IMG/VR virus record: IMGVR_UViG_3300045978_000375
Coordinates: 570-64,569 of that record
Direction: 5' to 3' (one strand)
Length of the DNA: 64,000 nucleotides
Origin: a virus
In this document: one piece after another, positions 1 through 64,000 of the stretch
Position numbering within the stretch: position 1 is the first letter of the stretch
Layout: each line of letters opens with the position of its first letter
Program-made: the position numbers and the translations under genes
Notes under the pieces: model-generated
What the model saw: only the letters and a program-made list of their open reading frames with translations
Database searches by the model: none
What the model was told of the DNA's origin: nothing

Positions 1-1
1 G

Positions 2-562
2 CAGGCTGCGCTCAAGGCTGGCGTGGTTGCGGGCTTCTGGTTGGAGGTTGTAGGGGTCCTCTCCGAAGCGGGCCGAGAACGGCTCCTAGCCCGCGAGCGG
101 CGTGTTTCCATCCAGCTCTCGCACAACGCGCTCGTCGGGGAGGACGACCCGAACGTGCTCGCCGACCTCTACATGCCCCTTCCGCTCGACGAAAAGCAGT
201 ACTCGGGCCTCACGGACGACGCCCTGAAAGCAGCCGACCCGCTCGACATCGCCTCGCTGTCGGCCGGCGCAGTCGCCTATCAAGAGCTTCAGCTGCTCTT
301 TCTGCCGGAGGACGCAGCCGTCTTTCGCGCCGCACTGGAACGCATCAAGAAGCGCGCCGGCAAGCTCGCCAAGGTCGATGTGCTGGTCGCGGCCCTTGCC
401 GACTTCGAGCGGCTCTTTGACGCCTGCGTGCGCGTGAAGGAGCAGCGGAACGTGCACAACACGGCCCTCGCCGTCCGGGTGATGGCAGAACTCGCGCTCG
501 AGCGCCTCGAGGAGCTCGCAGGGTCGGAGGAGCCGGCTCAAGGTCAGGTTGAGGGTTCGTGA
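2..562 (+). CDS. hypothetical phage protein (5' end probably outside window)
   Basis: Frame open from the window edge to TGA 560-562. GC-rich third positions. Stop overlaps the GTG of the next gene (GTGA). Confidence 0.5.
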   Translation, partial: QAALKAGVVAGFWLEVVGVLSEAGRERLLARERRVSIQLSHNALVGEDDPNVLADLYMPLPLDEKQYSGLTDDALKAADPLDIASLSAGAVAYQELQLLFLPEDAAVFRAALERIKKRAGKLAKVDVLVAALADFERLFDACVRVKEQRNVHNTALAVRVMAELALERLEELAGSEEPAQGQVEGS

Positions 563-1134
563 GCGAGCCGGAGAAGAAAACCCCCGAGGAGCGCTTCAAA
601 GAGCGCCTGGCGGCGCTCGGCGGTGGCGACGTCTCGAAGCAGGACGAGCTCGGTCGCACCATCTACGACCAGCGGATCGACTTCCTGATGGAGCTCATGG
701 ACACGGGCCGGTGGCTCCCGGGCGTCACCGAGCGCGTCATCGCGACCGGCTGGAACTGCTCGCGCCCGCATGTCCGGAGGATGGCGGCCGAGGCGAGCCG
801 CGCCATCAAGCGGCGGCTGCACGAGGACCCGAAGGCGCTCGCGGACGCCCGGGCGGCCTGCATCTTCACGTTCATGCGGCTCGCCTACAAGGCCGAGCAG
901 CTCGGCGATGCTCAAGGGCTTCGCGAAGCGAGGGAGAGCACGCTCGAGTACGCGCGTTTCATGGGCATCGCGCCGAAGCCCCAGCTCGAGCTCAGCGATG
1001 CCGATCCGTTTGCCGGCTGGAGCACCGAGGACAAGGAGCGGTTCGCTTCGACTGGTGAGCGCCCGTCGAGGAAGGTCCGGCGCGTGCTTGCTGCGGCCAT
1101 CGCTGAGGGCGTCGCCGGACCGAATGACGAATGA
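559..1134 (+). CDS. putative terminase small subunit
   Basis: 191 aa, GTG start coupled to the upstream stop, ATGA-coupled to the large terminase. Call is positional only. Confidence 0.5.
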   Translation: MSEPEKKTPEERFKERLAALGGGDVSKQDELGRTIYDQRIDFLMELMDTGRWLPGVTERVIATGWNCSRPHVRRMAAEASRAIKRRLHEDPKALADARAACIFTFMRLAYKAEQLGDAQGLREARESTLEYARFMGIAPKPQLELSDADPFAGWSTEDKERFASTGERPSRKVRRVLAAAIAEGVAGPNDE

Positions 1135-2633
1135 GCGCGGAGCTCGAGCTTCGGGCGCGCGCCCGACTTGCCGCCGAGTGGGACCGGGCGGCTACCGACG
1201 TCGCCGGGTTCATCCCGCTCGCCACTCCTGACTACTCGCGCCCGGTCGAGCTCGCGCCCGTCACCGAGCTTCTGAACCGGTCGCTCCATGAGCCGGTCTT
1301 CGCCTGCCTGTCGCTCCCGCCGCGGCACAAGAAAACCGACACCATCCTACACGCCGCCGTCCATCGGCTGAAGTTCCAGCCAAAGGCCCGGATCGGCTAC
1401 TTCTCCTACTCGAGCGATTTCGCTCTGAAGAAGTCCAGGGCGGCACGGAGTATCGCCGTGCAGGTCGGTCTCAAGCCAGGCGGCTCGCGCTCGCAGGCCG
1501 CGAACGAGGACCTCGCCAACACGGTGCATTACTGGCAGACGAGCTCGGGGAGCTCGTGGCTCGCATCGGGCCGTGGCGGTGAGGCGATTGGCCATGGCTT
1601 GGACCTCGCCATCGTAGACGACCCGTTCTCGGGGCCCGTCGAGGCGAGAAGCGCCGCCGTGCGCGAAGCCGTTTGGGATTGGTTTCTCGGCTCGATCTTC
1701 CAGCGTCGAGAGCCCGGAGCCTCCATCTTCGTCGTGCACACGCGCTGGCACGAAGACGACCTCATTGGGCGGCTCATCGCGAGCGAGGGGAACTGGACCT
1801 ACATCAACCTCCCGGCCCTCGCGCTCGACAACGACCCGATCGGCAGGAAGCCGGGCGAGGCCCTCTGCCCGGAGCGCTACACGGCCGACGAGCTGAACCT
1901 CATTCGCCTGCAGATCGGCGAATATCTGTTTTGGGCGCAGTACCAGGGGCAGCCGCGTCCCGAGGGGGCGAAGCTCTTCCGCCCGCCGGCGCGCATCGAC
2001 GAGCTTCCCATCCTGCTCGGCTGGCGCGTCTTCATCGGCGTCGACCCCGCGGGCACGACGAAGACGAGCTCGGACAACACGGCCGTTGCGGTGATGGCTT
2101 TCCGGCGGGACCCGAAGGGGCTCCTCCACGCCATCGTGCTTCGCGTCTACTGCTTCCAGGCCGAGGTCCCGGACGTCACCGACTTCCTGCTCGCACTTCA
2201 GAAGCGCTGGGAAGGTGCGCCCCTCGTCATCGAAACCCAGGGCGGGCATGGCGCCGCGGTCGCACAGATGCTCCGCCGAATCGAACCGCGGCTCGTGCTC
2301 GCGACCGTGACGACGACCGAGGACAAGTTCACTCGCGCGCAGCCCGTGGCGGCCGGCTGGAACCAGGGCCGAGTGCTCGTCCCGACGCAGTCCACGCTGC
2401 ACTGGGACTCCGAGGAGGTTCAGGCGCTGCTGAAGAGGTGGGCGCGCTGGGACACGAGCTGGGTGAAGACCTATCTCGATGAGATGGGCAAGGTGACGGG
2501 CGTCGCCGATCCGGAGGACGACCAGATGGACGCGACCGCCCATTGTTGGAACTACGCCGAAACCGCCGTGCTCGACGCCACCGCGGAGCAGCCGAAGGGG
2601 ATGCGGCCGCGCCTCCTCGCACGCGGCTACTGA
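1131..2633 (+). CDS. terL: terminase large subunit
   Basis: 500 aa. Walker-B-like LDLAIVDDPF, the VVHTRWHEDDLIGRL motif typical of large-terminase ATPases, and a C-terminal nuclease-like region (FIGVDPAG...). Confidence 0.9.
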   Translation: MSAELELRARARLAAEWDRAATDVAGFIPLATPDYSRPVELAPVTELLNRSLHEPVFACLSLPPRHKKTDTILHAAVHRLKFQPKARIGYFSYSSDFALKKSRAARSIAVQVGLKPGGSRSQAANEDLANTVHYWQTSSGSSWLASGRGGEAIGHGLDLAIVDDPFSGPVEARSAAVREAVWDWFLGSIFQRREPGASIFVVHTRWHEDDLIGRLIASEGNWTYINLPALALDNDPIGRKPGEALCPERYTADELNLIRLQIGEYLFWAQYQGQPRPEGAKLFRPPARIDELPILLGWRVFIGVDPAGTTKTSSDNTAVAVMAFRRDPKGLLHAIVLRVYCFQAEVPDVTDFLLALQKRWEGAPLVIETQGGHGAAVAQMLRRIEPRLVLATVTTTEDKFTRAQPVAAGWNQGRVLVPTQSTLHWDSEEVQALLKRWARWDTSWVKTYLDEMGKVTGVADPEDDQMDATAHCWNYAETAVLDATAEQPKGMRPRLLARGY

Positions 2634-2705
2634 GGCGCGGGGTCAGGGGTCCGTGGTGGCGCCAGGTTCGCGAGGGCCCGGCCAACCAACGGAGAGACCT
2701 AGGTC

Positions 2706-3152
2706 ATGTACGAAACTTCAGGATCGCGCGCCATCGCCGCGACGCAGTCTGCCCTCACTCTGATGGGCGGCACGGGCGTCGTCGTCTGTCTCAGGGAGTT
2801 TGCGCTCAGCACGTCCGGCGTGCCGAGCTCGGACCAGAACGTCAACGCGCAGCTCAGGCGCTTCACCGCCGCTGGCACCGGGACGACCCTGACGGCCGGC
2901 ATCAAGTCCCCTGGCTCTCACCCGACGCCCGAGGTCACGCTACTCGGCAACCTCACCGCGGAACCGACCTACTCGGCCGGTTTCGTGATGGATCTCTACT
3001 TCAATCCGCGGAACAACCGCCCGTGGGTCGCCTACGACCAGCGCGGCGAGATCCTCGTCCCGCTCACCGCGAACAACGGCATCGGCTTTCAGTGCACCGC
3101 GGTCGGCGGCGGCGTCGGCAACTTCAATGCCGAGGCCGCCTGGGTGGAGTGA
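2706..3152 (+). CDS. hypothetical protein (beta-rich, structural-looking)
   Basis: 148 aa, ATG preceded by GGAGAG, high GC3. First gene of the block inserted between terminase and portal. Confidence 0.5.
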   Translation: MYETSGSRAIAATQSALTLMGGTGVVVCLREFALSTSGVPSSDQNVNAQLRRFTAAGTGTTLTAGIKSPGSHPTPEVTLLGNLTAEPTYSAGFVMDLYFNPRNNRPWVAYDQRGEILVPLTANNGIGFQCTAVGGGVGNFNAEAAWVE

Positions 3153-3568
3153 TGACCTGGTACGCGACGAGCGAGAAAAACCGGCTTGGCAGCGAACCTG
3201 TCAAGCTACCGGCGCCCGGGCAGCGCGTGCTCGCGTGCGTCATTCGAGCTCGGCCATTGCCGACGAAGGCCCTGCTCGAAGCGTTCGAAGCCTGCGGAAT
3301 TCCGGCAGGAGACGCTGCGGCGTTCATCCGATCGGGACGCACCCCGGGCGATGTGAAGGAAGAGCTCGAGAAGGCCGGTCTCATCCAGCAGTACGCGTAC
3401 TCGGCACTCTTCGAGTGCTTCCTCGTGGACGTGAAGGACCGGGAGAGGCCGCGAAGCCAGCAGGCCTCGGCCGAGGGCTGGGCGTGCGACGCGATGCCGC
3501 TCACGCCGATGTTCGACACGGTCCCGACGCACTGGACGGACGAACTCCCGGAACGGTTCGAGCCGTGA
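3152..3568 (+). CDS. hypothetical protein
   Basis: Internal ATG of track ORF 2543-3568, overlapping the upstream stop (TGATG). 138 aa. Confidence 0.5.
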   Translation: MTWYATSEKNRLGSEPVKLPAPGQRVLACVIRARPLPTKALLEAFEACGIPAGDAAAFIRSGRTPGDVKEELEKAGLIQQYAYSALFECFLVDVKDRERPRSQQASAEGWACDAMPLTPMFDTVPTHWTDELPERFEP

Positions 3569-3840
3569 GGGGCCTGCCCGGACTCAAGGCCCGCGGGTTC
3601 ACGACCGAGATTGGGCCGGGTTCGGGAGCTGGGGTCGAGCACGAGACGTTCACCTGCTGCCACTGCGGCGGCGTCACCATGATTCCGCACCGCGCGACGC
3701 CCGAGCAGCTAGGGCGTTTCTGTCTCTCGTGCAATCAGATGACGTGCGTCGCCTGCGCGCCGTTCCCGGAGTGCCGGAGCTTCATGCGGCAGATCGATCA
3801 GCAGCTTGCGAGGGCGCGGTTGCTCAGGGCGTGCCCATAA
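3565..3840 (+). CDS. small Cys-rich (zinc-ribbon-like) protein
   Basis: GTG start overlapping the upstream TGA. Cys clusters CCHCGG ... CLSCNQMTCVACAPFPEC. Confidence 0.45.
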   Translation: MRGLPGLKARGFTTEIGPGSGAGVEHETFTCCHCGGVTMIPHRATPEQLGRFCLSCNQMTCVACAPFPECRSFMRQIDQQLARARLLRACP

Positions 3841-3862
3841 CTCCGAGCGGAACTGTGGCAAC

Positions 3863-4642
3863 ATGCTGATCCTCTCCTCCACGTCGGACATCGTCCGAAT
3901 CGTCACCGATGCGTCTGGCGACATCGAGGTGCATGCCTCGTGGGCCGACAACAACGCGGGGACGATCACGCCCGGGCGCACGAACACTGCTTCGATCACG
4001 ACGGCCACGACGACGACCGTCGTTGGCTCGCCGGCGAGCTCGCAGCAGCGTAACGTCCGGCACCTGAACATCACCAACAACCACGCCTCGCAAACGGTTG
4101 TGGTGACGGTCGAGCACACGGACGGGACCAACGCCGAGACCTTGATGAAAGTCACGCTGCTCGCGGGCGAAAACCTCGTCTTCGACCAGGGTGGTGGTTG
4201 GACCCACTACGACCCGAACGGCGGGACCTACGGGGGGCTGCCGGCAGCGACGCAGGCAGACATGGAGTCGGGGACGAGCCTGAACACCTTCGTCACGCCG
4301 GGGCGGCTGCACTTCCACCCCGCCGCGGCGAAGTTTTGGATCAAGGCCACGCCGGGTGGGACCATCAATGCGTCCTACAACGTCAGTGCGGAAGCGGACT
4401 CAACCGCTGGTGTCTGCGACATCACAATCGGAAACGACTTCAGCTCTGCCAACTACGCCGTGGTTGCGATGAGCTTGCGGGCGAATACGAACACGACAGT
4501 AACTGACGCCAAGAATACGGCAATCCGCAGTGCAACGCAGGCGGCTGGGGCCGTCTCAATCGAGACGTACGATCAGACTGCTACGAACTTCGCGGTCGAG
4601 GACCCGACTAGCTGGTACGCAGTCGGGTTTGGAGATCTGTAA
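3863..4642 (+). CDS. tail-fibre-like / receptor-binding-like protein
   Basis: 259 aa from an internal ATG. Thr-rich N-domain. Central ATQADMESGTSLNTFVTPGRL segment resembles the A-T-x-x-E-x-x-G-T...TP motif common in phage fibre proteins. Confidence 0.5.
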   Translation: MLILSSTSDIVRIVTDASGDIEVHASWADNNAGTITPGRTNTASITTATTTTVVGSPASSQQRNVRHLNITNNHASQTVVVTVEHTDGTNAETLMKVTLLAGENLVFDQGGGWTHYDPNGGTYGGLPAATQADMESGTSLNTFVTPGRLHFHPAAAKFWIKATPGGTINASYNVSAEADSTAGVCDITIGNDFSSANYAVVAMSLRANTNTTVTDAKNTAIRSATQAAGAVSIETYDQTATNFAVEDPTSWYAVGFGDL

Positions 4643-4804
4643 ATGCTACGCAACTATGAGCAGATATTCGCGTGCGAGGCGTTTGGAGCACCGACGGCTC
4701 TTCCGGAGGGTGCGGCGCTGACCTTTACCGTGAATCTGTTGGTGGCCGACGTTGACCCGCCAAGTCACGCGACTGTCAGCATGTCGATCGAGCGGTGCGG
4801 GTGA
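4643..4804 (+). CDS. possible small ORF (53 aa)
   Basis: ATG directly abuts the fibre-like gene stop (TAAATG), with a TGA 5 nt before the next gene. Moderate GC3. Below the track size cutoff. Confidence 0.25.
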   Translation: MLRNYEQIFACEAFGAPTALPEGAALTFTVNLLVADVDPPSHATVSMSIERCG

Positions 4805-4808
4805 ACAC

Positions 4809-5339
4809 ATGTCGGTCCCCGTGCAGAAGTTCGCGGTGCGGTGCGACGACGGCTCCGTGACGATCCTGGCGTTTGTGCTGCGCTCGCGCGGCCCCACCCC
4901 CCGCGGCGGAAAGGTCGATCCCTCTACCGGAGAATGGGTGCGTGAGCCAACCGACGAGAACGTCTTTTACGAGATCGAGCGCATCTTCGCAGCACCAGGC
5001 AAACCCCGCCCGATGGGATACCGTCCGATCAAGGACGCTGATGTTCCTGCGGATCGCACCTACCGCGATGCATGGACCGACGACGGTAAGGCGATCGTTC
5101 ATGACATGGGCAAGGCGCGGGCGCTGCACGTCGCGCGCCTGCGGCGCCGCCGAGCGCCGAAGCTCGTCGAGCTCGACGGCCAGTGGATGCGAGCGATGGG
5201 GCAAGGCAACTCGCAAGAGGCGGCACGCGTCGAGGCTGAGCGCCAAGCCCTGCGCGACCTGCCGGTGACGCTCGAATTCGACAAGATCGACAGCGTCGAC
5301 GACTTGAAGAAGGCCTGGCCCGAAAACCTGCCACGGTAA
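4809..5339 (+). CDS. hypothetical protein (possible fibre-assembly/accessory role by position)
   Basis: 176 aa from an internal ATG of track ORF 4752-5339. Follows the fibre-like gene. No motif recognised with certainty. Confidence 0.45.
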   Translation: MSVPVQKFAVRCDDGSVTILAFVLRSRGPTPRGGKVDPSTGEWVREPTDENVFYEIERIFAAPGKPRPMGYRPIKDADVPADRTYRDAWTDDGKAIVHDMGKARALHVARLRRRRAPKLVELDGQWMRAMGQGNSQEAARVEAERQALRDLPVTLEFDKIDSVDDLKKAWPENLPR

Positions 5340-5343
5340 AACC

Positions 5344-5721
5344 TTGGCTGATCTCGCCTACAAGAGCGTCACGCTCGTCGAGCAGGCGCAGCCTGCGCAC
5401 ATTCGAGGGCACCAGCTCTGGCTGGGCACAGAAGGACCGGTCGAGCTCGCCGTTGGCCTGAACACAGACTCCGGTGTCTATACGGCGTACGCGCGTGTGA
5501 TCCGCGACAACCCCCGGGGTGAGGGAACTCTCGCGCTGCCGGCTGGTGTGGCAGAGGGCACTGACTGGGCGGCTGCGCTCGACGCGGCCTGCGAGGCGTT
5601 CACAGCGCGGGCCGACAAGCCGGTAGGACAACGCAAGTTCCGCGAGCTCGACATCCGCTCGACTGACCGCGCGGCGCTTCGCGTTGTCGCCGATAGGACG
5701 AGGCTTTCTCAGGTGCGCTGA
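5344..5721 (+). CDS. hypothetical protein
   Basis: TTG start per track. Stop overlaps the next ATG (ATGA-type coupling at 5719-5723). Confidence 0.4.
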   Translation: MADLAYKSVTLVEQAQPAHIRGHQLWLGTEGPVELAVGLNTDSGVYTAYARVIRDNPRGEGTLALPAGVAEGTDWAAALDAACEAFTARADKPVGQRKFRELDIRSTDRAALRVVADRTRLSQVR

Positions 5722-8234
5722 TGGCAATCAGCGCCCGCACAGCCATCGAGTACGGAGTCAGTGGTCAGAACCCGGCGGCGCAGTCGATCACGACTCAGGC
5801 CGGTGACAAAGCGGTCATCCTCTGCCAGTCGAATTGGGAGGGCAGCACATTCAGCACCACGTCGCTGGACGGCGATACTACGCCAAACAACGCGGCATCC
5901 GACGACGATGGTGGTTCGGGAGAATGCACCCACGTCGTAGTCTGGCTGAATCCGCCGATCGGCGTGCTCTCGATCGACTGGGCATTCGGGGCCGTTCCGA
6001 GCGACGGCGCTGAGGTTTGGGCGGTCATCGTTGCGTGCGACGGAGACATTTCCGTCGTGGATATTGGCGCCGATGCCAGCGGCACCACGACGACGACGAC
6101 GGAGAACTGCGCGGTTGGCGATCTTGCGGTCGCGGTAGGATTCGAGTTTGGTGGAGCAGCGTCGGTCGGCAGTGGCTACACGAGCGGCGACGCCATCGCC
6201 GCCGACGACGTATTCAACGGACAGCACGGGCGGCCGTACGCCAAGATCGTCTCGAGCGGCTCGACCATTACCGCGACCTCCCAGCTCGGGGTCGTGCAGG
6301 TCATCCTCCGCGAGACGATCACCGCGCCGCAGTCGATCCTTACGCCAATTGGCCCGCTGCGTCGGGCTCGGGCTGACAGCTCTGGAACGGAAGGCGACGT
6401 AAAGCAGTGGTTCGACCAAGCGTTTCTCCTCGCCAACTGGTTCGATGAGGAGTTTGCTGTCGCGGCGGCGCCTTCTCTCGCGACGTTTCTCCCCGACGAA
6501 GAGCTGCCTTTCATCCCACGGTTTCGCCGGAGCGAGCGCACCGCTCGATCTCTGGTTCACGGTTACGTAAACTTCCCAGAGATTCCACGCCCGCTGATCG
6601 TTGCGACTCAGGCGCCGCTTCCAGACATTGCGGCCGTCAGTCGGATCTTCGCTCCGCACCGCCATCCGGTGTCGGAGATCGTCACGACGACGGCGCAGCA
6701 GCAGCCTGGAGCTCTGGCCGATTCGCTACCAGCACGACCGGCCCAATCTGCACGCGCCCGACAGCTCGTAGAAGCGCACGTGCCACAGGCGGCGATTTCC
6801 CTGCCGTGGGTTGGGACTGAGAGCGCGAGCCGCGGTCAGCCCGTGCGCCCTCCGAGGTTCCGAGAGGACCCGGCGCCGCTCGGGACGATCGATCTCCCGC
6901 CCATCGACGCGGACATCTTTGCCCGAGGTCCTCGGAGCCGGCCGATCCGGCTCGACGCCGAACCCACGGCGAGCCCAACAATCGCCCTCCCGCCCATCAA
7001 CCCCGACGACTTCCGTCGAGGCCCACCACCGCGACCGGTGCGGCTCCAAGCGGAGCCAACGTCGCCGGCGGTCATCAGACTTCCGCCCATCAACCCGGAG
7101 CCGCCGGCACTCCGGGGTCCCATGCGCCCCCACCCGCCGGACCCGGAGTTCGCGCCCGCAACATTCGTCGCGCCGGTCGTCTACCTCGCGGTGCCCGACC
7201 TTTTGCCGCAGCGTGCGAGGCTCAGACCGCCGTCACCGGCCTTTCTCGATCCTCCGCCCATCGCGTTCGCGCAGGCTGCCGTCTCGGCGCTCGTGGACCT
7301 GCTGCCGCAGCGAGGGATGCCGGTGCGGCGCAGGGACGCCTTTTTGGACCCGTCCCCACGGGCTCAGATTGCGCTGCCGTGGGTGCCCGAGCAAGCGGCT
7401 CTCCGCGGCGTGGCCATCCGCCTTCCGCGGCTCGGTCCGGAACCGACGCCAGGGGCGGTCATCGCACTGCCGCCAGTCTCGTCCGAACTTCTGCTCCGCC
7501 CCGTCCTCGGCCGCCTTGGCCGCCCGCCTGACGTCGACGCGCCCGCTGGGCTCGTGCGCGCGCTCGTGCTCGAGGAGCTGCTGCCAGAGCGCCGGCACGC
7601 CCAGCGCCTCGTGCGCGCGTTCGAGCAAGAAGCGCTCGCAACCGGCGCCCGTCCGTGGCTCGGCCCGGACGAGCTCGTCCAGCGGGTTCGGAGCTCGAGG
7701 GGGCGGCTGGCGCCTGATTCGGCGCTCTCCTCGGCCTTCGTGCCGGTCCAGCTAATCGCGCTCATCGCCGAAGAGCGAAACCCGCCGCATTACGTCGCAC
7801 CACGGGCCCTCTTTCGGACACTGTGGATCACGACCTACGTCCCGACCGGGCCGTTCCTGGTCGTCTTCCTGCCGCCCGCGCCAGAGCACCGCCGCGCCCT
7901 CCTACACTACCACCCGAGAAAGGGCCGCCTCTTGTCGCTCGAAGGAAGCTTCGCCGTGTGGGACGTGCAGCGCGGGCTCGCGCCCATCGATTACGACGTC
8001 GACGCTCGCCCCTGGCTCACCGGCACGGCCCTCCTCGCGACCTTCGTGCTCACGCAGGAACCGGGCGATCCGGTCGTCTACGGACCCGTGCAGCTCGTGC
8101 CAGGAGGACGCGACGTGAAGCTCACTGCGTCGGCCCCGCTCGGCGCGACGCCGGGCTTTTACCGCGTGCGAGCCGACTTCACCGACACCGTCGGCCGGCC
8201 GGGCTTCCAGTTCTTTCACATGCGGGTCACCTGA
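5721..8234 (+). CDS. large repeat-containing virion-associated-like protein (837 aa)
   Basis: Longest coherent high-GC3 frame here. N-terminal beta-rich domain, central tandem 31-aa Pro/Arg-rich repeats, C-terminal Ig-like-looking domain. Confidence 0.6.
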   Translation: MAISARTAIEYGVSGQNPAAQSITTQAGDKAVILCQSNWEGSTFSTTSLDGDTTPNNAASDDDGGSGECTHVVVWLNPPIGVLSIDWAFGAVPSDGAEVWAVIVACDGDISVVDIGADASGTTTTTTENCAVGDLAVAVGFEFGGAASVGSGYTSGDAIAADDVFNGQHGRPYAKIVSSGSTITATSQLGVVQVILRETITAPQSILTPIGPLRRARADSSGTEGDVKQWFDQAFLLANWFDEEFAVAAAPSLATFLPDEELPFIPRFRRSERTARSLVHGYVNFPEIPRPLIVATQAPLPDIAAVSRIFAPHRHPVSEIVTTTAQQQPGALADSLPARPAQSARARQLVEAHVPQAAISLPWVGTESASRGQPVRPPRFREDPAPLGTIDLPPIDADIFARGPRSRPIRLDAEPTASPTIALPPINPDDFRRGPPPRPVRLQAEPTSPAVIRLPPINPEPPALRGPMRPHPPDPEFAPATFVAPVVYLAVPDLLPQRARLRPPSPAFLDPPPIAFAQAAVSALVDLLPQRGMPVRRRDAFLDPSPRAQIALPWVPEQAALRGVAIRLPRLGPEPTPGAVIALPPVSSELLLRPVLGRLGRPPDVDAPAGLVRALVLEELLPERRHAQRLVRAFEQEALATGARPWLGPDELVQRVRSSRGRLAPDSALSSAFVPVQLIALIAEERNPPHYVAPRALFRTLWITTYVPTGPFLVVFLPPAPEHRRALLHYHPRKGRLLSLEGSFAVWDVQRGLAPIDYDVDARPWLTGTALLATFVLTQEPGDPVVYGPVQLVPGGRDVKLTASAPLGATPGFYRVRADFTDTVGRPGFQFFHMRVT
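6801..7172 (+). repeat. four tandem 93-bp (31-codon) repeats inside CDS 5721-8234
   Basis: Units start at 6801, 6894, 6987 and 7080 (LPWV/LPPI..RG..RP.R...EP...I). Two more degenerate units lie near 7374-7562. Confidence 0.8.
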
Positions 8235-8261
8235 TGCCGGGCCCGCCACGCTCTCCGGGGC

Positions 8262-9425
8262 GTGCCGAACCTCGCGAAGTTCACGATCAACGCGTCGGCG
8301 AGCTCGCCCGGCGGCTTCTCCGCGACCGTGAGCCAGGTCTTGACGATGGCGCTCGAGGGCGGGCCCGCGAACGTCGTGAACCGTTGGACCCTGCAGGTCT
8401 TCGACGCCGCCGACGCCTCATCCCCCCTGGCGTCGAAGAACGCACCCAGCCTCACGCTGGTCGGCGGGACGAGCGGGCAGAAGGTGGATGCCGCGACACC
8501 GGGCACGAGCATCACGACCACCATGCCGTCGAGCGGCGTGCACTCGTGGCTCGTCCGGTCGCTCGTAAACGGCGGCCTGAACGCCAAGGGCAAGGCCGAC
8601 CCGGAATACGTCTACGAGCGGCTCGTCTACATCCCGACCGGCTCGGCGCTCCGGAAGGTGATCGCCACCGAGGGGACGGCGGCGAGCTCGAGGGGATGGG
8701 CGGACGCGCAGAACGACCTCATTGACGCTGGGGCAGGGCCGCTCACAGCGCCGGGCGGCGCGAGTGATGCGAACAAGGTTGCGCAGGCGAATGGCTCCGG
8801 AACGAACCTCGGATATGCAGCGACCCTTCGCATCGACAACAACTACTTCACGCTCGATGTGGCAGCGAGCCAGGGCGGCTTCTACCAGCAGACATCCGCG
8901 GCGGCTACTGACACCGCCCGGCGCCTGATGGAGTTCGCCGCGCAGAACGTGTCGGGGAACACAAACACGATCGGTGGAACTGTATTTGTCAGGGGGGGCG
9001 ACACATTTGGCTCAGGTGGCACCCACCAGGGCGGCGATGCGATACTGCGTGGCGGCTGGGCGAATGGCGCATCCGGTACCCGGAGAGGCGGGCATGTGGT
9101 GTTGGGCGGCGGCACTGGCGCCACCAGCTATGGGAATATCTACTTCGGCACGGACTATGCCGCTGGATACGATTTCAAGAGCATGGCGCGCGGGATTGTC
9201 GTGCAAAACGCGCTGGCTGCACCCACAGCCGACCTGTCAGACGCCCACGCGTACTACAGTGACACGGGCCGGCCCACGTGGCGGTTCAATGGCACGACCC
9301 TGCGCCTTGACGGAACTTCTGGCAGTGCAAGCGCCGGAGGTTTGGCAAAGCCGAGCCTCTACGATGGCTACATCACGGTCACTATCGGTGGTTCAACGAA
9401 GAAGATCCCGTTTTACGCGAACTGA
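8262..9425 (+). CDS. tail-fibre-like Gly-rich protein
   Basis: 387 aa, GTG start. Gly-rich beta-helix-like stretch (GGDTFGSGGTHQGGDAILRGGWANGASGTRRGGHVVLGGGTG). The ending ITVTIGGSTKKIPFYAN is typical in style of fibre C-termini. Confidence 0.5.
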   Translation: MPNLAKFTINASASSPGGFSATVSQVLTMALEGGPANVVNRWTLQVFDAADASSPLASKNAPSLTLVGGTSGQKVDAATPGTSITTTMPSSGVHSWLVRSLVNGGLNAKGKADPEYVYERLVYIPTGSALRKVIATEGTAASSRGWADAQNDLIDAGAGPLTAPGGASDANKVAQANGSGTNLGYAATLRIDNNYFTLDVAASQGGFYQQTSAAATDTARRLMEFAAQNVSGNTNTIGGTVFVRGGDTFGSGGTHQGGDAILRGGWANGASGTRRGGHVVLGGGTGATSYGNIYFGTDYAAGYDFKSMARGIVVQNALAAPTADLSDAHAYYSDTGRPTWRFNGTTLRLDGTSGSASAGGLAKPSLYDGYITVTIGGSTKKIPFYAN

Positions 9426-9470
9426 GGCAGGCGGGTCTGCTCTCCACCTCCCGGCCCAAGCTCCCTTGGC

Positions 9471-9824
9471 ATGCCCACGGCCGCCGAATTCCGACTCCAC
9501 CAAGCCCGCCTGACCGGTCAGCGGGAGCAACTCGCCTCATTCAGCCAGACGCTCCGAAAGAACCTCGCCGCCTGGCGGGCGCAGGAGGCGGAGCGTCACC
9601 CCATTTCCCGCGCTCTCTGCTTCTCCCTGAACGAGGCTTGGATCGCGCGCATCGACTCCTTTCTCGCCGACACCGACGCGCTCGTGCAGGCGCTTGTCCA
9701 GCAAGAGTCGCTCATCACCGACCAGGCGCGAGCCGCCGAGGATGCCGAGCGCGCGCCACCAGCACCACCGCCCGAACCACCGGCGCCCCCTCAAAAGACC
9801 CCGACTAAACGGCGCCGCCGGTGA
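9471..9824 (+). CDS. hypothetical helical protein with Pro-rich basic tail
   Basis: 117 aa. Stop coupled to the portal GTG (GTGA). Confidence 0.45.
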   Translation: MPTAAEFRLHQARLTGQREQLASFSQTLRKNLAAWRAQEAERHPISRALCFSLNEAWIARIDSFLADTDALVQALVQQESLITDQARAAEDAERAPPAPPPEPPAPPQKTPTKRRRR

Positions 9825-11356
9825 GCTCCTTCCTCCCCTTCGTGCGCCAGGGCCGCGATGGCGAGCTCTGGTTTCGGACCGGAGGCCCTCTCACCGAGCG
9901 CTGGGTTGAAACGCCCAACCCGGTCCTCGAGCAGGTCCGGGCCTATTACGGCACGAGCCTCACGCCCGAGCTCATCGAGCGCGTGATCTGCATGGCCGAC
10001 TCGGGCTTCATGCGCGACCTCACCGACCTCATCTACGAGGCCTGCCGCGTCGACCCGCATTTTTCCATGTGCGACGGGAAACGCCTGCGAGCCGCGGCCA
10101 GCATCGAGCCGACCGTCGTCCCGGCGAGCGGCGACTACATCGACCCGGCCCTCGCGGCCACTTACGCCGATGCCGTACGCCAGCAGCTTACGTGGCTGCC
10201 GAACCTCCGGCAAACGCTCCTACGTTTCAACTGGGGGCATAAATTCGGGCGCGCCGCGAGCGAGCTCGTCTGGGGCGAGGTGAAGTCTCCACGAGCGCCG
10301 TTCAAGTGGCGCATCGAGCAGGTGAACTGGATCCATCCCCGCCGTCTCGCGTTCGGCCCCGACCGGGAGCTCCGCGTGCGCGATGACATGTGGGGCGGCT
10401 ATGGCTTCGAGGCGAAGGGGCTCGCGCTGCGCGACTACCCCTACAAGTTCATCGGGTTTTTGCCGCAGCTCTTCAACGAGTACCCCGAGCGGGAGGGGTA
10501 CGGCGTCCGCGGGCTCTACCACTCGTTCTTCAGGCGTTTCGGCTGGCGCGAGCAGCTCGTGCTCTGCGAGGTTTTCGGCCGGCCATGGAAGATGCTCGGC
10601 CCAAAGGATGGCGTCTCCGTCTCAAAAGAAACCCTCGATGATGCCGCGCAGAAGATCGACCAGGCCGGTGCGAACGCAACCCTCGTGCGCCCGCCCGGCA
10701 CCGAGCTCGATGTCGTCCAGCCCGTGCAAGGCGCCGGACAAGTGCACAAGGACGTGAAGCAGGAGGCGAACGATGAGATCTCGAAGCTCGTGCTCGGCGA
10801 GGTCCGAACCTCCGACGCAAAGCCCGGCGCGATCGGTAGCCAGGGCGAAGAAGTCGCGCTCGAGGTGCTCTCGGAGGTGAAGGCGCAGGACTGCTGGAAC
10901 CTCTCCGACATGCTGACCGAGGGCATCGCCGTGAATCTCATCAAGCTGAACTTCGGCGACGAGAACCTCGACCACTGCCCGCGGATCTCCCTGCCCTACG
11001 AGCCGCCGCCGAACCGCACTGAGGAGGTCGAGCGGACCGAAAAGGCCTTCTCGATTGGCGTGCCGCTCCTCGAGGACGAGGTCTACGAGCGGATCGGCTT
11101 CACCAAGCCGGAGCCCGGAGACGCGGTCGTAAAAAAGCAGGAGCCGCCGCCCATGCCGGGCCTCGGCGGCCCGCCAGGTGCGCCACGTCCAGCCGGCGCC
11201 ACCGAACCCACCGAGGAGCCGCAGCTTTCCGCGCCGCCGTCCTTCGAGCCCTACGCGCGCGCCGCTCATGTGCTCGAGCTCGCCAGGTACGCGAGCGCCG
11301 GTGAGCGGCTCGTGCGGTCGGTCGTCCCGAATCCCGAGCCGCCGGCGAGCGAATGA
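9821..11356 (+). CDS. portal protein (Mu gp29-like)
   Basis: 511 aa, immediately upstream of and coupled to the MuF gene. Size and position match the Mu-type portal. Confidence 0.75.
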   Translation: MSSFLPFVRQGRDGELWFRTGGPLTERWVETPNPVLEQVRAYYGTSLTPELIERVICMADSGFMRDLTDLIYEACRVDPHFSMCDGKRLRAAASIEPTVVPASGDYIDPALAATYADAVRQQLTWLPNLRQTLLRFNWGHKFGRAASELVWGEVKSPRAPFKWRIEQVNWIHPRRLAFGPDRELRVRDDMWGGYGFEAKGLALRDYPYKFIGFLPQLFNEYPEREGYGVRGLYHSFFRRFGWREQLVLCEVFGRPWKMLGPKDGVSVSKETLDDAAQKIDQAGANATLVRPPGTELDVVQPVQGAGQVHKDVKQEANDEISKLVLGEVRTSDAKPGAIGSQGEEVALEVLSEVKAQDCWNLSDMLTEGIAVNLIKLNFGDENLDHCPRISLPYEPPPNRTEEVERTEKAFSIGVPLLEDEVYERIGFTKPEPGDAVVKKQEPPPMPGLGGPPGAPRPAGATEPTEEPQLSAPPSFEPYARAAHVLELARYASAGERLVRSVVPNPEPPASE

Positions 11357-13077
11357 GGACCTCGGCCGAGGCGGCCGACGAGCTCGAGGCGTTCGGCCTG
11401 TTCTATGGCGCGCTCGCAGCGCGGCGGTACTACGGCGAGCACGTCTGCCTCGCCGTCCACCCGGACGAGGCTAACGGCTCCGTCGAGGACCTGGTCGAGC
11501 GCGGTGTCGACCAGGGCGCCGCTATCACGGCCGGCTGGGCTGAGCAGATCCTCGACGCCGTGGACGACCGCTCCTCGGTGCAGTCGATCCTGACCGCACT
11601 CGGCGAGCTCGAGAGGCGCCTCGACCTGGAGGAGTTCGCCCGCGTTGTCGAGCAGCAGATCCTCCACGGCGCCATGCTCGGCGTCCTCGATTCCGAGTGG
11701 GAGCGCGAGCACGACGAGGACATCGCGCCGGCGCGCTTCGCCGAGCCGCAGCCGTTCTCGGGCGTGCCCTACGAGGACGCCCGGAGGCTCTTCGACGCGC
11801 GGCAGGTCCTACCACGGCCCGCCTTCGACGCGCTCGAGCAGGGGGCGAGGCGGCAGGCCTTCACGGTCGCCAGGATGGCGTCGGCGGAGATGCTGAACGT
11901 CACGAAGGCCGAGCTCGCCCGGCAGCTCGCGCACGCCCGTGACCGTCCCGTCGTTGGCCCGGACGGCGTCGCGCGGCGCGAGGGCTTCAACCTCAGGACC
12001 TTCCGGAAGTTCGCGAAGGAGCGGCTCGAGAGCGCCGGCTGGACGCCAGCCAATAAGTCGCACGTCGAGACTGTCTTTCGCACCAACGTGATCGGCGCGC
12101 TCGCGTCGGGGAGGTTCGTCGAGATGCGCCGCCCGGAGGTGCTGTCGGCACTGCCGTACTGGCAGATCCGTGGCGTCAGCGACTCACGAACGCGCCCCAC
12201 GCATAAGGCCGCCTTCGGCATCATCCTCCCAGCGGATCACCCGTTCTGGCGCACAGCGTATCCGCCATTTGGTTACAATTGCCGCTGTGGTGTAACCGCT
12301 CGCTCGGCACGATGGCTCGAACGGTCTGGAAAGTCAATCGGGCCGGTGCCGAAGGACCTGCCGGATCCAGGCTTCGACTCGGGGACGGACCGGCTCATCA
12401 GTGTGCCGAGCGCCGCGCTCGAGCCCGCGCGGCCCGAGCAGCCAGCGGCGCCCAAGCGGCCGCCTTGGATGCACTCGCCCCCACCGCCGGAGCCGGTCAC
12501 GGCCACCGAATTCGAGCGTAGCGCGACGCTGTATGAGCAGCGCGTAGTGGGTGCGGGAGAGTTCCTGAAGACGAGCGACCGCTTCGAGGTGCTCGAGAAG
12601 TACACGGACTCCGACTATCTGTCTATCAACAGATCCCTGCTGTTTACGGACGCTCCAGTTACCAACCAGACTCGGCAACAGGTCGCGGATCTACAGCATC
12701 TCCTCGCACAAGCGAGGGTCGCCGGACACGCGTTCGAGGGTGCCGTGTACCGCGGGGTAGCGGTACCACCAGAACTCCTCGCGCGCTGGGCTTCGGAAGA
12801 GGTCATCGAGTTCGCTGCGTTCACCTCGACGACGACGGTCGAGCGCATGGCGTTGTTGTTTACGAGTCCGAATCGCGATGAGGTGCGGGTCCTCTTTCAG
12901 ATTCGACAGCGGTCAGGCGTGCCGGTCGGCACGGTATCGTCTACGCCTGGTGAATCCGAGATTCTCCTGCCATCCGGCAAGAGGTTTCGCCGAATTGGTC
13001 CGGTGCGCGTTGAAACACGTGGAAGTGCGACGAACCCGAAAATCGTGAACGTCATCGATCTCGAGGAGCTCGATTAG
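11353..13077 (+). CDS. MuF/SPP1 gp7-like head morphogenesis protein fused to a C-terminal ADP-ribosyltransferase-like domain
   Basis: MuF core YWQIRGVSDSRTRPTHK...GYNCRCGV. C-terminal R/STS/ExE triad: YRG (12748-12756), FTSTT (12820-12834), ESE (12952-12960). Confidence 0.8.
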   Translation: MRTSAEAADELEAFGLFYGALAARRYYGEHVCLAVHPDEANGSVEDLVERGVDQGAAITAGWAEQILDAVDDRSSVQSILTALGELERRLDLEEFARVVEQQILHGAMLGVLDSEWEREHDEDIAPARFAEPQPFSGVPYEDARRLFDARQVLPRPAFDALEQGARRQAFTVARMASAEMLNVTKAELARQLAHARDRPVVGPDGVARREGFNLRTFRKFAKERLESAGWTPANKSHVETVFRTNVIGALASGRFVEMRRPEVLSALPYWQIRGVSDSRTRPTHKAAFGIILPADHPFWRTAYPPFGYNCRCGVTARSARWLERSGKSIGPVPKDLPDPGFDSGTDRLISVPSAALEPARPEQPAAPKRPPWMHSPPPPEPVTATEFERSATLYEQRVVGAGEFLKTSDRFEVLEKYTDSDYLSINRSLLFTDAPVTNQTRQQVADLQHLLAQARVAGHAFEGAVYRGVAVPPELLARWASEEVIEFAAFTSTTTVERMALLFTSPNRDEVRVLFQIRQRSGVPVGTVSSTPGESEILLPSGKRFRRIGPVRVETRGSATNPKIVNVIDLEELD

Positions 13078-13265
13078 CGAAGTTTCCCCGTCTCGAGCGC
13101 GTTCGACTCGAGAATTCGCGCCTCTTGCTTCGTGAGCAATCCATCCTGCACGAGCTCCCTCAAGAGTTTGCGCGTGAATGGCGCCGCCGCGAGCCTTCGT
13201 TCGACAGCGAGCTCACGCTCGGTTTCGAGCGGGTCCGTGGTCGCGTCGCCCGACTCCGTGGCCAT
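13074..13265 (-). CDS. small antisense ORF, candidate immunity/antidote to the MuF toxin domain
   Basis: 63 aa, ATG at 13265, TAA overlapping the MuF TAG tail-to-tail. GC-rich third positions. Only minus-strand ORF that fits a gap in the late operon. Confidence 0.45.
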   Translation of the reverse strand: MATESGDATTDPLETERELAVERRLAAAPFTRKLLRELVQDGLLTKQEARILESNALETGKLR

Positions 13266-13345
13266 GCATGGATCCTAACCAGGGACCGCGGCCGTTGCAA
13301 GCCATGGGGGTCACGTCACTTGCGCGGCGTCCAGATTGCCCGGCA

Positions 13346-15034
13346 ATGGCCGACCAGCGGCTCCTCCGGCTCATCCCGACGGGAAGCTTTCTCGGCGCCG
13401 TCTTCGGCGCTGCCGTGCCCATTCCGAAAGCGACGGCAACCGACCTCGAGGACGGTAAGCGCGTCTGGCTCCAGGCGGCCTATGAGGGGGAGTTCAAGGG
13501 CTATCGGATCCCGATGAAGCTCACCGCGGCCTTCTTCGCCGCGATGATCGCGAACCTCCGAGCGGACCCGCAATTCCGGGCCGGCGATGACGGCTACGGC
13601 GCGCAGCCGGTCGTGCGCATGGACTACGAGCACGCCTCGGCGATGCCGCCGTCGGAGGGGTCCATTCCCGCGCAAGGTGCACCGGCGCCGGGCTGGGTGT
13701 GCGACATGGAGGTCCGAGCGGGCAAGGAGGGGAGGCTCGAGCTCTGGGCGCTTTGCGAGCTCGGCACTCAGCTCACCGAGCAGATCAAGGCCGGGGAGCA
13801 GCGCTTTCTGAGCATCGAGGCGCCGCTGAAGTCGAAGGACCCGGTCACCGGTGAGGACCGCGGCCCGAAGCTGAATGCACTCGCCGTCACGAATAGCCCC
13901 TTTCTCCGCGACCTCGAGCCCATGCGGATCGCTGCGTCGATGAGCGTCTGGGGGAAGGCAGAGACGACGGCCGAGCTCGTCGAAGGGATGCGCGGGATTC
14001 TCGAGATGCCCGAGACCGCGACGCCCGCCGACATGAAGGACTACCTCGAGGCGATCGGCGTCGCCTACCAGAACGGCGTGCGCCCGCCCGGCTACCCCGA
14101 CGGCCTCGGCGGCGTGCTCGACAGCGTTCGTCGCTTGGTCGGTCTGACAATGCTCGCCACCGGCGAACAGATCGTGGCGGCGGCGGGTCAGCAACTCGAC
14201 ACCGCGTCAGCTTCGGTGGCGACGACGCCGCTCCCGGCGGCTCAACCCCAAGGACCCGCTGCGATGACTGCATCTGCTACCCCCGACAAGCTCCGAGTCG
14301 CTCTCGTTGCCCTCTTCGGTTGCGTGGACCACGACGACGTGATCCTCGCCGAGGCAACCAAAGCCAAGGGCGGGCTCGCCGCGCTCGGCGACCTCATGAA
14401 GAAGTACGGCGCGGCCGACCACGCGGACCTCGCCACGAAAGCGATGGCGGCCCGGGACGAGGCTGCCAAGACGGCCGAGTTTGCGACTAAGCTCGGCGAG
14501 GCCCTCGCCGCGCTCGACAGTGGCGTGCAGGAGGAGGCAAAGAAGGACACCGAGGCCGTGGCTGCCTCGTGTGGCTTCGCCGCCGAAAACAAGGGCGCGC
14601 GCACCGTCATCCTCTCGCAGCTGCTCGAAGCGCGTCGCGCCGCTCTCGGCATCGTAGCCGAAGAGAACGAGGGCAAGCTCGAGCTCTCCTTCGGCAAGCC
14701 GAACGGCGCGAAGCTCGAGCTCTTCTGGCAGAACTACCCGAAGCCGGACGCGAAGAAGGTCGTGCTCTCGACCAGCATCGTCGCCGGGCAAAACGGCGCT
14801 CAGCTCGGCGGCCCGCACACGGGCCTGCAGCAGAAGCCCGTCGGACAGCAGCCGCCCGCCGGCGCCGATCAGGAGCCCGAGCACATCGCGGCGCTCGCGA
14901 ACTACCCGGGCCCGAACCCCATCGCAAAAGCCATCGCGTATCTCAGCGAGAAGCTGCCGGGGTTCAAGTCGCTCGACTGGGGCACGCAGAACTTCCGCGC
15001 GAACCAGTACGTGCTCACCGGAAAGGCAGCCTGA
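13346..15034 (+). CDS. prohead protease / scaffold protein (Mu gpI/Z-like)
   Basis: Start at internal ATG 13346 (MADQRLL...). N-terminal domain followed by an Ala/Glu-rich helical scaffold-like C-half. Position lies between MuF and capsid. Confidence 0.6.
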   Translation: MADQRLLRLIPTGSFLGAVFGAAVPIPKATATDLEDGKRVWLQAAYEGEFKGYRIPMKLTAAFFAAMIANLRADPQFRAGDDGYGAQPVVRMDYEHASAMPPSEGSIPAQGAPAPGWVCDMEVRAGKEGRLELWALCELGTQLTEQIKAGEQRFLSIEAPLKSKDPVTGEDRGPKLNALAVTNSPFLRDLEPMRIAASMSVWGKAETTAELVEGMRGILEMPETATPADMKDYLEAIGVAYQNGVRPPGYPDGLGGVLDSVRRLVGLTMLATGEQIVAAAGQQLDTASASVATTPLPAAQPQGPAAMTASATPDKLRVALVALFGCVDHDDVILAEATKAKGGLAALGDLMKKYGAADHADLATKAMAARDEAAKTAEFATKLGEALAALDSGVQEEAKKDTEAVAASCGFAAENKGARTVILSQLLEARRAALGIVAEENEGKLELSFGKPNGAKLELFWQNYPKPDAKKVVLSTSIVAGQNGAQLGGPHTGLQQKPVGQQPPAGADQEPEHIAALANYPGPNPIAKAIAYLSEKLPGFKSLDWGTQNFRANQYVLTGKAA

Positions 15035-15061
15035 GGCGCCACCGGCGCGAAGGACATCACT

Positions 15062-15442
15062 ATGGAAACCACGCAACCCACCTGGTTCCGCAGCGCGAAG
15101 AACAAGACCGTCGCTGCCATCGTCGCTCAACGCTTCGTCGATCCCGATGCGACCAACTTCCAGGGCATCCAGCTGCCTTCGGCCGTCACCACGGTTGGCT
15201 ACGGCGTGACGAGTGAGGACATCCCGATCGACGGGACGGGCTCCATCCAGATCGAGGGCATCGCCCAGGTCGTCTGCTCTGCGGCCATCGCACTCGGCGC
15301 ACTCGTGCAGTCGGGCACCGACGGCCGCGCCGCGACCGCCGCGACGAACAGCGCCGTCCGAGGTCGCTGCGTGAAGGCTACGGCGGGCTCGGGGGAAGTC
15401 GCCGAAGTGGAACTCTGGAAAGGCCGCTTCATCGCGCCGTGA
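15062..15442 (+). CDS. head decoration-like small protein (DUF2190-like)
   Basis: 126 aa, Gly/Ala/Val beta-rich, directly upstream of the capsid gene. Confidence 0.4.
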   Translation: METTQPTWFRSAKNKTVAAIVAQRFVDPDATNFQGIQLPSAVTTVGYGVTSEDIPIDGTGSIQIEGIAQVVCSAAIALGALVQSGTDGRAATAATNSAVRGRCVKATAGSGEVAEVELWKGRFIAP

Positions 15443-15473
15443 GCGGCGCCAACTAGGACCGAAGGAAACGACC

Positions 15474-16601
15474 ATGAGCGCAAACATCGCCCTGAACAGC
15501 CGAGTCGACCGGCAGACCCTGATCGACGCCGCTTTGGGCCAGCTCCGGCAGTTCGTTCTGTCCGAGAATCTCCACGGACAGGACGGCAACCTCATCGGTC
15601 GCGCCGGCGAGACCATCACCCTCGCTGTGATGCCGTCGGACACGAGCGACCAGCTCGCGGTCATCGACAACTACATCAGCGGCTATCGGAACTTCGGCTT
15701 CATGGCCGACATCGTGTCGCCCGTCGTGGTGGTGGACAAGGAAGCCGGCAAGAGGATCGACCGCTCGCTTGCGTCGGCCTTCACGGTGCACGAGACCGCG
15801 GTCGGCCGGCAGGGCCATATCAACGAGATTCAGGACGCGGCGAGCCGGGTGGACTATAAGACCCAGGAGTACGCGCTTGCGGCGTTCATCCCGTGGGGCT
15901 CGGAAAACGACGCGCTGCCGCAGTACCAGATCCGCGAGGCGACGAGCACCATGCTCGCCGATCTCCTGCTGCTCTCGCGTGAGGTGAGGGTCTTCGACTT
16001 CCTCTCGACGCTCACGAACTGGAACACGAACAACCGCACGTCGCTCACCACGAACTTCAAGTGGGACAACGGCTCGACGAAGGACCCCAGGCTGGACCTC
16101 CACACTCGCATGAAGGCGAGCGCCCAGCGCGTGACCGGGATCGCGATGAACCCGGACGTCGCCTACCACTTCCTCTCGGACAACAACGTGCGCGCCTACC
16201 TGAAGGCGACCATGGGCGACGACGCCCCGGTGCCGGACCTCGCTCGCACGATCGATGCGACGAACCATCAGCCCGAGACCATCAACATCGTCGGCTACCC
16301 GCCGATTTACATCTGCCCGGCAATGAAGCTCGTTTCCGGCGCTCTCACGTACGTACTCGCCGACGACGTGATCCTTTTCACGCGTCCGCCGACCAACGTC
16401 CCGACGAACATGTTCTCGGTCGCGACCTCCCTCACCTTCCGTCACCGCGGCAAGAGCGGCACCGGCTGGGTGACGAACGAGTACATCCCGAACGGCCGTG
16501 GACTGAACTCCGGCCGCATGCTCGAGACGGGTTTCGGCGAAGTCACCTTCTTTGGGTCAAATATTGCCGGCGGTCTCATCAAAGACGTGCTCAGCACCTG
16601 A
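15474..16601 (+). CDS. major capsid protein
   Basis: 375 aa. Position after protease/scaffold and decoration-like genes. Strong GC3. Positional call. Confidence 0.65.
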   Translation: MSANIALNSRVDRQTLIDAALGQLRQFVLSENLHGQDGNLIGRAGETITLAVMPSDTSDQLAVIDNYISGYRNFGFMADIVSPVVVVDKEAGKRIDRSLASAFTVHETAVGRQGHINEIQDAASRVDYKTQEYALAAFIPWGSENDALPQYQIREATSTMLADLLLLSREVRVFDFLSTLTNWNTNNRTSLTTNFKWDNGSTKDPRLDLHTRMKASAQRVTGIAMNPDVAYHFLSDNNVRAYLKATMGDDAPVPDLARTIDATNHQPETINIVGYPPIYICPAMKLVSGALTYVLADDVILFTRPPTNVPTNMFSVATSLTFRHRGKSGTGWVTNEYIPNGRGLNSGRMLETGFGEVTFFGSNIAGGLIKDVLST

Positions 16602-16644
16602 GCCGACGCCGCGCTGAGCGGCGCTCTTTGATGAAAGGACCAGC

Positions 16645-17145
16645 ATGGCAAAAGCGACAACGGAGGCGGCCGCACCGGTCGCCCAGAGCGAAGAGCAGCG
16701 CATCGCCGAGCAGCGCGATCGCGACCTCCGACAACAGGCTTCGGACGCGTCGGCGGCGTCGAACGCGGCGAAGGCCGATGCGGCGGCCCTGAAGGGCGAG
16801 CTCGAGCGGGCGCAGGCGCAGGTCGCGGGCCTCCGCGCTGCGAACGAGCAGCTCACCAAGCAGCTCGAGCAGCTCCAGCAGAGCGTGCAGCTCAGGGAAA
16901 CGCTGCCGAGCTTGCCGGACCTCCCACGCGGGGCGGCTCAGCTCACCGAGAGCGTGACGATTGGCTCGTTGGACGACGACAACAAGCCGCTCCGAACCGC
17001 TGCCAGGCGAGGCGACGTCGTAGTGGTCGGTGGCGACGTTCAGGAGCTCGAGTCCCTCCGGGGCAAGGTGGGCACCGTCGCGACCGTGCATCGCATCGAC
17101 AAGGCGACGCGCGAAGAACTCGAAAAGCTCCGGTTCCTGCGCTAA
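16645..17145 (+). CDS. hypothetical coiled-coil protein
   Basis: 166 aa, Ala/Gln/Glu-rich heptad-like N-half. Confidence 0.5.
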   Translation: MAKATTEAAAPVAQSEEQRIAEQRDRDLRQQASDASAASNAAKADAAALKGELERAQAQVAGLRAANEQLTKQLEQLQQSVQLRETLPSLPDLPRGAAQLTESVTIGSLDDDNKPLRTAARRGDVVVVGGDVQELESLRGKVGTVATVHRIDKATREELEKLRFLR

Positions 17146-17157
17146 TTGGGGTGAGCC

Positions 17158-17631
17158 GTGGCAGGCCCCCCTCGGATCTCGCAGGCAGACCTCGAAGCGA
17201 ATTTCCCGCCCGACACCGTGCGGGCCGTTTTCGCTGACGCGGGTGGCATGCTGGCCGGGCCGCGGCTCGCAACCGCCTGCCTCGTCGCCTCTCGGATCGC
17301 CGAGTCGCTCCTCTTGAAAGCCTGGTCACTCGAGCAGATCGACGAGCTCTTCGCCGAGGACCAGGCCATTGTGGCGCTCACCTGCCAGATCGCAATGGGC
17401 TGGGGGACGAGCGGACGAGCTGAGTGGTCGGGGCAGGGGGCGCCGTTCGAGGGGCTGCAGAAGGCGGCCGAGGGGGCGCTCGACAAGATTGCGGCGGGCG
17501 CGATGCGGTCCCGGGGCGAGAGCCACGGAGCTGGTGTGAACGCGACGATTACGGGCCGGCAGGACGCGCCCCCGGACCCGCAGTTCATGTTCGCGCCAAA
17601 TCGCCTGCGTCCTCGCCGCGGCGGCTACTGA
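17158..17631 (+). CDS. head-tail connector-like protein (Mu gp36 position)
   Basis: 157 aa. Synteny only. Confidence 0.35.
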   Translation: MAGPPRISQADLEANFPPDTVRAVFADAGGMLAGPRLATACLVASRIAESLLLKAWSLEQIDELFAEDQAIVALTCQIAMGWGTSGRAEWSGQGAPFEGLQKAAEGALDKIAAGAMRSRGESHGAGVNATITGRQDAPPDPQFMFAPNRLRPRRGGY

Positions 17632-18032
17632 TGGCCGACCTCGAGGTCAGGGCGGAGAGCGACCTCGACAAGGTCCTAGCTGGTCTCGCCGCGCAGGGCA
17701 GGAGCATCGATCGGCTCCTGCCGGTGATTGCCGAGATGCTGGTCGGCGCCGTGCATGACGTGTTCGAGGCCGAGGGGCCCGGATGGGCCGACCTCGCCGA
17801 GAGCACAAAGGCTCGCCGGCGCGGGACCTCCTACAAGATCCTCCAGGACACCGGGCTTTTGGCGAACAGCGTTGCGGCTCAGTACGGCAGCACGTATGCT
17901 GAGGCGGTGGACGGCACGACCTACGGCATCTATCATGCACCGGACCCGCAGGGGCGCGACTGGACGGTGCTCGGTCCGTTCGAGGCCCCCCTCCTAGACG
18001 ACGTGGCGGCGCTGATTACGGGGCAGTTTTGA
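17631..18032 (+). CDS. virion morphogenesis protein (Mu gpG-like)
   Basis: Internal ATG overlapping the upstream TGA. The KILQDTGLLANSV segment resembles the gpG-family motif. Confidence 0.5.
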   Translation: MADLEVRAESDLDKVLAGLAAQGRSIDRLLPVIAEMLVGAVHDVFEAEGPGWADLAESTKARRRGTSYKILQDTGLLANSVAAQYGSTYAEAVDGTTYGIYHAPDPQGRDWTVLGPFEAPLLDDVAALITGQF

Positions 18033-18214
18033 ACGCGCTTCAAGACCTCCAGCGAGCCATGAGCAAGCGCATGCCGCATTGGGATGGGCCGTTCACCGTA
18101 GAACTCGTAGATGAGGCAGATATGGATGGGCCCGTGCTCGTGCGCGATCGCCATGGGAACGAGGTCGCGCAAATGTCGCAAGAGGCTTGGTTCCACCTCG
18201 CCGAGCGCGAGTGA
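18029..18214 (+). CDS. hypothetical small protein
   Basis: 61 aa, coupled on both sides. Confidence 0.35.
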   Translation: MNALQDLQRAMSKRMPHWDGPFTVELVDEADMDGPVLVRDRHGNEVAQMSQEAWFHLAERE

Positions 18215-18402
18215 CCGTCCGCGTCACCTACGTCGACACCGAAGGCCAACACTGGCGGGCTCGCACGCTCTCCGAGCCGCACTACGACTGCAGGCCGACG
18301 AGCATCCTTGTGAAGCGCGGTCCCCGGCTCGAGGTCGTCGAGGCCCGGTACTCGCGGGGGCGGGAACCTGGGACGTGGTCGCGCATCGCCGAGCCGGCCT
18401 GA
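18211..18402 (+). CDS. hypothetical small protein
   Basis: GTG at 18211 overlapping the upstream TGA (GTGA). 63 aa. Confidence 0.35.
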   Translation: MTVRVTYVDTEGQHWRARTLSEPHYDCRPTSILVKRGPRLEVVEARYSRGREPGTWSRIAEPA

Positions 18403-18435
18403 GTCAGCCGCTCGCACTCGCCGCACGCTCGAGGC

Positions 18436-19404
18436 GTGAGCTCGTCCGTCCAAAACGCCCGCGCGCTCGAGGCCGCGCTACAGCCGCTCCAGGGCACGGC
18501 TGCCGTTGGCAAGCTCGTCGTGAAGACGGCTGACGCCGGTCCCGACGAGGTGCTCCACCCGGGCCAGTGCGCGGTGCCGGTCGTGGGCGGGCAGTTCTCG
18601 CGCCAGGCGATGGTATTCGTCCGGAAGAACCCCGCCGTCACCGACGGAACCTGGACCATTACCGCGGCCGGCACGCTGGTCGACGTCGAGGCGCTCCAAG
18701 GCGGCGAGCGGCCGAACCTTCCCGGCGGCACGCCGTACCGCTGGGATCCGCCGCTCGAGGGCATCGAGCTCGAGAGCGCCTCAGATGCGAGCGGGCTCGC
18801 GGGAGGCACGTGGACGGGCGCCTACGCGGGGCTCAGGCAGGTCGTCTACCTGAAGAGCCTCGACGCCAACGCGAGAAAGGCGCTCTTCCAGGCGCTCGTC
18901 AGCGACTGCCCGGCCGTCGTCATCGCCTGGGCGGCGACCGCGCCGCTCGATGGTCCGCTTGCGGGGAGCCCGGGGCCGCGGACGGCGCGTGTCGGCCAGG
19001 GCACGATGCTCTATCGGCATACCTGGTTTCTGTTCGTCGTGACCAAGCGGCTAGACGGCTCCTCGCATCGCTCGCTCGAGGGCGACACCGTGCGGGATGA
19101 CGTCCTCGCGATCCTATTCGGCAAAAAGCTCGTCCGGAACGGCGTCTTTCAGGTGAGCTTTTCGCCCGGTGCCCACGTGCAGAGCGCGAACGTGCAGGAC
19201 GTGACGCCGACCTCCTACATCGACCGCGTGACGATGGAGACGACGGTGTCGTTCACCGCCGAAACCTCGACGGACGCGAATCCTTGGCTCCGCTCGCGGC
19301 TTCGTCAGCAGACCGATCCGCAGGCACCGGACCCGCCGCTCGATCTTCCGAACATCATCATTCCCATGCCGCCTGACGGTCCAGGTCCGGGCCCGTACCC
19401 GTAG
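18436..19404 (+). CDS. hypothetical structural protein (tail completion region)
   Basis: 322 aa, high GC3, between head-completion and sheath genes. Confidence 0.5.
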   Translation: MSSSVQNARALEAALQPLQGTAAVGKLVVKTADAGPDEVLHPGQCAVPVVGGQFSRQAMVFVRKNPAVTDGTWTITAAGTLVDVEALQGGERPNLPGGTPYRWDPPLEGIELESASDASGLAGGTWTGAYAGLRQVVYLKSLDANARKALFQALVSDCPAVVIAWAATAPLDGPLAGSPGPRTARVGQGTMLYRHTWFLFVVTKRLDGSSHRSLEGDTVRDDVLAILFGKKLVRNGVFQVSFSPGAHVQSANVQDVTPTSYIDRVTMETTVSFTAETSTDANPWLRSRLRQQTDPQAPDPPLDLPNIIIPMPPDGPGPGPYP

Positions 19405-19449
19405 CGTCGAGGGGTCACGCTCGGGGGCGGCAGTCAGGCTCGCTCCTGC

Positions 19450-19815
19450 ATGGCCGCCGCACCGAAGTTTGCTCTTTTCGTGAGCTCGGTCTCGGGGCGG
19501 CTCGCATCGCGGCCCGGCTCTCCGCACACGTACATCGGCGCGCGGCTGCCGAGTCCCGAGGAGCGGAAGGCGGGCTCGAGCGAACCCGTCTGGAACCCGG
19601 ACGAGATCGTCCCGATCCTCGAGTCGGAATACAAGGACCCGCGCTTTCTGCGCCACTGGGACGGGATGATCCGTGACGGCGACCTCCTGTCGCGCACCGA
19701 AGCCGAGTGGCAGGCCTACGTGCAGGGGCTCGAGAAGGTCGAAGTCGAGCGCACGAAGAAGCTCGAAGCGGAGTCGCGGAAGGCCAAGACCGAAGCAGCC
19801 GGAGGTAAAGAATGA
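19450..19815 (+). CDS. hypothetical protein
   Basis: 121 aa, ATGA-coupled to the sheath gene. Confidence 0.45.
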   Translation: MAAAPKFALFVSSVSGRLASRPGSPHTYIGARLPSPEERKAGSSEPVWNPDEIVPILESEYKDPRFLRHWDGMIRDGDLLSRTEAEWQAYVQGLEKVEVERTKKLEAESRKAKTEAAGGKE

Positions 19816-21341
19816 GCGCACCGCTCGCAGTCGATCCGTCGATGATGCGGCCGGGGATCTACGTCGTCGTCAACTTCCTGCGCGGCGCCTCGAGCCCAGG
19901 CGCGCAGGGCCTGCGGTGCGCGATCATCTCGCCGCCCGCGTCGACGCCAGGAAACCAAACGGTCGGCACCGAGATCCGGCAGGTATTTTCGGCTGAGGAG
20001 GTCGAGACGGCGAGCGGTAAGAGCCTCGCCTTCTACGCCTACAAGTCGCTTTTCGCGAACGACCCGCGGGCGGTCACCGACCTCGTGCTGTGCGCGGCGT
20101 CCGCCGGCGCGACGGCGACCGGCACCATCACGTTTACGGGCGCGCCGACCTCGAACATGACGTTCCGCTTCTGGGGCCAGGGCTGGTCGGTGGACCTCCC
20201 CTGGAACGTCGGCGAGGCCAACACGGTCGCGAGAGATCGCGCCGTCACGCTCATCAACCAGCTCGCGGCAGACATGAGCGCCATCGCGTCAGCTGGCTCG
20301 GGCGGCGTCGTGAACATCACTTTCCGCACGGTCGGCCCGGCCGGCAACGATTTTCGCATTCGGACGTCCATCATCACGGGGGCGGGCGCCACGCTGCCGA
20401 CGAGCGGCGCGACGCTCACGGGCGGCACGACCGAGGTGGACATGACGACCGCGCTCTCGACGCTCGGCGTGAAGGAGTACGACTACATCCTCATCTGCGC
20501 ATCGAACGCGGACGCGCAGTCGTCTTCCGGCACGGCGAATCCGGGGCGGCTCGCCGCCCACATCGACGCGAACCTCACGGGCTCGGCGGCGAAGCTCCAG
20601 CAGGGCGTCTACGGCTCGACCGGAACGATCGCGCTCGCGAAGACGAACGCGATTGCCCGCAACCACACGAACCTCGAGCACGTCCTCTCTCGCTCGGACG
20701 AGTCCCTCCCCTGCGAGGTGGCGGCGGCCGAGCTCGGCGACCGCATGAAGCGCCGGCGCCTGGAGTCGAACGCGAACCGCGTGCTCCAGCCGCTGAAGCG
20801 CATCAAGGGCGCGGCGGACCCGACGACCGCGCGCACGACCGACACGGAGGCGCAGGACGCGCTCACGAACGGCGTGACGCTCATCGGCTACGCCGCGAAC
20901 ACGAACGCCGTCATGCTCGAGCGGTCGATCACGACCCACAGCCAGGACACGCTCGGAAACCCCGACCGCCGCTGCGTCGACACGAACGAGCCGGACTCGC
21001 TCTACGACTACGCGAAGGACCTCCGAGCCGCCATCCCGCAGACCTACCTGTCTCCGGACGGCCAGGTGAAGATCGCGAAGGACCGCGAGCCGGGCGACGC
21101 CGACAACCCGGCTGGAGTCGTCGAAGAGCGCGACGTGAAGAGCACGATCGCGAACCGCACCTTGGGCTTCTGGGTGCCGAAGGGTGTCATCGATGGCGCC
21201 GCGTTCGAGGCGTCCCTCGCAGACGGGACGCTCATCGTCGAGATCAACGCGTCCGACCCGACGCAGTGCGACATCTTCATCCCGGCGAAGGTCTTCAAGA
21301 TCGCCGCGAAGTTCGGCCTCTACATCGCAAAGGCGGCCTAG
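19812..21341 (+). CDS. contractile tail sheath protein
   Basis: 509 aa, followed by a 128-aa tube-sized gene, chaperone and tape measure (canonical myovirus order). Confidence 0.75.
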   Translation: MSAPLAVDPSMMRPGIYVVVNFLRGASSPGAQGLRCAIISPPASTPGNQTVGTEIRQVFSAEEVETASGKSLAFYAYKSLFANDPRAVTDLVLCAASAGATATGTITFTGAPTSNMTFRFWGQGWSVDLPWNVGEANTVARDRAVTLINQLAADMSAIASAGSGGVVNITFRTVGPAGNDFRIRTSIITGAGATLPTSGATLTGGTTEVDMTTALSTLGVKEYDYILICASNADAQSSSGTANPGRLAAHIDANLTGSAAKLQQGVYGSTGTIALAKTNAIARNHTNLEHVLSRSDESLPCEVAAAELGDRMKRRRLESNANRVLQPLKRIKGAADPTTARTTDTEAQDALTNGVTLIGYAANTNAVMLERSITTHSQDTLGNPDRRCVDTNEPDSLYDYAKDLRAAIPQTYLSPDGQVKIAKDREPGDADNPAGVVEERDVKSTIANRTLGFWVPKGVIDGAAFEASLADGTLIVEINASDPTQCDIFIPAKVFKIAAKFGLYIAKAA

Positions 21342-21344
21342 CCC

Positions 21345-21731
21345 ATGGCAGACGTGAACGACTTCGCCGACTACCCAAAGGGCCGCATGGCGATGGGCTC
21401 GGGCGACCTCATCGACGTGACCGACATCACCGTCACGTGGGAAGACGGCGAGAAGTCGGTCTCGACGCTCCGGCAGAACCCGGCCGGCTCCACGGGCGGC
21501 GCCCGGTCGTGCAAGGTCACGTTCAACTCGGCCGTCAGTCATGCCGGGTTCGAGCGCGACTACTTCGGCAAGTACGACAAGCGCGAGGTCCTCGAATTCC
21601 GCTTCAAGGTACCGGGCAAGACGTTCGTCGTGACCGGCCGGCTCACCTCGCCCGAGCTCGGCACGAGCGTGGACGACTTCACGAAGTCGAAGTGGATGGT
21701 CGTCGGCAAGTACAAGCCCGTCGCGGCGTAG
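21345..21731 (+). CDS. tail tube protein
   Basis: 128 aa immediately after the sheath. Confidence 0.6.
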   Translation: MADVNDFADYPKGRMAMGSGDLIDVTDITVTWEDGEKSVSTLRQNPAGSTGGARSCKVTFNSAVSHAGFERDYFGKYDKREVLEFRFKVPGKTFVVTGRLTSPELGTSVDDFTKSKWMVVGKYKPVAA

Positions 21732-21734
21732 CCA

Positions 21735-22358
21735 ATGGCCAAGCCTGTCGAAGCCTTCGGGGGCCGGACATGGGACGAGCTCGAAGTGCTCGAGCACGAC
21801 GCCGGACAGCTGATGTTCCCAGCCGTGCTCAGGCGCAGGGACCCAAAGGGCGCAGTCGTCCAGACGAAGGTTCGCGTCCGAGTGCCGTCGCCCGAGGACA
21901 CCTTCCGGGCGCGTGCGGCGGCCCGCAAGTGGGCCGGGGAGCTCGAGCTCGACCCGAAAGAAGACGTGGACCTTTTCAAGCAGCTCGAGCAGCTCTGCTT
22001 GCTTGCGCGGTCGGTGCGCACGTTCGATTCGCACGCGCAGTTCGCGGAGCCGGCCGAGCTCGGCAAGTACGACGAAAGCTGCCTGCACGACCTTCAGGAA
22101 CAGATCGCTGCCTTCAAGGAGCAGCTCGACCCGCGCGACTCCGTCGAGACCGAGGAGCAGGTGTGGCGGAAGGCAGTCGAGATCCAAAAGGCGGCGAACA
22201 TCGGCCCTTTAGTCGATACCGCTGGGCGCGATCAGCAGCCCTTCGTGCTGCGTATGGTCGAGGAAGCGCTGCGCTCCCCGACCGGGTTGTCTTGGCTGCG
22301 CTCGTTCGGGATCTCGATTCCGGAACCTTCACCGTCGCCGAGCTCAGCGCCATCCTGA
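21735..22358 (+). CDS. tail assembly chaperone (G-like)
   Basis: 207 aa between tube and tape measure. An overlapping -1 frame stays open to 22417, 8 nt into the tape-measure gene. Confidence 0.5.
   Translation: MAKPVEAFGGRTWDELEVLEHDAGQLMFPAVLRRRDPKGAVVQTKVRVRVPSPEDTFRARAAARKWAGELELDPKEDVDLFKQLEQLCLLARSVRTFDSHAQFAEPAELGKYDESCLHDLQEQIAAFKEQLDPRDSVETEEQVWRKAVEIQKAANIGPLVDTAGRDQQPFVLRMVEEALRSPTGLSWLRSFGISIPEPSPSPSSAPS
22205..22211 (+). promoter_or_regulatory. candidate -1 slippery heptamer C CCT TTA in the chaperone gene
   Basis: Matches X XXY YYZ in the zero frame (codons GGC CCT TTA). The -1 frame is open from here to TGA 22415-22417. Confidence 0.3.
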
Positions 22359-22409
22359 ACGGCTCACGCGCGGATCCCGCGTGGCGCAAGCTCGTGAAGG
22401 AGATCAGCG

Positions 22410-24473
22410 ATGACTGACCGTCGCGTAGGCGTGCGGCTCGACCTCACGAACGCCGGTTTCAACAGTCGCCTCGCCGACTCGCGGCGCGAAGCGAAGAGCC
22501 TCGAGCAGGCGGTCGACCAGATCGGCGAAGGGGCTGCGCGCGCGAGCCGCAAGACGTCGAGCTTCTTCGGCGTCATGAAGGCCGGCGCGAGCGGCGCGAA
22601 GAATTCGCTCGGCGAGCTCGGGGGCGAGGTGCGGAAGGTGCTCGGGCAAGCGGCGACGCTCGGCGGGGCGCTCTCCATCGGCGCCGCGATCAAGAGCGCG
22701 CAGGACGTGACGAAGTCCTACAAGGACCTCGCGTTCGCCATCAGCGTCGGCAGCGGCCAGGCGATGAGCTGGCAACAGGTGCAGGCGAACGTCGAGGCCG
22801 TCTCGGGACGCTGGAAGCTCTCGAATGCCGAAGTCGCCGAGTCCTACGCCGATATCTTCCAGGAGACTGGCAACGCGAGCTTTGCCGTAGCCGCCATCGA
22901 CAAGGTCGGTGCAGCGGCCATCGCCTCCGGCAAGAGCACGAAGGTGTTGAGCGGCATCGCCGGCACGCTGAACGAGAAGTTCGGTATCGGCGCCGAAGGG
23001 CTCGAACAGGCGCTTGCGGCCTCGCTCGAGCTCGGGAACAAGGGCGGCGTCTCGGTCGAGGAGCTCGGTGAAAAGCTCGGCTTCGTCGGGGCGAGCGCAA
23101 AGCTCCTCGGGATGAAGGGCCAGGCCGGCCTCCAGCAGGTGATCGGCATGCTGAACCTGGCGGACGACGCGATCGGTCCGCCGCGGCAGAAGTTCCAGGC
23201 GCTCTCGCAGCTGCTCGAAGGCATGGCGAACCCCGAGCGCGCGAAGGCGGTCCAGAAGGCGCTCGGCGTGCAGCTCCTCGACGCGAAGGGGAACGTCCAT
23301 GCCGACGCGCTCGAACGCGTCCTCGCGAAGACCAGGGGCAAGCAGAGCGAGCTCGCCAAGGTGTTCTCGGGCGGCGAGCTGAAGCTCATGGCCTCGCTCG
23401 GAGAGCCGTTCGCCAAGGCCTTCGAGGAGACCAAGGGCGACGTCCAAACCAAGATGACGGCCGGCATCGAGGCCTACCGGGCCGCGCTCGGTGACGCAGG
23501 CAAGGTGGCTTTCGACGGCGCCGCCCTCCAGAAGGAAGCGATGGAGCGGCTGAAGGACCCGCAGCGGCAGCTCCAGGACGCGATGACGCGGTTCGAGAAG
23601 GCGTTCCAGCGCCCGGAGATGATCGCTGCGATCGACAAGCTCGCAGCCTCGGCGCCGCGGCTCGCGCAATCGTTCGCGAACCTCATCGGCTTTGCTGTGA
23701 ACCACCCGGCACTGGCGGCCGGCGCGGTCGTGGGCGGCGTGGCGGCCAAGGGCGCAGCCGGCGCCGTCCTCAATAAGGTGAGCGAGGCCGCCATGAAGAC
23801 GGCGGCGGACACGTTCTCGAGCTTCGCGGCGAAGAATCCCGGCTGGGCAACCGCCGGCAAGGCGCTCGGCGTGGCGGCCGCAGCGCTCGTCGCCTACGAG
23901 GTCGGGAAATCGCTCATCGACGCCAGTATGGACGATGACGAGAAGCGGCTCGACGCCGCCCGCGGAGCGGGCGCCGCAGCCGAGGCGATGGCGAAACACG
24001 GCACCGGTACGCCGGCCGAGCGCGCAGAAGCGGCCGCGAAGCTCCGCCGCGAGATCGAGTCGCTCGAGAACGAGGGGCCCGGCACCGCGAATAAGCTCTT
24101 CGGCTCGATCGCAAACGCCATCGACCCGAACGTCGAGCGCGCCGAAACCCGGCATGCGCGAGAGATCGCGGAGCGGAAGGCGCAGCTCAAGCTACTCGAG
24201 GGGAGCACGGGAACGGCGCCGCCAGCGCTCTTGCCTGCCGAGGCAGCGGTAGCCTCCGGCGCCGGGTCGCGGGCGAGTGCGGCCGACAAGGTTGCTCGAG
24301 AGGTCGCGACCGGCGAGCCGAAGAAGGTGACCATCTCGAACGAGGAAGCCATGGCGCGCGCGATCGGCAGGCAAGTCGGGCAGGAGGTGCGGAGCGCAAT
24401 CGCCGGCCTTGGTCCCGGCACGAACGGTCTGCCGCCGGTGCCGAGCAACACCCCGGGGAGCGCGGCCCGATGA
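22410..24473 (+). CDS. tail tape measure protein
   Basis: 687 aa, Ala/Gly/Lys-rich helical, after the chaperone. Confidence 0.8.
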   Translation: MTDRRVGVRLDLTNAGFNSRLADSRREAKSLEQAVDQIGEGAARASRKTSSFFGVMKAGASGAKNSLGELGGEVRKVLGQAATLGGALSIGAAIKSAQDVTKSYKDLAFAISVGSGQAMSWQQVQANVEAVSGRWKLSNAEVAESYADIFQETGNASFAVAAIDKVGAAAIASGKSTKVLSGIAGTLNEKFGIGAEGLEQALAASLELGNKGGVSVEELGEKLGFVGASAKLLGMKGQAGLQQVIGMLNLADDAIGPPRQKFQALSQLLEGMANPERAKAVQKALGVQLLDAKGNVHADALERVLAKTRGKQSELAKVFSGGELKLMASLGEPFAKAFEETKGDVQTKMTAGIEAYRAALGDAGKVAFDGAALQKEAMERLKDPQRQLQDAMTRFEKAFQRPEMIAAIDKLAASAPRLAQSFANLIGFAVNHPALAAGAVVGGVAAKGAAGAVLNKVSEAAMKTAADTFSSFAAKNPGWATAGKALGVAAAALVAYEVGKSLIDASMDDDEKRLDAARGAGAAAEAMAKHGTGTPAERAEAAAKLRREIESLENEGPGTANKLFGSIANAIDPNVERAETRHAREIAERKAQLKLLEGSTGTAPPALLPAEAAVASGAGSRASAADKVAREVATGEPKKVTISNEEAMARAIGRQVGQEVRSAIAGLGPGTNGLPPVPSNTPGSAAR

Positions 24474-25411
24474 CGGCGAGCTCGGCCGAAACGGACATCT
24501 GGCTCGGACTTGGGCCCGCGAGCTTCCAGCTCGATGGCGGCTTTCTGCACCAGTTCACCGCGCAGGTGCTGTCCGAAGGCGGGAGCAACCGCATCGCCAA
24601 ACGAGACCGGCCCTTTCGGGACGGAGCGAAGCTCGACTTCGTCGGAAACAACTCCGACGAGTGGACGATCGACTGCATCTACAACAACGACGTGACCGAG
24701 CCGGGGGCGGAGTTCGACCGCTGGCCGAGCTCGCTCGAGGACCTGATCGCCGACCTGAAGACCGGCGACACCGGCACGCTGAACCTCCCCTGGAAACGCG
24801 GCCTGCGTGTGAAGGGACTCGACTGGCAGCGGGTGGCGAACGCGAACGAGAATCGAAGCGGCGAGACACTCCGGGTAAAATTCCAGGAGGACAACGAGGA
24901 CAGCCTCGACCGGCAGGCCTTCGACCTTGTGACGGTGAAGGCGACCCTGCCGAGCACGGTCGAGGCGGCGCAGTTCGACGCGGAGAGTGAGGGTATGGAT
25001 CTCTTCGCCTTCGAGGACATCACCCAACTTGCGGCCGACATCGTCGGTCTCCTGAATCGACCGGGCGAAGTGTCGGCGGCGCTCCTTCACGCCGGCAACC
25101 GGATGATCCGCGCAGTCGACACAATCGCGAATGCCTTCTCGACGGGAGAGCCAGGGCGCGACCAGCTGAACACGCCGGCGGGCGCAGGTCTCAACCGGCA
25201 GCTCCTCGAGATGCGCGAGCTCGGCGCACGCGCGGTCGGCGAAGGGCGCCCGCGGCCGACGCGGACGATGCGGTTCGACAAGCCGCGGGACATCTGGTCG
25301 ATCGCCACCGAGGTGCGCCAGGGGCCGAGGGACTTGATGACCATCAACGAGCAGATCGAGGACTTCGCCTACATCCCGCCCGGCACGCCCGTTCGTGTCT
25401 TCGCAGACTGA
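24470..25411 (+). CDS. DNA-circulation-like tail protein (Mu gpN position)
   Basis: 313 aa, ATGA-coupled to the tape measure. Synteny with Mu gp43. Confidence 0.45.
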   Translation: MTASSAETDIWLGLGPASFQLDGGFLHQFTAQVLSEGGSNRIAKRDRPFRDGAKLDFVGNNSDEWTIDCIYNNDVTEPGAEFDRWPSSLEDLIADLKTGDTGTLNLPWKRGLRVKGLDWQRVANANENRSGETLRVKFQEDNEDSLDRQAFDLVTVKATLPSTVEAAQFDAESEGMDLFAFEDITQLAADIVGLLNRPGEVSAALLHAGNRMIRAVDTIANAFSTGEPGRDQLNTPAGAGLNRQLLEMRELGARAVGEGRPRPTRTMRFDKPRDIWSIATEVRQGPRDLMTINEQIEDFAYIPPGTPVRVFAD

Positions 25412-25416
25412 CGTCC

Positions 25417-26577
25417 ATGGCGAAGCGCCCAGACCATGACGAGGTGAAGATCGAGTCGGCCGAAGGCGGCGACGCCTCCGTCGTGATCGACCGGGCAACC
25501 CAGTACGAGATCATCACCGACATCCTGTCGCCCTCTACGGCGCGCTTCGAGCTCGGGGATGAAACGACCTGGGAGCCTCTCCGCGAGGCAGCGAAGATCG
25601 GCGCGCGCATGACGGTGAGCGTCGGAGGCTGGCCGCGGCTCACCGGGCGCCTGCTCACCCGAAACCTCGCGCTCTCGGCGAGCTCGGGCGGCACGGTGCA
25701 GTTCGCCATCCGAACGCGGCTCGCGGACGCCATGTTCAGCGCCGTCTACCCGAAGATCGGCGTGAAGAACGTCTCCTTGAAGGACCTCATCGTGAAGGCC
25801 TTCTCGCTCGACTACGAGGGCAACCAAACGGGCGTCACCGAGTCGGACTTCATCTTTCAGGCGAACGTCGCGCGCGAGATCCTGACGGGCCGCTCGAGTC
25901 CCGGTCGCGCGGCGCCCGAGGTCCGCAACATGCGCGAGGACGAGGCGCGGCCACACCCGCCCGAGACGGTGTACCAGTTCGTCGACCGGCACCTCTCGCG
26001 GTTCGGGCTCATCATGTGGGACGCCGCCGATGGGCGGATCATCGTGGGCACGCCCGACGACGCGCAGCGACCGCTCTACCAGATGACGGCCCGCCGGCGC
26101 CCGAACTCTCAGGCGAACAACCTCCTCTCGGCGACGAAAACCGAGGACTTCGAGGAGGTGCCGAGGGACCTCTGGGTGTTCGGTGTCGGAGGTGGGAAGG
26201 ACCAGGAGCTCGCGGTCGTGAAGTTCGTCGCGCTCGACGACACGCTCTTTGGCTCGTCGCCGAGGCTCTTTCGGAGCGCCACCATCATCGACAACGACAT
26301 TCGGACGCAGGCGCAAGCGGAAGCTCGAGCGCGGCGCGAGATGATGCGGCGCTCCCTGCAGAAGGACTCGTGGGTGCTCGAAACCGACGGCTTCCACCAC
26401 TGGGACGGGAGCGAAACGCTACCCTACGTCGTGGACACGGTCGCGGACGTGCAGGTGGACATCGCAGGCGGGTCCTCGGGCGCCTACCTCGTCTATCAGG
26501 TGGCGATGGCCTGCAACGCGCAGGATGGGCAGAGGACGCGCCTCACGGCGTGCGGGAAAGGCGTCTGGGCGCTCTGA
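25417..26577 (+). CDS. baseplate hub-like protein (Mu gpP / P2 gpD position)
   Basis: 386 aa. Synteny. Confidence 0.45.
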   Translation: MAKRPDHDEVKIESAEGGDASVVIDRATQYEIITDILSPSTARFELGDETTWEPLREAAKIGARMTVSVGGWPRLTGRLLTRNLALSASSGGTVQFAIRTRLADAMFSAVYPKIGVKNVSLKDLIVKAFSLDYEGNQTGVTESDFIFQANVAREILTGRSSPGRAAPEVRNMREDEARPHPPETVYQFVDRHLSRFGLIMWDAADGRIIVGTPDDAQRPLYQMTARRRPNSQANNLLSATKTEDFEEVPRDLWVFGVGGGKDQELAVVKFVALDDTLFGSSPRLFRSATIIDNDIRTQAQAEARARREMMRRSLQKDSWVLETDGFHHWDGSETLPYVVDTVADVQVDIAGGSSGAYLVYQVAMACNAQDGQRTRLTACGKGVWAL

Positions 26578-27410
26578 TGGACATCCCGGCAGCCGCTTCG
26601 AGCATCGTCTTCACCATGCTGCGCGTCGTCGGTTCGACCGTGGTGGGTAAGCATTCGGCCGTGCTCGTGGGCGGCGAAGGCGGGGTCGGCGGCGAGGCCG
26701 TGACGGATGCCGAGGCCTTCGGCGCTCCTGGAGTCGTCTTTCGGCCGCGCCCGCCTTCAAAGGTGGACGGACGTGAGATCGGCGCTGAGGCGATGGCGGC
26801 GCGCGGGCCGCGTGGGATGGTGCCGGTCGCCTGGCGAGACCTCCGGCTGAATCGGCGCTTCCCTTCGCCAAAGCCTGGCTCGGTCGCGCTGGTCGGGTAT
26901 GGCGGAGGCTTTCTGTCCTTTGACGATGCAAACGAAGACACGTCCGTGGGGACGCTCTATGTGCCCTACAAGCGGAACGCCGACGGCACGGTGAAGGAAG
27001 CCCACATGGTCCAGCTCGGCGTGGACGGAAGCGGAAAACCGTTCATCGGCCTCATCAACGGCACCGGACTCCGCGTGACGTTGCTCGATGACGAGGTCGT
27101 GGTGGCGAGCAAGGATGGATCGAAGCGGCTCGAGGTGAACGACGACGGCGTGAACGCGGTCGGGCCGTTCAAGGCGGCGAGCGGTGCGGACCTGGGTGGG
27201 CCAACGTCGCGCGCGCTAGCGCTGCATGCTGAGCTCAACAATCTCTTGTTGCCGCTCAGCAACCTGCTCACGCAGATCACAACCCAGCTCAGTGTCGTCG
27301 GCCCCGTTGCTGGCACGCCGGGGGCGTACGTCACACCACTCGCCGCGTTCGCCACGGCGATGAGTGCAATCTCATCGACCGGAGCAACGCTTTTCACGAA
27401 GGGCGCCTAG
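26577..27410 (+). CDS. baseplate spike-like protein (Mu gp45 position)
   Basis: Internal ATG overlapping the upstream TGA. 277 aa. Confidence 0.4.
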   Translation: MDIPAAASSIVFTMLRVVGSTVVGKHSAVLVGGEGGVGGEAVTDAEAFGAPGVVFRPRPPSKVDGREIGAEAMAARGPRGMVPVAWRDLRLNRRFPSPKPGSVALVGYGGGFLSFDDANEDTSVGTLYVPYKRNADGTVKEAHMVQLGVDGSGKPFIGLINGTGLRVTLLDDEVVVASKDGSKRLEVNDDGVNAVGPFKAASGADLGGPTSRALALHAELNNLLLPLSNLLTQITTQLSVVGPVAGTPGAYVTPLAAFATAMSAISSTGATLFTKGA

Positions 27411-27737
27411 GTGTCGTGCGCCCTGCCGTCGCTCTCGTTCCCGGCAATCCCGGGGCCAGCGCTACCAGGCGTCGGCGTGCCCCCGCTGCCGATACCGCCA
27501 ATCCCCATCGGCGGCTTCGGTGGGCTCCCGTCGCTTGCTTTCCCCGCTGTGCCTGGCCCTTCGCTGCCGAGCGTCGGCGTGCCGTCTCTGCCAACCGTTC
27601 CGCTGCCAGTGGGTCCCGGCCTGGCGCTCGGTGGCCTGCCATCTCTCGGGTTTCCAGCGATCCCGGGGCCAAGCCTGCCGGCCGTGGGAGTGCCTTCTCT
27701 GCCTGGCATCCCTCAGCCGTACTGCCCGCTCGACTGA
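27411..27737 (+). CDS. Pro-rich triple-repeat small protein
   Basis: GTG start abutting the upstream stop. Three copies of LPSL(S/A/G)FPA(I/V)PGP(A/S)LP.VGVP(P/S)LP. The other frames look like Arg-rich artefacts. Confidence 0.4.
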   Translation: MSCALPSLSFPAIPGPALPGVGVPPLPIPPIPIGGFGGLPSLAFPAVPGPSLPSVGVPSLPTVPLPVGPGLALGGLPSLGFPAIPGPSLPAVGVPSLPGIPQPYCPLD

Positions 27738-27785
27738 ACATCCGGTTCCTTGACCGATGAGGGGAGGAGACGCACCCTGCCTAGG

Positions 27786-28541
27786 ATGCGTTTACAGACG
27801 TCTTTGGTGCTCCTCTTGGTTGGGTGCGGGGGTAACTCGGTGGACGCACCAGCGGGCGCGGAGCAGGCGGGAATGGGGGGGTTCGTGGTGGTGGGTGGTT
27901 CCGACTCAAGTGGCGGGTCGGGCGAGACAGCTGGAGCAGGCGTCGGCGGTGCAGCGAGTGGTCGTGGCGGCGCGGGCGCAGCGGGCATGTCGGGCAAGGG
28001 TGGCGCGGCAGGTGCGAGCACTGCTGGGCGTGGTGGTAGCAGCGGCACGGGCGGCGCAGCGGGAGCCGGCTCTGGTGCGGGTGGAGCTGGCACAGGCGGC
28101 AGTGCTGGTACTGCTGGTAGCGGTGGAGGCGCTGCGACCGCCTCTAGCGGTAGCGGCGGCGCTGGCGGAGCCATGGTGGGGGCCGGTTCCGGTGGCTCCG
28201 ACACGGGGGGTGGCGGCGCGAGCGCTGGCACCGGCGGCGAGGCTACGAGGTCCCTTCTCGGGTGCGGCGAATCGGCAAGCGGTTACCCGTGCGGCCCCGA
28301 TCAGTACCTTTGGAAATGCCCCGACGAGGCGCAGCCGGTCGGACCGTACACCGGCCTCGGGCCTACCAACTATCCGGATGTTGGCTGCGAAAGCGCCGGT
28401 GACGAGAGTGAGTGGTGTTGCGACGCTGCCGTGATTCTAGACACGCGGCTAGTGCCGGCCGACGTCTGTCCACCGAACCAGCAGCCCTTTCAGTTCAACG
28501 ATAGGCCCGACGGTGAGTACGTTTGCGTAGGAGTGATCTGA
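27786..28541 (+). CDS. lipoprotein with Gly/Ala/Ser-rich linker and Cys-rich C-terminal domain
   Basis: MRLQTSLVLLLVGC lipobox signal. About 120-aa G/A/S low-complexity region. C-terminal domain with 10 Cys. The TTG at 27750 is an alternative start. Confidence 0.6.
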   Translation: MRLQTSLVLLLVGCGGNSVDAPAGAEQAGMGGFVVVGGSDSSGGSGETAGAGVGGAASGRGGAGAAGMSGKGGAAGASTAGRGGSSGTGGAAGAGSGAGGAGTGGSAGTAGSGGGAATASSGSGGAGGAMVGAGSGGSDTGGGGASAGTGGEATRSLLGCGESASGYPCGPDQYLWKCPDEAQPVGPYTGLGPTNYPDVGCESAGDESEWCCDAAVILDTRLVPADVCPPNQQPFQFNDRPDGEYVCVGVI

Positions 28542-28960
28542 TGAGCAAAGCCCCGAACGTCTCGCCGGGTGTGGCTGTGCTGACGACCGTCGTGGTCATC
28601 GGTGGATTCTGCCTTTACGCGTTGTTCGATCCGCTTTCGAGTCGGAAGGCCTCGACAGAACCGCCACCACCACCAGAACGCGAGTTTACGCCGAGCGAGC
28701 TCGCCTGGAGTGGCTCTCAGGCCGTAGTCGAGAAGCAGCTGAAGGTGCCGACGTCCGCAAAGTACGGGTGCGACAAGCAAGGGTACCCACCGGCGGTGTG
28801 CGTGCGCGAGCTCAGCGGCGCTCAGTTTCTGGTTTCCGGGTGGGTAGATTCACAGAACGCACTCGGGACGATGATGAGGTCCGACTTCCGGGTGCTGTGG
28901 AAACGGGAAGCGAACGGGGACTGGACGCTCGTGTCCGGCCCGGAGATCGAGCAGCGCTGA
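28541..28960 (+). CDS. N-terminally membrane-anchored small protein
   Basis: ATG overlaps the lipoprotein stop (TGATG). TM helix VAVLTTVVVIGGFCLYALF, then a Pro-rich linker and a globular domain. Confidence 0.55.
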   Translation: MSKAPNVSPGVAVLTTVVVIGGFCLYALFDPLSSRKASTEPPPPPEREFTPSELAWSGSQAVVEKQLKVPTSAKYGCDKQGYPPAVCVRELSGAQFLVSGWVDSQNALGTMMRSDFRVLWKREANGDWTLVSGPEIEQR

Positions 28961-28999
28961 GCGGGTCAAGCCCAGCCATGGGCGCCAGGGTTTCCCGGC

Positions 29000-29449
29000 G
29001 TGCCCGGGTCCGTCGTCCCCCAGCCGATTCGAAGCTTCCTGCTCGGCGCTGAAGGCGTGCCGACGGGCAAGCCCATCGCGATCCTTGCGGACCCGATCGA
29101 TCCAGCGACCGGCGAGTACCTGTCGATCGCGCGTGGCTTCGACCCCGCCGACGCGGCCGTCTTCGTTGCACTGACGACGGTCCGTCGCTCGGGCAGCGCC
29201 GTAGAGAACGTCGGGCAAAGGTTCGCGGACCACAAACTCATCGACGGTGAGATCGCGCCCTTCCTGCGGGAAGAGGTGCGACTCGCGCTGAAGTCCCTCA
29301 TCGACCGGGGCGCCGTCACGCTCGACCGCGTCATCGTCGAGCCGAGCGGGGACACCGCAAACATCTTCGTCGAGTACACGAACGTCGCGCGGCAGAAGCG
29401 GCAGCTCGTCCAACTCCCGCCGAAGACTCTCCTCGGGATGGCGGCCTGA
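29000..29449 (+). CDS. baseplate protein (Mu gp46 position)
   Basis: 149 aa, GTG start, coupled to the next gene. Confidence 0.4.
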   Translation: MPGSVVPQPIRSFLLGAEGVPTGKPIAILADPIDPATGEYLSIARGFDPADAAVFVALTTVRRSGSAVENVGQRFADHKLIDGEIAPFLREEVRLALKSLIDRGAVTLDRVIVEPSGDTANIFVEYTNVARQKRQLVQLPPKTLLGMAA

Positions 29450-31044
29450 TGGCTCTCGCAACACCGGTCGACCGGGAGTTCAAGACGCAGCGCGCTGGCT
29501 TCATCCGCGACAGCGTGGTGCTCGCGCACTTCCGCGAAGGGCTCAGAGCACTGGTGAATCCCGAGACCGGGCAGGCCTTCACCGAGGACGAGATCGCTGC
29601 GGCGACGGCACCGGGCTCGACCTGGTACGTGCGAGCTCAGGCGATCGACGACCTCGGGCAGCAGGAGCAGCGGAACGCGCTCTACCTCGCCGACCAGATC
29701 CGCATCGAGCGCGCGACGGGCGGGTGGCTCATCAGCTACCACGGCGAGATCTGGCAGGAGAACCTACTGCCCGCGAGCGGCGCGTCGGGGCCAGTGACGG
29801 TGACGGGCGTGGCCGGCACGGTGGTGGTCGGCTCGACGACGCTCGGCGACCCGAACGCTTACACAGCTCGGGACCCCGCGGGAAACCTCTACCAAGTTTT
29901 CGTTTCGGCGACGATTGGTGCCCAGAGCTTCGTCACCTGCTCGATGATCGCTGTCAGCACCGGCACGGCGACGAACCTGCCGGCCGGTACGGTGCTCACG
30001 TGGGAGACGCGGGACCCGAACATGGGCCCGACCGCAACGGTGGCCGAGGACTTCCGGGGCGGCACCGACCAGGAGACGGAAGCGGAGTTCGCGTCACGGC
30101 TCGCGCAGATCATCCGCGACAAGCCGGGCGCCGGCAACGATGCCGAGCAGCGGTACTGGGCTCGAAAGAGCACGAACGCGGTCGAGGACGCCTTCGTCTA
30201 TCCCTGCGTGCTGAACGACGGCTCGTTCGCCATCGCGATCACGCAGAAGCGGGGGAGCTCGGTCGGCCCCATCGCGCGCATCCCGAGCACGAGCACGATC
30301 GCTGCCGCGCGCGCCTACCTCACGCCGCCGAGCTCGCCCGTGCAGCCGTCAAGGCCGTTTGGGCTCGTCGTGCCGGCTGCGTCCGAGGGCACGAATCTCG
30401 TCATTCAGCTCCGGATGCAGCGCGCGAGCAACGCCGGGTGGCGGGACTCGCAGCCATTCCCGAGAGTGGGCAGCCCGGTCTCGGGCGTGATCAGCGTCTC
30501 GAGCCAGACCGACTTCGTCATCACGAGCCCCAACGACCCGAACCTTCCCGGTTTGCCGGCGCTGTCCACCGCGACCGCGCCGAACGTACCCCATTTCGCC
30601 CTCTGGAACTTCCTCCGGTCCGAGTGGGTGGAGCTCGACATCGCGAGCGTGCAGCACACGAGTGGCACGAGCTATCGGGTGATCCTGAACTCGCCTCCGA
30701 ACTTCACCGTCTTTCCAGGCACGTACGCGAGCCCGGCGACAGAACGATTCAGCATCATCCGGCAGGCTGTTGAGGACTACTTCGACGAGCTCGGGCCGCA
30801 CGACTTCTTCGACGTGACGACGGACCCGCGAGGCGCGCGCTGCCTCCGCTTCCCCGACTTTGCCGAGCAGTGGCCGTCGCGCGCCGGCACGGACGTCGTA
30901 ACGCGCATTCTCGCGGCGCTCGGCAACACGAACGCCGACGGGGTCCTCACGTCCATCAGCAAGTCGGTGCCGAGCTACCAGCCGTCGCCGCAGCTCGGTC
31001 CGAAGATGCTCACGCTCGGCGCACTCGCCATTTACGAGCTCTAA
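29449..31044 (+). CDS. baseplate J-like protein (Mu gp47 position)
   Basis: 531 aa. Size and synteny. Confidence 0.5.
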   Translation: MALATPVDREFKTQRAGFIRDSVVLAHFREGLRALVNPETGQAFTEDEIAAATAPGSTWYVRAQAIDDLGQQEQRNALYLADQIRIERATGGWLISYHGEIWQENLLPASGASGPVTVTGVAGTVVVGSTTLGDPNAYTARDPAGNLYQVFVSATIGAQSFVTCSMIAVSTGTATNLPAGTVLTWETRDPNMGPTATVAEDFRGGTDQETEAEFASRLAQIIRDKPGAGNDAEQRYWARKSTNAVEDAFVYPCVLNDGSFAIAITQKRGSSVGPIARIPSTSTIAAARAYLTPPSSPVQPSRPFGLVVPAASEGTNLVIQLRMQRASNAGWRDSQPFPRVGSPVSGVISVSSQTDFVITSPNDPNLPGLPALSTATAPNVPHFALWNFLRSEWVELDIASVQHTSGTSYRVILNSPPNFTVFPGTYASPATERFSIIRQAVEDYFDELGPHDFFDVTTDPRGARCLRFPDFAEQWPSRAGTDVVTRILAALGNTNADGVLTSISKSVPSYQPSPQLGPKMLTLGALAIYEL

Positions 31045-31047
31045 GCC

Positions 31048-31545
31048 ATGGGAATCGGTTTTCCTCGTCGCCTCATTCGGTCGCACCTCGGGCCGAAGCT
31101 TCGGAACAACTATCCGGTGGAAAACCCGGCAAGCGACGTCGGCGATGCGACGCTGAACGGCCTCTTCTGGAACACCGCCGGCCTCGGGCTCGTCGGCGCG
31201 CGCTGGGTCGTCATCGCTGCGTGGAACGGCTCGCAGCTCGTCATCCAGCACCAGGCAGAGGCGTGGAACCCGGAGAACGACCAGGCCCACCCCGTGCTCG
31301 CGCGCACCGGCACCGGCACCTACACCTACACGTTCGCGTCGACCTACCTCGACGAAGATGGAGTCGCGGTCCCGACGGTCATCTACGCGCCCAATGGGTG
31401 CGTGAACCGTACCCTCTCGGCAGCGTCCGAGCGGACCGACCTCTACGCGTGGATCCCGGTCGGCACGCCGCTCGTCGTGCAGGCGCGGCAGTGGGATGAC
31501 GGCGGCACCGCACGGGACGAGCCGTTCGCGCTCGCGGGCTGGTGA
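31048..31545 (+). CDS. hypothetical baseplate/tail protein
   Basis: 165 aa, coupled downstream. Confidence 0.45.
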   Translation: MGIGFPRRLIRSHLGPKLRNNYPVENPASDVGDATLNGLFWNTAGLGLVGARWVVIAAWNGSQLVIQHQAEAWNPENDQAHPVLARTGTGTYTYTFASTYLDEDGVAVPTVIYAPNGCVNRTLSAASERTDLYAWIPVGTPLVVQARQWDDGGTARDEPFALAGW

Positions 31546-32252
31546 TGCTCGGCAGCCTGAACCCACTGCCTTTCCAGGTTGGCGGCGGCCCCACCCGGAG
31601 TTCAAAGGCCTACCAGACGCTCCGGCAGGCGGTCGGCCAGGGCGGGAGCGCCAAGAGCGACCTCGGCATCGACGGCCTCTGGCGGCGCGCAGAGGCGAAG
31701 GGCATGGCGGCGGCGACGAGCTCGACCCGGCGGGCGCTCTTTCAGGCGTTCCCTCAGTGCGCGACCGACCTCATCCCCTACTACGAGCGGCGGCTCGGGC
31801 TTACGCCGGGCGCGACGGACAACGAGGAGCAGCGGCGGCGTGCTGTCGTCGTGCGCTGGGTGCAAAAGCCCATCAGGAGCTGGCCCGAGCTCGAGCAGGC
31901 GCTCAAGGCCATCGATCCGCGCTTCGCGCTCGTCCTACCGTCCGACTCGATCGAGATTGTCGGGTGGATGGGGCGAGCGTTCGATGCGTACATCCCAAGC
32001 GACGCGACGAATGGGCCGCCGATGGGCCTGCCGGGCGGCTGTTCGCTCTTGCCAGGTTACTCGACGCGGGACCTTCTCCGCGTGTCGTTCCCGCCTGGCT
32101 ATGTGGGAGTGCCGACGCCAGCGGACCTCGAGCGCATCGAGCGGGCCAAGCGCCTGCTCCGGAGCACGCTCGCTCCCTGGGTGAATTTCCAGATTTCGAT
32201 CGGCCCTTGGAAGCTCAGTGAAACGCCGATCGGCTACGGAGAACTCGCATGA
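31542..32252 (+). CDS. tail protein (Mu gp48 / DUF2313-like position)
   Basis: 236 aa. The YYERRLGL...EEQRRRAVVVRW segment resembles that family. Confidence 0.45.
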   Translation: MMLGSLNPLPFQVGGGPTRSSKAYQTLRQAVGQGGSAKSDLGIDGLWRRAEAKGMAAATSSTRRALFQAFPQCATDLIPYYERRLGLTPGATDNEEQRRRAVVVRWVQKPIRSWPELEQALKAIDPRFALVLPSDSIEIVGWMGRAFDAYIPSDATNGPPMGLPGGCSLLPGYSTRDLLRVSFPPGYVGVPTPADLERIERAKRLLRSTLAPWVNFQISIGPWKLSETPIGYGELA

Positions 32253-33301
32253 CTCAACCCGCCTGGCCGTTCGTTCTGCCGCACGGCGGCTCGTACACGT
32301 CGGGGCAGGTGCCGAGCCACACCGAACTGAACCTCCTGCAGGAGCAGAGTGCGGCCGCGGCGGACGGCCGCATTTGGACCGATCTCGCGGCGCTCAAAAA
32401 CTCCCGCTTGCTCACCTCCGGAACGCTGCCGGCGACGATGGGGCCGAACGCTGTAGCGCACGACCCGGTCTCGCGGCGCTGGTTCATGTTCGGCGCGACG
32501 TCGGGAGCGGCCGCTTGGGCTTGGACGATGGGGTCCCGCATCGTCGGCAATGGTGCGACCGGTGACCTCACCGATGTTGTGTGCGCAGCGTCGAGCCCCG
32601 CGGGCGTAGTGCTAGCCGGCGGCGCGAACAGCGGCTCCACGCTGAAGATCACCGAAACGAGCAACGCCGGGATGAATTGGACGCCGCGGAGCATCGGCTC
32701 TGCCGACAGCACCATCGTCCGGTCTCTCGCCTACGTGCAGTCGCTCGGACTTTGGCTTGCAGCCAAGTCGGCGACGGGGGATGCCGGGATCTGGTCCTCC
32801 AGCGACCGCATCACGTGGACGAAGCGCTCGGGCCTCTACGGGATGTTCGTCGTGAGGGAGAGCCCCACGCGCATCCTCGCGGTGAACCAGATCACGACGC
32901 CGGGGACTCAGTACGTCTACAGTGACGACGGCATCACGTGGACGACGCAGACCTTCCCCGTGAATCTCGGCACCTCGGCCCACCGAGGCTGTTGGTCGGA
33001 CCATTACGGCAAGTTCTACGTGGTGGCTCCCGCCGACGGCGTGTACTCGTCCTCTGACGGCCTCACGGGCAGCTGGACGCAGATCTCCACGCAGAACGAT
33101 GCGTCCGTCGCCTGCCTCGGCCGCGCCCTCCTCATCGGGAACGGCACGACGAGCGTGGACGGCGGAGCGACGTGGATCCCGGTGGTGGACGTTCCGAACG
33201 CAACGACAACCCTCGAGTGGCATGCAGCACCGGGGATCGGCGCGCTCGGACTTCGAACGTCCATTCCGGAATTGTACCTGTCCCTCCTCGGCGGCTTCTG
33301 A
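32249..33301 (+). CDS. tail-fibre / receptor-binding protein with BNR (Asp-box)-like beta-propeller repeats
   Basis: Repeated S-x-D-x-G-x-T-W-like boxes: SNAGMNWTP, SSDRITWTK, SDDGITWTT, SSDGLTGSWTQ, SVDGGATWIP. Confidence 0.6.
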   Translation: MTQPAWPFVLPHGGSYTSGQVPSHTELNLLQEQSAAAADGRIWTDLAALKNSRLLTSGTLPATMGPNAVAHDPVSRRWFMFGATSGAAAWAWTMGSRIVGNGATGDLTDVVCAASSPAGVVLAGGANSGSTLKITETSNAGMNWTPRSIGSADSTIVRSLAYVQSLGLWLAAKSATGDAGIWSSSDRITWTKRSGLYGMFVVRESPTRILAVNQITTPGTQYVYSDDGITWTTQTFPVNLGTSAHRGCWSDHYGKFYVVAPADGVYSSSDGLTGSWTQISTQNDASVACLGRALLIGNGTTSVDGGATWIPVVDVPNATTTLEWHAAPGIGALGLRTSIPELYLSLLGGF

Positions 33302-33675
33302 TGGCGGACTTCGACCTCAAGGTCGCGCTCGGCACCACACTGCAAAAGTGGGTCGATCCACCCGGCCCGAACGGCGAGCCCTCGAGGCTCCAGCCCCACC
33401 CGGGGAGGGAGCAGCTCTACTACCTCGGGCACGTCGCGTCGCTCATCATCATCCATGCGGTCGTGAACCTTGTCGAGGCGCCGGACGACAGCGCACTCGG
33501 CGGCCGGCTCTTTTATGCCTTTCAGGCCGAGGGAGTCGTGCCGCAGATCCTGACGAGCCCGCTCGGGATGAGTGCGCGCGTGAGCTGGCTGCCGTCCTAT
33601 CCGGGGCACTACGTGATTGGCGTCCGCAGGCCAGACGGCGGCGCCGTACTCGTGCCTTTCGACATCGCGGCGTGA
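33301..33675 (+). CDS. hypothetical protein (fibre-accessory position)
   Basis: Internal ATG overlapping the upstream TGA. 124 aa. Confidence 0.4.
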   Translation: MADFDLKVALGTTLQKWVDPPGPNGEPSRLQPHPGREQLYYLGHVASLIIIHAVVNLVEAPDDSALGGRLFYAFQAEGVVPQILTSPLGMSARVSWLPSYPGHYVIGVRRPDGGAVLVPFDIAA

Positions 33676-33681
33676 GGAGCC

Positions 33682-34743
33682 ATGCCGACGATTGACGAAC
33701 TCTCTCCCCGGACGGTCCGCGAGAAGAAGCTCGACGTCCAGCTCGCGCCGAACGACACGGCGCCCCGAGCGCGAAGCCCCGTCACGCTCCTCGTGTCGTA
33801 TGACCGCACGCTTCCAGCCGGAGTGATGCTACCGATCCTCTTCGAGGTGCAGGGGCCGAGTGCCTCGAGCTACCAGCGGCGCGAGTTTTTGAAGCACAAG
33901 CCGACGACCGTCATCTTCACGCCTCGCGAGGGAGGCCGTCATCATGTGACGGTGCGTGAGGTCGGACATAACCTTTGGTGGGGGTCGCTCGCGTTCGAAG
34001 TGGCTGGCGACGAGCTTCGGGCTGAGCCATTGCGCGCGAAGCTGCCGCCAGCGGTCCTGCCGGCGGCGCTACCGAACGAACCACCGCCGCCACCGCCGCC
34101 AGCCGGCCCGACCACGACACCGTCGTGGATTGCAGTCGGCGTGGCGGACACGACAGGAACGAGCAGTGCAGCTCCGGCCTATGGGAGCAACAACGCCGGC
34201 GACCTGTTCGTGATGGTGGTGGGTGGCCGCATCAGTGCGTTCACGACGCCGTCGGGCTGGACCTTGCAGGCTGGTCCAAACGAGTTGGGTGGGCGGCGCT
34301 GCTACATTCTCACCCGGGACGCGAGGAGCAGCGGTGCCGAGTCGGGCACGGTTGCGGTGACGCTGACCGCAAACTCGCAGATCTCGACCATTCATACGTT
34401 CCGGGACGTTGCGACCAGCTCTTTCGTCGAGGATCCGTCGACAGATGGGCTGTCGAGTGGCAACTCCGGTGTGCTGCCTCCCGATATTACCGCGGGAGGT
34501 GTGCACCGCCTGGCGGTCTTTGCGGCCGGTGGTGGCACGGCTGTCGTACTGGCTGACGACATCACGGGCGAGACCGGTGGCACATGGGTGCTTCGGGACG
34601 AGGACACGAGCGGGACGGGTTCCGATTCCGCCTATGGCCTCTACACGGCTGCCCTGAGCGCGGGCGGCACGATCGCCGGTGGCGCCGGTGTGGTCGACGT
34701 CGAGGAGCACAGTTCGGTGGGCTTCGCCCTAGTCGGCACCTGA
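33682..34743 (+). CDS. second fibre-like protein
   Basis: 353 aa. N-domain, PPPPPPP linker, beta-rich C-domain. Confidence 0.45.
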   Translation: MPTIDELSPRTVREKKLDVQLAPNDTAPRARSPVTLLVSYDRTLPAGVMLPILFEVQGPSASSYQRREFLKHKPTTVIFTPREGGRHHVTVREVGHNLWWGSLAFEVAGDELRAEPLRAKLPPAVLPAALPNEPPPPPPPAGPTTTPSWIAVGVADTTGTSSAAPAYGSNNAGDLFVMVVGGRISAFTTPSGWTLQAGPNELGGRRCYILTRDARSSGAESGTVAVTLTANSQISTIHTFRDVATSSFVEDPSTDGLSSGNSGVLPPDITAGGVHRLAVFAAGGGTAVVLADDITGETGGTWVLRDEDTSGTGSDSAYGLYTAALSAGGTIAGGAGVVDVEEHSSVGFALVGT

Positions 34744-34774
34744 CAGGGTCAAGCGGCGGGGGTGGCGGCAGGTT

Positions 34775-35377
34775 GTGGGCACCATGAACCCAACCACGGT
34801 CAAAGTCGCCTCTATTATCGCGGGCGTCGTCGTGCTCGCAATTGCCGTGTTCGGCCCCGGCCTCACGCCAGAGATCCGAGGTGGCTTGATCCTGATGGGC
34901 GGCTTCCTGCTCGGCTACCCGGTGGCCGCTCCCGGTGCCGGAAAGGCCGGCATGCTGCTGCTTGCGCTCGCTCTGCCGCCCGCGCTCACGGGCTGCGCCT
35001 CGACGGCGGCGCCGAAGGACGGCGCGTCAGTCCGGCGGGCGGCGCAGGGCGCCTACACGGGTGCCGCCCTGCTCATCCGGGCGGTCGACGACCTCGCCGC
35101 GCGCGCCATGGATGCCGCCCAGAACCCGACGCCGGAACAGATCAAGGCCGCCGAGTCCGTCGTCGCGGTTTTGAAGTCTGCTAGGGACGCCCTGGAGAAG
35201 GCGCGCCCCTGCATCGCTGATGGTGGCTCTTGCGGCGAGCAGTTCGGTGATGTTGCGAACTGGCTCCTGACGGCCTCCGTGCTCGCATCCGACCTCACGG
35301 GCAAGCCACTCCCACCCGAGATCAGCGGTGTCCTCGACTTCGTTCTCGCGTACGCGGGAAAGGACGGTGCTAAATGA
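34775..35377 (+). CDS. membrane protein with two TM helices followed by an internal lipobox-like motif (holin/spanin-like)
   Basis: TM segments VASIIAGVVVLAIAVFG and GLILMGGFLLGYPV, then MLLLALALPPALTGC, then a helical soluble part. First gene of the lysis region. Confidence 0.45.
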   Translation: MGTMNPTTVKVASIIAGVVVLAIAVFGPGLTPEIRGGLILMGGFLLGYPVAAPGAGKAGMLLLALALPPALTGCASTAAPKDGASVRRAAQGAYTGAALLIRAVDDLAARAMDAAQNPTPEQIKAAESVVAVLKSARDALEKARPCIADGGSCGEQFGDVANWLLTASVLASDLTGKPLPPEISGVLDFVLAYAGKDGAK

Positions 35378-35553
35378 ACGCTGCTGCCATCCTCCGAGCT
35401 GCCGCGGCCATCGCCCCCGAAGCACTCCGGGCGCTCATCGACTGGCTTGACGGAGCCGACGGTGACGACCCGGACGCGTTGGCCGAGCTCCCAGAGGTCC
35501 TGAAGAGCGAGCTCGCGCTGGAGCGGATGAAGGCGCGAGCGGCCAATCCGTGA
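35374..35553 (+). CDS. possible small acidic protein (59 aa)
   Basis: ATG overlaps the upstream TGA and its stop overlaps the next GTG. Below the track cutoff. Confidence 0.3.
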   Translation: MNAAAILRAAAAIAPEALRALIDWLDGADGDDPDALAELPEVLKSELALERMKARAANP

Positions 35554-35735
35554 CTCCCGAGTCCATCGCCATCAGCGTGCTCGCCGTCCTCTCGCTCGTA
35601 GCGATCGGGGGCTGGGCCTCCCAGCTAGCGCGAGCTCGGCGGGCCGAGGCGAAGCTCGATGCCCTGACCGTTCGGATTGCGCGGACCGAACCGCCGCCGG
35701 CGCCGCTGACGTTTCCACCAGGTGGCGCAGCGTGA
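35550..35735 (+). CDS. small single-TM protein (holin/spanin candidate)
   Basis: 61 aa. TM IAISVLAVLSLVAIGGW. Confidence 0.4.
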   Translation: MTPESIAISVLAVLSLVAIGGWASQLARARRAEAKLDALTVRIARTEPPPAPLTFPPGGAA

Positions 35736-35914
35736 GCGACTCCTGGCACGTCCTCGGAGACTATATCGGGGCCTGCATCGTCGTCGTGTCGGTGCTCGCG
35801 GCCCTGCACTACCGCGGGCAGGCGAAGGAGCGCACCGAGGAGCTCGAGCGGCTCGAACAGACGCTCGACGAGGTACTAGCCGACGACGAGCCGAAGACGC
35901 CGAGGTCGAAGTGA
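35732..35914 (+). CDS. small single-TM protein (holin/spanin candidate)
   Basis: 60 aa. TM IGACIVVVSVLAAL followed by a charged helix. Confidence 0.4.
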   Translation: MSDSWHVLGDYIGACIVVVSVLAALHYRGQAKERTEELERLEQTLDEVLADDEPKTPRSK

Positions 35915-36387
35915 TAAAAGCCGTTCTGTTCGCCCTTTCGCTCGTTGCATCTGCACCATCCGAGCGTGGGACGCCCGAAAAAATCGCTCAGCAAAACGCG
36001 CTCGCGGCGGCCATTGCCGAGTTTGCCCGCACGGCAGATGAGGTGGCATTCCTCGTGGCCTGGGGTGCGCACGAGACGCACTTCGCACTGCGAATACACG
36101 TCGGTCAGTGCCGCCGTTGGGAATGCGACCGGGGCCGAGCTCGAGGCCCGTGGCAGGCGCACCGCAACGGGATGAGCGCCGAAGAGTGGGCCCGGATGCA
36201 TGGGGTCGAGAACACGCGCACACAGGCCGCACGCGCCGCTCGTCACGCCCGCTGGGCTCTCAGGCAATGCCCGGATGACCGCCTACGAGGCGCGTTCCGG
36301 GTGCTAGCCGGGCTGCCCTGCTACCGGCCGCTCCGGGGCGAAGACGCTCGGGTTGCGACCTTCCAGCGGGTCCGGAGGGCGCTCTGA
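35911..36387 (+). CDS. putative endolysin, lytic-transglycosylase-like, with signal/anchor N-terminus
   Basis: GTG overlapping the upstream TGA. N-terminal VIKAVLFALSLVASAPS. AWGAHETHF and RGPWQ segments loosely resemble SLT motifs. Confidence 0.4.
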   Translation: MIKAVLFALSLVASAPSERGTPEKIAQQNALAAAIAEFARTADEVAFLVAWGAHETHFALRIHVGQCRRWECDRGRARGPWQAHRNGMSAEEWARMHGVENTRTQAARAARHARWALRQCPDDRLRGAFRVLAGLPCYRPLRGEDARVATFQRVRRAL

Positions 36388-37115
36388 TGGTCGTCGCCTG
36401 TGCCGCGCTCTGGCCTGATGGCACCGCTCACACGGTGAACCACTGGGGCCATATCGCTGGCGAGCTCGGCAGCAACGCTCCGCTCGCGCGTCCGTGGCTG
36501 CTCTGCCTGCGTGGTGTGCGGCCGTTTGCGACGGAGACTCACGAGCTCATGCACAGCCCCGAATACGACGACACGGGCGTTTTGCTCTACCCGGGCGACG
36601 CGCCGATCGTTTTTCCGATGGCCTCGCACGCGTACCAAGCGCGCAGTCGCCTTTCGCCCGACGTGAATCGAGACGGACAGGGTGACGTGGGAAGCATCCG
36701 ACCGGGGCGCTACGTGCTGCACGACCTCGGGACCGAGGAGTGCATCTTTCATGTGCGGAACCCCGACGGCTCCGACCGCCTGCCCTGCTGGCGCGACTTC
36801 AATGGCGATCGGTTCCTTTCGGCGGAGGAGATGAGGCGGTCCGAAGCGCTCCGTACCGGGGCACAGGTGGGCGCCGACGGGACGTGGGCCGACTCGATTC
36901 TGCTGCACGGTGGCCTCGACTCGCCGCCAGACGCGAAGCACCGCTACTCGATTGGCTGCCTGACGGCGCCGCTCGCTCGTCGTGACATGCTCCGTCGGCG
37001 CGCGAAGCTACACGGCGGCGAGATCGACCTCGTACTCGCCAACGCGAGTGATGTTTTGCCGTTGGCCGCAGAGGCGCGACGCTTGTACGGCCAGAAGCCC
37101 GAGGATATTGCTTGA
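36387..37115 (+). CDS. L,D-transpeptidase (YkuD)-fold-like cell-wall enzyme
   Basis: ILLHGGLDSPPDAKHRYSIGCLT matches the H-G...S-x-G-C spacing of YkuD catalytic sites. Adjacent to the endolysin. Confidence 0.4.
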   Translation: MVVACAALWPDGTAHTVNHWGHIAGELGSNAPLARPWLLCLRGVRPFATETHELMHSPEYDDTGVLLYPGDAPIVFPMASHAYQARSRLSPDVNRDGQGDVGSIRPGRYVLHDLGTEECIFHVRNPDGSDRLPCWRDFNGDRFLSAEEMRRSEALRTGAQVGADGTWADSILLHGGLDSPPDAKHRYSIGCLTAPLARRDMLRRRAKLHGGEIDLVLANASDVLPLAAEARRLYGQKPEDIA

Positions 37116-37927
37116 GCCACGACGACGAGGACTTTCCATCCCATACCGTGCACGCGCCGCCGGCCCCTCGGCTCCCGCGGATCGACCGCGACACCGAGCC
37201 ACCGCCGACGCACCCGGATGCGAGCCCGCGCCCGTTCACGCCACTACCAGATGTGCCGAGTGAGCTCGCCGCGACCGAGCGCGCAAAGCCGTCGATCCCG
37301 CCGGGCGCCGAATATTTCGACTGGGCTCTCGAGAAGCTCGTAGAGGCGAAGCGGGCGATCGACGGCTACCAGCATGAACTCCTCGACCCGCAGGGTGTGC
37401 ATGCCCGGCGGTTCAGCGACCTTCACGCGCTCGTTGTCGAAACATTCCGCACCGTCACCGACCGGCTGAACTACGGCGCGAGCGTGATGATGAGCCACGC
37501 GCTGATGATCGGCGAGATCCAAGGCCGTCAGCCCAACGGGCTCGGAGGCAAACGGATCCTCATCGTCGAGGATGAGCCTGTGCTCCTGCATGTGCTCTCG
37601 ACCGCGCTCTCCAAGCGGGGCGCACGGGTGTTCACTGCGCATTCGCGTGAGGAAGCGTCCCGAGTGATCGGAGCGGTGCAGGTCCATGCGGCGCTGCTCG
37701 ACCTTAGGATCCCTACGCCGCTCGATGGGCTCGAGCTCGCCCGAGAGCTGAGGATCCGACAGCCGCTGACTCCCGTCGTCATCATCACCGGCGCCCCGCA
37801 CGAGGCGATCTTCGAGATGGAAACCTTCGCCGTGCTCGAGAAGCCGTGCTCGCTCGAGCTGCTCGAGAAGACGCTCCACGAGGCGATCGATGCCGCCGCA
37901 GCCGCCGCGACGCCCCCCGCGACCTGA
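37112..37927 (+). CDS. response-regulator receiver (REC) domain protein with unique Pro-rich/helical N-terminal region
   Basis: KRILIVEDEP...ALLDLRIP...VVIITG...LEKP gives the DD / D / T / K landmarks of CheY-like receivers. No output domain recognised. Confidence 0.7.
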   Translation: MSHDDEDFPSHTVHAPPAPRLPRIDRDTEPPPTHPDASPRPFTPLPDVPSELAATERAKPSIPPGAEYFDWALEKLVEAKRAIDGYQHELLDPQGVHARRFSDLHALVVETFRTVTDRLNYGASVMMSHALMIGEIQGRQPNGLGGKRILIVEDEPVLLHVLSTALSKRGARVFTAHSREEASRVIGAVQVHAALLDLRIPTPLDGLELARELRIRQPLTPVVIITGAPHEAIFEMETFAVLEKPCSLELLEKTLHEAIDAAAAAATPPAT

Positions 37928-38630
37928 TCCGCGCGAGGACGGCAACCCGGCGCCAGTCCCCCGTCGAGCCAGCCTCACGGGGGTGGTGGCCGGTGAGGTA
38001 GGGAGACCGCCCCTGCACGCCCCAGGGACGCGTCCGACGCGAGTCGGGCTACCGGCGCCGCCAGCGCCGCAAAGCGCGCCACAGCCGCCCGTGCTGCGCA
38101 CCGAAAAAGGGATCGGTCCGCACCAGCTGCCCCGGCTCCCTGAGCTCGAGCCGCCGAGCACCCCGCCGCCCCGGAGCTATTCCCCGCCGCCAATGGCGAG
38201 CCCAGAGGAGGAGCGCGCCATTGAACTTGAGGCACGCCGCCACGGTGACCGGGTCCAGCGCCCGCCGACGAGCGTCTACCATGCCGAGGCCGCCAAGTAT
38301 CGCGAGCCGCCATGGTGGCACACGACGGATGGCACGGTCAAAGTAATCGGCGCCATCGCGCTGGCCGGTTCGACGTTGGGCGTAGGCGGGTGGGTTGCGA
38401 GCCGGGCAGAAAAGCCCGAGCCGCCGCCTGCCGCGCTTGTTGCCTGCCCGCCGCCGAAGAACGAGGCGGAGCGGATGAAGCAGCCCGACGTCTGCGTGCG
38501 GCTAGAGCAGCTTGAGGCGCTGGCGAATCGCGCCGCCCTCGACGCCGCTGAGGCGCTCGCCCGGTCGCGCAAGGACAGTGATCCGCAGCCGGCCGCAACG
38601 ATCCAAGGGATAGCCCCCACACGCCCCTGA
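37890..38630 (+). CDS. Pro-rich single-pass membrane protein
   Basis: ATG overlaps the REC gene end by 38 nt. GC3 high throughout. TM VIGAIALAGSTLGVGGWV. The ATG at 38195 is an alternative start. Confidence 0.4.
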   Translation: MPPQPPRRPPRPDPREDGNPAPVPRRASLTGVVAGEVGRPPLHAPGTRPTRVGLPAPPAPQSAPQPPVLRTEKGIGPHQLPRLPELEPPSTPPPRSYSPPPMASPEEERAIELEARRHGDRVQRPPTSVYHAEAAKYREPPWWHTTDGTVKVIGAIALAGSTLGVGGWVASRAEKPEPPPAALVACPPPKNEAERMKQPDVCVRLEQLEALANRAALDAAEALARSRKDSDPQPAATIQGIAPTRP

Positions 38631-38653
38631 CGGCACACAGCCCGGCCACGCGA

Positions 38654-39088
38654 CTACCCGACGCTGGGCTCCGCAACGAGAGCGATCTCCTCTTCGACGA
38701 TTGCGGACGCGAGTTTCGCAATCAGCGCCCTGGCCTCGGCGTCCCGCTCGTCGAGGATGGTGACGAGCGCATCGAGCTCACTGGCAGGACCCCACTCCGC
38801 GGCGCGCTGGCGGCGTTTTCCGAGCTCTTCGCGGAGCGTCGTGGGTTCGGTAGGCTCCTGGCTCTTCCGCCTCGCTACGAGTTCCTGGACGGCCGGAACG
38901 AGCAGGGCCGCGTCCTTGCCACCGAGGTCCTCGACGAGCGTCACGACCTCGCGTGCTAGTTCGCTAGCGGCAAGCCCAGGCGGAGCGTCCGGGTCGATGG
39001 CGGCCGCGAGTTGCTGGACCAGCGCTTCCTTGGAAATGGGGTTCATGCTCGGACTATCGCTCTCATCGGCCATCCACGACCCACCCAC
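38654..39088 (-). CDS. hypothetical acidic helical protein
   Basis: Last gene of the leftward operon, convergent with 37890-38630. Start uncertain (several Met). Confidence 0.45.
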   Translation of the reverse strand: MGGSWMADESDSPSMNPISKEALVQQLAAAIDPDAPPGLAASELAREVVTLVEDLGGKDAALLVPAVQELVARRKSQEPTEPTTLREELGKRRQRAAEWGPASELDALVTILDERDAEARALIAKLASAIVEEEIALVAEPSVG

Positions 39089-39104
39089 AAGTTGGGATGT
39101 CGGA

Positions 39105-39290
39105 TCACGCCGACTCCAAGCACGGTGCTGCTTCTCGCTCGGCGTCTTCGCATGCGAGGCACCTCGTCGCGTACGCCCAGCTGTGGGTCGAGCACCAGTG
39201 CGGGTGCGTCTCGGAGACCTCGCTCGCGAACTGCACCCGCTCGTAGCCTGTGCCGTCGAGCTTCTCGGCGCGGTGCTGCCACTGCGTCAC
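39105..39290 (-). CDS. possible small Cys/His-containing protein
   Basis: GTG at 39290 overlapping the upstream stop (GTGA). 61 aa. Confidence 0.3.
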   Translation of the reverse strand: MTQWQHRAEKLDGTGYERVQFASEVSETHPHWCSTHSWAYATRCLACEDAEREAAPCLESA

Positions 39291-39517
39291 GGCTTCCCTT
39301 TCCGGTGCGACGCTGCATTCGGGCAGGAGCTGAAGTGAGACGTGTAGGCATTGACGACGCGTGCGGTCGGTGCGCCCGATGTCAGCCCTGCCTCGAGCGG
39401 GTCGATCACGATCCGCTTTTCGGCTCTCGCATCGAGCGGCATCCGCTTGCCGCTCGGGTGCATCACGACCCAGATGAGATCTGCGCCGCACGAGCGGCAG
39501 GTCGATGTCTCGCTCAT
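39287..39517 (-). CDS. zinc-ribbon-like small protein
   Basis: ATG 39517 overlaps the upstream stop (ATGA). CRSCG ... HFSSCPN. Confidence 0.5.
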   Translation of the reverse strand: MSETSTCRSCGADLIWVVMHPSGKRMPLDARAEKRIVIDPLEAGLTSGAPTARVVNAYTSHFSSCPNAASHRKGKP

Positions 39518-39837
39518 TCCGCAGCCGCTCCCTTCCGCTCGAAGTCGCCGCGCCACTCCCTCACCCTCTGAACACCCCGCGGCGTACAGCGGTAGAGCAC
39601 CGAGCCAGCGCACCGCCCGAGCCTCTCGAGCAGGCCAAGCCGGCAGAGCCGGACAGTGTACGCATTCGTCGTTGCAGGATGGTAGCCGTACGTCTGCTCG
39701 ACGAGCGCGCCGATGAAGCCGACGGTGGTCGGCTGTCCCGTCCGCTCCTTCGCGTAGCAGAATGCGATGAGCGTCTCGAGCTCACCGCGGCCGATGCCAA
39801 AGGCGCGGCGAAAGCGATCGTTTTCGTGCTGGTTCAT
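39514..39837 (-). CDS. winged-helix-like DNA-binding protein
   Basis: 107 aa. The pattern LIAFCYAKERTGQPTTVGFIGALVEQT...VRLCRLGLLER resembles MarR/PadR-type wHTH. Confidence 0.4.
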   Translation of the reverse strand: MNQHENDRFRRAFGIGRGELETLIAFCYAKERTGQPTTVGFIGALVEQTYGYHPATTNAYTVRLCRLGLLERLGRCAGSVLYRCTPRGVQRVREWRGDFERKGAAAE

Positions 39838-40763
39838 TCGCTGGCCTTCCCGAAAGCCTCGAGTTCTGCCGCGATTGCGCGGATGTCATTCCAGGCAATG
39901 TCGAGGATCTCGCGCGCCTCGTGCGCTTGAACGTCGGGAATGGCGAGCGTGAGGAGTTCGCGACCGAAGTCACGCACCCGCTCGATGTCCGGCTTCATCG
40001 CCTCAATCCGTCTTGCGTGCTCGGCCTGGCGCTCTTCCTCGCGGCGCCGAGCCTCTTCGGCCTCCACGCGCTCGCGCTCCATCCTGACCTTTGCCTCCTC
40101 CTCGGCTCGGATCTTCGCCTGACGTTCGAACTCCGCGCGTTCCTGACGCTCCCGCTCGAGCCGCAGCTCTTCGCGCTGGCGCTCCAGTCGCGCCTCCTCC
40201 TCGCGTGCACGAGCGGCCGCCTCCTCGCGCTGAGCCTTCAGCGCGGAAGCTTCCCGGTCGAGGCGCTCCCGCTCAGCTTCGAGCTTCTGCCGCTCTTCGG
40301 CGAGGCGTGCCTCCTCCGCTGCCCGCTCGGCCCGGCGCGCGGCCTCGGCGGCTTCCTGCTCGGCACGGATCTGCGCCTCAAGCGCGGCCTTCTCGGCTGC
40401 TTCTTTCTCGGCCCGGACGCGCTCGCGCTCGTTGTCGACCACGAGCTTCTTCTCTTTGAGCGGCTCCTCGATCTCCCTGATGAGCCCGGTGAGGTGCTTC
40501 GCTACCGAGTCCACCTTCCGGCCGTACTCGAGCGCGGCGCGCTTCAGGTCCTGGCGCCGCGACTCGATCTTCACCCGCGTCTCGCGACAGAAGCCGATCG
40601 CAAGCCGGACCTCCTCGTAGCCGTCCTTGGTATCGCACGAGAGGGCCGCGTACTTGGCGCGCGTAGCCGCGATGTCCGCCTCGGTGACCTCGTACCGCAC
40701 GAGGCTGTAGACCTTCGCGACCTCGGCTTCTTCGCCGACCTCGAGGAATTGCTCGTCAGCCAT
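39834..40763 (-). CDS. coiled-coil E/R/A-rich protein of the recombination module
   Basis: Start at MADEQF (ATG 40763). About 200 aa of charged heptad-like repeat. Confidence 0.5.
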   Translation of the reverse strand: MADEQFLEVGEEAEVAKVYSLVRYEVTEADIAATRAKYAALSCDTKDGYEEVRLAIGFCRETRVKIESRRQDLKRAALEYGRKVDSVAKHLTGLIREIEEPLKEKKLVVDNERERVRAEKEAAEKAALEAQIRAEQEAAEAARRAERAAEEARLAEERQKLEAERERLDREASALKAQREEAAARAREEEARLERQREELRLERERQERAEFERQAKIRAEEEAKVRMERERVEAEEARRREEERQAEHARRIEAMKPDIERVRDFGRELLTLAIPDVQAHEAREILDIAWNDIRAIAAELEAFGKASE

Positions 40764-41601
40764 TCGCCCCTGGTTCCTCTTGGGCACGCGGGTCCTCACT
40801 TGCGGGCGGTCCCGCCGGCTCTTGCTTCTTGGATGCGCGGAGTGAGATCCGCTTGCCGTCCTGCGCTGGCTCGGCAACGGCGGGCAGCTCCTTCGGAGGC
40901 GCCTCGTCGCCGTCCACGTCGATCACATCGATGCCGGTGATCTTCTCGAACACGCGCGCGTACATCTTGCGTTCGGCTTTGCCGAGGATGGCATCCGCGC
41001 CCATGCCGGAGTTCACCTTCACGGGGATGCGGGTGTCCATCGATCGTGCGTTACCCGTCTCGGCCGGTACTCCGAGCAGCTCCATGTCCTTGCCGTCGAG
41101 TCGCCACTTCGCCCAGAATGCAACGCAGGCGCCCTTGTCGCCAGAGAGCACCGGCACGGCGAGCTCGAACTCGAAGCCAGAGATGCCCGGCCATTCTCGC
41201 ACGATTCGCTTGAAACCGTTCTTCGCACCGTAGAAGCCGCTCGCGATGATGTTGAACTCGTTGTTGATGGGCCGGAACCCGCGGAGGAGCGCCTCTACGA
41301 GCACGTCGCGAACCGTCTGCCAGTCGTAGCCACCTTCCTTGTCCTTGTCGGTGAGGAAGCCGAGCTTCGTGCCCTGGAGCGGGAGAAAGTGTGTCTTGAT
41401 GGCGCCCTCGGTGAAGAGGTTCCGAAGCGCGTTCATGCCGCGCGCCATCGTCATCGCCTGGATCAGGGGGTTCTTATCCTTCAGAGCGGCGAGTCCGCAA
41501 TCGTGGACGATGCGTTCGACGTCAGCCGTGACCTTCGCGATCTTGCGCTCGGCATCGTCCTTGCTCTCGGGGTCGGTAGTGACTTGCTGCTGAATCGTCA
41601 T
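40756..41601 (-). CDS. putative single-strand annealing protein (RecT/Red-beta-like by position)
   Basis: 281 aa immediately downstream of the exonuclease and coupled to it. No definitive motif. Confidence 0.4.
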   Translation of the reverse strand: MTIQQQVTTDPESKDDAERKIAKVTADVERIVHDCGLAALKDKNPLIQAMTMARGMNALRNLFTEGAIKTHFLPLQGTKLGFLTDKDKEGGYDWQTVRDVLVEALLRGFRPINNEFNIIASGFYGAKNGFKRIVREWPGISGFEFELAVPVLSGDKGACVAFWAKWRLDGKDMELLGVPAETGNARSMDTRIPVKVNSGMGADAILGKAERKMYARVFEKITGIDVIDVDGDEAPPKELPAVAEPAQDGKRISLRASKKQEPAGPPASEDPRAQEEPGANG

Positions 41602-42719
41602 GCTCGTTTCTCCTGCAACTTGGTGGTGGTGCTCGTGCTGATGGCGCCGGCTGCACGGAGCTTTGCGTCGAGCTCCCGCACGGCGCCTGCCCCCTGGCCT
41701 TTGCCAGCCTTCTCGCGCATGACCTTCTCGACCTTCGAGATGCCGATCGTCATCGCGCGCGCAAAATCCTCGTCCGTGAAGCCTGCCGCCTCGAGCAACG
41801 GCCAGGCCTTCAGCGGGTCGAGCTCCCGGCGCGTCTCCTCCGTCACGGTGAGCCGCACGCCATCCGCGACGATGTCGCCGTGCGCCTCCACGTGGGCCTT
41901 CACGGCCGCCCGCACGCGCTGAGCGAAGTCGACGACGAGGTCAGCCTTCCGGAAGATCGCGACCTGCTCGGCTGGCGTCATCGTGTCGAGGCCGAACTCC
42001 ACGCTCTCGATGAGCGAACGGTCCGCGATGACGGCAAGGTCCCTGCGGAGCAGGGCATTTGCCGCCTCGCACTCGTGATTGCGCGGGCAGTGCGCGCAGT
42101 GCGACCCCGGATGAAAGACTCCGTCCCAGTTCACCACGCGCGCGACGAGCTCAGAGAGCCAGCGCTCGGCGCCGGCTCGGTTCATCGTGTAGTTCTCGAT
42201 CTCCTGCGTGCGGACCCAGAGGCCCGTCCAAGTGACCTCGTCGAAGTCTTCTGACGAAAGGAGCATCAACGCCGCGTAGCCCTTGAGCTGGTGAGCGTGG
42301 TCGCGGTCCTTCCTGCCAGTTTTCCAGTCGGCACCGCGGAGCGCACGCTCGGAAACGGCCGCAATGTCCGCGTGCCCGGTGAGCACGATGCCCGGCGCTA
42401 CCTCCTTCTCGACGCGGGTCTCAGTGAATGCACCTTGGAAGCTCGCCTTTACCTGACCCCAGAGCTTCACGCCCATGGCGCAGAGCATCCGGGTTTCGTC
42501 GGGGTTCGCGCCGTGCTCCTTAGCTACCGTGGGAATCGAGTCCCAGTCGATCTGGCCGGCACGTGGGAGTGTCTTCAGGATGGCGTGCGCGGCGGTGCCG
42601 TCGTCTGCCGCCTCGTGCGAAGCATTGATCGCCACCTTGCTCGGACGGATCGAGCCAGGGCAGCGCACCGCGAGCGGCAGCGCGCTACAGCGCAGGTTGA
42701 GCTTTTGCTGGTCTGCCAT
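41598..42719 (-). CDS. PD-(D/E)XK exonuclease with Cas4-like Cys cluster
   Basis: Start at MADQQK (ATG 42719). GHADI, DWKTG and QLKGY motifs. Cys at RCSALPLAVRC plus HCAHCPRNHEC. Confidence 0.65.
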   Translation of the reverse strand: MADQQKLNLRCSALPLAVRCPGSIRPSKVAINASHEAADDGTAAHAILKTLPRAGQIDWDSIPTVAKEHGANPDETRMLCAMGVKLWGQVKASFQGAFTETRVEKEVAPGIVLTGHADIAAVSERALRGADWKTGRKDRDHAHQLKGYAALMLLSSEDFDEVTWTGLWVRTQEIENYTMNRAGAERWLSELVARVVNWDGVFHPGSHCAHCPRNHECEAANALLRRDLAVIADRSLIESVEFGLDTMTPAEQVAIFRKADLVVDFAQRVRAAVKAHVEAHGDIVADGVRLTVTEETRRELDPLKAWPLLEAAGFTDEDFARAMTIGISKVEKVMREKAGKGQGAGAVRELDAKLRAAGAISTSTTTKLQEKRA

Positions 42720-42726
42720 CGTGTCC

Positions 42727-43056
42727 TTACCGCTTGTCGTCCACCTCGAGCGCACCGCGTGCGGCTGCCCGGAGAATGCCGAGAGCCTCGCGCAGCGGGT
42801 GTGGCACGGTTCCGAGCGCAAACACGTTGTCGATGCGCGCTTCAATGCTCGCGAGCGCTGCCCGCAAGTTCTCGCTCCTTGCTCGGAGCGCCGAGACCTC
42901 ACCCACGAGCGCGAGCTGCTCGGCGTAGGCGATGACTGCGTCCACCGCCTTGGTGGCGAGCTCCTCGGCCTCCTCCGTCTGCACGCCGCAAGCCTCATAG
43001 CCCTCGAGCAGGGCATCGATGGCGCAACGTCGAGCATATGCTCGTGCAGTGCTCAC
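42727..43056 (-). CDS. hypothetical helical protein
   Basis: 109 aa, high GC3, fits between neighbours. Confidence 0.45.
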   Translation of the reverse strand: MSTARAYARRCAIDALLEGYEACGVQTEEAEELATKAVDAVIAYAEQLALVGEVSALRARSENLRAALASIEARIDNVFALGTVPHPLREALGILRAAARGALEVDDKR

Positions 43057-43256
43057 GACAGCGACTCCGAGCGCGGCGGTCTCACCGTGAGGACACGTCC
43101 GTCCTTCCGACCGCTCTGGTAGTCGTCTTCGTCCACCTGGTCGATGAGCGACCGGGCGTAGCGCGCGAGGTTCAGCGCCATGTCGGGCCTGCCCTCCTCG
43201 AGGCGCCGTTCAGCCTTGTCGAGGCACTTCTGCGCGAGGTCGAGACGCCAGTTCAT
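43053..43256 (-). CDS. hypothetical small protein
   Basis: 67 aa, overlap-coupled. Confidence 0.4.
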   Translation of the reverse strand: MNWRLDLAQKCLDKAERRLEEGRPDMALNLARYARSLIDQVDEDDYQSGRKDGRVLTVRPPRSESLS

Positions 43257-43534
43257 GCCCGCCCCTTGTCCGCGTTGTGCAGCGCGTTCACCAATGCCAT
43301 CGCAACCTTCGGAGCGGCGCTCGCAGGCCGAGCATCAATCGCGATGCAGAGGTCATCGAATGCAGCCGGGCCGCCTCCGTCAATGCAGCGGCGGGCGAGC
43401 GTGGCGAGCTGCCGGTATTCGTACGTGCTCGGCCTGGCCATTGGCTGTGAAGCGAGCGTTATGATCGTCAACCTGAAGTCGGCTACCGTCTCGCTCGGAA
43501 ACCAGTAGGCTCGGAGTCGGTCGAGAAAGCTCAT
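43253..43534 (-). CDS. hypothetical protein
   Basis: 93 aa, overlap-coupled. Confidence 0.4.
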   Translation of the reverse strand: MSFLDRLRAYWFPSETVADFRLTIITLASQPMARPSTYEYRQLATLARRCIDGGGPAAFDDLCIAIDARPASAAPKVAMALVNALHNADKGRA

Positions 43535-43800
43535 CGTCGATTCTCCTCGCAGCTCTCCACCCGCCCATCAGCTCGCAGCGTCCTATGGCCGCCGCAGCAC
43601 CGACAGTTCCACACGTGCATCCCATCGACACGCTCGTAGACGACGGCAGGAATCCCGGCTTCGGCGTCGCACCAAGCTCGCCGGCACGCGAAGCAGCGCC
43701 GAGCCCGGCCCTTGAACGGCACGTTGAACTCGCGCCGGATCACGCGTTCCAGCTCCGTCGCCGCCTGGATCTGACCGTACGAGAGGGGAAGGCCTTCCAT
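43531..43800 (-). CDS. Cys-rich small protein
   Basis: CFACRRAWC ... WNCRCCGGH. Confidence 0.45.
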   Translation of the reverse strand: MEGLPLSYGQIQAATELERVIRREFNVPFKGRARRCFACRRAWCDAEAGIPAVVYERVDGMHVWNCRCCGGHRTLRADGRVESCEENRR

Positions 43801-44336
43801 CAGTGTCCCTCCTGGCGGAAAGAAAACTCTCGGGAGATCGTTTCGAGCTGCTTACCGTCGAGCAGCCCCTGGCCGATGCAGTCGAGCGCGTAGATGCAGG
43901 CCTCGACCTCGATCGAGGTCAGGTCCCGCTTTCGCGCTGCCTCGCCGAGGCCGACGCTGAACACGGTATAGCCGTGCGCCGGTCCGCGGCCGTACTCGTG
44001 ATCCTCCCGCTGGTCGCTCCATCTGTCGTAGTTCTTCGTGCCGAAGTAATTGTGCCGGAGCTTGCCTCCGCCCGAGAGAATGGCGTCCTTCGCGTCCAGT
44101 ATCACCCCACGGCGGCACTCGTTGATCGTCCCGCGGCAGACGAGTATGCCAGCGGCGAGGACCAACGCGTCGCGGTCAAGCTCGACGCGGACAGCAAGCG
44201 CCTCTGCTATCTGCTTGCGCCTGGATCTGTTCGCTTCAAGCCTATTCGCGAGGTCCGACATCTCCTTCCGGAGGCGCAGGTCCTCGGCCGCTAGCTCGAC
44301 GCGGAGTGCAGCCATGCTGGGCATGCTCATCGCCAT
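43800..44336 (-). CDS. hypothetical protein
   Basis: 178 aa. N-terminal coiled coil plus a globular domain. Confidence 0.45.
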   Translation of the reverse strand: MAMSMPSMAALRVELAAEDLRLRKEMSDLANRLEANRSRRKQIAEALAVRVELDRDALVLAAGILVCRGTINECRRGVILDAKDAILSGGGKLRHNYFGTKNYDRWSDQREDHEYGRGPAHGYTVFSVGLGEAARKRDLTSIEVEACIYALDCIGQGLLDGKQLETISREFSFRQEGH

Positions 44337-44695
44337 TCCTCCGCCGTCAAAAGAGCCGCTGGCGGCAACCCCGAATCCCTCGCCGCCGCATCGATCGCCG
44401 CGGCCCGGTCGCTCTCGAGCTCACCCGACTCGAGCCCATACGACCCAACCAGCCGCATCGACGCACGCTCGAACACGAGCACGCTGTAGAGCGACGGCGG
44501 AATGGCCGCGGCGTCCACTTGGTTCGGCGATCCGAACTCCCTCGTGATCGCTCGGTCGAAGCTGTCCTGAGTCGGCTCGGAGTCGTCTGCGAGCTGCAGG
44601 AACTGCGGGAGGCGTGGCGCGCTCAGGCTCACGACTTCGACCAGGTCGAGCTCACCGGGAGCGCACGGGCGCGTCGGGGTGGCGAGGGCGGTCAC
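44327..44695 (-). CDS. hypothetical acidic protein
   Basis: 122 aa, overlap-coupled. Confidence 0.4.
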   Translation of the reverse strand: MTALATPTRPCAPGELDLVEVVSLSAPRLPQFLQLADDSEPTQDSFDRAITREFGSPNQVDAAAIPPSLYSVLVFERASMRLVGSYGLESGELESDRAAAIDAAARDSGLPPAALLTAEEWR

Positions 44696-45009
44696 GGGCG
44701 CACCTGCGACAGGCCCGGCGGGAAGATTTTCCCGAACGCCTCTGCCTCATCCGAGTAATTGAAGTGGCCCCAGTGCCGGCGAGCTTCGAAGGCAACGCGA
44801 GCACGATCGGCGCCGCGGAACTCGCTCACCGTTCGAGCACCGTCGCTAGACAGCATGCGTGCTACCCACTCGTCGCCCTCGCGCCCGAGGGTGTAGTGAG
44901 TGCTGATGTAGGCGGCGCGGTGGGATGCGGCTGGCCCGCGCGCTCCGCTCGAGAACGTAGCCCCGAACGCCGCGGCGGACATGCCGCCCTCACGACGACG
45001 GCGGGCCAT
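44692..45009 (-). CDS. hypothetical protein
   Basis: 105 aa, ATG 45009 abutting the upstream stop. Confidence 0.4.
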   Translation of the reverse strand: MARRRREGGMSAAAFGATFSSGARGPAASHRAAYISTHYTLGREGDEWVARMLSSDGARTVSEFRGADRARVAFEARRHWGHFNYSDEAEAFGKIFPPGLSQVRP

Positions 45010-45195
45010 CTAAGCCGCCCTCCCCGCGCTGTGGACGAGCCGGATGCCGGTGCGGGTGGGGAGAGCGGGCACGGCCGGCGGTGGCTCGGGAGCCTCGACG
45101 CCGGGCGGGACGGGCGGCGCCGACGGCGCGACCCGGGGGAGCGGAAGCCACACGGCCAGCGCGAACCAGCCGGGGATCTTGATTGCTACGAGCAT
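45010..45195 (-). CDS. small TM / Pro-rich protein, first gene of the leftward operon
   Basis: ATG 45195 chosen because it sits at the end of the PL-like cassette. The track start TTG 45231 is the TTG of a TTGACA box. Confidence 0.4.
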   Translation of the reverse strand: MLVAIKIPGWFALAVWLPLPRVAPSAPPVPPGVEAPEPPPAVPALPTRTGIRLVHSAGRAA

Positions 45196-45231
45196 GGCAA
45201 CGAGTATTGCCGCGGCAACGATTGTTGTCAA
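45193..45231 (-). promoter_or_regulatory. PL-like promoter-operator cassette
   Basis: Minus strand reads TTGACA-acaatcg-TTGCCgcGGCAA-tactcg-TTGCC-ATG. 30 of 39 nt identical to the cassette at 45781-45819. Confidence 0.6.
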
Positions 45232-45292
45232 CAGTGGCGAGCGCGTAGCCGGTCGATTTTTCGTACTTCGGCCTCTTTTGGCTATGAAAAAG

Positions 45293-45733
45293 TCATCCAG
45301 CTCGGGTGCCGGACGAGCTTGGCCTAACCCCCGTGCTCGGAGGGTCCGGGGTTGCCTCAGCTGCTTCCACTGCCATTAGAAAGCTTCGCCACTGCTCAGC
45401 GGTGCGCGCCCCACGGGCTGCCTTGGCTGCGGCTCGAGCGGCTGGGCTCCACTCGCGCTCCGCGAGTACCACCTCGAGCGCAGTCAGCCGAGTTCGGCGC
45501 GGCGCCCCTCGGCCGCTCACGAGCCAGTGCAGGTCAACGTTGTTGCCCTCGGCGATTTTCCGGTGAACGTCGCCTGTGCCGGGGACTTTATCCGGACGCT
45601 TGTCGCTTTCCCGCACGAGTCGCGAGACCGTCTGCCGCTTGAGCTTGGCGTTCTTCGCTACGTCGGCAACGCTCAGCTTTCCGGAGCCGCCGTTCTCTTG
45701 GATCCAACGGATGCGGTCAGCGAAGCTGCGCAC
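45293..45733 (-). CDS. cI-like HTH repressor
   Basis: GTG 45733. HTH LSVADVAKNAKLKRQTVSRLV and ...DLHWLVSGRG. Divergent from the Cro-like gene. No S24 peptidase domain seen. Confidence 0.6.
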   Translation of the reverse strand: MRSFADRIRWIQENGGSGKLSVADVAKNAKLKRQTVSRLVRESDKRPDKVPGTGDVHRKIAEGNNVDLHWLVSGRGAPRRTRLTALEVVLAEREWSPAARAAAKAARGARTAEQWRSFLMAVEAAEATPDPPSTGVRPSSSGTRAG

Positions 45734-45749
45734 CCGAGGGAGACTGCTA

Positions 45750-45765
45750 GGCAATTGTCGTTGCC
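45750..45765. promoter_or_regulatory. operator-like dyad GGCAA-N6-TTGCC upstream of the repressor gene
   Basis: Same dyad as in both cassettes. Lies in the spacer of a possible TTGCGG-N17-CAGTCT-N7-GTG leftward promoter. Confidence 0.5.
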
Positions 45766-45780
45766 GCAAGGCGAACACGC

Positions 45781-45819
45781 TTGACAATATCTGTTGCCAT
45801 GGCAATATGCGTTGCCGTG
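45781..45819 (+). promoter_or_regulatory. PR-like promoter-operator cassette
   Basis: TTGACA-atatctg-TTGCCatGGCAA-tatgcg-TTGCC-GTG. Perfect -35 hexamer, two overlapping dyads, start codon immediately after. Confidence 0.6.
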
Positions 45820-46131
45820 AGCGTAGGTGAGCGAATCGCCCTGGTTCGGGGCTTGTCTGGTCTGTCGGCAGCTGAACTTGGGCGCAGAGCCGGGCTCTCG
45901 AGGGGCACGCTGCCTCTCCTCGAAGCCGGCACGAACAAGCAGCCGGGAGCGAAAACGCTGCTCGCACTGAGCCAGGCGACGGGGGTCCCGATGGAGTGGT
46001 TCTTGGCTGGCACGGGTGACGCACCGACGCCTGAAAGCGTGAAGGCGGCACTCGGAATCTCGAACGCCGAAGACCCATCCCCCGACTCCAACGCCCAGCC
46101 GAACGGCAAGGCGAAGGAGCCGGCAGCGTGA
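45817..46131 (+). CDS. Cro-like XRE-family HTH protein
   Basis: LSAAELGRRAGLSRGTLPLLEAG...LLALSQATGVPMEWFLAG. GTG 45817 preferred by analogy with the PL cassette. ATG 45799 is also possible. Confidence 0.6.
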   Translation: MSVGERIALVRGLSGLSAAELGRRAGLSRGTLPLLEAGTNKQPGAKTLLALSQATGVPMEWFLAGTGDAPTPESVKAALGISNAEDPSPDSNAQPNGKAKEPAA

Positions 46132-46808
46132 GCGCGATTGCCGTCGCCGACGCGAAGCTCCCGACCTCGTACGTGAAGGCGAGGGACGCGCTCGAGAAGT
46201 GCGTCGAGCTCGACGAATGCAAGGAGTGGAAGGACAAGGCCGCCGCGCTCGCCTCGTACGCGAAGCAGGCGGACGATGAGGAGCTCTACAAGTCCGCGAT
46301 GAAGATCAAGGGCCGGGCGGTTCGGCGCATGGGGGAGCTGCTGAAGGAGCTCAACCGACCGGAGCAGGGCGGAAGGCCACCGAAGCCGAAGGAAAACGTG
46401 GGAGCCACCGCCCCCGTTTCGCAGCTTGCGCTCGCCAAAGCAGCCGGCCTCTCCGCTGACCAAGCAAAGCAGGCGATCCGTGTGGCCAACATCCCCAAGC
46501 GGGAGTTCGAGCGGCTCATCGAAGCCGAGGCACCGCCGACCGTAACTGAGCTTGCCAAGATGGGCACCAAGCCCGTCCATCGCACCGCGTCTCACCTCGG
46601 TGGTCGGGACGCCACGGAGTTTTCCGACGCGATCAAGGTGCGCGGTCGCCTGCGCGACCTTGCCGACATCTGCGGAAGCGTGACTCCGACCGCCGCCGTT
46701 CGCGGCTCCCAAGACTACGACCACCCGAAGATGCGCGGCTGGTCCAAGACGATCGCGGCGTGGCTCGAACGGCTCGACGCTGCCCTCGAGAAAGCGAAAG
46801 AGACATGA
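46128..46808 (+). CDS. hypothetical protein with HTH-like segment
   Basis: 226 aa. SQLALAKAAGLSADQAKQAIRVANIP. Confidence 0.45.
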   Translation: MSAIAVADAKLPTSYVKARDALEKCVELDECKEWKDKAAALASYAKQADDEELYKSAMKIKGRAVRRMGELLKELNRPEQGGRPPKPKENVGATAPVSQLALAKAAGLSADQAKQAIRVANIPKREFERLIEAEAPPTVTELAKMGTKPVHRTASHLGGRDATEFSDAIKVRGRLRDLADICGSVTPTAAVRGSQDYDHPKMRGWSKTIAAWLERLDAALEKAKET

Positions 46809-47239
46809 ACGACGCGCAACTAACTGCCCTCGTGCAGAGCGAGGTGGATGCCGCGCTCGATGCTGGAATTCCGGTTCACAAGAACACGGTTCGTAGTCAA
46901 ATCGTTGGAAGGCACTGCGAGCACAGCGATTCAGATTTCGCGCTCGCCTGCGCCCACCACGCGATCGGAGACATCGTTGGGCGCCTGATTCGCAATGCGA
47001 AGAAAGCCGAGGCGGAGGGCCCGGATCCGCAGCTCGTGCTTCCGGGCTACAAGCATTTGCAGCAGCGGTACGCGATCGACCGCGATGGTGAGTCGTACCT
47101 GGTTCGCCTTGAGGACATGACGGTCGAGGAGGGCCGCTCGAAAGCGGCGGCCCTGCGGGTGTTCGCCCAAGGAGCACTGGCGCATGCTGACGAACTCGAC
47201 GCGTACTTCGACAACATCGAAGCCACGGCTGCTCAATAG
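46805..47239 (+). CDS. hypothetical protein
   Basis: ATG 46805 overlapping the upstream TGA. 144 aa. Confidence 0.45.
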   Translation: MNDAQLTALVQSEVDAALDAGIPVHKNTVRSQIVGRHCEHSDSDFALACAHHAIGDIVGRLIRNAKKAEAEGPDPQLVLPGYKHLQQRYAIDRDGESYLVRLEDMTVEEGRSKAAALRVFAQGALAHADELDAYFDNIEATAAQ

Positions 47240-47351
47240 ACCCATGCGCCGCCTCCTCGCCCCTGCGTCCCGCACCCGCAAGAGCTGCTCCTACGTGCTC
47301 CGAGCGAAGCCGAAGAAGAAGCGCGCCAGACGCGCCGAGGAGAACTGAGTC

Positions 47352-48203
47352 ATGGCCATCGAGATCAAGCACCGATTCACAGGCACAGTCCTCTTCAAGA
47401 GCGAAACTGCCAAGAGCACGCGCGAAGCCGTGATCGAGGCGGTTTCCGCGGGCGCCAACCTCGCGCGCGCCGACCTCGCGGGCGCCAACCTCGCGGGCGC
47501 CAACCTCGCGGGCGCCGACCTCGCGGACGCCAACCTCGCGGGCGCCGACCTCGCGGACGCCAACCTCGCGGGCGCCAACCTCGCGGGCGCCAACCTCGCG
47601 CGCGCCGACCTCGCGGGCGCCGACCTCGCGGGCGCCGACCTCGCGGGCGCCAACCTCGCGCGCGCCGACCTCGCGGGCGCCGACCTCGCGGGCGCCGACC
47701 TCGCGGACGCCAACCTCGCGGGCGCCAACCTCGCGGGCGCCGACCTCGCGGGCGCCGACCTCGCGGGCGCCGACCTCGCGGGCGCCCGATCTCTGCCTGC
47801 GGGCACCGAAGCGAAGGACCCTCCAGAGCCCTACGATCGCAACCGAGCGATCGATTACGCCGCACGTGCAGTCAGGTATCGCGAGCGCCACCCGGACGTT
47901 CCAGTCGTCGAGCGGCTCGACAGCAGGATACTCGAAGCCATCACGACCGGCGGCTGCACGCTGGAGATGGGTTCGTGGCACCAGTGCGAAACCACACATT
48001 GTCGTGCGGGCTGGGCGATCCACCTCGCAGGTGAGCCCGGATATGCGCTGGAGCGGCGGTACAGCGCGGAGCACGCAGGGCGGCTGATCTACCTCGTGAG
48101 CACGGGTCGTTGCCCGCATTTTTTCGCGACTAATGAGAGAGCGCTTGAGGATATCCGGCTCTGCGCCGCACGCGAGCAGCAACCCGAGGGAGCAAGCGCG
48201 TAG
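47352..48203 (+). CDS. pentapeptide-repeat protein with Cys/His-containing C-terminal domain
   Basis: 22 consecutive A(G/R/D)A(N/D)L pentapeptides (47448-47777). C-domain contains GSWHQCETTHCRAGW ... GRCPHFF. Confidence 0.85.
   Translation: MAIEIKHRFTGTVLFKSETAKSTREAVIEAVSAGANLARADLAGANLAGANLAGADLADANLAGADLADANLAGANLAGANLARADLAGADLAGADLAGANLARADLAGADLAGADLADANLAGANLAGADLAGADLAGADLAGARSLPAGTEAKDPPEPYDRNRAIDYAARAVRYRERHPDVPVVERLDSRILEAITTGGCTLEMGSWHQCETTHCRAGWAIHLAGEPGYALERRYSAEHAGRLIYLVSTGRCPHFFATNERALEDIRLCAAREQQPEGASA
47448..47777 (+). repeat. 22 tandem near-identical 15-bp units (coding pentapeptide repeats)
   Basis: Units gcgggcgcc(a/g)acctc and variants. A 60-bp higher-order unit is repeated (ARADL AGADL AGADL A.ANL). 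Confidence 0.95.
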
Positions 48204-48458
48204 GTGAAACACTCTCGCAAGCTCGCCATCGTGCCCGCGCTGTCACCGGAGGAACGCCGGGAATGCGAGCGGGACTCCAGGTTCGACGTTGTGAACGGCC
48301 GGCGCGAGCTCGGTCTGACGCAGCTCGGCCTCGCGCAGAAGCTCACGATCTCGGTCTCGAGCGTCGAGGACTACGAGACCGGCAAGACCAAGGTCCCCGG
48401 GTGGGTGCTGAAGGCGATCGAGCGGCTGGTGAAGGCGGCGCGGAGGGAGGCCGCCTGA
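48204..48458 (+). CDS. XRE-family HTH protein
   Basis: GLTQLGLAQKLTISVSSVEDYETGKTKVP. Confidence 0.6.
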   Translation: MKHSRKLAIVPALSPEERRECERDSRFDVVNGRRELGLTQLGLAQKLTISVSSVEDYETGKTKVPGWVLKAIERLVKAARREAA

Positions 48459-48826
48459 TGGCCAAACAAACCAGCCCCCGCATCTCGAGCGCCGCGGCCA
48501 GGCTGCTCGCGAAGCTCAGAGAGTACAGGTACGCGTGGCGCGAAGCAGTTGTCACGCTCGAGTGGCCACGCGGCACGGCGTGGCTCTGCAAGCCCAGTGA
48601 GCTCGTAGAGCTTCTGACGCACGAGCATGAGGCGGAACTTATTCTGCACGCCCTCTGTAGCTCAGCGTCATTCGACGGCTCGGCGCAAAGCGCCGCCCTG
48701 ACTTGGATTCGACGCGACGAGAAGCTGCGCACCGCCGCGGTGCGGGCTGTCGTGCACGACAAGCGCGTCGCGAAAGTCCGCTCCCCGCGGGTGGTCGGGA
48801 AGCGGAAGGGGAGGGCTTTGCGATGA
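48458..48826 (+). CDS. hypothetical protein, paralog A
   Basis: ATG overlaps the upstream TGA. Shares KQTS.RIS.AAA.LLAKLR and RVAKVRSPRV..KRKG termini with 49412-49681. Confidence 0.5.
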   Translation: MAKQTSPRISSAAARLLAKLREYRYAWREAVVTLEWPRGTAWLCKPSELVELLTHEHEAELILHALCSSASFDGSAQSAALTWIRRDEKLRTAAVRAVVHDKRVAKVRSPRVVGKRKGRALR

Positions 48827-49119
48827 AGATTCACATCGTCGGCTTTCCCGTGCGAGTCGGCAATCACCAGCGCCAACTCTGCGCGTGGTGCGGCTACGTG
48901 CTGGTCGACGACAATCTCGAGCAGGTGATGGTCGCACCCAACGAGGACGGTTCTCCTGGCGCAGCTCCCGGTGTCTTTACAATGGGCCAGCTGGTTTCGG
49001 TCTCCGAGGAGTCGGGCTTGCGGTGCATGTCACTACTCGCGCACGTGGACGGAATGCCGCTCCCAGCTGGCTTCTGCGGTGACGATGGGCGCAGGCGAAT
49101 ATGGGCGGTGCAAATATGA
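48823..49119 (+). CDS. hypothetical protein
   Basis: ATGA-coupled. 98 aa. Confidence 0.45.
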   Translation: MKIHIVGFPVRVGNHQRQLCAWCGYVLVDDNLEQVMVAPNEDGSPGAAPGVFTMGQLVSVSEESGLRCMSLLAHVDGMPLPAGFCGDDGRRRIWAVQI

Positions 49120-49415
49120 AATCCGACCTCGTGCTGCTCACCGAATGCCTCGAGTCAGAGCTCGAGGACGAAACCCGCGAGGCGTTCGCCGGCATGCTGG
49201 GCGACATCGAGAGCGGCAAGTGGCGGAAGCTCACGAAGCGTCAGCGTGAGTGGGTCGAGGGCGTCCACGGCCGGCTCGGGCTCGACCCCGGCACCGAGAA
49301 CCTCGTCTCGAGCGGTGCGGTGAAGCCGACAGCTGCCGAGCGCGCGGCGCTTGCCAGTACGCTCGCTAGCCTCGGGCCGAAGCCGCTGAAGCCGCCAACG
49401 CGGAGGAGCGCATGA
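49116..49415 (+). CDS. hypothetical protein
   Basis: ATGA-coupled. 99 aa. Confidence 0.45.
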   Translation: MKSDLVLLTECLESELEDETREAFAGMLGDIESGKWRKLTKRQREWVEGVHGRLGLDPGTENLVSSGAVKPTAAERAALASTLASLGPKPLKPPTRRSA

Positions 49416-49681
49416 ACGCCAGAAAGCAAACCTCGTCCCGCATCTCGGGGGCCGCGGCCAGCCTGCTCGCGAAGCTTCGGAACGTTTCGCCGTGGGAGAT
49501 GATCGTCCGGTCTGACAACACGCGCCGCACAGTCTCCCGCGCCTACCTGCCGCTCTGCACGGTCGGGAAGCTCCGGTCGATACTCGGTAGCGCGCTCGGC
49601 CAAGACGAAACGCCCGGCCAGCGCGTCGCCAAGGTCCGCTCGCCCCGGGTGAAGCGGAAGGGTGGGAGGGCGATGCGCTAA
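49412..49681 (+). CDS. hypothetical protein, paralog B
   Basis: 89 aa. N- and C-termini match 48458-48826 at both DNA and protein level. Confidence 0.5.
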   Translation: MNARKQTSSRISGAAASLLAKLRNVSPWEMIVRSDNTRRTVSRAYLPLCTVGKLRSILGSALGQDETPGQRVAKVRSPRVKRKGGRAMR

Positions 49682-49953
49682 TGCTTGGGTTCAAGCCAAA
49701 CCACGAAATGTGGGCGCGCGTGAACGCTGTCATCATGGGCGAGAACATGGCGGAGGTGACCGTAACCTTCATCAGCGCGCTCTGCTCCATGCTCATCCAG
49801 GCTGGAGCCGCTACTGACGAGGCACACGCACGGGCGCACCTGGCAGCGCTTCTGCTCTCACCCGACTCCTCGGCAAAGGCCGGTTCTCTGCTGCCGCTGC
49901 TCGCGCCGGAGCTCGCGAAGCTACGGCGAGAGGAAGGGGTTTGGATCACATGA
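49681..49953 (+). CDS. hypothetical protein
   Basis: 90 aa, coupled. Confidence 0.4.
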   Translation: MLGFKPNHEMWARVNAVIMGENMAEVTVTFISALCSMLIQAGAATDEAHARAHLAALLLSPDSSAKAGSLLPLLAPELAKLRREEGVWIT

Positions 49954-50564
49954 CGCAAGCTCCGCGGGAACTACGTTGTACGAAGTGCGAGTCGAGCTGG
50001 CACACGGCCGAGCAGCATGATGCGTGCTTGGCGTCGTTCGACGCTGCGCTACAAGCTGGAGCTTTGGCGAAGCAGAGGGTAACGCCAATCTCATCGTCGG
50101 GACTCGTTAGCGACCGTTCGCAACTCGATGAGACGCTGCTTCCGAACGGGCAGCAGAAGTCATACCTCGTGCTCTCGGAGGAGGAGCGAGCGAAAGGGTT
50201 CGTTCGGCCGGTGCGGACGGCGTACCTGCACGTTGGCGTTGCCGGACCTAAGCACCCGACGCGCGATGTTACAGACGAAGAACGCACGCGCTACGGCTGG
50301 GGAACTGGGCCGGACGAGTTCACGAAGTTCGAGGTCTATCCGGAGGGTGCGAACGGGGAAGGTCGCTACTGGACGCAGAACGATCTCGACAAGGTCGGCA
50401 GGGGGTGCGGGACGCGAACGACGATGGCCCTCCCGCTCGCTGAGACGTACGCGCGTAAACCTGGCTTCTACGGTGGCACGTTCTGCTGCGGGTGCCGGAC
50501 GCACCTACCCGTTGGTGCGGATGGCGAGTTCGTCTGGGAAGACGGCTCGCGCGTAGGGACCTGA
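49950..50564 (+). CDS. hypothetical Cys-containing protein
   Basis: ATG 49950 (ATGA overlap). CTKCESSWH ... GCGTRTT ... FCCGCRTH. Confidence 0.5.
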   Translation: MTQAPRELRCTKCESSWHTAEQHDACLASFDAALQAGALAKQRVTPISSSGLVSDRSQLDETLLPNGQQKSYLVLSEEERAKGFVRPVRTAYLHVGVAGPKHPTRDVTDEERTRYGWGTGPDEFTKFEVYPEGANGEGRYWTQNDLDKVGRGCGTRTTMALPLAETYARKPGFYGGTFCCGCRTHLPVGADGEFVWEDGSRVGT

Positions 50565-50567
50565 GCC

Positions 50568-50840
50568 ATGCCACCCACCGCATACCCCCTACACCTGCGC
50601 CGCTCGATGCGACGAGATGGCGCCGCTCGAATGCGCAGCGTGGCAAGAGCGCGCCGGAAAGCGCTGGATGAGGTGCTCGCTTGGCTGGCTGCCCTACTGG
50701 CGATCGTGGCGCTCGGCCTCGCCGTGTGGACGGTCGTAGAGGAGTTCGGTCCGGGTGAGCAGGAGCGGATCCGCTGCGCGCCGACGGAGGTGTGCGGGGA
50801 GGAGCGGCTCGACCGGGGAGCGAGGGGGAGCGATGGCTGA
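50568..50840 (+). CDS. small membrane protein
   Basis: TM LAWLAALLAIVALGLAVW. Confidence 0.45.
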   Translation: MPPTAYPLHLRRSMRRDGAARMRSVARARRKALDEVLAWLAALLAIVALGLAVWTVVEEFGPGEQERIRCAPTEVCGEERLDRGARGSDG

Positions 50841-51030
50841 GCGCCCCAGCGTGGTCGTCCTCGACGTGACGCAGCTCACCCAGGCAGTCGCGGACTACGT
50901 GACGAAGCACTGCCTCATGGCGCCCGGTCCGGTTCGCATCGACTTTCAGATCTATCAAAGCCTGAAAGAGCCAACTCGAATCGAGGCGACGGTAAGGGCG
51001 ACGACGGGGCCGGAGGTGTTGGTTGTCTGA
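50833..51030 (+). CDS. hypothetical small protein
   Basis: Internal ATG overlapping the upstream gene end. 65 aa. Confidence 0.35.
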   Translation: MAERPSVVVLDVTQLTQAVADYVTKHCLMAPGPVRIDFQIYQSLKEPTRIEATVRATTGPEVLVV

Positions 51031-51505
51031 GTTACCGACTCGAGCTCTTTCTCTGTACGCGCCTTGGGCGTGGGCGATCATCTGCGCCGGAAAGGACGTC
51101 GAGAACCGCAACTGGTTTGCGGCGGGACGAGGCTTCTTCGGCGACGCGAAGTTTCGCGGCTCGTTCTGGATTCACGCGAGCCTGTTCGGAGGCGATCGTG
51201 GCCGGAAGCTCGAGGATCTCGAGGACGAGATCAGTTCGATGCTGGATATGGCCAGAGATGCTGGTTGTGATTCGGGCACGCCGGCCGAAGTGCTTCAGTG
51301 GTGCCTCGGGGCGCGCGGCAAGATCGTCGGCTCGGCTCGCGTGACCGGCGCCGTGTCCGCAAGCTCGTCGCCGTGGTTCGTTGGGCCGATGGCGCTTACG
51401 CTGGCGGAGCCGGTGGCATCTCGCCTGCAAGTGCCAGTGCGCGGTGCGCTTGGATTCTGGACGGTATCGCCAGACGTGCTGGCGCAGCTCCGGGAGGTCG
51501 CTTGA
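51023..51505 (+). CDS. ASCH (PUA-like) domain protein
   Basis: LSLYAPWAWAIICAGKDVENRNW contains the G-K-x-x-E-x-R ASCH signature. TTG start 6 nt after GGAGG. Confidence 0.6.
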   Translation: MSELPTRALSLYAPWAWAIICAGKDVENRNWFAAGRGFFGDAKFRGSFWIHASLFGGDRGRKLEDLEDEISSMLDMARDAGCDSGTPAEVLQWCLGARGKIVGSARVTGAVSASSSPWFVGPMALTLAEPVASRLQVPVRGALGFWTVSPDVLAQLREVA

Positions 51506-52122
51506 CCGTCGCCGTCCTCTATTGCGACGAGGGCCGGAACGCTCCCTACGTCAAGCTCAAGGCGGCCGGCGAGGACCTGGACTTGTGGGGAGTCTCGAGG
51601 GACGCGCGCAAGTACGACGGGCCGCATACGGTCGTGGCGCATCCGCCGTGCCGCAACTGGAGCAAGCTTAGCTACCTCGCGAAGGACGATGATAGCGACT
51701 GCGCTCTCCGTGCCATCGATCAGGTTCGCAAGTTCGGTGGGGTACTCGAGCATCCAGCGTCGTCCAGACTCTGGTTGCAGATCAATCTACCGAGCGGCCA
51801 CCGTGACGATTTCGGAGGACGGCGGATTACACTGAACCAAGTCGAGTGGGGGCACGTCGCCAGAAAGCCGACATGGCTCTACCTCGTTGGCGTGTGCTCG
51901 CCGGGCCCGATGCCGCCCCCGCGTGAGCCGACGCACTGGTGCAGCGGGTTTCGGACCGCTGGTAAGTCCTACTCGCCCGCATACTACAAGCAGCGCGGCT
52001 CCGCCGTCCCGCTCGGCATCAAAGTCTGCTCGGCACAGCAGCGCCGCCGCACCCCACCCCTGTTCGCCGAATACCTCGTAAGGCTCGCTCGTGCAGCAGC
52101 GGAAGCTCGGAGGGCAGCGTGA
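51502..52122 (+). CDS. C5-cytosine-methyltransferase-like protein lacking a clear SAM-binding motif I
   Basis: TTG overlapping the upstream TGA. HPPCRNWS (PPC-type motif IV), GGVLEHP (ENV-like), ARKPTWLYLVG (motif VIII-like). The N-terminus LYCDEG sits where F-x-G-x-G is expected. Confidence 0.45.
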   Translation: MTVAVLYCDEGRNAPYVKLKAAGEDLDLWGVSRDARKYDGPHTVVAHPPCRNWSKLSYLAKDDDSDCALRAIDQVRKFGGVLEHPASSRLWLQINLPSGHRDDFGGRRITLNQVEWGHVARKPTWLYLVGVCSPGPMPPPREPTHWCSGFRTAGKSYSPAYYKQRGSAVPLGIKVCSAQQRRRTPPLFAEYLVRLARAAAEARRAA

Positions 52123-52352
52123 GCACGATGACCAAGCGCTACGCCGTGTACCTCCGCGAGAAGCCTGCTTTCCAGGTAGTCAGGGAAGCTCAGTACGCGT
52201 TCGAAGCCTACGAGCTTGCCCGCGCTGAGCTCGCGACGAAGTGGGAGGACTACAGCATCGGGTTTGCCGACTGCGAAGTGGTCGACGTCGAGGAGCAGAG
52301 CCGGGCGCGGGCGGCGCGGCGTGTCGGGGCGGAGAGGGGAGCGCGGGCGTGA
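52119..52352 (+). CDS. hypothetical small protein
   Basis: 77 aa, coupled. Confidence 0.4.
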   Translation: MSTMTKRYAVYLREKPAFQVVREAQYAFEAYELARAELATKWEDYSIGFADCEVVDVEEQSRARAARRVGAERGARA

Positions 52353-52702
52353 ATGACACCCGCCTCCTTTGCCCCGCCGACGTCTGCGAGCGCTTCGGAT
52401 GCTCGCTGCGAAAGGCACTCAAGATCATGCGCGAGGCCGGCGCGCGGAAGTCTGGCTCGATGGTCCGGCTCGAACCTGAGAAACTGGAGGCATGGTGGCT
52501 AGCGCAAAAGGCGACCGCTTCGGCTTCTGGCTCAGGGGACGGACCTGGTACACGTGCGATCCCGTCACCCGCCGCGACGTCTCGACCCGCTGCCGGGACC
52601 TTGAAGCTGCTCGAAGGTGGCGTGCGGCCCGTGAGCGTATTGCAGCCGATCCGGCAATCGCAGTCCAGGCGCTCGCGACGTTCGGGGACGAGTGCAGGAT
52701 GA
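52349..52702 (+). CDS. excisionase-like HTH protein
   Basis: GTG overlapping the upstream TGA. LLCPADVCERFGCSLRKALKIMREAG...VRLEPEKLEAWW. The frame runs 210 nt into the integrase gene. Confidence 0.45.
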   Translation: MNDTRLLCPADVCERFGCSLRKALKIMREAGARKSGSMVRLEPEKLEAWWLAQKATASASGSGDGPGTRAIPSPAATSRPAAGTLKLLEGGVRPVSVLQPIRQSQSRRSRRSGTSAG

Positions 52703-53814
52703 TGCTCGACGCGCTCGAAGCCCTGGGCCGCCCGACGGCCGACTACGAGCACCGGCTCGGGCACTGGACCCGCGTGCTCGGCAACGACTGCCCGCTCTCC
52801 GATGTCGGCCCAGCCGCCGTCGACGCGTTTATCGCGCAGCGCAGCGCCGAGGGGGTTACGAACCACACCATCTCGAAGGAGCTGAAGGCGCTCGTCAGGA
52901 CGCTCCGGCAGGCGAAGCGTGCTGGCCGGTACGCGGGGGCACTTGAGGTCCTGCGCCCGCTCGGCTTCACCGCCGGGTATGTGCCTCGGACACGCACCCT
53001 GACGCTCGTGGAGCTCCAGGTCCTGCTCGGCGAGCTCGAGCCGGAGGAGCGAGCGTTCGTCGTGCTGCTCGTCGCCTTTGGCCTGCGCCGGGGCGAGGCT
53101 GCCCGTGTGCTTCCCTGCGACCTCGATACTGCCAACTGGGTGGCCCGGGTGCGTGGGACGAAGACGGCCGGGGCTCTCCGGGACCTGCCCATCCTCGAGC
53201 CCTTCCGGCCGCTCGTCGAGGCGGTCCTGCCCTACCTGCCGCTCGGCGCCTGGGTGCGCTCGACCCAGTACACGCGGGTCCTCCTCCGGGCGGCGGCGCG
53301 CGCCAAGCTCGAGCCGGTGACGGCGAACGACCTCCGCCGGACCCATGCAACGCTGCTCCGGAACTGGAAGGTGGACCGGGACACGGCCCGGACGCTGCTC
53401 GGGCACTCGCCGAAGTCGCAGCTGCTCGAGACCGTCTACGACAAGCCGAGACCCCACGAGCTCGCTGCTCGCGCCGGCGACCTCTCCGCCCTCACGGTCG
53501 CCCTGGCCCCGATTGCAGAATCACTGCAGTCGGCACCAAAAACATCCACTTCTCTCGGAGAAACCCGCGGCAGTGAACCGCCATGGGGGCCGACCTATAG
53601 CCCCGCCGGGTCTGCCTCGCCAGTGTGTTCGCGGGGTTACGGGCCAGGAACTGGCCGGGAAGAGCCGGACACCAGCGCAGAATCACTGCAGTCGGCTGGC
53701 CCCGCGGCGTGGGCGCTTGAGTTCGCCCGTGAGGCGCTGAACGTCGAGCCGAAGGCGACCATCTTCCTTGGCACCGGCGTGATCCTCCGCCGCAAGAGGA
53801 GGGACGTTGGCTAA
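52492..53814 (+). CDS. int: tyrosine integrase with long C-terminal extension
   Basis: ATG after GGAGG. AFGLRRGEA (R), GTKTAG (K), LRRTHATLL, LLGHS (H), ETVYDK (Y). About 110 further codons cross a repeat-bearing region. Confidence 0.8.
   Translation: MVASAKGDRFGFWLRGRTWYTCDPVTRRDVSTRCRDLEAARRWRAARERIAADPAIAVQALATFGDECRMMLDALEALGRPTADYEHRLGHWTRVLGNDCPLSDVGPAAVDAFIAQRSAEGVTNHTISKELKALVRTLRQAKRAGRYAGALEVLRPLGFTAGYVPRTRTLTLVELQVLLGELEPEERAFVVLLVAFGLRRGEAARVLPCDLDTANWVARVRGTKTAGALRDLPILEPFRPLVEAVLPYLPLGAWVRSTQYTRVLLRAAARAKLEPVTANDLRRTHATLLRNWKVDRDTARTLLGHSPKSQLLETVYDKPRPHELAARAGDLSALTVALAPIAESLQSAPKTSTSLGETRGSEPPWGPTYSPAGSASPVCSRGYGPGTGREEPDTSAESLQSAGPAAWALEFAREALNVEPKATIFLGTGVILRRKRRDVG
53515..53534 (+). 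repeat. 20-bp direct repeat copy 1 (gcagaatcactgcagtcggc)
   Basis: Exact second copy at 53677-53696. Contains the internal dyad TGCAG-aatca-CTGCA. Confidence 0.9.
53677..53696 (+). repeat. 20-bp direct repeat copy 2
   Basis: Identical to 53515-53534. 162 bp apart, both inside the int ORF tail. Confidence 0.9.
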
Positions 53815-54043
53815 CGTCGCGAGCCTGCTCGAGGCGCGTCGGAAGCGCCAGGCGAAGGCCGAGGCGACGCTGCCGCGTCCTCCCGTCGGGCATTCCATCC
53901 AGTCTGGCGTGGGGACGGTGACGGGCATCTTTGCGACGGCCGACGACAGCGTCGTGTTTGTCGTGTCGGCGGACGAGGCCTTTGCAATTGCCGATGCCTG
54001 GTACCGGGCGGCGCGGGCGGCGAAGGAGGCGGAACGTGGCTGA
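53807..54043 (+). CDS. hypothetical protein
   Basis: TTG start overlapping the int stop. 78 aa. Confidence 0.4.
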   Translation: MANVASLLEARRKRQAKAEATLPRPPVGHSIQSGVGTVTGIFATADDSVVFVVSADEAFAIADAWYRAARAAKEAERG

Positions 54044-54212
54044 GATGCTCGAGGTCGGGGCCGACGCGATTGCTCGCCAGATCTTCGACCTCGCCGTCCG
54101 CGCAATTCTTGACGGCCATGCGTCGCCCGATCAGGACTTCCGTGCGCACTGGCAGCGGCTGATTCACGAGACGGCAAAGCACTACCGCGAGGGGAGGCAC
54201 GGCGTCGGATGA
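54036..54212 (+). CDS. hypothetical small protein
   Basis: GTG 54036 or ATG 54045. Coupled downstream. Confidence 0.35.
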   Translation: MAEMLEVGADAIARQIFDLAVRAILDGHASPDQDFRAHWQRLIHETAKHYREGRHGVG

Positions 54213-54418
54213 TGACGTACCGCTGCTCAGGCTGCCAGAACATGATTCAGAGCGGCTTCCTCTGCCGTAGGTGCATCGGGCGATCGGTGGCAGACTTGCC
54301 CACCTTCCACGCGAGCGCCATCACCGCGGCCATCAAGCGCGATGGCTGCAACGGCCCCTGCACGGTACCCGGCTGTACTGTCTGCACCGGCGAGATCGCG
54401 GCGCGGGAGGCGCGCTGA
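54209..54418 (+). CDS. Cys-rich small protein
   Basis: CSGCQ...CRRC...CNGPCTVPGCTVC. Confidence 0.45.
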   Translation: MMTYRCSGCQNMIQSGFLCRRCIGRSVADLPTFHASAITAAIKRDGCNGPCTVPGCTVCTGEIAAREAR

Positions 54419-54690
54419 TGCTTTCCGACCGCGAGACCATCCGCCGTCTCCGCGCCGCCTCCCGCCGGAAGCCCACCGTCCGTGAGCTCTGCTGCCCGGA
54501 CTGCGGCGGTGAGATCGAGCTCCGAGGCGGCTGGCTGGTTTGCCAGACGTTCGAGTGCTTCTCGACGTTCAAGACGCTCGCCGAGCTCGCCGTGAGGGCA
54601 TCCCCCGAGCCCCCGAGCCCCCGAGCCCCCGAGCCCCCGAGCCCCCGGCCAGTGATCCGGCTCGCCTTTGAAGAACTTCACCTCGACTGA
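54418..54690 (+). CDS. zinc-ribbon-like protein with repeat-encoded Pro-rich tail
   Basis: CCPDCGG...CQTFEC. The C-terminus is encoded by the 8-nt tandem repeat. Confidence 0.45.
   Translation: MLSDRETIRRLRAASRRKPTVRELCCPDCGGEIELRGGWLVCQTFECFSTFKTLAELAVRASPEPPSPRAPEPPSPRPVIRLAFEELHLD
54602..54647 (+). repeat. octanucleotide tandem repeat (cccccgag) x5 plus a partial unit
   Basis: Five exact units at 54602-54641, partial at 54642-54647. Confidence 0.95.
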
Positions 54691-54707
54691 CCGAAGGAGA
54701 CCAACGA

Positions 54708-55619
54708 ATGCTCGCTACCAAAAAAGGGATTGAAATCAACCGCGAGGAGCTCTGGGCGCTCCTCGCCTTCACGGGGGACGGCGAGCAGCACTCGTGCGTC
54801 CATTTCCGCGTCAACGGCTCGGCCAAGCTCGAAGCGGCCGCGACGGACGGCAAGCGCTCGGTCGAGTGCGTGGCGCCGTCCGAAAACGCCGTACCGGGCG
54901 AGTGGGCGATCGATGCTGAGTTCCTGGAGCTTTGCCGGAACGCCTGCGACGCTCCCGAGAAGTCCATCCTGATCCGCCTCTCTTCGGCTGGCGTGCGTGA
55001 CGCCCACGTGGTCTCGAAGGACGGGGAGGTGATTGCCCCGATCGGTTGGCACCGCGCCGCCTCTACCTCCCAGGTGACCATGACCGACGTCATCACGGGC
55101 CTTAGGGTGCCGGCAGACGGGAAGCACACCGGCTCGTGGTGCGCCATAGACCCCGCTGCCGCGCTCCGTGGCCTCTCCCGCGTGAGGGTGGCGGCCGACG
55201 ACTGCCCCATCACCATCTATCCACCGAGCGAGCCTACTGCCCCGCTCCATTTCGAGTGCCGTTCTGACAGAGGGCACTGGAAGGGAGCGATCGTCCCCGA
55301 GCGCGTTCTTGGGCCGGGCAGCGAAGCAGACGAGCCCCCGGCGCCTGACGAAGGCGCCCCCGGACGGAGGAACCGCACGGCTCAGCTCGACCTCGAGGAC
55401 GCCGCGAAAGCGAAGCGCGCGAAGGAACAGGCCGGAAGCGACGACTCGGTCATCAGCGACGAGGAGGCCGAGGCTCTGAAGGCCGAGCAGCGCGATGGTG
55501 CCGGCCTCACCGAGGAGGAGCGCGAGAACTTCGTCGAGCACGGTGACAAGGACAAGCCGCTCGCAACACAGAAGAAACGACGCGGGCGGAAACCGAAGGC
55601 AGCAGCGGCAGACGCCTGA
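54708..55619 (+). CDS. hypothetical protein with beta-clamp-like ATDGKR segment and acidic/basic tail
   Basis: KLEAAATDGKRSVEC resembles the ATDGHRL motif of DnaN. 303 aa. Confidence 0.35.
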   Translation: MLATKKGIEINREELWALLAFTGDGEQHSCVHFRVNGSAKLEAAATDGKRSVECVAPSENAVPGEWAIDAEFLELCRNACDAPEKSILIRLSSAGVRDAHVVSKDGEVIAPIGWHRAASTSQVTMTDVITGLRVPADGKHTGSWCAIDPAAALRGLSRVRVAADDCPITIYPPSEPTAPLHFECRSDRGHWKGAIVPERVLGPGSEADEPPAPDEGAPGRRNRTAQLDLEDAAKAKRAKEQAGSDDSVISDEEAEALKAEQRDGAGLTEEERENFVEHGDKDKPLATQKKRRGRKPKAAAADA

Positions 55620-56170
55620 TGCTCTTCGTTGGTATTGACCATAGCCTGACGGCCTTCGGCCTTGCGGCGGTCTCCCCCGATTGGGGGCTCGACTTCCGCA
55701 AGGTCCGGCGCGTCACGCTCACGACGAGCCCGGAGCATGGGCCAGAGGTTGCCCGCCGCGCGTTGCTCGCCCGGGACGTGGCGACCTGGGTGTCGAACGT
55801 CGCCACGGCGTCTGGCTGCCCGCTCTCGGCCGTGCGGGTCTTCATCGAGGGCGGCGTGTTCATGCGCGGCAAATCCAACACGATCCGCTCGCAAGAGCGC
55901 CTCGCCGCGGCGGTCGAGCACGAGCTCTATACCCAACACCAGATCCAGGTGGCGGTGGCGCAGCAGCGGGCCGTACGGACGCTTTTCATGGGCTCGAGCC
56001 TCAGCGGTGGCCGTGGCGCTGGCGACGCGGCTCAGGGCCTCCTGCGCGCTGTGGCGCCTGATGTCGCCGGGTGGGACGAGGCTGAGCTCGACGCGTTCCT
56101 CGTCGCGAACTGGGCGCTGTCAGAAGCCGCGGAGACGTTCGTATCCGTTGCACCGGAAAGGGCAGCCTGA
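55619..56170 (+). CDS. RuvC-like Holliday junction resolvase
   Basis: MLFVGIDHSLTAFG (D), VFIEGGV (E), C-terminal acidic AELDAF. 183 aa. Confidence 0.5.
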   Translation: MLFVGIDHSLTAFGLAAVSPDWGLDFRKVRRVTLTTSPEHGPEVARRALLARDVATWVSNVATASGCPLSAVRVFIEGGVFMRGKSNTIRSQERLAAAVEHELYTQHQIQVAVAQQRAVRTLFMGSSLSGGRGAGDAAQGLLRAVAPDVAGWDEAELDAFLVANWALSEAAETFVSVAPERAA

Positions 56171-56227
56171 TGGCGGACGGCTCCATCGAGCAGAATCGCA
56201 AGGCCTCTTGCGGCCGGAGGTAGCACC

Positions 56228-57262
56228 TTGATCACCGTCAAGGAAGAATTTCTCAGCGACGACAAGACCCAGCGTGCCATCAAGCTCGGCGGCTACGAGG
56301 TCATCGCCATGTGGCTCGCGATGAAGTGCTATGCGGCCTCCCACGCGACGGATGGATTCATTCCTGCCGAGGACGTGGAAAGCCTTCCTGGCGCTCCCAG
56401 GAAGGCTCGGGCTGCGCTGAAGGCCCTCGTCGAGTGCGGGCGACTGCAAGCGGATGGTAAGCGCGGAGCGGGCCTTGTGGACCCCGTTGAGCACGGCTGG
56501 CAGCTCCACGATTATCTCGACCACGCGGCGAGCAGCGACGAGATCGAGGTCCGGCGGAAGAAGGCGCGCGAGCAGAAGGCAAACCGCCGCGCCGAGCTCC
56601 GTCGCCAAGCAGATGCCGGACAGAGTCCGCAGACAGCGCCGCCGGACAGACACGGACAAAGTCCGCGGACATCAAGCGGACAGTCTACCGGACCTCGCGC
56701 GCCAGCGGGCACCCGCCCGCCCGCGTACGGGCGCACGCGTGATCCCAGCCCAGCCCAGCCCAGCCCAGCCCAGCCCATAGCAGGCAGCGGCATCACGGTT
56801 CGGGCAGGTCGGCAGAAAAAGGCCCGTCCAATCGTGGATTCTGGCCTGCTCGTGGTGTCTTTGCTGGCTAGGGATTGGGTAATTCCTGAGGCGTTTTGGG
56901 AGTACGCAAGCGAGCTTGGCCTCAACGCGAACGAGTACGAGAGCGTCCTCGCCGACTACCGCGAAAAGGTCACTCGCTCTGGTTCTGCGACTTGGCTTGC
57001 GGACAAGCTTTGCCGGTACATCGAAGCCGCGCACCGACCTGAGCCTGAGCCAGCCGCCCACCGCCCACCGGTCATCCTGCAGCGTGAGATCAAACCGATC
57101 GAGATGGGCGAGGTCCCGGCCGAGGTGCTCGCCCGAATCAGCCCCCAGCGCGCGCTACGAGGTGTCCAGAAGAGCCGCGAGCAGCAGATTGAGGAATTGA
57201 GGGCCTACGAGGAAAACGCGTCTAATGGGCGCCTAGAGCCCGAGGAGGCGACGGGTGGCTGA
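56228..57262 (+). CDS. replication initiator / helicase-loader-like protein
   Basis: TTG 7 nt after GGAGG. wHTH-like N-domain. Directly upstream of and overlapping dnaB. Contains the (cccag)6 repeat. Confidence 0.45.
   Translation: MITVKEEFLSDDKTQRAIKLGGYEVIAMWLAMKCYAASHATDGFIPAEDVESLPGAPRKARAALKALVECGRLQADGKRGAGLVDPVEHGWQLHDYLDHAASSDEIEVRRKKAREQKANRRAELRRQADAGQSPQTAPPDRHGQSPRTSSGQSTGPRAPAGTRPPAYGRTRDPSPAQPSPAQPIAGSGITVRAGRQKKARPIVDSGLLVVSLLARDWVIPEAFWEYASELGLNANEYESVLADYREKVTRSGSATWLADKLCRYIEAAHRPEPEPAAHRPPVILQREIKPIEMGEVPAEVLARISPQRALRGVQKSREQQIEELRAYEENASNGRLEPEEATGG
56744..56773 (+). repeat. pentanucleotide tandem repeat (cccag) x6
   Basis: Six exact units. Encodes PSPAQPSPAQP in the linker of CDS 56228-57262. 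Confidence 0.95.
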
Positions 57263-58667
57263 CGGGCAGCGCTCGGGCATCACGCCGCGCTTCGACCTCG
57301 ACGCCGAGGGGCAGCTGCTCGGCGCTGCGATGGTGGATCAGGGCGCCGCGCTCGAGCTCGTCGAGCTGCTCGATGAGACGGACTATTACGCCGACTCGAA
57401 CCGGATGGTGCATCGAGCCGTGCGGGAGCTTTGTGCCCGCGGTGAGACGGCGGACCTTGTGTCGGTGCGGGTGTGGCTCGATTCGATGGGGCTGCTCGCC
57501 CGGGTGGGCGGAGCGCCCTACCTCGTCCAGCTCCTGAACGTCCCGTCGCTCGTACACGTCGAGCAGCACGCGAGGCTCGTGCGCGGGCTCGCGCGCGTGC
57601 GGGCTGCCGAGAACACGTTCAAAACGCTCGCCGCTGAGGCGCGGACGGCGGAGATGCCGGACGTCGACGCGTGGCTCGAAGGGGCCGAGATGCGGGCCTA
57701 CCAGGCCACCGCGAACCTCGTCTCCAAGCGGCAAACTGTCTCGTCCTACGCGGAATTCGGCGCCATCCTCGACGCCGGCTGGGCGGAGGCGCAGGCGCGA
57801 AAAGAACGCACGCTCGGGACGGCCACCGGATACGCCCGGCTCGACGAGCACACGCTCGGCATGCAGCCAGGGCAGCTCTGGTTTCTCGGAGCCCGCCCCG
57901 GGCAGGGGAAGAGCGCCTGGGGCCAGCAGCTCGCCGAGTACGTCGCTGAGCGCGGCGGCGGTCATGACGGCGTCGTCTTTCTCAGCATGGAGATGAAACG
58001 CCCCGAGCTCGTGCTCAGGACCTACGCCCGCCATTCGAACCAGAGCACGCGCGGGATCCAGCGTCGAAAGCTCGATCAGACCGGTTGGACTGCCTACCTC
58101 GACGCCCGCGAGCGCGCCTCCAAGTGGCCGATCGTCGTGGACGACGAGCCGCGTCTCACGCCGCTCCGCATCCGCTCGAAGGTCCTTCGGCACCAAGCTT
58201 CCCTCCGAAAGCGCTACCCGAACGCCCGGCTCTCGCTCGTGCTCGTCGATTACGTGCAGCTCCTCCATGCCGACACGGAGCGAAAAAACACGACGCGCGC
58301 GACCGAGCTCGGCGAGATCACGCGGGCCCTGAAGGTGATGGCCGGGGAGTTTGGATGCACGTTCCTCGTGCTCTCGCAGCTCACGCGGCCGAGCGACAAG
58401 AGCAAGATGCCGCCGGCGCCGACCCTCTTCGACTTCCGGGACTCGGGCTCGATCGAGGCCGATGGCGACGTCGTGCTCGGCCTCCATCGCCCCGATCAGT
58501 ACCGAAAGCCCGGGACGGATCCGACCGGGATCTGCGAGGTGCACGTCCTGAAGACGCGCGGCGCCGGGGAGTGCGCGTTCGAGCTGCAGTGGACAGGGCG
58601 CTCGACGCGGTTCGACAACTTGGACGAGCGGAGCGACCAGCTCTGGAAACCGCAGGAGGACGCATGA
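57255..58667 (+). CDS. dnaB: replicative DNA helicase (DnaB family)
   Basis: GARPGQGKS (Walker A), LVLVDYVQLL (Walker B), FLVLSQLTR, FRDSGSIEADGDVV. Confidence 0.85.
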   Translation: MADGQRSGITPRFDLDAEGQLLGAAMVDQGAALELVELLDETDYYADSNRMVHRAVRELCARGETADLVSVRVWLDSMGLLARVGGAPYLVQLLNVPSLVHVEQHARLVRGLARVRAAENTFKTLAAEARTAEMPDVDAWLEGAEMRAYQATANLVSKRQTVSSYAEFGAILDAGWAEAQARKERTLGTATGYARLDEHTLGMQPGQLWFLGARPGQGKSAWGQQLAEYVAERGGGHDGVVFLSMEMKRPELVLRTYARHSNQSTRGIQRRKLDQTGWTAYLDARERASKWPIVVDDEPRLTPLRIRSKVLRHQASLRKRYPNARLSLVLVDYVQLLHADTERKNTTRATELGEITRALKVMAGEFGCTFLVLSQLTRPSDKSKMPPAPTLFDFRDSGSIEADGDVVLGLHRPDQYRKPGTDPTGICEVHVLKTRGAGECAFELQWTGRSTRFDNLDERSDQLWKPQEDA

Positions 58668-58837
58668 AGGACGGGCGAATCAAGGTGCCGGACAACCTCC
58701 AGCCGCGAATCGATCGGCTCGTGAAGGACTACGCGAAACGGCTCGGTGAGACCGAGGACCGGGCCCGGCGCGCGGTCGAGCTCGGGCTCCTGCAGCGCGG
58801 GATCGAGGCCTTCGAGCAGGAGGCGAGAGGCCAATGA
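58664..58837 (+). CDS. hypothetical small protein
   Basis: ATGA-coupled to dnaB. 57 aa. Confidence 0.35.
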   Translation: MKDGRIKVPDNLQPRIDRLVKDYAKRLGETEDRARRAVELGLLQRGIEAFEQEARGQ

Positions 58838-59136
58838 ACGAGTCCGAAATCTGCGCGTCGTGCGGGCATTGGGAGGCAACTCACCACCCCGATCTTCCCG
58901 CTGCGGGCAGTTGTTGGGGTTCGACGTGCGGGTGCGAGCGCTTCGTACCGCCCACCGAAACCTGCGGGATCCGGCTCTACCTCTGCCGTTGTGGTCACTA
59001 CCGGGGCAGGCACGACGAGCGAGGCCGATGCCTGGAGCACGTGCACGTCCGTGGCTCGTTTTTCGGCGGCGTATTCAGCCGGTGCTCGTGCGCCGGGTTC
59101 GTGCTGCGAGATTGCGCGACGCTCGGGGCGGCATGA
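58834..59136 (+). CDS. Cys/His-rich small protein
   Basis: CASCGHWEATHH...CGCERF...CRCGHYRGRH...CSCAGF. Confidence 0.45.
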   Translation: MNESEICASCGHWEATHHPDLPAAGSCWGSTCGCERFVPPTETCGIRLYLCRCGHYRGRHDERGRCLEHVHVRGSFFGGVFSRCSCAGFVLRDCATLGAA

Positions 59137-59405
59137 GCAAGGACGGCGACATCACCACCCTCGAGGGCATGACGCCCGAGGAGGCACTCATCCGGGGTCT
59201 CGTCTCAGTGCCGCCGGCAGACGTCGACCGCGTGATGGCGATGACGCCCGAAGAGCGCCTCGAGTGGGCTCGAGGGCAGCTCGTCAGCACACCGCTCCCG
59301 AACGGCTCCGAGCTCGTGCAGCCCGTCGGGCCGCTCATGGAGCGCGGGCTCGAACGGCGGCGGGAGAAGAACCGAGCTCGAAGGCGTCGGCAGGGTCGGC
59401 ACTGA
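59133..59405 (+). CDS. hypothetical protein
   Basis: ATGA-coupled. 90 aa. Confidence 0.4.
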   Translation: MSKDGDITTLEGMTPEEALIRGLVSVPPADVDRVMAMTPEERLEWARGQLVSTPLPNGSELVQPVGPLMERGLERRREKNRARRRRQGRH

Positions 59406-60280
59406 TGGCCATGCCAGCGCTCCCGGCCAGTATCCATGAGCCTCCCCCGCTCGACGAGGTGATCCTGCGCCTTGCCCAAACGATGGCGGAGAGCATCGGC
59501 GAGCAGGTGGGGGACGTGCTCGCGCGTACGAAGAGCAAGTCGTGGATGCTCGGCCGCCTCCGCCGAGCCTACCAGGGCACGAAGACCGACGACGAGATCC
59601 GGGCCGCCATGGACCGGCTCGCCCGGCAGCACCACCGGTCTGCCCCTCGCACCGAGGTGACGGTGACCGAGCTCCCAAGAGAGCAACGCTGGCTGGAATA
59701 CTCCCAAAACCCCATCTGGCAGTCCCGCGTGCTCGAGCTCGGCGGGATCCTCGCCTACCCGATGACCGCCCGAGAGATCATCGACCGAGCGGCAGTCGTG
59801 CTCCGGTGGAACGAAAACCCGGTCAAGCAGTCGCTCGCGGCCTGCGAGATCTACGGCGAAGCCTGGTACGATCCGGCATTCAACTTCTGGCAGCGAACCC
59901 CTGAAAGGATCCTGATGGCGAACAGCAAGGGCAAAACGGTGCGGGTGCAGCGGCACCTGCCGGTCAAGGTAACGGACGAGGGCGAGCTCAAGCGGCGCCT
60001 GAGCAGGATCGACACCGAGGCCGAAGCGCTCGAAGCGAGCCTTGCTGAGGAGAGGCGCCGCGTCGCGGCCGAGCTCAAACGGCTCGTCGACAAGCGCGAG
60101 CGCACGCTCGAGAGCTGGAAGACTGGGGTCGAAACCCAGCTCGTCGAGTGCGAGGAACGCTGGTCCTACCAGGATCGCGAGGTCACGACCGTGCGCAAGG
60201 ACACGGGCGAGGTGGTCGAGCGGCGTGAGATGACGGCCGAGGAGCTTCAGCTCCGGATGCCCGAGCAGGCGACTACCTGA
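59405..60280 (+). CDS. hypothetical protein with C-terminal coiled coil
   Basis: ATG overlapping the upstream TGA. 291 aa. Last gene of the rightward operon. Confidence 0.45.
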   Translation: MAMPALPASIHEPPPLDEVILRLAQTMAESIGEQVGDVLARTKSKSWMLGRLRRAYQGTKTDDEIRAAMDRLARQHHRSAPRTEVTVTELPREQRWLEYSQNPIWQSRVLELGGILAYPMTAREIIDRAAVVLRWNENPVKQSLAACEIYGEAWYDPAFNFWQRTPERILMANSKGKTVRVQRHLPVKVTDEGELKRRLSRIDTEAEALEASLAEERRRVAAELKRLVDKRERTLESWKTGVETQLVECEERWSYQDREVTTVRKDTGEVVERREMTAEELQLRMPEQATT

Positions 60281-60286
60281 GAGTCG

Positions 60287-60661
60287 TTATGGAGACACCC
60301 GCGCTTCGAACTCAAACTCCGGTACGCTCACCCCGAGCTTCTCTTCCAGCCAAGTTGCAACCATTCGACGGTGGCACCAGTTCTTCACGTCGTCGAGGGG
60401 CGGCTTCTCCCAGCACATGAGGTGGGGTTCGGCGCCTCCGGCGAGCTTGTGCAGGCGCTCCCAGATGTCGGTGGGGTCGAGCAGCCTGAGCACCTCTTCG
60501 TTGTAGAGCTCGATGTAGCGCTCCCGCGAGACGCTGTTGAACCAGGGCCCGGGGGCGAGCGCCTTGAAGATCTTGTACCCAGGTGGGCACCCGCGGGGCG
60601 TGAACCTCGCGATCGAGATGCGGCCGGGGCCGCCGTAGGTTTTGAACGAGGCTGTTTTCAT
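60287..60661 (-). CDS. DUF488-like protein
   Basis: ATG 60661 after AAGGAGA. 124 aa. The pattern ISIARF.PRG...LAP...L...Y..E...LCWEKP....CHRR is typical of DUF488. Confidence 0.5.
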   Translation of the reverse strand: MKTASFKTYGGPGRISIARFTPRGCPPGYKIFKALAPGPWFNSVSRERYIELYNEEVLRLLDPTDIWERLHKLAGGAEPHLMCWEKPPLDDVKNWCHRRMVATWLEEKLGVSVPEFEFEARVSP

Positions 60662-60749
60662 GAGTTCTCCTTTCACCGGCTGGTTTGAGCCGGCGGTCCC
60701 GCGGGCGACGTGCCGAGTCGCCTGAATCGGGCGAACGCGGGTGTTTGGT

Positions 60750-61652
60750 CTAAGCCGCCGCCGAGCGGCCAACGGAGGCCGCCCTCAGCGACAGGCGCAG
60801 CTTCGACAGCTGCTTCTCGATGAGCTCGAGCTGGTCGGCAACCGTTTCGGCGCGCGACGGTGAGACGCGCGCGACGATCACGGCCTCGTTGTCCTGGAAG
60901 CCGTCGCACAGGACGGCGACCAGGCGCTCGATCTTCTTGTCGAGCGCGGTCAACACGGCCCGCTCCTCGTCGGTCGGACCCATGCTGGCGAACATCGACG
61001 CCTGCTCGACGGGCGCCTGAAGCGCCGCTGGCCTGCCCTGCTGCTCCTGGGACTGAAGCCACATCGTCGTCGCCCGCAGCTGCTGGTAGGTCGGGCACTT
61101 GCCGTCCCGGATGGCCTGCCAGAGTACCCGCTGGTACGCGTGCCCGAGGCGCGCCATCTCGAACGCCTGCGATGGCGCGAGTACCTGCTTGGCGAGCGCG
61201 TCCTGGTACTCGGGCGCGAGCCTGAGGAGCGCGACACGCTCCGTGATGCGGTGCGCCTGCTTGATGCCGAGCCGGCGCGCGAGCTCTTCGACCGAAACCC
61301 CTTGATCGAGCCTGCGCTGGAACGCGAGCGCCTCCTCGAGCGGCGTGATGTCCTTCCGCTGTAGGTTCTCGATGATGGCGCGGTCCGCGAGGTCCTGGTC
61401 GTCCGTCTCCTCGACGATGCAGGCGATGGTCGCCCACCCGAGTCGGAGGTGGGCGCGGTAGCGGCGCTCGCCGCAGACGATCTCGAACTCACCGCCATCG
61501 ACTGGGCGGACCCGTATGGGCGTGAGCAGGCCGTGCTCCTTGATGGTCGCGGCGAGCTCGTCGAGCGCCGTCTCGTCGAAGTGTTTCCGCGGCTGGTTCG
61601 GGTTCGGCCGAACGTTCGCGATGGGGAGGACGCGGTACCCAGTGCGAGCCAT
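60750..61652 (-). CDS. parB: ParB/Spo0J-family protein (orphan, no ParA nearby)
   Basis: VRPNPNQPRK, IVCGERRYRA (ParB box II), HTH VEELARRLGIKQAHRITERV. Confidence 0.8.
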   Translation of the reverse strand: MARTGYRVLPIANVRPNPNQPRKHFDETALDELAATIKEHGLLTPIRVRPVDGGEFEIVCGERRYRAHLRLGWATIACIVEETDDQDLADRAIIENLQRKDITPLEEALAFQRRLDQGVSVEELARRLGIKQAHRITERVALLRLAPEYQDALAKQVLAPSQAFEMARLGHAYQRVLWQAIRDGKCPTYQQLRATTMWLQSQEQQGRPAALQAPVEQASMFASMGPTDEERAVLTALDKKIERLVAVLCDGFQDNEAVIVARVSPSRAETVADQLELIEKQLSKLRLSLRAASVGRSAAA

Positions 61653-62101
61653 CAGAGCACCTCCGTCACGCTGGTCTCGCCGTCTCGCGCTAGGATCACG
61701 TGGTCGAGCAGCGCCACCCCAAGCTCTTCGCTGAGGGCCTTCAGCCGCTTCGTCATCACGACGTCCTCGTGGCTCGCCCTCGGGTCTCCCGACGGGTGGT
61801 TGTGCGCCATCACGAACGCCCGCGCGTTCGCTAGGATGGCTCCCCGGAACACGTCAGCGGCCAGAAGAGCAGCCCCGCAGCGACCGCCTCGGGCGAGCAC
61901 CTCGTAGCCGACCACGTGCCCCCGCCCGTCGAGGTAAGCGGCGTGCACTTCCTCGTGCGGCAGGAGCCGGATGCCCTCGAACAAGCTCACGGTCTGCCGG
62001 AACGTCTGCACCGACGGCTCCCGCACCATCAGCGGGCTCCCCTCCCGTACGAGCCGGCAGGTGTAGCGCGGCACCTCGTGGAGCAAGGCCTGCTGGTTCA
62101 T
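61652..62101 (-). CDS. radC: RadC-like JAB/MPN domain protein
   Basis: Start at MNQQALL (ATG 62101). AHNHPSGDPRAS JAMM-type motif. Stop overlaps the parB start. Confidence 0.75.
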   Translation of the reverse strand: MNQQALLHEVPRYTCRLVREGSPLMVREPSVQTFRQTVSLFEGIRLLPHEEVHAAYLDGRGHVVGYEVLARGGRCGAALLAADVFRGAILANARAFVMAHNHPSGDPRASHEDVVMTKRLKALSEELGVALLDHVILARDGETSVTEVL

Positions 62102-62490
62102 TTCCCCGCCTCCGGGTTCCGGTCCAGCCACTCGCGCGTGATGACGAGGTCGAATGGGATGCCACGGCTCTGCAACCACACCTCGCCCGCAGGGTGGCCC
62201 GCAAACGCGAGCTCCTGGTGGTGACGGATGCGGTTCACGCGCTCCTGCTCCTCGTTCGAGCGGAAGTAGAGGGTGCGCCACTCGAGCCATGACGCCTGGG
62301 ACGCGGCCGAGCGCAGCTTGTCCTCGAGCACCGCCAACCCGCCCTCCCAATTCGGGCCCGCCAGCTCCTGCACCTGCCGGAACTCGGCGAGCAGCCGGTC
62401 GAGCTTCTCCGAAAACTGCCGGCAGCGCTTCGCCACCTTCGGATTTCCGAGCGCTTTCAGCTCGGGCATGCGGTCTGCTACGTTTCTCAT
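62098..62490 (-). CDS. hypothetical helical protein, first gene of the minus-strand cassette
   Basis: 130 aa, ATGA-coupled to radC. Confidence 0.5.
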   Translation of the reverse strand: MRNVADRMPELKALGNPKVAKRCRQFSEKLDRLLAEFRQVQELAGPNWEGGLAVLEDKLRSAASQASWLEWRTLYFRSNEEQERVNRIRHHQELAFAGHPAGEVWLQSRGIPFDLVITREWLDRNPEAGK

Positions 62491-62556
62491 GTCGGTGTCC
62501 CTTTCACCGGCCGGCCCCGGGCAGCGCCAACTGCGCCGGGGCGACCTTCAAAACCT

Positions 62557-62616
62557 CCGAGCGGCTTCGCTCGGGCAACGGGTGATTCCGTTGTGGTGAG
62601 TTGAATCTAACTCACC
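62557..62616. promoter_or_regulatory. cluster of three perfect dyads in the divergent control region
   Basis: CCGAGCG-gctt-CGCTCGG (62557-62574), CAACGG-N6-CCGTTG (62576-62593), GGTGAGTT-gaatct-AACTCACC (62595-62616). Confidence 0.55.
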
Positions 62617-62868
62617 TACCCACCCGTGCAAGGGAAAAGCGAGCAACTCCGCCGATTTATCCTCCGCTCGGCAACCGTCACCCCGCTGGGTTACCAACGC
62701 GACCGGACAACGCGCGAGAACGCGCTCTTGCGGCGAAGGTGTCAAGCCATTTTTCTGTCAGCATGCTTTGGGCCATCAGGGTCACGCGCGAGCCCGGGCT
62801 TTAGGAGGATCTCGCACGCGCGCGCCTGTGCGCGTTCTGCGCTCCAAGCATCGGATCGATGCGCCGCC

Positions 62869-62918
62869 TGACCAGGGCGGAGAGCCTGCCTCGTAAGCAG
62901 GGGAGCGCTCCCTGGTCA
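62869..62918 (+). promoter_or_regulatory. structured leader enclosing the methyltransferase RBS and start codon
   Basis: TGACCAGGG (62869-62877) pairs with CCCTGGTCA (62910-62918, includes the A of the ATG). Inner stem CCTGC/GCAGG and 12-bp palindrome GGGAGCGCTCCC. Confidence 0.45.
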
Positions 62919-64000
62919 TGCTGTTCATTGGCGCGATACCGCGACCGGTGGTCGAGCAAGCCCTGAAGGTCGTGGACCTCAGCGGGGTGGAGGACGTGTT
63001 CGTTTGCTGCTCGGGTTCCTTCCGGCTCGAGCAGGCGCTCGCGGCGCGCTTCAAGGACGTGCGGGTCCATTCGAACGACGTCTCGCTGCTCTCGACGGCG
63101 CTCGGGCGGTACGCAACCGGCAACCCGCTCGCTTGGCAGTTCCATGGCAGGCTCGAGTTTCTCGAGCGCTTCGGTCGGCACGACCCGCTCGAGCGCCTCG
63201 CGGCCCTCGCGGTCGCGGTCCGGTGCGGGCACTTCGCTGGTAAAAACGCCTTCGCGCGCTCGCACTTTGCCCACTACGAGGCGAACGCCGACGACTACGT
63301 GGCCGGCCAGAAGGCGAAGCTCTCGAGCTACCTCGCCAGGCTCAGGCTCGCGAGTTTTACGGCCCGGGACTTCCGTGAGCACGCGCGGGCCGCCGTCGCT
63401 GCTGGGGCCTGGGTGTTCGCCTGGCCGCCGACCTACAAGGGCGGCTACGAGCAGCTCTTCCGGCTCATCCGCGAGAACACGAGCTGGGAGGAGCCCACCT
63501 ACGACGTCTTCGACCCGAAGTCGCTGCCGGGCTGGCTCGATGAGCTCGAGCAGGTCGAGGCGCGCTTCGTGGTCTGCGCCGATCATGAGCTCGAGGGCCA
63601 TCGGGCTGCCGCGATGTACGCGCCGGGGCGGGCTCGGCGCATCTGGCTCTACACGTCATCCGGCAGGAGCGCCTCGCTTCGCCGCGAGCAGGCGAAACGC
63701 GAGCCATTCCGCTACGAGCCGGTCGATGCGACCTCGCTCGGCCCGACAGCGGACGTCCGGCTCGTGCAGGTCACGGGGCCGCGGATGAACTTCCTGAAGG
63801 ATCACTACCTCGCGCCTGGTCTCGAGCATTCGGACGGCGACATGCGTTTCGTCGTATTCGTGAGCGGCAAAGTTCGCGGGCGGCTTCATCTACCGAAAAG
63901 ACGCGCGCCGGGACGACGAGATTTACCTGATCTGCGACTTCTCGGTTTCGCGCGACCGACGCCTCTCGAAGCTCGTCGCCATGCTGGCGACCGGAGAGGA
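62918..64000 (+). CDS. N6-adenine DNA methyltransferase-like gene with an apparent frame break near 63869-63881; 3' end outside window
   Basis: Not in the ORF track because there is no stop before the window end. FVCCSGSFRLE (motif I-like) and AWPPTYKGGYEQLF (DPPY-type motif IV). High-GC3 frame changes by +1 after about 63870. Confidence 0.5.
   Translation, partial: MLFIGAIPRPVVEQALKVVDLSGVEDVFVCCSGSFRLEQALAARFKDVRVHSNDVSLLSTALGRYATGNPLAWQFHGRLEFLERFGRHDPLERLAALAVAVRCGHFAGKNAFARSHFAHYEANADDYVAGQKAKLSSYLARLRLASFTARDFREHARAAVAAGAWVFAWPPTYKGGYEQLFRLIRENTSWEEPTYDVFDPKSLPGWLDELEQVEARFVVCADHELEGHRAAAMYAPGRARRIWLYTSSGRSASLRREQAKREPFRYEPVDATSLGPTADVRLVQVTGPRMNFLKDHYLAPGLEHSDGDMRFVVFVSGKVRGRLHLPKRRAPGRRDLPDLRLLGFARPTPLEARRHAGDRRG

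What the first reader, a model, noticed from the sequence alone, without database searches (positions are those of the whole stretch)
13074..13345. Lone antisense ORF between MuF-ART and the protease gene: candidate immunity gene
- From 559 to 38630 every credible gene is on the + strand and most are start/stop coupled.
- The one sizeable gap (13078-13345) is filled by a 63-codon minus-strand ORF (ATG 13265).
- Its TAA overlaps the MuF TAG tail-to-tail, and its third codon positions are about as GC-rich as real genes here.
- Toxin modules of polymorphic-toxin type are normally followed by a cognate immunity gene.
- The opposite orientation, with a promoter in 13266-13345, would allow expression in a lysogen independently of late transcription.
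- The protein (acidic N-half, helical LLRELVQDGLLTKQEARILE) matches nothing I recognise.
Basis: inference. Interest (0 to 1): 0.65.

Follow-up and report, generated by a model that had tools for sequence, protein, structure and literature searches.

The report
Antisense orphan gene beside phage toxin
A 63-codon reverse-strand gene with no known relatives sits just after a phage head protein that carries an ADP-ribosylating toxin domain; it is probably a real gene and may encode the toxin's antidote, but that role is untested.

Summary

**Is it a gene?** Length alone means nothing at 67% GC, since 86% of random gaps give such an ORF. Other evidence favours a real gene:
- Its codon usage (0.31 bits/codon) beats all 8143 random ORFs and 90 of 91 shadow ORFs. 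It also exceeds the adjacent ART-coding segment.
- The only TTGnnn-N17-TAnnnT match in the window lies directly upstream, placed for a leaderless mRNA.
- AlphaFold2 folds it as a confident three-helix protein; the opposite-strand control folds poorly.

**Context.** The ORF and its promoter lie inside the hypervariable, lower-GC cassette that also carries the ART domain. Thirteen toxin-bearing relatives all have a gene in this slot:
- a DarG-like macrodomain after ART;
- a conserved 63-66 aa gene after a metallopeptidase domain;
- conserved minus-strand genes after ART in four loci.

**Limits.** The protein has no homologue anywhere, all contigs carrying it are identical, and binding or neutralisation could not be tested.

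**Verdict.** Probably a real, independently transcribed cassette gene (about 0.75). Cognate ART immunity is the single likeliest role (about 0.4). This would be a new variant of a known kind, of moderate interest.

The parts
13074..13265 (-). 63-codon ORF 'win_63' (MATESGDATTDPLETERELAVERRLAAAPFTRKLLRELVQDGLLTKQEARILESNALETGKLR). Soluble, pI 5.1, predicted three-helix protein. No relatives known.
   Evidence: ORF listed. Codon log-odds 0.31/codon versus nulls. AF2 pLDDT 83.9 with helices 12-27, 32-40 and 46-59, versus 61.9 for the opposite-strand control. No TM segment. No credible homologue.
13272..13300 (-). Sigma-70-like promoter match: -35 TTGCAA (13300-13295), 17-nt spacer, -10 TAGGAT (13277-13272). 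The -10 ends 6 nt before ATG 13265, so the predicted transcript is leaderless. The AGGA inside the -10 could instead act as a Shine-Dalgarno site for longer transcripts.
   Evidence: It is the only match of this pattern on either strand of the 64-kb window. Chance expectation is 1.7 per window. The stricter built-in scan (9 of 12 required) did not report it. Function not shown.
12430..13077 (+). Variable C-terminal part of MuF encoding the ADP-ribosyltransferase toxin domain, with R-S-ExE intact.
   Evidence: Pfam ART and ADPrib_exo_Tox. Invariant R83, S108, E150 and E152 in alignment A1. PDB profile hits to Vis, ExoT and 6dre_B/6drh_B, which from my own knowledge is Tre1. DNA homology with relatives ends at 12,283-12,429 in the four closest. 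GC 0.62 versus 0.70 for the MuF N-terminal part.
11353..13077 (+). MuF-ART gene (574 aa), coupled to the Mu-type portal gene upstream (9821-11356).
13306..13345 (+). Conserved leader of the protease gene (GGGTCA ... GCCCGGCA-ATG), present in five of the six relatives compared. It marks the right-hand edge of the window-specific cassette.
   Evidence: Upstream regions aligned by eye. blastn similarity to L003 resumes at 13338.
13346..15034 (+). Mu-like prohead protease/scaffold gene, the conserved right flank of the slot.
   Evidence: Mu-like_Pro_N on the called product. Homologous in L003, L005, L006 and L007.

Best explanation
**What it is.** win_63 is a real small gene that belongs to the exchangeable toxin cassette of this temperate-type phage. 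It most likely encodes the cognate immunity (inhibitor) protein of the MuF-borne ADP-ribosyltransferase.

**Proposed mechanism**
1. The MuF N-terminal domain rides on the portal and is packaged. The C-terminal R-S-ExE ART is delivered with the DNA into the next cell.
2. win_63 is transcribed from its own sigma-70-like promoter on the opposite strand, probably as a leaderless mRNA. It is therefore made independently of late transcription, in a lysogen and early in infection.
3. The 63-aa acidic three-helix protein binds the ART domain and blocks it. This protects the carrier cell from leaky or late-made toxin and from toxin injected by sibling virions. Pore-forming colicins use the same logic, with opposite-strand immunity genes.

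**Shown**
- The ORF, its gene-like codon usage and a confident predicted fold.
- A positioned promoter match.
- Location inside the swapped lower-GC cassette.
- An intact ART active site.
- Immunity-type genes in this slot in relatives.

**Inferred**
- Transcription and translation.
- Binding to the ART and neutralisation.
- Expression in the lysogen.
For: - **Codon usage.** 0.308 bits/codon. None of 8143 random ORFs and 1 of 91 shadow ORFs reach it. It is comparable to conserved slot genes in relatives (0.30-0.54). It is higher than the ART segment itself at 0.158.
- **Promoter.** The only TTGnnn-16..18-TAnnnT match in 128 kb of sequence lies at 13300-13272(-). Its -10 ends 6 nt before the ATG.
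- **Fold.** AF2 single-sequence pLDDT is 83.9 versus 61.9 for the antisense control.
- **Cassette.** Homology to relatives stops at about 12,283-12,429 in the four closest relatives and resumes no earlier than 13,338. GC is 0.62-0.63 for both the ART part and the ORF, versus 0.68-0.70 in the flanks.
- **Slot logic.** Thirteen toxin-bearing relatives carry at least one gene here. One toxin-less MuF has none (L014).
- **Slot genes track toxin type.** A DarG-like macrodomain follows ART. A conserved 63-66 aa family follows the HExxH domain.
- **Minus-strand precedent.** Conserved minus-strand genes lie next to MuF-ART in L004, L008, L018 and L020. In L020 the stop overlaps the MuF stop by 4 nt.
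- **Toxin.** ART R-S-ExE residues are intact, and the domain resembles arginine ARTs (Vis, ExoT) and 6dre_B/6drh_B, which I recall as the antibacterial toxin Tre1.
- **No alternative.** No macrodomain was found elsewhere in the window.
[quoted passage not shown] The MuF-ART Bxa is neutralised by a small binder, Bsi, and a hydrolase, BAH (PMC11699363). Pore-forming colicin immunity genes are opposite-strand with their own promoter (PMC9517006, PMC4436062).
Against: - No homologue exists in any collection searched, so there is no co-variation or purifying-selection evidence.
- The two fetched copies are identical to the window over the 20 kb compared, and every contig found carries the identical protein.
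- ORF length is expected by chance.
- The promoter match is only 8 of 12, was noticed post hoc, and was missed by the stricter scan.
- No terminator was found for the minus-strand transcript.
- The slot genes with a recognisable or toxin-linked immunity character in relatives are co-directional and translationally coupled to MuF.
- Convergent transcription against a strong late operon would limit expression exactly when the toxin is made.
- ARTs injected by phages, such as T4 Alt, need no immunity gene (my own knowledge).
Confidence: 0.4

Rival explanations
1. A real, independently transcribed accessory gene ('moron') that happens to sit in the MuF-protease hot spot but does not act on the ART. 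It could be a small tri-helical DNA-binding regulator, a superinfection-exclusion factor or an anti-defence factor expressed from the prophage.
For: - It shares the gene-likeness evidence of the best explanation.
- The slot is a general insertion hot spot. L004 carries five minus-strand genes there, including a lipoprotein-like one.
- The three-helix model weakly resembles homeodomain/HTH folds, but not significantly (best E = 1.1).
- The phage has a lysogeny-type gene set: integrase-family, Cro/CI-type HTH and ParB.
Against: - In the window's closest clade the slot holds exactly one gene, and it tracks the toxin type.
- The ORF shares the ART segment's lower GC and lies within the same swapped block.
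- No DNA-binding family match was found.
- No terminator was found, although morons usually have one.
Confidence: 0.33
2. Not a gene. A chance open frame in a non-coding spacer, or in a decayed remnant left at the junction of a recombined toxin cassette. Gene callers annotated it only because the frame is open.
For: - 86% of random gaps of this composition contain an ORF of at least 63 codons.
- No homologue among about 15 billion proteins.
- All copies are identical, so no selection signal is available.
- GC3 (0.77) is below backbone genes.
Against: - Codon-usage score lies 3.8 sd above random ORFs (0 of 8143) and above 90 of 91 shadow ORFs.
- No other frame in the gap scores positive.
- The promoter match is exactly positioned.
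- The AF2 fold is confident, unlike the antisense control.
- Non-coding spacers at this junction are about 40 nt in the relatives with a co-directional slot gene.
Confidence: 0.22
3. The functional product is an antisense RNA. A transcript from the minus-strand promoter runs into the 3' end of the ART-coding region. It damps leaky late-operon or toxin expression by transcriptional interference or RNA pairing, and the ORF is incidental.
For: The promoter-like site is convergent with the late operon. No terminator lies between it and the ART-coding region.
Against: - Codon periodicity indicates protein coding.
- Neither strand folds better than shuffles (z = -0.76 and +0.47), and there is no Rfam match.
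- No conservation is available to test.
Confidence: 0.05

Closest known systems
MuF polymorphic toxin / immunity modules of temperate phages (Jamet et al. 2017, PMC5576092; Apk2-IapK-Aph1, PMC12226406; Bxa-Bsi-BAH, PMC11699363)
   Same: - MuF gene directly after the portal gene.
- Conserved N-terminal MuF domain with an exchangeable C-terminal toxin, here an ART as in Bxa and EFV.
- A small ORF of under 150 aa immediately after the toxin gene, inside the variable cassette.
- A small, non-enzymatic helical protein, as expected for a 'structural' immunity protein like Bsi or IapK.
   Different: - The small ORF is on the opposite strand, convergent with MuF, and has its own promoter-like site. 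Described immunity genes are co-directional and co-transcribed.
- It belongs to no known immunity family and has no homologues.
- No enzymatic partner (ARH or macrodomain) accompanies it.
Opposite-strand immunity genes of pore-forming colicin operons (PMC9517006, PMC4436062)
   Same: The immunity gene lies between the toxin gene and the next gene of the induced operon. It is on the opposite strand and is transcribed from its own promoter, so immunity is uncoupled from toxin induction.
   Different: From my own knowledge, colicin immunity proteins are integral inner-membrane proteins; win_63 is soluble. The toxin here is a cytoplasmic enzyme carried in a virion, not a secreted pore-former. There is no sequence relationship. 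This is an analogy of architecture only.
ART toxin with hydrolase immunity: DarT-DarG and Tre1-Tri1 types, seen here in relatives L003/L005
   Same: It sits at the same position relative to a homologous R-S-ExE ART domain (about 36% identity to the L003/L005 ARTs).
   Different: win_63 is far too small to be a macrodomain or ARH and shows no similarity to them. If it is an immunity protein, it must act by binding, not by reversing the modification.
Conserved two-gene slot module of related MuF-ART phages: family A (61-84 aa, always minus strand) and family B (109-121 aa, 'MWVFTxFGFFS')
   Same: Small minus-strand gene in the MuF-ART/protease slot. In L020 it overlaps the MuF stop tail-to-tail by 4 nt, as in the window.
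   Different: There is no sequence relationship (hhalign probability 0.2; z at or below 1.6). The window has one gene, not two. The function of families A and B is itself unknown.
Morons of lambdoid/HK97-type late operons (from my own knowledge)
   Same: An extra gene inserted between conserved late genes, with its own promoter-like site and atypical GC.
   Different: No terminator was found. The inserted unit includes part of a structural gene (the toxin domain), not just a free-standing gene.

Membership tests
MuF polymorphic toxin-immunity module | muf gene immediately downstream of the portal gene, with a MuF domain | tested here: met
   Portal_Mu 9821-11356 is coupled to MuF 11353-13077. 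Phage_Mu_F scores 2.5e-13.
MuF polymorphic toxin-immunity module | Variable C-terminal toxin domain on a conserved N-terminal domain | tested here: met
   The N-terminal 60% is conserved at 51-79% identity while C-termini differ: ART, HExxH peptidase and others. ART Pfam hits and intact R-S-ExE.
MuF polymorphic toxin-immunity module | [quoted passage not shown] | tested here: met
   A 63-aa ORF abuts the MuF stop. It is on the opposite strand, unlike described cases.
MuF polymorphic toxin-immunity module | Homologues of the small ORF always accompany the same toxin type (co-variation) | tested here: inconclusive
   No homologue exists in any collection, so co-variation cannot be scored. Co-acquisition with the ART is suggested only by shared GC and cassette boundaries.
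MuF polymorphic toxin-immunity module | The small protein binds or neutralises the toxin | not testable with these tools
No multimer tool was available.
Colicin-type opposite-strand immunity | Immunity gene between the toxin gene and the next operon gene, on the opposite strand | tested here: met
Colicin-type opposite-strand immunity | Own constitutive promoter | tested here: inconclusive
   The consensus match TTGCAA-17-TAGGAT is uniquely placed, but it is only 8 of 12 and activity was not measured.
Colicin-type opposite-strand immunity | Integral membrane immunity protein | tested here: not met
   The maximum 19-residue Kyte-Doolittle mean is 0.28 and GRAVY is -0.52.
Macrodomain / DarG-like enzymatic ART immunity | Macrodomain fold or sequence motifs | tested here: not met
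   The L003/L005 slot proteins match DarG. win_63 and the rest of the window do not.
Family A minus-strand slot genes of related MuF-ART phages | Sequence or profile similarity to L004_62, L008_61, L018_68 and L020_84 | tested here: not met
   hhalign probability 0.2. Shuffle z-scores from -1.0 to 1.2.
Moron | Own promoter and terminator, insertion between genes adjacent in relatives, atypical composition | tested here: inconclusive
   A promoter-like site is present. No terminator was found. Insertion and lower GC are met, but the unit also includes the toxin domain.

The most novel reading that the evidence does not exclude
win_63 founds a new family of soluble ART inhibitors. It is encoded antisense inside a phage late operon and expressed as a leaderless mRNA from the prophage. 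This would give MuF-toxin phages a colicin-like 'constitutive immunity' that protects lysogens against toxin injected by sibling virions. Conserved minus-strand family A/B modules sit next to MuF-ART in four related phages. Together these would mean that opposite-strand immunity is a recurrent, so far undescribed, architecture of phage-borne polymorphic toxins.
Probability: 0.25. Interest if true: 0.6.

Novelty: new variant of a known kind. Interest (0 to 1): 0.42.

Why it matters
MuF toxins are a recently recognised, widespread class of phage-carried polymorphic toxins. What they do, and how carrier cells are protected, is largely open. Every described immunity gene is co-transcribed with its toxin in the late operon. 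That arrangement can protect the producer during assembly, but it does not obviously protect a lysogen from incoming virions.

An opposite-strand immunity gene with its own promoter would supply that missing kin protection. It would parallel colicin biology and add a new small ART-inhibitor fold. The comparison set assembled here gives concrete, testable toxin/partner pairs:
- ART with a DarG-like macrodomain;
- a metallopeptidase domain with a 63-66 aa gene;
- ART with the minus-strand family A/B module.

If the ORF proves to be unrelated to the toxin, or not a gene, the finding is an ordinary orphan ORF in a variable phage slot.

Tried and rejected
**Homology searches for win_63, all negative**
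- Word-indexed search of 5.8 billion clusters found only itself.
- Full HMMER search of 1.84 billion representatives found itself plus one spurious 31-residue match to a 2784-aa protein.
- Pfam, PHROGs, NCBIfam and PADLOC gave nothing significant. The best was CtsR_C at E = 0.025, below its cutoff.
- PDB by sequence, INPHARED phages by tblastn and IMG/VR gave nothing.
- Foldseek of the AF2 model against PDB gave a best E of 1.1.

**Relationship to slot genes of relatives, rejected**
- All-vs-all BLAST, Smith-Waterman with shuffles, and hhalign against family A found no link.
- The idea that the gap is a decayed + strand immunity gene or macrodomain was rejected. There was no tblastn signal, and all + frames have negative codon scores.

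**Other ideas tested**
- An upstream extension of the protease gene into the gap was rejected. That frame has non-coding GC periodicity, and the relatives' N-termini align at 13346.
- A structured RNA was rejected: no Rfam match and folding z-scores near zero.
- A population-variation test was impossible. The two fetched copies (L001, L002) are identical to the window over the 20 kb compared, and all contigs found carry the identical protein.
- Searching with the ART domain alone returned nothing, not even its parent protein. This is a sensitivity limit of that tool, not a biological result.
- A family B homologue in the window's early region was rejected (hhalign probability 0.5).

**Searches that added little**
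- Single-protein scans of the genome and viral collections found no close relatives.
- The alignment scan of genomes gave only four distant loci.
- Host assignment failed.
- Promoter-like sites upstream of the relatives' minus-strand genes showed no consistent match.
Full report
**1. The observation**

The window is a 67% GC contig of an uncultured phage. The same sequence is held as JGI 3300045884 Ga0491417_0000182 (64.7 kb) and in Logan assemblies. The region reads as follows:
- Mu-type portal, 9821-11356(+).
- MuF, 11353-13077(+). It has Pfam Phage_Mu_F (2.5e-13) plus C-terminal ART (1.1e-6) and ADPrib_exo_Tox (2.1e-6).
- Mu-like protease/scaffold, starting at 13346.

The 268-nt interval between MuF and the protease contains the ORF 13074-13265(-). 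It has 63 codons and an ATG start. Its TAA overlaps the MuF TAG by three bases. The ATG is the first possible start after an in-frame stop.

A self-trained gene map shows that every other gene from 23 to 38630 is on the + strand, with many 1-4 nt overlaps. Apparent gaps elsewhere hold + strand ORFs that my crude caller missed.

**2. Is it more than chance?**

ORF length is not evidence. When the gap is replaced by random sequence of the same dinucleotide make-up, 86% of trials contain an ORF of at least 63 codons. Composition is evidence:
- I built a codon log-odds model from 20 long genes of the window. The ORF scores 0.308 bits/codon.
- None of 8143 ORFs in randomised gaps reach that score (mean -0.35, sd 0.175).
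- Only 1 of 91 shadow-frame ORFs inside real genes reaches it.
- 15% of 63-codon windows from real genes score lower.
- No other frame in the gap scores positive.
- The score equals that of conserved small slot genes in relatives (0.30-0.54).
- It exceeds the adjacent, certainly coding, ART segment (0.158; GC3 0.72 versus 0.77 for the ORF).

AlphaFold2 without an alignment gives a three-helix model with helices at 12-27, 32-40 and 46-59. Mean pLDDT is 83.9, with 32 residues at or above 90. The opposite-strand translation of the same DNA gives 61.9, with no residue at or above 90. That is only one control.

The protein is soluble, with no membrane segment, and has pI 5.1.

**3. Expression signals**

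I scanned both strands of the whole window for TTGnnn (at least 4 of 6), a 16-18 nt spacer, and TAnnnT (at least 4 of 6). There was exactly one hit: TTGCAA-17-TAGGAT at 13300-13272(-). Its -10 ends 6 nt before ATG 13265. That is the spacing expected if transcription starts at the A of the start codon, giving a leaderless mRNA.

About 1.7 such hits per window are expected by chance. The pattern is therefore not enriched overall; its placement is what is notable. No other predicted gene has TAnnnT 5-8 nt before its start.

Caveats:
- The match is 8 of 12.
- I defined the pattern after seeing the site.
- The stricter built-in scan missed it.
- No terminator was found for the minus strand.

The AGGA inside the -10 could serve as a Shine-Dalgarno site for longer transcripts. 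About 40% of genes here have such a core.

No Rfam family matches the region, and neither strand folds better than shuffles.

**4. Relatives and the slot**

The MuF protein has many metagenomic relatives. Their N-terminal 60% is conserved and their C-termini differ, which is the signature of a polymorphic toxin.

DNA similarity to the four closest relatives ends at window 12,283-12,429. It resumes no earlier than 13,338, eight bases before the protease ATG. A conserved leader (GGGTCA ... GCCGGGCA-ATG) precedes the protease gene in five of the six relatives compared. In the window it occupies about 13306-13345.

The window-specific cassette is therefore about 12,430-13,305. It holds the ART domain, the ORF and the ORF's promoter-like site. 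Its GC is 0.62, with the ART part at 0.619 and the ORF at 0.63. The flanks are 0.68-0.70. This is consistent with the three parts arriving together.

Slot contents in relatives:

| Relatives | MuF C-terminus | Gene(s) in the slot |
|---|---|---|
| L006, L007, L012, L013 (78-79% MuF N-terminal identity for three of them) | HExxH metallopeptidase-like | One conserved 63-66 aa + strand gene, overlapping or abutting the MuF stop |
| L003, L005 (69-74%) | ART | 185-aa + strand gene, DarG-like macrodomain (PDB 5m31 E 0.004; NCBIfam DarG 4.5e-6; PADLOC DarG 3.5e-6) |
| L009, L011, L019 | ART | + strand ORF of 72, 52 or 80 aa |
| L004, L008, L018, L020 | ART | Minus-strand genes (see below) |
| L014 | None (portal-MuF fusion) | No slot gene |

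The minus-strand genes in L004, L008, L018 and L020 include two conserved families:
- **Family A** is 61-84 aa (L004_62, L008_61, L018_68, L020_84) and is always on the minus strand.
- **Family B** is 109-121 aa and starts 'MWVFTxFGFFS' (L004_121, L018_120, L020_109).
- In L020, the family A gene overlaps the MuF-ART stop tail-to-tail by 4 nt. It diverges from family B across a 24-nt spacer containing the palindrome GTGCTAG-TATC-CTAGCAC.

An antisense gene beside MuF-ART is therefore a recurrent architecture. win_63 itself is unrelated to family A (hhalign probability 0.2). It is also unrelated to every other slot protein.

**5. The toxin**

All five aligned ART domains keep R (YRG), S (FTSTT) and E-x-E. 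The window's domain is 35-37% identical to each of the other four in that alignment, so it is a distinct subtype.

A profile of these domains matches several solved arginine ADP-ribosyltransferases:
- Vis, 1.7e-11.
- ExoT.
- The chain in 6dre/6drh, 5e-8. From my own knowledge this is the T6SS antibacterial toxin Tre1, crystallised with its immunity protein Tri1.

No macrodomain was detected anywhere in the window by tblastn.

**6. Homology of win_63**

There is none:
- It is the only member of its cluster among 5.8 billion clusters.
- Its only hit among 1.84 billion representatives, apart from itself, is a short match to a 2784-aa protein at E 5e-4.
- It has no significant Pfam, PHROG, NCBIfam, PADLOC or PDB match.
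- It has no match in cultured phage genomes or IMG/VR.
- It has no significant structural neighbour.

The two fetched copies are identical to the window over the 20 kb compared, and every contig found carries the identical protein, so no selection test is possible.

**7. Interpretation**

I judge the ORF to be probably a real gene, at about 0.75. Codon usage, the positioned promoter match, the confident fold and the tight gene packing at this junction in relatives all point that way. Only the lack of homologues points against.

For function, the slot logic makes cognate immunity to the ART the single most likely role, at about 0.4 overall:
- The slot is filled in all thirteen toxin-bearing relatives and empty in the toxin-less one.
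- Within the window's clade it holds exactly one gene, and that gene tracks the toxin type.
- The ORF shares the ART's cassette and GC.
- The ART looks active, and no other antidote is present.

Experimental precedent exists. The MuF-ART Bxa is neutralised by a small binding protein (Bsi) and a hydrolase (BAH) (PMC11699363). Apk2 is neutralised by IapK and Aph1 (PMC12226406). [quoted passage not shown]

The opposite orientation with its own promoter has a clear analogue in pore-forming colicin operons (PMC9517006, PMC4436062). There it uncouples immunity from toxin induction. Here it would allow expression in a lysogen. The phage has an integrase-family gene, a Cro/CI-type HTH gene and ParB.

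Rival explanations:
- An unrelated moron or regulator: 0.33.
- A chance ORF: 0.22.
- An antisense RNA: 0.05.

**8. Membership and novelty**

As a system, the locus meets the structural definition of a MuF polymorphic toxin module. The immunity assignment fails the only sequence-based test available, co-variation, for lack of homologues. The functional test could not be run.

It is not a member of the colicin immunity, macrodomain or family A groups.

Interest is moderate at 0.42.

Noticed in passing
L003:6773-7330 and L005:5465-6019: A 184-185 aa + strand gene coupled to MuF-ART is a DarG-like macrodomain (PDB 5m31 E 0.004; NCBIfam antitoxin_DarG 4.5e-6; PADLOC DarG 3.5e-6; phrog_335 3.4e-13). 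It is a likely enzymatic immunity gene for a phage MuF-ART toxin.
   Followed up: partly
L004:7871-8618, L008:2648-2833, L018:6617-7185, L020:6616-7224: A conserved two-family module lies in the MuF-ART/protease slot of four divergent phages. Family A is 61-84 aa and always on the minus strand. Family B is 109-121 aa, starts 'MWVFTxFGFFSxVxHR', and occurs on either strand. Neither has a Pfam, PHROG or PDB match. Function is unknown; candidates are an ART-associated immunity or regulatory pair.
   Followed up: partly
L020:6871-6894: The 24-nt spacer between the divergent family A and family B genes contains the palindrome GTGCTAG-TATC-CTAGCAC, which looks like an operator.
   Followed up: no
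window 13306-13345 and the ~40 nt before the protease start in L003, L005, L006, L007: A conserved leader of the protease gene (stop codon, CGGGTCA, about 25 nt, GCCGGGCA, ATG) with no Shine-Dalgarno motif. In L003 and L005 it includes a hairpin, CCGGCC-CACAGT-GGCCGG. It may be a late promoter or a translation signal.
   Followed up: no
L006, L007, L012, L013 (MuF C-termini and the gene after them): The window's closest relatives carry an HExxH (HEExHG) metallopeptidase-like MuF C-terminus. It is always followed by a conserved acidic 63-66 aa + strand gene (PLGEPxxDDVEAAA ... DPDAV), a clear candidate toxin/immunity pair.
   Followed up: partly
P0007 (L005:2898-5459), P0011, P0019, P0038, P0046: Several MuF toxin proteins carry an intein-splicing domain (PF14890) between the MuF and toxin parts.
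   Followed up: no
window 27411-27737 and 27750-28541: Two unusual + strand ORFs in the tail region. One is a 108-aa Pro/Gly-rich repeat protein (PSLxFPAIPGPxLPxVGVP repeats). The other is a 263-aa protein with a lipobox-like signal (LLLVGCGG), a long Gly/Ala/Ser-rich stretch and a Cys-rich C-terminus.
   Followed up: no
window 47352-48203: A pentapeptide-repeat protein (Pfam 5e-31) in the early region. Proteins of this kind can mimic DNA, so it could be an anti-defence or gyrase-protection function.
   Followed up: no
window 45293-46131: A divergent pair that looks like a lysogeny switch: a weak MarR-like ORF (45293-45733, minus) facing a Cro/CI-type HTH_3 gene (45853-46131, plus). An integrase-family gene lies at 52492-53814 and ParB at 60750-61652.
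   Followed up: partly
L004:8945-9292: The first gene of the five-gene minus-strand cluster in the slot encodes a lipoprotein-like product (LVGC lipobox). It is a possible superinfection-exclusion moron.
   Followed up: no

Follow-up and report, generated by a model that had tools for sequence, protein, structure and literature searches.

We consider here one of the pentapeptide-repeat proteins (PRPs) encoded by phages. In the 64-kb stretch of viral DNA that we analyzed (hereafter, the window), a gene following a Cro-like gene encodes a pentapeptide array of near-perfect regularity joined to a C-terminal domain with a cluster of Cys and His residues. A first-pass annotation, made from the sequence alone, had suggested that the protein could be a DNA mimic directed against restriction or other host defences, or a modulator of the host gyrase. 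To evaluate this suggestion, we considered the gene, its array, the distribution and architecture of its relatives and the variation of their arrays.

The gene and its pentapeptide array

The open reading frame proposed in the first-pass annotation is a real gene, with an ATG start preceded by a Shine-Dalgarno sequence and a product of 283 aa (Table 1). The identical 283-aa protein is encoded on six metagenome contigs. There is no second copy of the gene within the 64-kb window, and a megablast search with window positions 44000-52000 as the query returned no near-identical phage in GenBank. The full-length AF2 model of the protein (pTM 0.57) consists of a cap, a beta-helix, a low-confidence linker and a helical domain. 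The N-terminal cap, which is kept across the PRP-type members of the family, is modelled as two strands (residues 3-7 and 13-17) and a helix (residues 23-32) with a block pLDDT of 85-95. The linker contains neither helices nor strands (block pLDDT 64-76), and its motif is conserved within the closest subfamily.

Table 1. Features of the PRP locus, in window coordinates
Feature	Position	Strand	Basis
Gene divergent from the Cro-like gene	45293..45616	-	Gene call on source contig; no Pfam hit on record
Cro-like HTH gene, head of the rightward operon containing the PRP gene	45781..46131	+	Pfam HTH_3, E 2.5e-8; PHROG transcriptional repressor/regulator families
Shine-Dalgarno GAGGAG, 9 nt 5' of the PRP-gene ATG	47337..47342	+	Read off the sequence
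PRP gene, whole (283 aa + stop: N-cap, pentapeptide array, linker, Cys/His C-domain)	47352..48203	+	ORF list; phrog_31265 match, both halves
N-terminal cap, aa 1-32, MAIEIKHRFTGTVLF..REAVIEAV, predicted beta-hairpin and helix capping the solenoid	47352..47447	+	Conservation and AF2
Array, 22 in-frame 15-bp units, aa 33-142	47448..47777	+	TRF, unit table, PF00805, AF2, Foldseek
Linker, aa 143-168, with conserved DPPEPY.R motif	47778..47855	+	AF2; motif conservation
Helical conserved C-domain, aa 169-283, undescribed family and fold	47856..48200	+	AF2, profile and fold searches
Signature motif W209-H210-x-C212-x-T-T-H216-C217-R218-x-G220-W221	47976..48014	+	HMM-selected alignments
XRE-type HTH gene, directly 3' of the PRP gene	48204..48458	+	Pfam HTH_31 and HTH_3

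By its position, the PRP gene belongs to the early genes of a temperate phage. It lies within the rightward operon, separated from the Cro-like gene by two ORFs and abutting the XRE-type HTH gene, in agreement with the early placement between these two genes given in the first-pass annotation; its relatives likewise occupy early or accessory positions. At the junction of the last two genes, the PRP stop codon and the GTG start codon of the XRE-type gene read TAGGTG, and since the start codon directly follows the stop codon, translational coupling of both genes is likely. Judging from an HTH-like stretch in its translation, the product of the gene divergent from the Cro-like gene would be CI-like, in which case it would mark the lysis-lysogeny switch. 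A scan for promoters and terminators near the PRP gene found nothing above the shuffled background; the order of the genes points to early expression.

The array consists of 22 uninterrupted A(G/R/D)A(N/D)L units, as described in the first-pass annotation and confirmed by TRF (period 15, 22.7 copies, 92% matches, score 568) and by a table of the units. Only four types of unit are present, namely AGADL (nine copies), AGANL (seven), ARADL (three) and ADANL (three), and they differ at 3 of the 15 nucleotide positions (4, 5 and 10), all differences being non-synonymous. Based on published PRP structures, the varying positions should face outward. The additional 60-bp higher-order repeat that had been proposed was rejected, since autocorrelation gave no excess at this period: the self-identity of the array was 0.937 at a lag of 60, compared with 0.927 at a lag of 15, 0.941 at 75 and 0.950 at 150.

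The match of the array to the Pentapeptide family of Pfam (PF00805) is far beyond chance (E 5.3e-31, 106 bits versus a cut-off of 20.2), and its 22 contiguous units place it in this superfamily, for which we took at least eight contiguous A(D/N)LXX repeats and a score above the Pfam gathering threshold. A pentapeptide beta-helix is the predicted fold of the array: beta-bridges recur every five residues in the AF2 model, from about residue 66 to 146, and Foldseek matched the array to PRP crystal structures with E values of 2e-9 to 1e-6. The predicted beta-helix has about 5.5 coils, a net charge of -12 over the 22 units and a pI of 4.05. An assembly artefact is an unlikely origin for this array: its longest internal exact repeat is 69 bp, so that reads of 150 nt are able to resolve it, and the six contigs agree on the protein.

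A constant C-terminal domain behind interchangeable solenoids

The first-pass annotation could not place the C-terminal domain, and our searches led to the same result. The C-terminal 141 aa matched nothing in Pfam, NCBIfam or PADLOC. Additionally, the domain had no sequence-profile match in the PDB, where the best Foldseek hit reached an E value of 5.4 and a TM of 0.2, and no known fold was recovered from BFVD; across these searches, the sole hit was a 74-aa fragment of the C-domain family itself. The AF2 model of the domain is confident and has six helices (pLDDT 89.8, pTM 0.81). Our literature search found no paper on this family; the papers retrieved concerned Qnr-type PRPs, an Agrobacterium host PRP and the Hailong defence system.

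In the present analysis, we defined the WHxCxTTHCRxGW family as a helical domain of ~105 aa with a set of conserved residues, all of which are present in the window protein (P184, M206, H210, C212, H216, C217, R218, G220, Y247, S250, P255, F257 and D267). The core W-H-x-C-x-T-T-H-C-R-x-G-W is near-invariant in the HMM-selected alignments, and the motif C-x-[TS]-x-H-C-[RK]-x-G occurs in 248 of the 262 HMM-selected proteins. H210, C212, H216, C217 and R218 are near-invariant across the family; H210 is kept in 372 of 373 sequences, and C212 is substituted in 3 of 262 proteins. A different outcome was obtained for GRCPHFF, which the first-pass annotation had also singled out in this domain: Val usually stands in place of its Cys, the relatives have Asn, Asp, Trp or Tyr instead of its His, and this unconserved sequence was discarded as a second metal motif. 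A Cys-His-Asp triad formed through D190 was also rejected, as His occupies this position in ~13% of the members.

At E<=1e-3, the C-domain profile detected 1,934 representatives of 50%-identity clusters. The relatives comprised 350 proteins from the first search, 212 IMG/VR loci and 95 genome loci in many phyla, and their carriers are phages and prophages of Proteobacteria, Myxococcota, Actinomycetota, Acidobacteriota, Planctomycetota, Bacteroidota and Cyanobacteria. Across phages of many phyla, the C-domain is 40-70% identical. Stand-alone C-domains represent ~10% of the family, and its N-terminal partners other than pentapeptide arrays include Hexapep repeats (PF00132, E 7e-15 in protein P0220), HEAT-like repeats with a weak HEAT_2 match and unrecognised Cys-triplet repeats. 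No enzymatic fusion partner was found, the partners being only repeat modules and caps. Some phages have two or three tandem paralogues of the gene. The C-domain is the constant part of this family; the solenoid is interchangeable and evolves very fast. The window gene is not unique in its architecture, which is already present in PHROG 31265 and in Ralstonia phages deposited in GenBank. The overall E value of the match between the PHROG 31265 profile and the window protein is 2.5e-44, with profile positions 1-150 covering residues 1-146 and positions 148-247 covering the C-domain (E 2.1e-15).

The genomic position of the relatives varies in its details. In Bordetella prophages, the family gene is located between the CI/Cro switch and RecT/YqaJ, while in lytic Ralstonia Autographiviridae it is located in the early region, 5' of the primase gene; in other relatives, it is found among small genes near Cro or DnaB. 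When the neighbours of 75 loci were clustered in search of a conserved partner gene, no cluster was represented in more than 6 loci, which suggests that the protein probably works on its own.

Gain, loss and shuffling of in-frame units

The first-pass annotation regarded the DNA identity of the repeat units as exceptional among natural PRPs. Within the C-domain family, it is instead the rule: arrays range from 0 to 52 units with almost no synonymous differences between units, none being observed in the 240 codons of a 48-unit array (L007) or in the 210 codons of a 42-unit array (L014). One cyanobacterial member (L125) displays the ordinary degenerate DNA pattern, with 36 minor synonymous codons out of 149.

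The same annotation had also anticipated a recombination-prone array of variable length, and here the family agrees with it. Alleles with 97-100% identical flanks differ in their number of units (29/17, 17/7, 23/17 and 46 units), and 7, 17, 23, 30, 31 and 46 units occur in a single Bordetella prophage lineage, the 46-unit array coming from a complete replicon. The L070/L071 pair was left out of the allele comparison because its repeat register had been mis-called. These arrays change as 15-bp units are gained, lost and shuffled in frame and, with near-identical units and copy numbers that differ between same-flank family alleles, they have the properties of an in-frame VNTR locus. Within the window phage's own lineage, the array is the same in the six contigs. 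Collapse of the repeats during short-read assembly could account for some of the differences in copy number, for example for that between L005 and L008, which amounts to one block with 90-bp exact repeats on its flanks, and the repeat turnover could represent neutral slippage without adaptive value.

A separate observation concerns viral metagenomes in general, in which arrays of this kind break short-read assemblies and give rise to false contig ends and apparent terminal repeats.

Candidate functions and known systems

The reading that we favour, although we would give it somewhat less than an even chance, is that the gene provides a temperate phage with an early accessory protein of modular build, consisting of a conserved Cys/His effector domain attached to a hypervariable solenoid. 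The general build of the family would be a cap, an expandable tandem-repeat solenoid, a flexible linker and the ~105-aa helical Cys/His domain. The Cys/His cluster may form a metal centre, probably with zinc, or a reactive-thiol centre, and the C-domain would use it early in infection to engage a cellular target or ligand that is broadly conserved. The solenoid attached to this domain would offer a variable surface for binding, occlusion or decoy, with its length and surface adjusted in the course of an arms race; as most members have an acidic solenoid, it may resemble DNA. The array would change by replication slippage or unequal recombination; as these events keep the reading frame, they would alter the length of the rod and produce no on/off switching. 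The net role would be host takeover or counter-defence, for which a large unstudied phage family that combines a variable rod with a conserved Cys/His domain is a good candidate.

DNA mimicry and gyrase action, the functions put forward in the first-pass annotation, are weakly supported for this protein. For the former, we considered that the acidic pentapeptide beta-helix would mimic B-DNA and titrate DNA-targeting defences, such as type I R-M and BREX, with the C-domain only dimerising or stabilising it. The low pI and negative charge of the window array, a net acidic charge in 135 of 160 family arrays (84%), an early position like that of T7 Ocr or lambda Ral and the recovery of MfpA, Qnr and AlbG structures by Foldseek are all consistent with it. 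Nevertheless, an acidic bias is built into the A(D/N)LXX consensus, the remaining 25 arrays (16%) are neutral or basic, and it is the C-domain, not the helix, that is most conserved. A low-confidence linker of ~20 residues separates the two, so a continuous MfpA-like dimeric rod is not expected. Moreover, the same C-domain occurs alone or behind hexapeptide, HEAT-like or Cys-triplet repeats, so that the family cannot owe its unity to DNA mimicry by a PRP. In a published test, neither McbG nor QnrB, two PRP 'DNA mimics', inhibited BREX (PMC7261183). No homology to Ocr or ArdA was detected, as there was no Pfam or PHROG match, the C-domain had no PDB fold match and the full-length model matched PRPs only. 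We thus consider DNA mimicry by the helix unlikely as an account of the protein. It seems very improbable to us that the protein modulates DNA gyrase or topoisomerase IV in the manner of Qnr or MfpA, whether by shielding the host enzyme or by inhibiting it to the advantage of the phage. Such a role would agree with the PRP fold, with the weak matches to Qnr, MfpA and AlbG in NCBIfam and Foldseek, and with the fact that phages target gyrase by means of other proteins, such as Igy and Gip (PMC10886550). However, the window protein scored far below the NCBIfam cut-offs for the Qnr family (NF033086, 39.8 bits versus 240), for the QnrA, B, S, C, D, E and VC models (22-42 bits versus 425-500) and for MfpA (NF000349, 35.2 bits versus 360), its identity to Qnr, MfpA and AlbG structures in Foldseek was 14-29%, and its best structural matches were idealised or cyanobacterial PRPs; the kinship to Qnr, MfpA and AlbG implied by the first-pass annotation was therefore not upheld. 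The Qnr beta-helix is broken by the surface loops A and B, which are needed for gyrase protection, whereas the window array runs in perfect 15-bp register without interruption. In MfpA, which has ~180 aa, the dimerisation helix at the C-terminus is attached straight to the beta-helix, whereas a low-confidence linker and a separate six-helix domain follow the beta-helix of the window protein. Finally, a range of 0 to 52 units is hard to square with a fixed gyrase interface.

Many members of the family reside in prophages beside the immunity region, and defence genes, too, typically vary rapidly and have tandem paralogues. These features would suit a prophage gene for defence or superinfection exclusion that is expressed in the lysogen and benefits the host. 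We regard such a role as improbable, in view of the presence of the gene in the early region of strictly lytic Ralstonia Autographiviridae, the co-orientation of the window gene with the Cro-led lytic operon and the lack of a PADLOC match. As for the repeat itself, it might work at the DNA level, as iteron-like sites or a recombination hotspot, or be an assembly artefact, the protein being incidental in both cases. The identity of the units at all synonymous sites would fit a DNA-level role, and arrays often break assemblies, but the frame is kept across 0-52 units in hundreds of lineages together with the conserved cap and C-domain, and different lineages use unrelated 15-, 18- and 9-bp units, all of which encode solenoid-type repeats. 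The replication initiator and DnaB genes are 8-10 kb away, and the short internal exact repeats and the six concordant contigs speak against an artefact. We consider this last explanation extremely improbable.

Returning to the tethered effector domain, a broader proposal, which is possible but on the doubtful side, is that the family represents a class of phage effectors, so far unrecognised and spread across phyla, that serve counter-defence or host takeover. In this class, the new metal- or thiol-dependent WHxCxTTHCRxGW domain would be the constant effector or adaptor and the solenoid, be it pentapeptide, hexapeptide, HEAT-like or Cys-triplet, a quickly re-tunable module for specificity and length, diversified by in-frame slippage. 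If true, the gene would serve phages as a 'contingency locus' in conflicts between proteins or between protein and DNA, and could be likened to the ankyrin/PRANC and LRR effectors of eukaryotic pathogens. For this domain family of ~1,900 clusters, we found no Pfam or NCBIfam entry, solved structure or literature. Should the reading hold, the early functions of phages would gain from this domain a fold that is new and an activity that is probably new as well, its pairing with several unrelated expanding repeat scaffolds would be an undescribed design principle of phage proteins, and the hypervariable arrays would offer a natural model for the evolution of solenoid length and surface. The annotation of such proteins as quinolone-resistance-like "pentapeptide repeat proteins" is misleading for the C-domain family. 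The question is directly testable, since cultured carriers exist, namely the Ralstonia phages RsoP1IDN and RSK1 and Bordetella bronchiseptica prophages.

Among known systems, Qnr, MfpA, AlbG and McbG share with the window protein the right-handed quadrilateral beta-helix of A(D/N)LXX repeats and its acidic surface. In contrast, the window array has neither interrupting loops nor a directly attached dimerisation helix, the protein has a linker and a 105-aa Cys/His domain, it is encoded by an early phage gene, and the array length is hypervariable in its family. The best matches of the array, with 40-57% identity, are the near-consensus, uninterrupted repeats of Np275/Np276, HetL, Rfr23/32, Alr5209 and the designed 'Beta1' solenoid (PDB 4yc5), which are chromosomal or designed proteins and lack the C-domain. 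The type III effectors SopA and NleL, recovered by Foldseek and NCBIfam through the helix, have a similar design, with a Cys-dependent domain after a beta-helical repeat scaffold, but this is an analogy only: their catalytic domain is HECT-like and has ~400 aa, whereas the all-helical C-domain has ~105 aa and no Foldseek match in the PDB, and a HECT-like ligase of this type was rejected. Ocr and ArdA are acidic, elongated proteins encoded by early phage or plasmid genes; they have no sequence or fold relationship to the window protein and no counterpart of its Cys/His domain. Poxvirus ankyrin/PRANC proteins combine variable repeats with a conserved C-terminal adaptor and occur in paralogous copies. 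Like these proteins and in-frame VNTR or contingency loci, to which it has no homology, the present family joins a fast-changing repeat module to a constant domain and includes paralogues. The same family, with cap, array and C-domain, is represented by the 'putative pentapeptide repeat protein' of Ralstonia phages in PHROG 31265 (RsoP1IDN gp4, RSK1, RpY1, DLDT/BHDT phages, Bakolyvirus). These proteins are also encoded by early-region genes, and their C-domain is ~39% identical to that of the window protein; their arrays are more degenerate in sequence (A/Y, D/N, L, R/G...) than the window array, and their carriers are lytic podoviruses of a beta-proteobacterium, whereas the window phage is temperate.

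The repeat gene and its setting

The window covers nearly all of a 64.7-kb JGI metagenome contig and represents a temperate phage genome, for which no close relative was found in GenBank. The repeat gene is the fourth in a rightward operon led by the Cro-like gene; it is preceded by two ORFs without known function (phrog_33995 and phrog_32407) and directly followed by an XRE-type HTH gene. The placement between the Cro-like and HTH genes described in the first-pass annotation is therefore confirmed, with two ORFs intervening after the Cro-like gene. From this Cro-led operon position, we can reasonably infer that the gene would be expressed early. A GAGGAG Shine-Dalgarno sequence is located 9 nt upstream of its ATG, and the TAGGTG junction, where the HTH gene begins with GTG immediately after the TAG stop, suggests that both genes are translationally coupled.

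Main features of the window and of the region around the repeat gene
Feature	Position	Strand	Remark
Large terminase	1131-2633		
PD-(D/E)XK exonuclease	41598-43037	-	
Divergent gene, read as CI-like	45293-45616	-	Reading of the ORF translation; called gene without Pfam hit on the record
Cro-like gene	45781-46131	+	
Open frame, 821 aa	45747-48212	-	Rejected as a gene
Repeat gene	47352-48203	+	ORF, 283 aa
Linker motif DPPEPYDR	47817-47840	+	Residues 156-163
TAGGTG junction	48201-48206		
Small paralogous ORFs	48455-48826; 49412-49681	+	3′ of the HTH gene
Direct repeat in these ORFs	48464-48516 / 49424-49476		85% identity
Direct repeat in these ORFs	48754-48802 / 49612-49660		78% identity
Tyrosine integrase	52492-53814	+	
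Replication initiator	56228-57262		
DnaB helicase	57255-58667		

The two small paralogous ORFs have divergent middles and share an N-terminal KQTS.RIS.AAA.LLAKLR sequence and a basic C-terminal RVAKVRSPRV..KRKGRA.R sequence. Within a run of plus-strand genes, the integrase gene separates the small early genes from those for the replication initiator and DnaB, a placement that is atypical relative to lambda-like layouts. The 821-aa minus-strand frame spans the whole repeat gene, with the array read as GAREV repeats; it was discarded as a by-product of high GC and the repeat, homology supporting the plus frame.

Tandem Repeats Finder reported one array at 47447-47786 (period 15, 22.7 copies, 92% matches, score 568). 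Cut in register, positions 47448-47777 yield 22 units of four types, GCGGGCGCCGACCTC (AGADL, nine copies), GCGGGCGCCAACCTC (AGANL, seven), GCGCGCGCCGACCTC (ARADL, three) and GCGGACGCCAACCTC (ADANL, three), in a frame supported by Pfam Pentapeptide PF00805 (E 5e-31), in agreement with the 22 in-register pentapeptides of the first reading. The 60-bp super-period claimed at the same time was not upheld, since self-identity is 0.937 at lag 60 vs 0.927 at lag 15, 0.941 at 75 and 0.950 at 150. Only nucleotide positions 4, 5 and 10 of the unit vary, and each difference alters the amino acid, with no synonymous difference among 110 codons. Because the longest exact repeat inside the array is 69 bp, and exactly the same 283-aa protein is encoded on six metagenome contigs, an assembly artefact is unlikely.

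A conserved C-terminal domain with exchangeable repeat partners

The array is followed by a linker (residues 143-168) and a Cys/His domain (residues 169-283; C-domain). Residues 143-283 have no match in Pfam, NCBIfam or PADLOC, and a C-domain profile search of PDB sequences found nothing. Based on a 79-sequence alignment, AlphaFold2 gave a confident six-helix C-domain model (pLDDT 89.8, pTM 0.81), for which Foldseek found no match in the PDB (best E 5.4, TM 0.2); its sole match in BFVD was a 74-aa fragment from the same family. The domain is thus as unplaceable as it had seemed at first reading, and the modelled fold appears to be undescribed. A literature search on the C-domain family found nothing.

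The C-domain matched 350 proteins of a clustered protein database at E<=1e-3, the top hits 70% identical and most of the proteins with PF00805. Among 1.84 billion cluster representatives, the C-domain-only profile matched 1,934 at E<=1e-3 and 1,379 at E<=1e-10. We located 212 C-domain loci on IMG/VR viral contigs and 95 in GTDB species genomes, the latter including Alpha-, Beta- and Gammaproteobacteria, Myxococcota, Acidobacteriota, Actinomycetota, Planctomycetota, Verrucomicrobiota, Bacteroidota, Cyanobacteria and others. Both halves of the protein matched PHROG 31265 (function unknown; E 2.5e-44). Among cultured phages, the family is represented in 19 records for Ralstonia phages and in one Flavobacterium phage; gp4 of the Ralstonia phage RsoP1IDN is a 264-aa "putative pentapeptide repeat protein" whose early-region gene lies upstream of the primase.

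The C-domain signature is W209-H210-x(1-10)-C212-x-T-T-H216-C217-R218-x-G220-W221, with P184, M206, E234, Y247, S250, P255, F257 and D267 also conserved. The core C-x-[TS]-x-H-C-[RK]-x-G is present in 248 of 262 HMM-selected proteins, and C212 is replaced in three of the 262. GRCPHFF, singled out earlier as a Cys/His motif, did not stand as such: in relatives, its Cys is usually Val and its His is variable. In the predicted models, the signature is located in a loop, with C217 directly before a helix. The four near-invariant His and Cys residues would most simply form a metal (zinc-type) or reactive-thiol centre. A Cys-His-Asp triad involving D190 was also considered; D190 is His in approximately 13% of members, which argues against it.

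Members of the pentapeptide repeat protein (PRP) type consist of a cap (M..EIKHRFTGAVLF..E..S.REAV, or alternatively L..IL..H..W..G..G.RA.L), a run of near-perfect A-x-A-[DNY]-L units and a linker with ARN.P.G....DPPEPY.R. The proline-rich DPPEPY.R is conserved in the closest subfamily, although the linker is modelled at low confidence without regular structure; this motif might serve in docking, or it might cap the helix at its C-terminal end.

Approximately 10% of members consist of the C-domain alone. In the following, L-numbers denote related loci and P-numbers related proteins. The C-domain also follows hexapeptide left-handed-helix repeats (P0140 and P0220, PF00132 E 2e-10 and 7e-15; also L055), other 5-7-residue beta-solenoid-like repeats (P0190, P0239, P0262, P0166), HEAT- or LRV-like helical repeats (P0197, P0182), and long Cys-rich triplets, (CS[DGRY])n, of 181, 268 and 351 aa in L146, L148 and L158, respectively. 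Since it occurs alone or behind several kinds of repeat, the C-domain is the constant element and some expandable tandem repeat the variable one. The Cys-triplet fusions were found in Bacteroidota, Nitrospira, Cyanobacteria and Saccharibacteria, and the triplet repeat has no Pfam match. This repeat, (C-S-[DGRY])n or (C-[HT]-[GD])n, is length-variable and has its own conserved N-terminal cap (L146 2764-3309, L148 2524-3330, L158 2254-3309; L139, L154, L120, L151).

Some phages carry two to three tandem paralogues with differing arrays (L063, L064, L065, L067). No conserved neighbour gene was found, the best neighbour cluster occurring in 6 of 75 loci; the early/accessory context is consistent across loci. 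In Bordetella prophages, the gene lies between the CI/Cro switch and RecT/YqaJ, and elsewhere among small genes near Cro/DnaB.

Hypervariability of the array

Among 365 non-identical proteins, the longest array ranges from 0 to 52 units, and the 22 units of the window protein exceed those of approximately 89%. A length of exactly 22 units is over-represented, with 10 of 365 proteins as opposed to 2-3 each for 20, 21, 23 and 24 units; besides the window protein, the carriers are L023, L028, L038, L046, L057, L067, L072, L081 and P0138, whose C-domains are only 53-64% identical to that of the window.

DNA-level homogeneity is the rule within the family: minor synonymous codons number 0/240 in the 48-unit L007, 0/210 in L014 and 0/155 in L006, and genomes of 54-60% GC are no exception. 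The cyanobacterial L125 has an ordinary degenerate pattern (36/149).

The length-variable array proposed at first pass was borne out family-wide by alleles with near-identical flanks and unequal unit counts: L005 and L008 (29 and 17 units; flanks 100% identical over 420 bp downstream and 120 bp upstream), L012 and L083 (17 and 7; 100% downstream) and L011 and L012 (23 and 17; 99.8% downstream), bearing in mind that repeat collapse during short-read assembly may account for part of this variation in copy number. L005 and L008 differ by a single block with 90-bp exact repeats on either side. Bordetella alleles differ in unit order and type, beyond one collapsed block, their units being combinations of {G, D, R, ...} with {N, D, Y}. 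The complete B. bronchiseptica XX35 replicon L168 has 46 units of nine types with no synonymous difference, and its neighbouring genes are in the same order as those of L083. Annotated as 'plasmid pA' (NZ_CP132331.1, 39-kb circular), it has genes for an integrase and an excisionase, for YqaJ-type recombinase fragments and for the 46-unit repeat protein. It has the look of a prophage in circular or excised form and not of a plasmid.

The gene is cut by the contig end at the array in about 20 of 79 IMG/VR loci (in or beside it in L010, L013, L015, L019, L020, L024, L025, L032, L035, L036, L039, L041 and others), and on three contigs it lies at both ends (pairs L016/L041, L063/L069 and L065/L074). 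The repeats evidently interrupt assembly from short reads and may give rise to spurious 'terminal repeats' in viral contigs. In some database proteins, the array appears as APTSR runs, which is its +1-frame translation; in P0216 and P0114, APTSR/VPTSR runs occur inside or before the array, and these frameshifts into and out of it could be sequencing errors or real indels.

According to structural studies of PRPs, the rod grows by approximately 4.8 Å per four units. Because the unit is 15 bp, slippage alters rod length and does not switch the gene off. Variable residues are i-1, i+1 and i+2 of A(D/N)LXX, with i-2 (Ala, 94%) and i (Leu, 96%) fixed; the three variable positions face outward in published PRP structures (PMC8145042).

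Proposed function and comparison with known pentapeptide repeat proteins

We tentatively propose, at somewhat less than even odds, that the protein acts as a stand-alone early accessory factor. The core activity would reside in its C-domain, which would bind or modify a cellular target or ligand that is broadly conserved. The tethered solenoid would evolve quickly and be tunable in length, serving as a module for binding, occlusion or decoy, with its variation presumably adaptive; the net role would be in host takeover or counter-defence.

The DNA-mimic anti-restriction factor initially suggested is a less probable account. The window array is acidic (pI 4.05, net charge -12), as are 135 of 160 family arrays; however, the other 25 are neutral or basic, the non-PRP repeat partners of the C-domain are not DNA-like, and the PRP "DNA mimics" McbG and QnrB did not inhibit BREX (PMC7261183), so such mimics do not automatically block defences. 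DNA mimicry is possible for the subfamily of the window protein and is not the best-supported unifying mechanism. A prophage defence or exclusion factor is improbable, given that the gene also occurs in lytic Autographiviridae and is oriented with the Cro operon. Still more doubtful is a Qnr-like gyrase modulator, as the NCBIfam scores for Qnr (39.8 vs a cut-off of 240) and MfpA (35.2 vs 360) are far too low for membership of either family, and we consider a DNA-level function or an artefact very improbable indeed.

The full-length AlphaFold2 model predicts a capped beta-helix, a low-confidence unstructured linker and the helical domain; a pTM of 0.57 points to the lack of a fixed orientation between the domains. 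The best Foldseek matches are the designed consensus solenoid Beta1 (4yc5, 57% identity), Np275/276, HetL, Rfr proteins and Alr5209; MfpA, QnrB1, AhQnr, AlbG and EfsQnr matched at 14-29% identity, and NleL and SopA were recovered via their beta-helix. The window gene adds a new member to a family present in databases without any description, made experimentally tractable by cultured Ralstonia phages and Bordetella prophages. Compared with known PRP systems, this family combines an apparently undescribed domain and fold with interchangeable repeat partners, and it also shows VNTR-like dynamics in phage early genes.

Follow-up and report, generated by a model that had tools for sequence, protein, structure and literature searches.

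To our knowledge, the design in which attP lies inside int has until now been anchored in bacteria mainly on Mx8 and Mx9. An attB within a tRNA gene is typical of both phages (for Mx8 it is tRNA-Asp), though not strictly defining. In Mx8, attP sits within int and integration gives the gene a new 3' end (PMC6070905), so that the prophage encodes a shorter Int with an altered C-terminus and an intact catalytic domain (PMC6070905, PMC4383910). Vectors of the Mx8/Mx9 type are standard in Myxococcus (PMC11610982). SSV-type archaeal integrases likewise have their recombination site within the int ORF, which integration alters (PMC7253208, PMC4383910) and disrupts into two parts (PMC7253208). In the mycobacteriophages BPs, Brujita and those of cluster P, C-terminal degradation tags are present on both Int and Rep (PMC3694055).

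The window, meaning the whole 64,000-nt stretch of DNA analysed here, comes from an uncultured phage of a soil bacterium and forms the final 64,000 nt of a 64,662-bp contig. Arithmetic on the contig matches gives a 220-bp terminal overlap and hence a circular genome of 64,442 bp; as an earlier note on this DNA had claimed, the window is, judged by its sequence, in the attP configuration, unintegrated or circularly permuted. Public metagenome contigs contain the same 64.4-kb phage integrated into a Polyangiaceae-like chromosome, and on these contig sequences it is a 64.4-kb temperate phage with a Polyangiaceae-like bacterium as its host. Neither megablast nor tblastn found a match among 50,697 phage genomes, which places it outside the known cultured phages. 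The arrangement of attP inside int, already known from Mx8, is here carried by another integrase family, a large one. The best explanation overall, which we regard as highly probable, is a recombination module of the Mx8 type in a temperate phage whose host is Polyangiaceae-like. The features concerned are the following:

52349..52702, plus strand: xis-like (recombination directionality factor-like) ORF of 117 aa with a GTG start, from the ORF list and orthologues
52492..52702, plus strand: xis/int dual-coding overlap of 211 nt, over the arm-binding-like domain of Int (residues 1-70)
52492..53814, plus strand: int, phage form (IntP-like), 440 aa, a predicted lambda-type tyrosine integrase whose tail contains attP
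53437..53439, plus strand: codon of the catalytic Tyr316 (ETVYDK), an invariant alignment column
53515..53534, plus strand: direct repeat 1, an exact 20-bp copy of GCAGAATCACTGCAGTCGGC, putative P-arm (arm-type) Int site
53568..53579, plus strand: imperfect left extension of the attP/attB similarity (CGGCAG-T-GAA against CGGCAG-GAA), from gapped BLAST and by-eye alignment
53580..53593, plus strand: exact common core GCCATGGGGGCCGA, encoding PWGP (Int residues 364-367), from junction contigs
53594..53814, plus strand: C-terminal segment of Int, residues 368-440, present in the attP form only, from the prophage protein P0001 compared with the window protein and from the junction sequence
53677..53696, plus strand: direct repeat 2, an exact 20-bp copy of GCAGAATCACTGCAGTCGGC, putative P'-arm (arm-type) site
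53701..53745, plus strand: family-conserved C-terminal helix, residues 404-418, PAAWALEFAREALNV, from alignment columns 540-557 and AF2

Where does the crossover take place? Metagenome contigs contain both junction types, and they share a 14-bp core. Contig L001 is 100% identical to the window over 42492-53593, beyond which it carries host genes (FKBP, aconitase, FGE-sulfatase, peptidase S41, Ser/Thr kinases); the junction of host FKBP gene, core and int recurs in four further independent assemblies (JGI, Logan). On the other side, contig L002 runs through an HtrA-like gene, DUF1844, a 154-aa gene, the core, window 53580-64000, a 442-nt gap and window 1-1177, and the 64,456-bp contig behind L004 begins exactly at window 53580. 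Since the match to the window ends at 53593 for one junction and starts at 53580 for the other, the exact core is GCCATGGGGGCCGA, identical in attP, in both prophage junctions and in the reconstructed attB, and 14 bp only. On the evidence of these contigs the crossover must lie within 53580-53593, and thus between the two 20-bp repeats, as had been supposed. CCATGGGGGC is invariant in 5 related phages despite diverging flanks. The imperfect extension to the left of the core is possibly a core-type site.

The attB reconstructed from the junctions contains GCTAGGTAATCGGCCCCCATGGCCATTCC and consists of the last 9 nt of a 13-nt spacer after the stop of the FKBP/SlyD-like gene plus the initial 5 nt (ATGGC) of the gene that follows, which codes for an acidic protein of 154 aa. 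The earlier guess that attB might be the 3' end of a tRNA gene, as it often is, was not borne out, the site being a junction of two protein-coding genes. Scans of the window and the attP region for tRNA, tmRNA and Rfam families and a tRNA check of L001 found none, and a tRNA 3' end was rejected as the attB of this phage. In two uninterrupted Polyangiaceae contigs, L044 and L045, aconitase, FKBP, the small acidic gene, DUF1844, HtrA and an ECF sigma gene follow one another, with a spacer nearly identical to the reconstructed attB; the validation of attB comes through these related genomes only. An empty attB of the exact host strain was not found: a scan of metagenome contigs for the exact 28-nt reconstructed attB gave 0 matches, and when the empty site was sought through the identical host FKBP protein, all 8 contigs were lysogen junctions.

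The prophage form of Int (P0001) has 369 aa: residues 1-367 are 100% identical to the window protein, and Ile-Thr-stop follows, the stop being supplied by a host CTAG. As read from the natural junction sequences, integration demonstrably replaces the last 73 residues with two host-encoded ones and leaves the catalytic domain intact. This bears out the proposal of an Mx8-style attP inside int with an Int C-terminus that changes on integration, and the comparison of C-termini proposed along with it gives 369 aa in the prophage against 440 aa in the attP form. Excision restores the 440-aa Int. Because the crossover falls 48 codons downstream of Tyr316, the prophage keeps a complete catalytic protein, unlike the SSV-type “suicidal” integrases. 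As in the integration-dependent immunity of BPs, Brujita and cluster P, attP lies in coding sequence and the C-termini of viral and prophage forms differ, although there attP crosses the repressor gene and here it crosses int. No sigma-70-like promoter directed outward from the attP region was found.

The Int protein matches PF00589 (Phage_integrase) over residues 174-309, scoring 36.1 bits where the cut-off is 27.1 (E 7e-9). In a 34-sequence alignment R199, K224, R282, H305 and Y316 are invariant; the signature departs from the canonical R...K...H-x-x-R...H/W...Y in having Asn279 (NDLRRTH) at the His-II position. The earlier description of an ORF that reads on well past the catalytic Tyr stands, with corrected figures: the Tyr codon begins at 53437 rather than near 53450, and it is followed by 124 codons rather than about 110. 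An AF2 model of Int (mean pLDDT 82) has an N-terminal domain with strands at 13-15, 18-22 and 29-31 and a helix at 37-52, all with pLDDT >90, and Foldseek matched the model to full-length lambda Int (1z1b/1z1g/5j0n, 334-363 aligned columns), Tn1549 Int and Brujita Int. On this model Int is of the lambda-type heterobivalent kind, with a predicted arm-binding-like N-domain followed by core-binding and catalytic domains. Downstream of Tyr316 come a confidently predicted helix (332-347) that is kept in the prophage form, repeat 1, ~45 bp, the core, ~83 bp, repeat 2, the conserved C-terminal helix and the basic end of the protein; residues 352-402 are predicted to be disordered.

The locus can be compared with two kinds of system. 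With lambda Int, Tn916/Tn1549 Int and L5/Brujita Int it shares a predicted three-domain protein with an N-terminal sheet plus helix, and with lambda-type systems a core between direct-repeat arm-like sites on both arms and a small upstream gene for a putative winged-HTH partner. It differs from them in having a single detectable repeat copy per arm and Asn at His-II; moreover, in lambda and most of its relatives attP lies outside int, which integration leaves unaltered. With Mx8 it shares an attP in the 3' part of int, a catalytic domain that is kept after integration, a small HTH gene upstream that overlaps int (Mx8 uoi, annotated as MerR-like in GenBank), an int embedded among early genes and a myxobacterial host, although this one is Polyangiaceae-like and not Myxococcus. 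The Mx8 genome also has GTGACAGCG repeats at 6369-6390 and 6581-6591, ~200 nt apart, and by our own reading of Mx8 Int they flank a tRNA-like stretch of the int tail, as the repeats of the window flank its core. The proteins themselves are another matter. Pairwise similarity between the two integrases is not significant (BLASTP E 0.36), tblastn of Int against 50,697 phage genomes gave zero matches, and hhalign against Mx8 Int returned only a remote profile match over the generic integrase fold (probability 69%); by sequence, the window Int is not a close relative of Mx8 Int and not of its lineage. Further differences from Mx8 are that the xis-like protein has no similarity to Uoi, that its gene overlaps int in a different relative frame, and that attB is the protein-coding gene junction described above, not a tRNA gene.

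The xis-like ORF from GTG 52349 to 52702 that had been described as overlapping int is real and conserved, with an overlap of 211 nt where 210 had been given. Its product has a predicted N-terminal winged-HTH domain (residues ~5-57), and the last ~70 aa are read from int in the +1 frame. L034-L037 have orthologues with 47-62% identity that stop at the same position, and the overlap is conserved in 23/23 relatives, the +1 frame being open to int codon 61-76 in 22 of them and to codon 135 in the other. Synonymous shuffling puts the probability of no +1 stop over 60 codons at ~0.55 per locus, whereas all 23 of the 23 observed are open, and GC3 in the int frame falls from 0.90 to 0.74 within the overlap. 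The TIGR01764 “excisionase” model gave a weak match over its full length to the L034 orthologue only (E 0.077); the xis-like protein matched nothing in Pfam at E <= 0.01, and a PDB profile search returned noise only. A single-sequence AF2 model folds as H-H-beta-beta-H with a disordered tail, and Foldseek matched it weakly to RacA, MerR-type proteins, BldC and Pukovnik Xis, all at E >= 0.3. The upstream 117-aa protein, a predicted winged-HTH protein, would be the excisionase/RDF of the system. An HTH domain fused to the N-terminus of Int was considered and rejected, since the int frame has a stop 4 codons before the int ATG.

The two exact 20-bp copies of GCAGAATCACTGCAGTCGGC reported earlier were confirmed by sequence search, which with <=3 mismatches allowed returned no others in the 64 kb (2 observed, 0.01 expected). 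The TGCAG/CTGCA dyad that had been attributed to each copy is present only at copy 1; the base before copy 2 is C, which shortens the dyad common to both to GCAG-AATCA-CTGC. One repeat is retained at each prophage junction: repeat 1 stays with int on the FKBP side (it is present in L001), and repeat 2 lies at the far junction beside the host acidic-protein gene (L002 8969-8988). Analogous pairs surround the core in L012, L018/L021, L024, L025, L028 and L011/L013, and repeats 1 and 2 co-vary within each relative's genome. The spacings in relatives are often not multiples of 3 (175, 184, 194, 208 and 227 nt), which indicates that the constraint acts on the DNA. In the window, where the spacing is 162 nt and a multiple of 3, the two copies yield the same translation, AESLQSA. 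The N-terminal three-stranded-sheet domain of Int would bind both repeats as arm-type sites. Roles as crossover sites or as a target-site duplication were rejected on the ground that the junction falls between the repeats, and a protein-level repeat on the ground that the spacing in relatives is out of frame.

Beyond the crossover, the reading frame stays open to 53814. In the int body GC3 stands at 0.90; between the repeats it is 0.56, and after repeat 2 it is 0.89. Total GC in the tail is 0.66-0.68 against 0.69-0.76 in the int body; the “visibly lower GC” noticed earlier in the tail is thus a mild dip in total GC and a clear drop in GC3 between the repeats. Codon-position GC between the repeats is non-coding-like, and a large part of the tail may on that account be read-through that is tolerated. 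The 38 codons past repeat 2 have a coding-like composition in the int frame (GC of.68/.53/.89 by codon position), and synonymous and non-synonymous differences in the block after attP number 10:2 for L034/L035, 8:3 for L034/L036 and 6:5 for L035/L036. GC3 and the synonymous excess suggest that the tail after repeat 2 is translated. Helix 404-418 has the family consensus A.ALA.AA..V, with an AF2 pLDDT of only ~60. By analogy with Mx8 IntP/IntX, the lost C-terminal segment would modulate the activity or directionality of Int.

Could the junctions be artefacts? Chimeric assemblies, or a target-site duplication left by a small inserted element with the real attP elsewhere, are extremely improbable explanations: the junction sequence is identical in >=5 independent assemblies from two pipelines, 14 bp are common to both junction types, the two host flanks are adjacent in the uninterrupted related genomes, and the segment between the repeats keeps its position in relatives and holds their invariant core. 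The suspicion draws on the fact that all junction evidence comes from metagenome assemblies, several contigs of which break at or near the core. The repeats themselves admit another reading, in which the xis-like protein or a host architectural factor binds to them, or in which they matter only as the repeated peptide ESLQS. A small dyad in each repeat would suit a dimeric HTH protein, the in-frame spacing of 162 nt yields the same AESLQSA from both copies, and the role of the repeats as arm sites for Int is itself putative. The out-of-frame spacings in relatives, however, speak against a peptide role. Xis sites usually cluster on one arm only, whereas these repeats occupy both, one in direct orientation on either side of the core as expected for heterobivalent P and P' arm sites, and Int has a predicted lambda-like N-terminal domain. 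Such an alternative is distinctly unlikely.

A third question is whether the tail matters at all. If attP merely lay downstream of a complete integrase of ~350 aa and the frame were open to 53814 by chance in DNA of 70% GC, where stop codons are rare, truncation at integration would have no regulatory consequence. Every catalytic residue and helix 332-347 are indeed kept in the prophage form, and the segment between the repeats lacks coding-type composition (GC3 0.56) and is predicted to be disordered. Against a neutral tail, 98 of the 120 homologues listed reach >=400 aa, and so have an implied tail of about 80 or more residues past the Tyr; GC3 is back to 0.89 in the int frame over the 38 codons past repeat 2, where the differences between relatives are mostly synonymous; and the A.ALA.AA..V helix motif is kept down to ~37% identity. 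A functionally neutral tail is unlikely.

How general is the arrangement? In relatives the repeat pairs surround a core that is usually tRNA-derived, and family members farther from this phage do integrate at tRNA genes. The int ORFs of integrated relatives (Polyangiaceae and Myxococcales MAGs) end inside tRNA-Phe, tRNA-Asn and tRNA-Met genes, and attP-form homologues have translated tRNA fragments in their tails. An Rfam scan of 10 related loci gave one weak partial tRNA match, between the repeats of L018, the fragments being too short for the model. Among the homologues listed, 22 of the 98 full-length family members end in -AA. The window Int ends in ...RRKRRDVG, without -AA, so the degradation-tag analogy with the mycobacteriophages is a lead for its relatives only.

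Together, these features allow a joint reading, which is tentative and rather doubtful as a whole: an undescribed Int family of Polyangia/myxobacterial phages (>100 members here) in which integration would act as a reversible covalent switch on Int. Members in the attP form would read through the P-arm repeat, the core and the P'-arm repeat into the conserved C-terminal helix. An ssrA-like -AA terminates about a quarter of the members, and integration, by deleting this module, may alter the stability or directionality of Int. Dual coding of xis with ~70 codons of the arm-binding domain would couple the synthesis and evolution of both proteins, and in the clade of the window specificity would have shifted away from tRNA genes, towards the start codon of a protein-coding host gene.

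The window offers a complete natural example of attP inside int, in which attP is joined by the two prophage junctions and by an attB validated through synteny. This design appears conserved in a family of integrases with only a remote relation to Mx8 Int; the family is spread over phages of Polyangiaceae and Myxococcales and has many different attB specificities. For Polyangiaceae and Sorangium-type myxobacteria, which are important natural-product producers, its int-attP cassettes are candidate tools for integration, and prophage finders should permit int to cross att sites other than tRNA genes. As regards annotation, every locus has an uncalled gap of ~140 nt upstream of int, where gene callers miss the overlapping xis gene.

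The phage attachment site lies inside the integrase gene, and the reading on the model of Mx8, the myxophage with attP inside int, is supported, although attB proves not to be a tRNA gene. The features involved are as follows.

52349-52702, + strand: xis-like open frame, GTG start, sharing 211 nt with int
52492-53814, + strand: int, tyrosine integrase of 440 aa (PF00589 match, residues 174-309, E 7e-9)
53515-53534, + strand: repeat 1, exact copy of GCAGAATCACTGCAGTCGGC
53580-53593, + strand: core GCCATGGGGGCCGA, matching exactly, base by base, between attP and the prophage junctions; encodes PWGP, Int residues 364-367
53677-53696, + strand: repeat 2, exact copy of GCAGAATCACTGCAGTCGGC

An alignment of 34 homologues shows no variation at R199, K224, R282, H305 or Y316, and the Tyr316 codon, at 53437, leaves 124 codons 3′ of it. 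Both of the exact 20-bp repeats that the earlier note placed in this tail were found; allowing up to three mismatches, they are the only two copies in the 64-kb window, against 0.01 expected. The tail had also been described as visibly lower in GC. Total GC dips only slightly, and it is the codon-position GC that changes. The int body has.75/.49/.90; between the repeats the values are.62/.74/.56, which is not coding-like; the final 38 codons, at.68/.53/.89, again look like coding sequence in the int frame.

The best relative of Int in the databases is its 369-aa prophage form (P0001), identical over residues 1-367 and then ending Ile-Thr-stop. The contig that encodes it, L001 (80.8 kb), matches window 42492-53593 at 100% identity and then enters chromosomal genes for an FKBP/SlyD-like isomerase, an aconitase, an FGE-sulfatase, a PDZ protease and Ser/Thr kinases; the FKBP-int junction recurs in four more independent assemblies (JGI, Logan). 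The second junction, reached through a gene downstream of int, is on L002 (from a 122-kb contig), where host genes (ECF sigma, HtrA-like protease, DUF1844, a 154-aa acidic protein) are followed by window 53580-64000, a 442-nt stretch and window 1-1177. The core sits 45 bp past repeat 1 and 83 bp ahead of repeat 2, and weaker, gapped similarity continues on both its sides. These junctions bear out the proposal that attP lies inside int and that integration alters the Int C-terminus as in Mx8, here from 440 to 369 aa. Since L002 runs across the window end into its start, the window represents, circularly permuted, a genome of 64,442 bp in the unintegrated attP state, as had been suggested.

The window belongs, as L003 shows, to a 64,662-bp contig with a terminal overlap of 220 bp, implied by arithmetic. 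The parent contig of L004 (Ga0491415_0000177), from the same phage, has the core start, 53580, as its first base and measures 64,456 bp, the genome length plus 14. Two host-junction contigs from the same sample series, L040 and L041 (3.9 and 3.8 kb), end at most 131 nt into the phage. This start and these short contigs look like the result of branching in an assembly graph that holds attP and junction forms side by side, in which case the prophage would be excising in situ. For lysogen contigs the gene caller lists an ORF of 63 aa at window 53623-53814, from an in-frame GTG; it is the orphaned int 3′ end, carrying repeat 2 and the conserved C-terminal helix, and is probably an annotation artefact.

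The earlier note remarked that attB is often a tRNA 3′ end. No tRNA gene was found at either junction; attB is instead the meeting point of two protein-coding genes. Reconstructed on the host coding strand, it reads ...GGAGC TAG GTAATCGGCCCCC ATG GCC ATT CC..., where the FKBP-like gene's stop codon is followed, after a spacer of 13 nt, by the beginning of the acidic-protein gene. The core takes in the final 9 nt of this spacer and runs 5 nt (ATGGC) into the acidic-protein gene, whose start codon is thus regenerated from phage DNA. At the other junction the palindrome CTAG (L001 11107-11110) supplies both the truncated int stop (TAG, + strand) and the convergent FKBP-like stop (TAG, - strand), so that prophage int and the host gene share 3 nt in a tail-to-tail overlap. 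An exact-pattern scan of metagenome contigs gave no unoccupied attB of the exact host strain; all contigs found with the identical FKBP protein are lysogen junctions. In a Polyangiaceae MAG (L044, GCA_036503835.1) and a farmland contig (L045), however, the order aconitase, FKBP, small acidic gene, DUF1844, HtrA, ECF sigma is uninterrupted, and the L044 spacer differs from the reconstructed attB at two bases, which validates the reconstruction. This synteny, together with source names, places the host in or near Polyangiaceae. The prophage splits aconitase-FKBP from the acidic-protein, DUF1844 and HtrA-like genes (L002 8413-8877 and flanks; window 53594 onward). In the uninterrupted relatives the latter genes seem to lie close together and in one orientation. 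No sigma-70-like promoter directed outward from the phage end was found.

A protein search gave 124 homologues of Int, 120 of them listed, at 31-63% identity (P0001 excepted). Lengths of at least 400 aa, in 98 of the 120 listed, imply a tail of about 80 aa or more beyond the Tyr. Where the window's clade has PWGP, the tails of distant members hold unmistakable translated tRNA-gene segments (for example REDSNLRPTAPEA, ADFEIRTRDLRFTKP, PVAQWIEQRFPKP and FLSRRSHVRIVPGA). Among integrated relatives, from MAGs of Polyangiaceae, Myxococcales and Deltaproteobacteria, the int ORFs end within complete tRNA-Phe, tRNA-Asn and tRNA-Met genes; in the viral-contig relatives, in the attP state, no complete tRNA was found. 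In attP-state relatives the core lies within a pair of direct repeats, whose distance from the Tyr codon is similar.

Direct repeats in attP-state relatives (locus: repeat length, spacing)
L012: 21 bp, 184 nt
L018 / L021: 21 bp, 184 nt
L024: 18 bp, 194 nt
L025: 23 bp, 227 nt
L028: 14 bp, 184 nt
L011 / L013: 10-11 bp, 175 nt

Often the spacing is not divisible by three, which marks the repeat as a DNA element and rules out a peptide repeat. The sole invariant tail block in the four closest phages (L034-L037) is CCATGGGGGC, and the repeats co-vary within a genome (TCGCTACAG in both L034 copies, CGTGGAA in both L037 copies), as would be expected if a single protein, co-evolving with them, reads both sites. 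L028 (DATGDQ010000238.1, a 2.1-kb contig) comes from a MAG labelled Gemmatimonadaceae, the other genome hits being all Polyangiaceae, Myxococcales, Byssovorax or 'Deltaproteobacteria'; a short contig placed in the wrong bin could account for the label, and so could a broader range of hosts.

The tail has no stop codon and must therefore be translated. Its motif A.ALA.AA..V is kept down to ~37% identity in the alignment, and a 14-codon block shows 10, 8 and 6 synonymous against 2, 3 and 5 non-synonymous changes in the three pairs among L034, L035 and L036. An AF2 model of Int (mean pLDDT 82) has a lambda-Int-like N-terminal sheet and helix (residues 13-52), core-binding and catalytic domains, a confident helix at 332-347, disorder over 352-402, whose encoding region includes the core, and a weakly supported helix at 404-418; in the PDB it comes closest to full-length lambda Int, Tn1549 Int and Brujita Int. 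This layout and the 369-aa form indicate that prophage Int retains all folded catalytic parts and lacks the terminal helix and basic end. By analogy with Mx8, losing this segment may modulate Int activity or directionality. Among the 98 full-length homologues, 22 end in -AA (RRAA, RGAA, VAA and similar) where tail composition predicts 2.0, counting homologues as if independent of phylogeny, and 43 end in A against 14 expected. The -AA count covers P0002-P0120, and the window's own Int is not among these enders. Being encoded beyond attP, such ends would be lost on integration; they resemble the ssrA-like ClpXP tags on mycobacteriophage BPs Int and Rep (PMC3694055).

Of the xis-like ORF said to overlap int by 210 nt, the overlap stands, at 211 nt and kept in relatives; its identity as an excisionase is plausible rather than established, from position, size, H-H-hairpin-H topology and sub-threshold hits. 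In the four closest relatives it is 47-62% identical, has its stop at the corresponding place and overlaps int by 208-220 nt. In 22 of 23 relatives, which reach down to ~27% Int identity, the +1 frame stays open from a point upstream of int as far as int codon 61-76, and in the remaining one as far as codon 135, against 0.0236 +1 stops per codon elsewhere in int. Synonymous shuffling with Int amino acids fixed gives P ~0.55 per locus for an open 60-codon stretch, and a product of 1e-6 over the 23 loci, which are not independent; part of the signal resides in the amino-acid composition of the Int N-domain. Set against the shuffle, 23 open frames in 23 mean that the overlap is very probably maintained by selection. 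Gene callers leave the ORF uncalled in every locus.

The attP-in-int principle goes back to work on Mx8 in the 1990s; it recurs here, with a non-tRNA target, in a different and apparently large integrase family. The window phage is a clean natural demonstration of it and a generalisation at family level, with practical value for myxobacterial genetics. The likeness to Mx8 extends to attP within int, a C-terminus swapped on integration and an upstream HTH gene overlapping int (PMC6070905; PMC4383910), but the window Int has a remote profile relationship only, without sequence support for the Mx8 Int lineage. The Mx8 int tail (L007) has GTGACAGCG repeats at 6369-90 and 6581-91, with TGTGACAGCGG twice in tandem and CGTGACAGCGC ~200 nt downstream. 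On our own reading of the Mx8 Int sequence, these flank its tRNA-like stretch. GACAG(C/T) of Mx8 resembles the repeat ends GCGACAGTC (L012), CCTACAGTC (L018) and CTGCAGTC (window). Mx8 and the window family may share a mode of arm-site recognition despite undetectable pairwise Int similarity. Could another known arrangement be at work? An SSV-type split integrase is ruled out by the catalytic domain, left whole in the prophage, and integration-dependent immunity, where attP lies inside the repressor gene (PMC3694055), by the position of the window attP in int.

Elsewhere in the phage, gene tables place a 283-aa pentapeptide-repeat protein (window 47352-48203, L001 4861-5712) between HTH-type regulators upstream of int, and at window ~60.5-62 kb (L002 16043-17394) a ParB_N/HTH_ParB gene adjoins those for a RadC-like protein, a DnaB-type helicase and a DAM-like methyltransferase.
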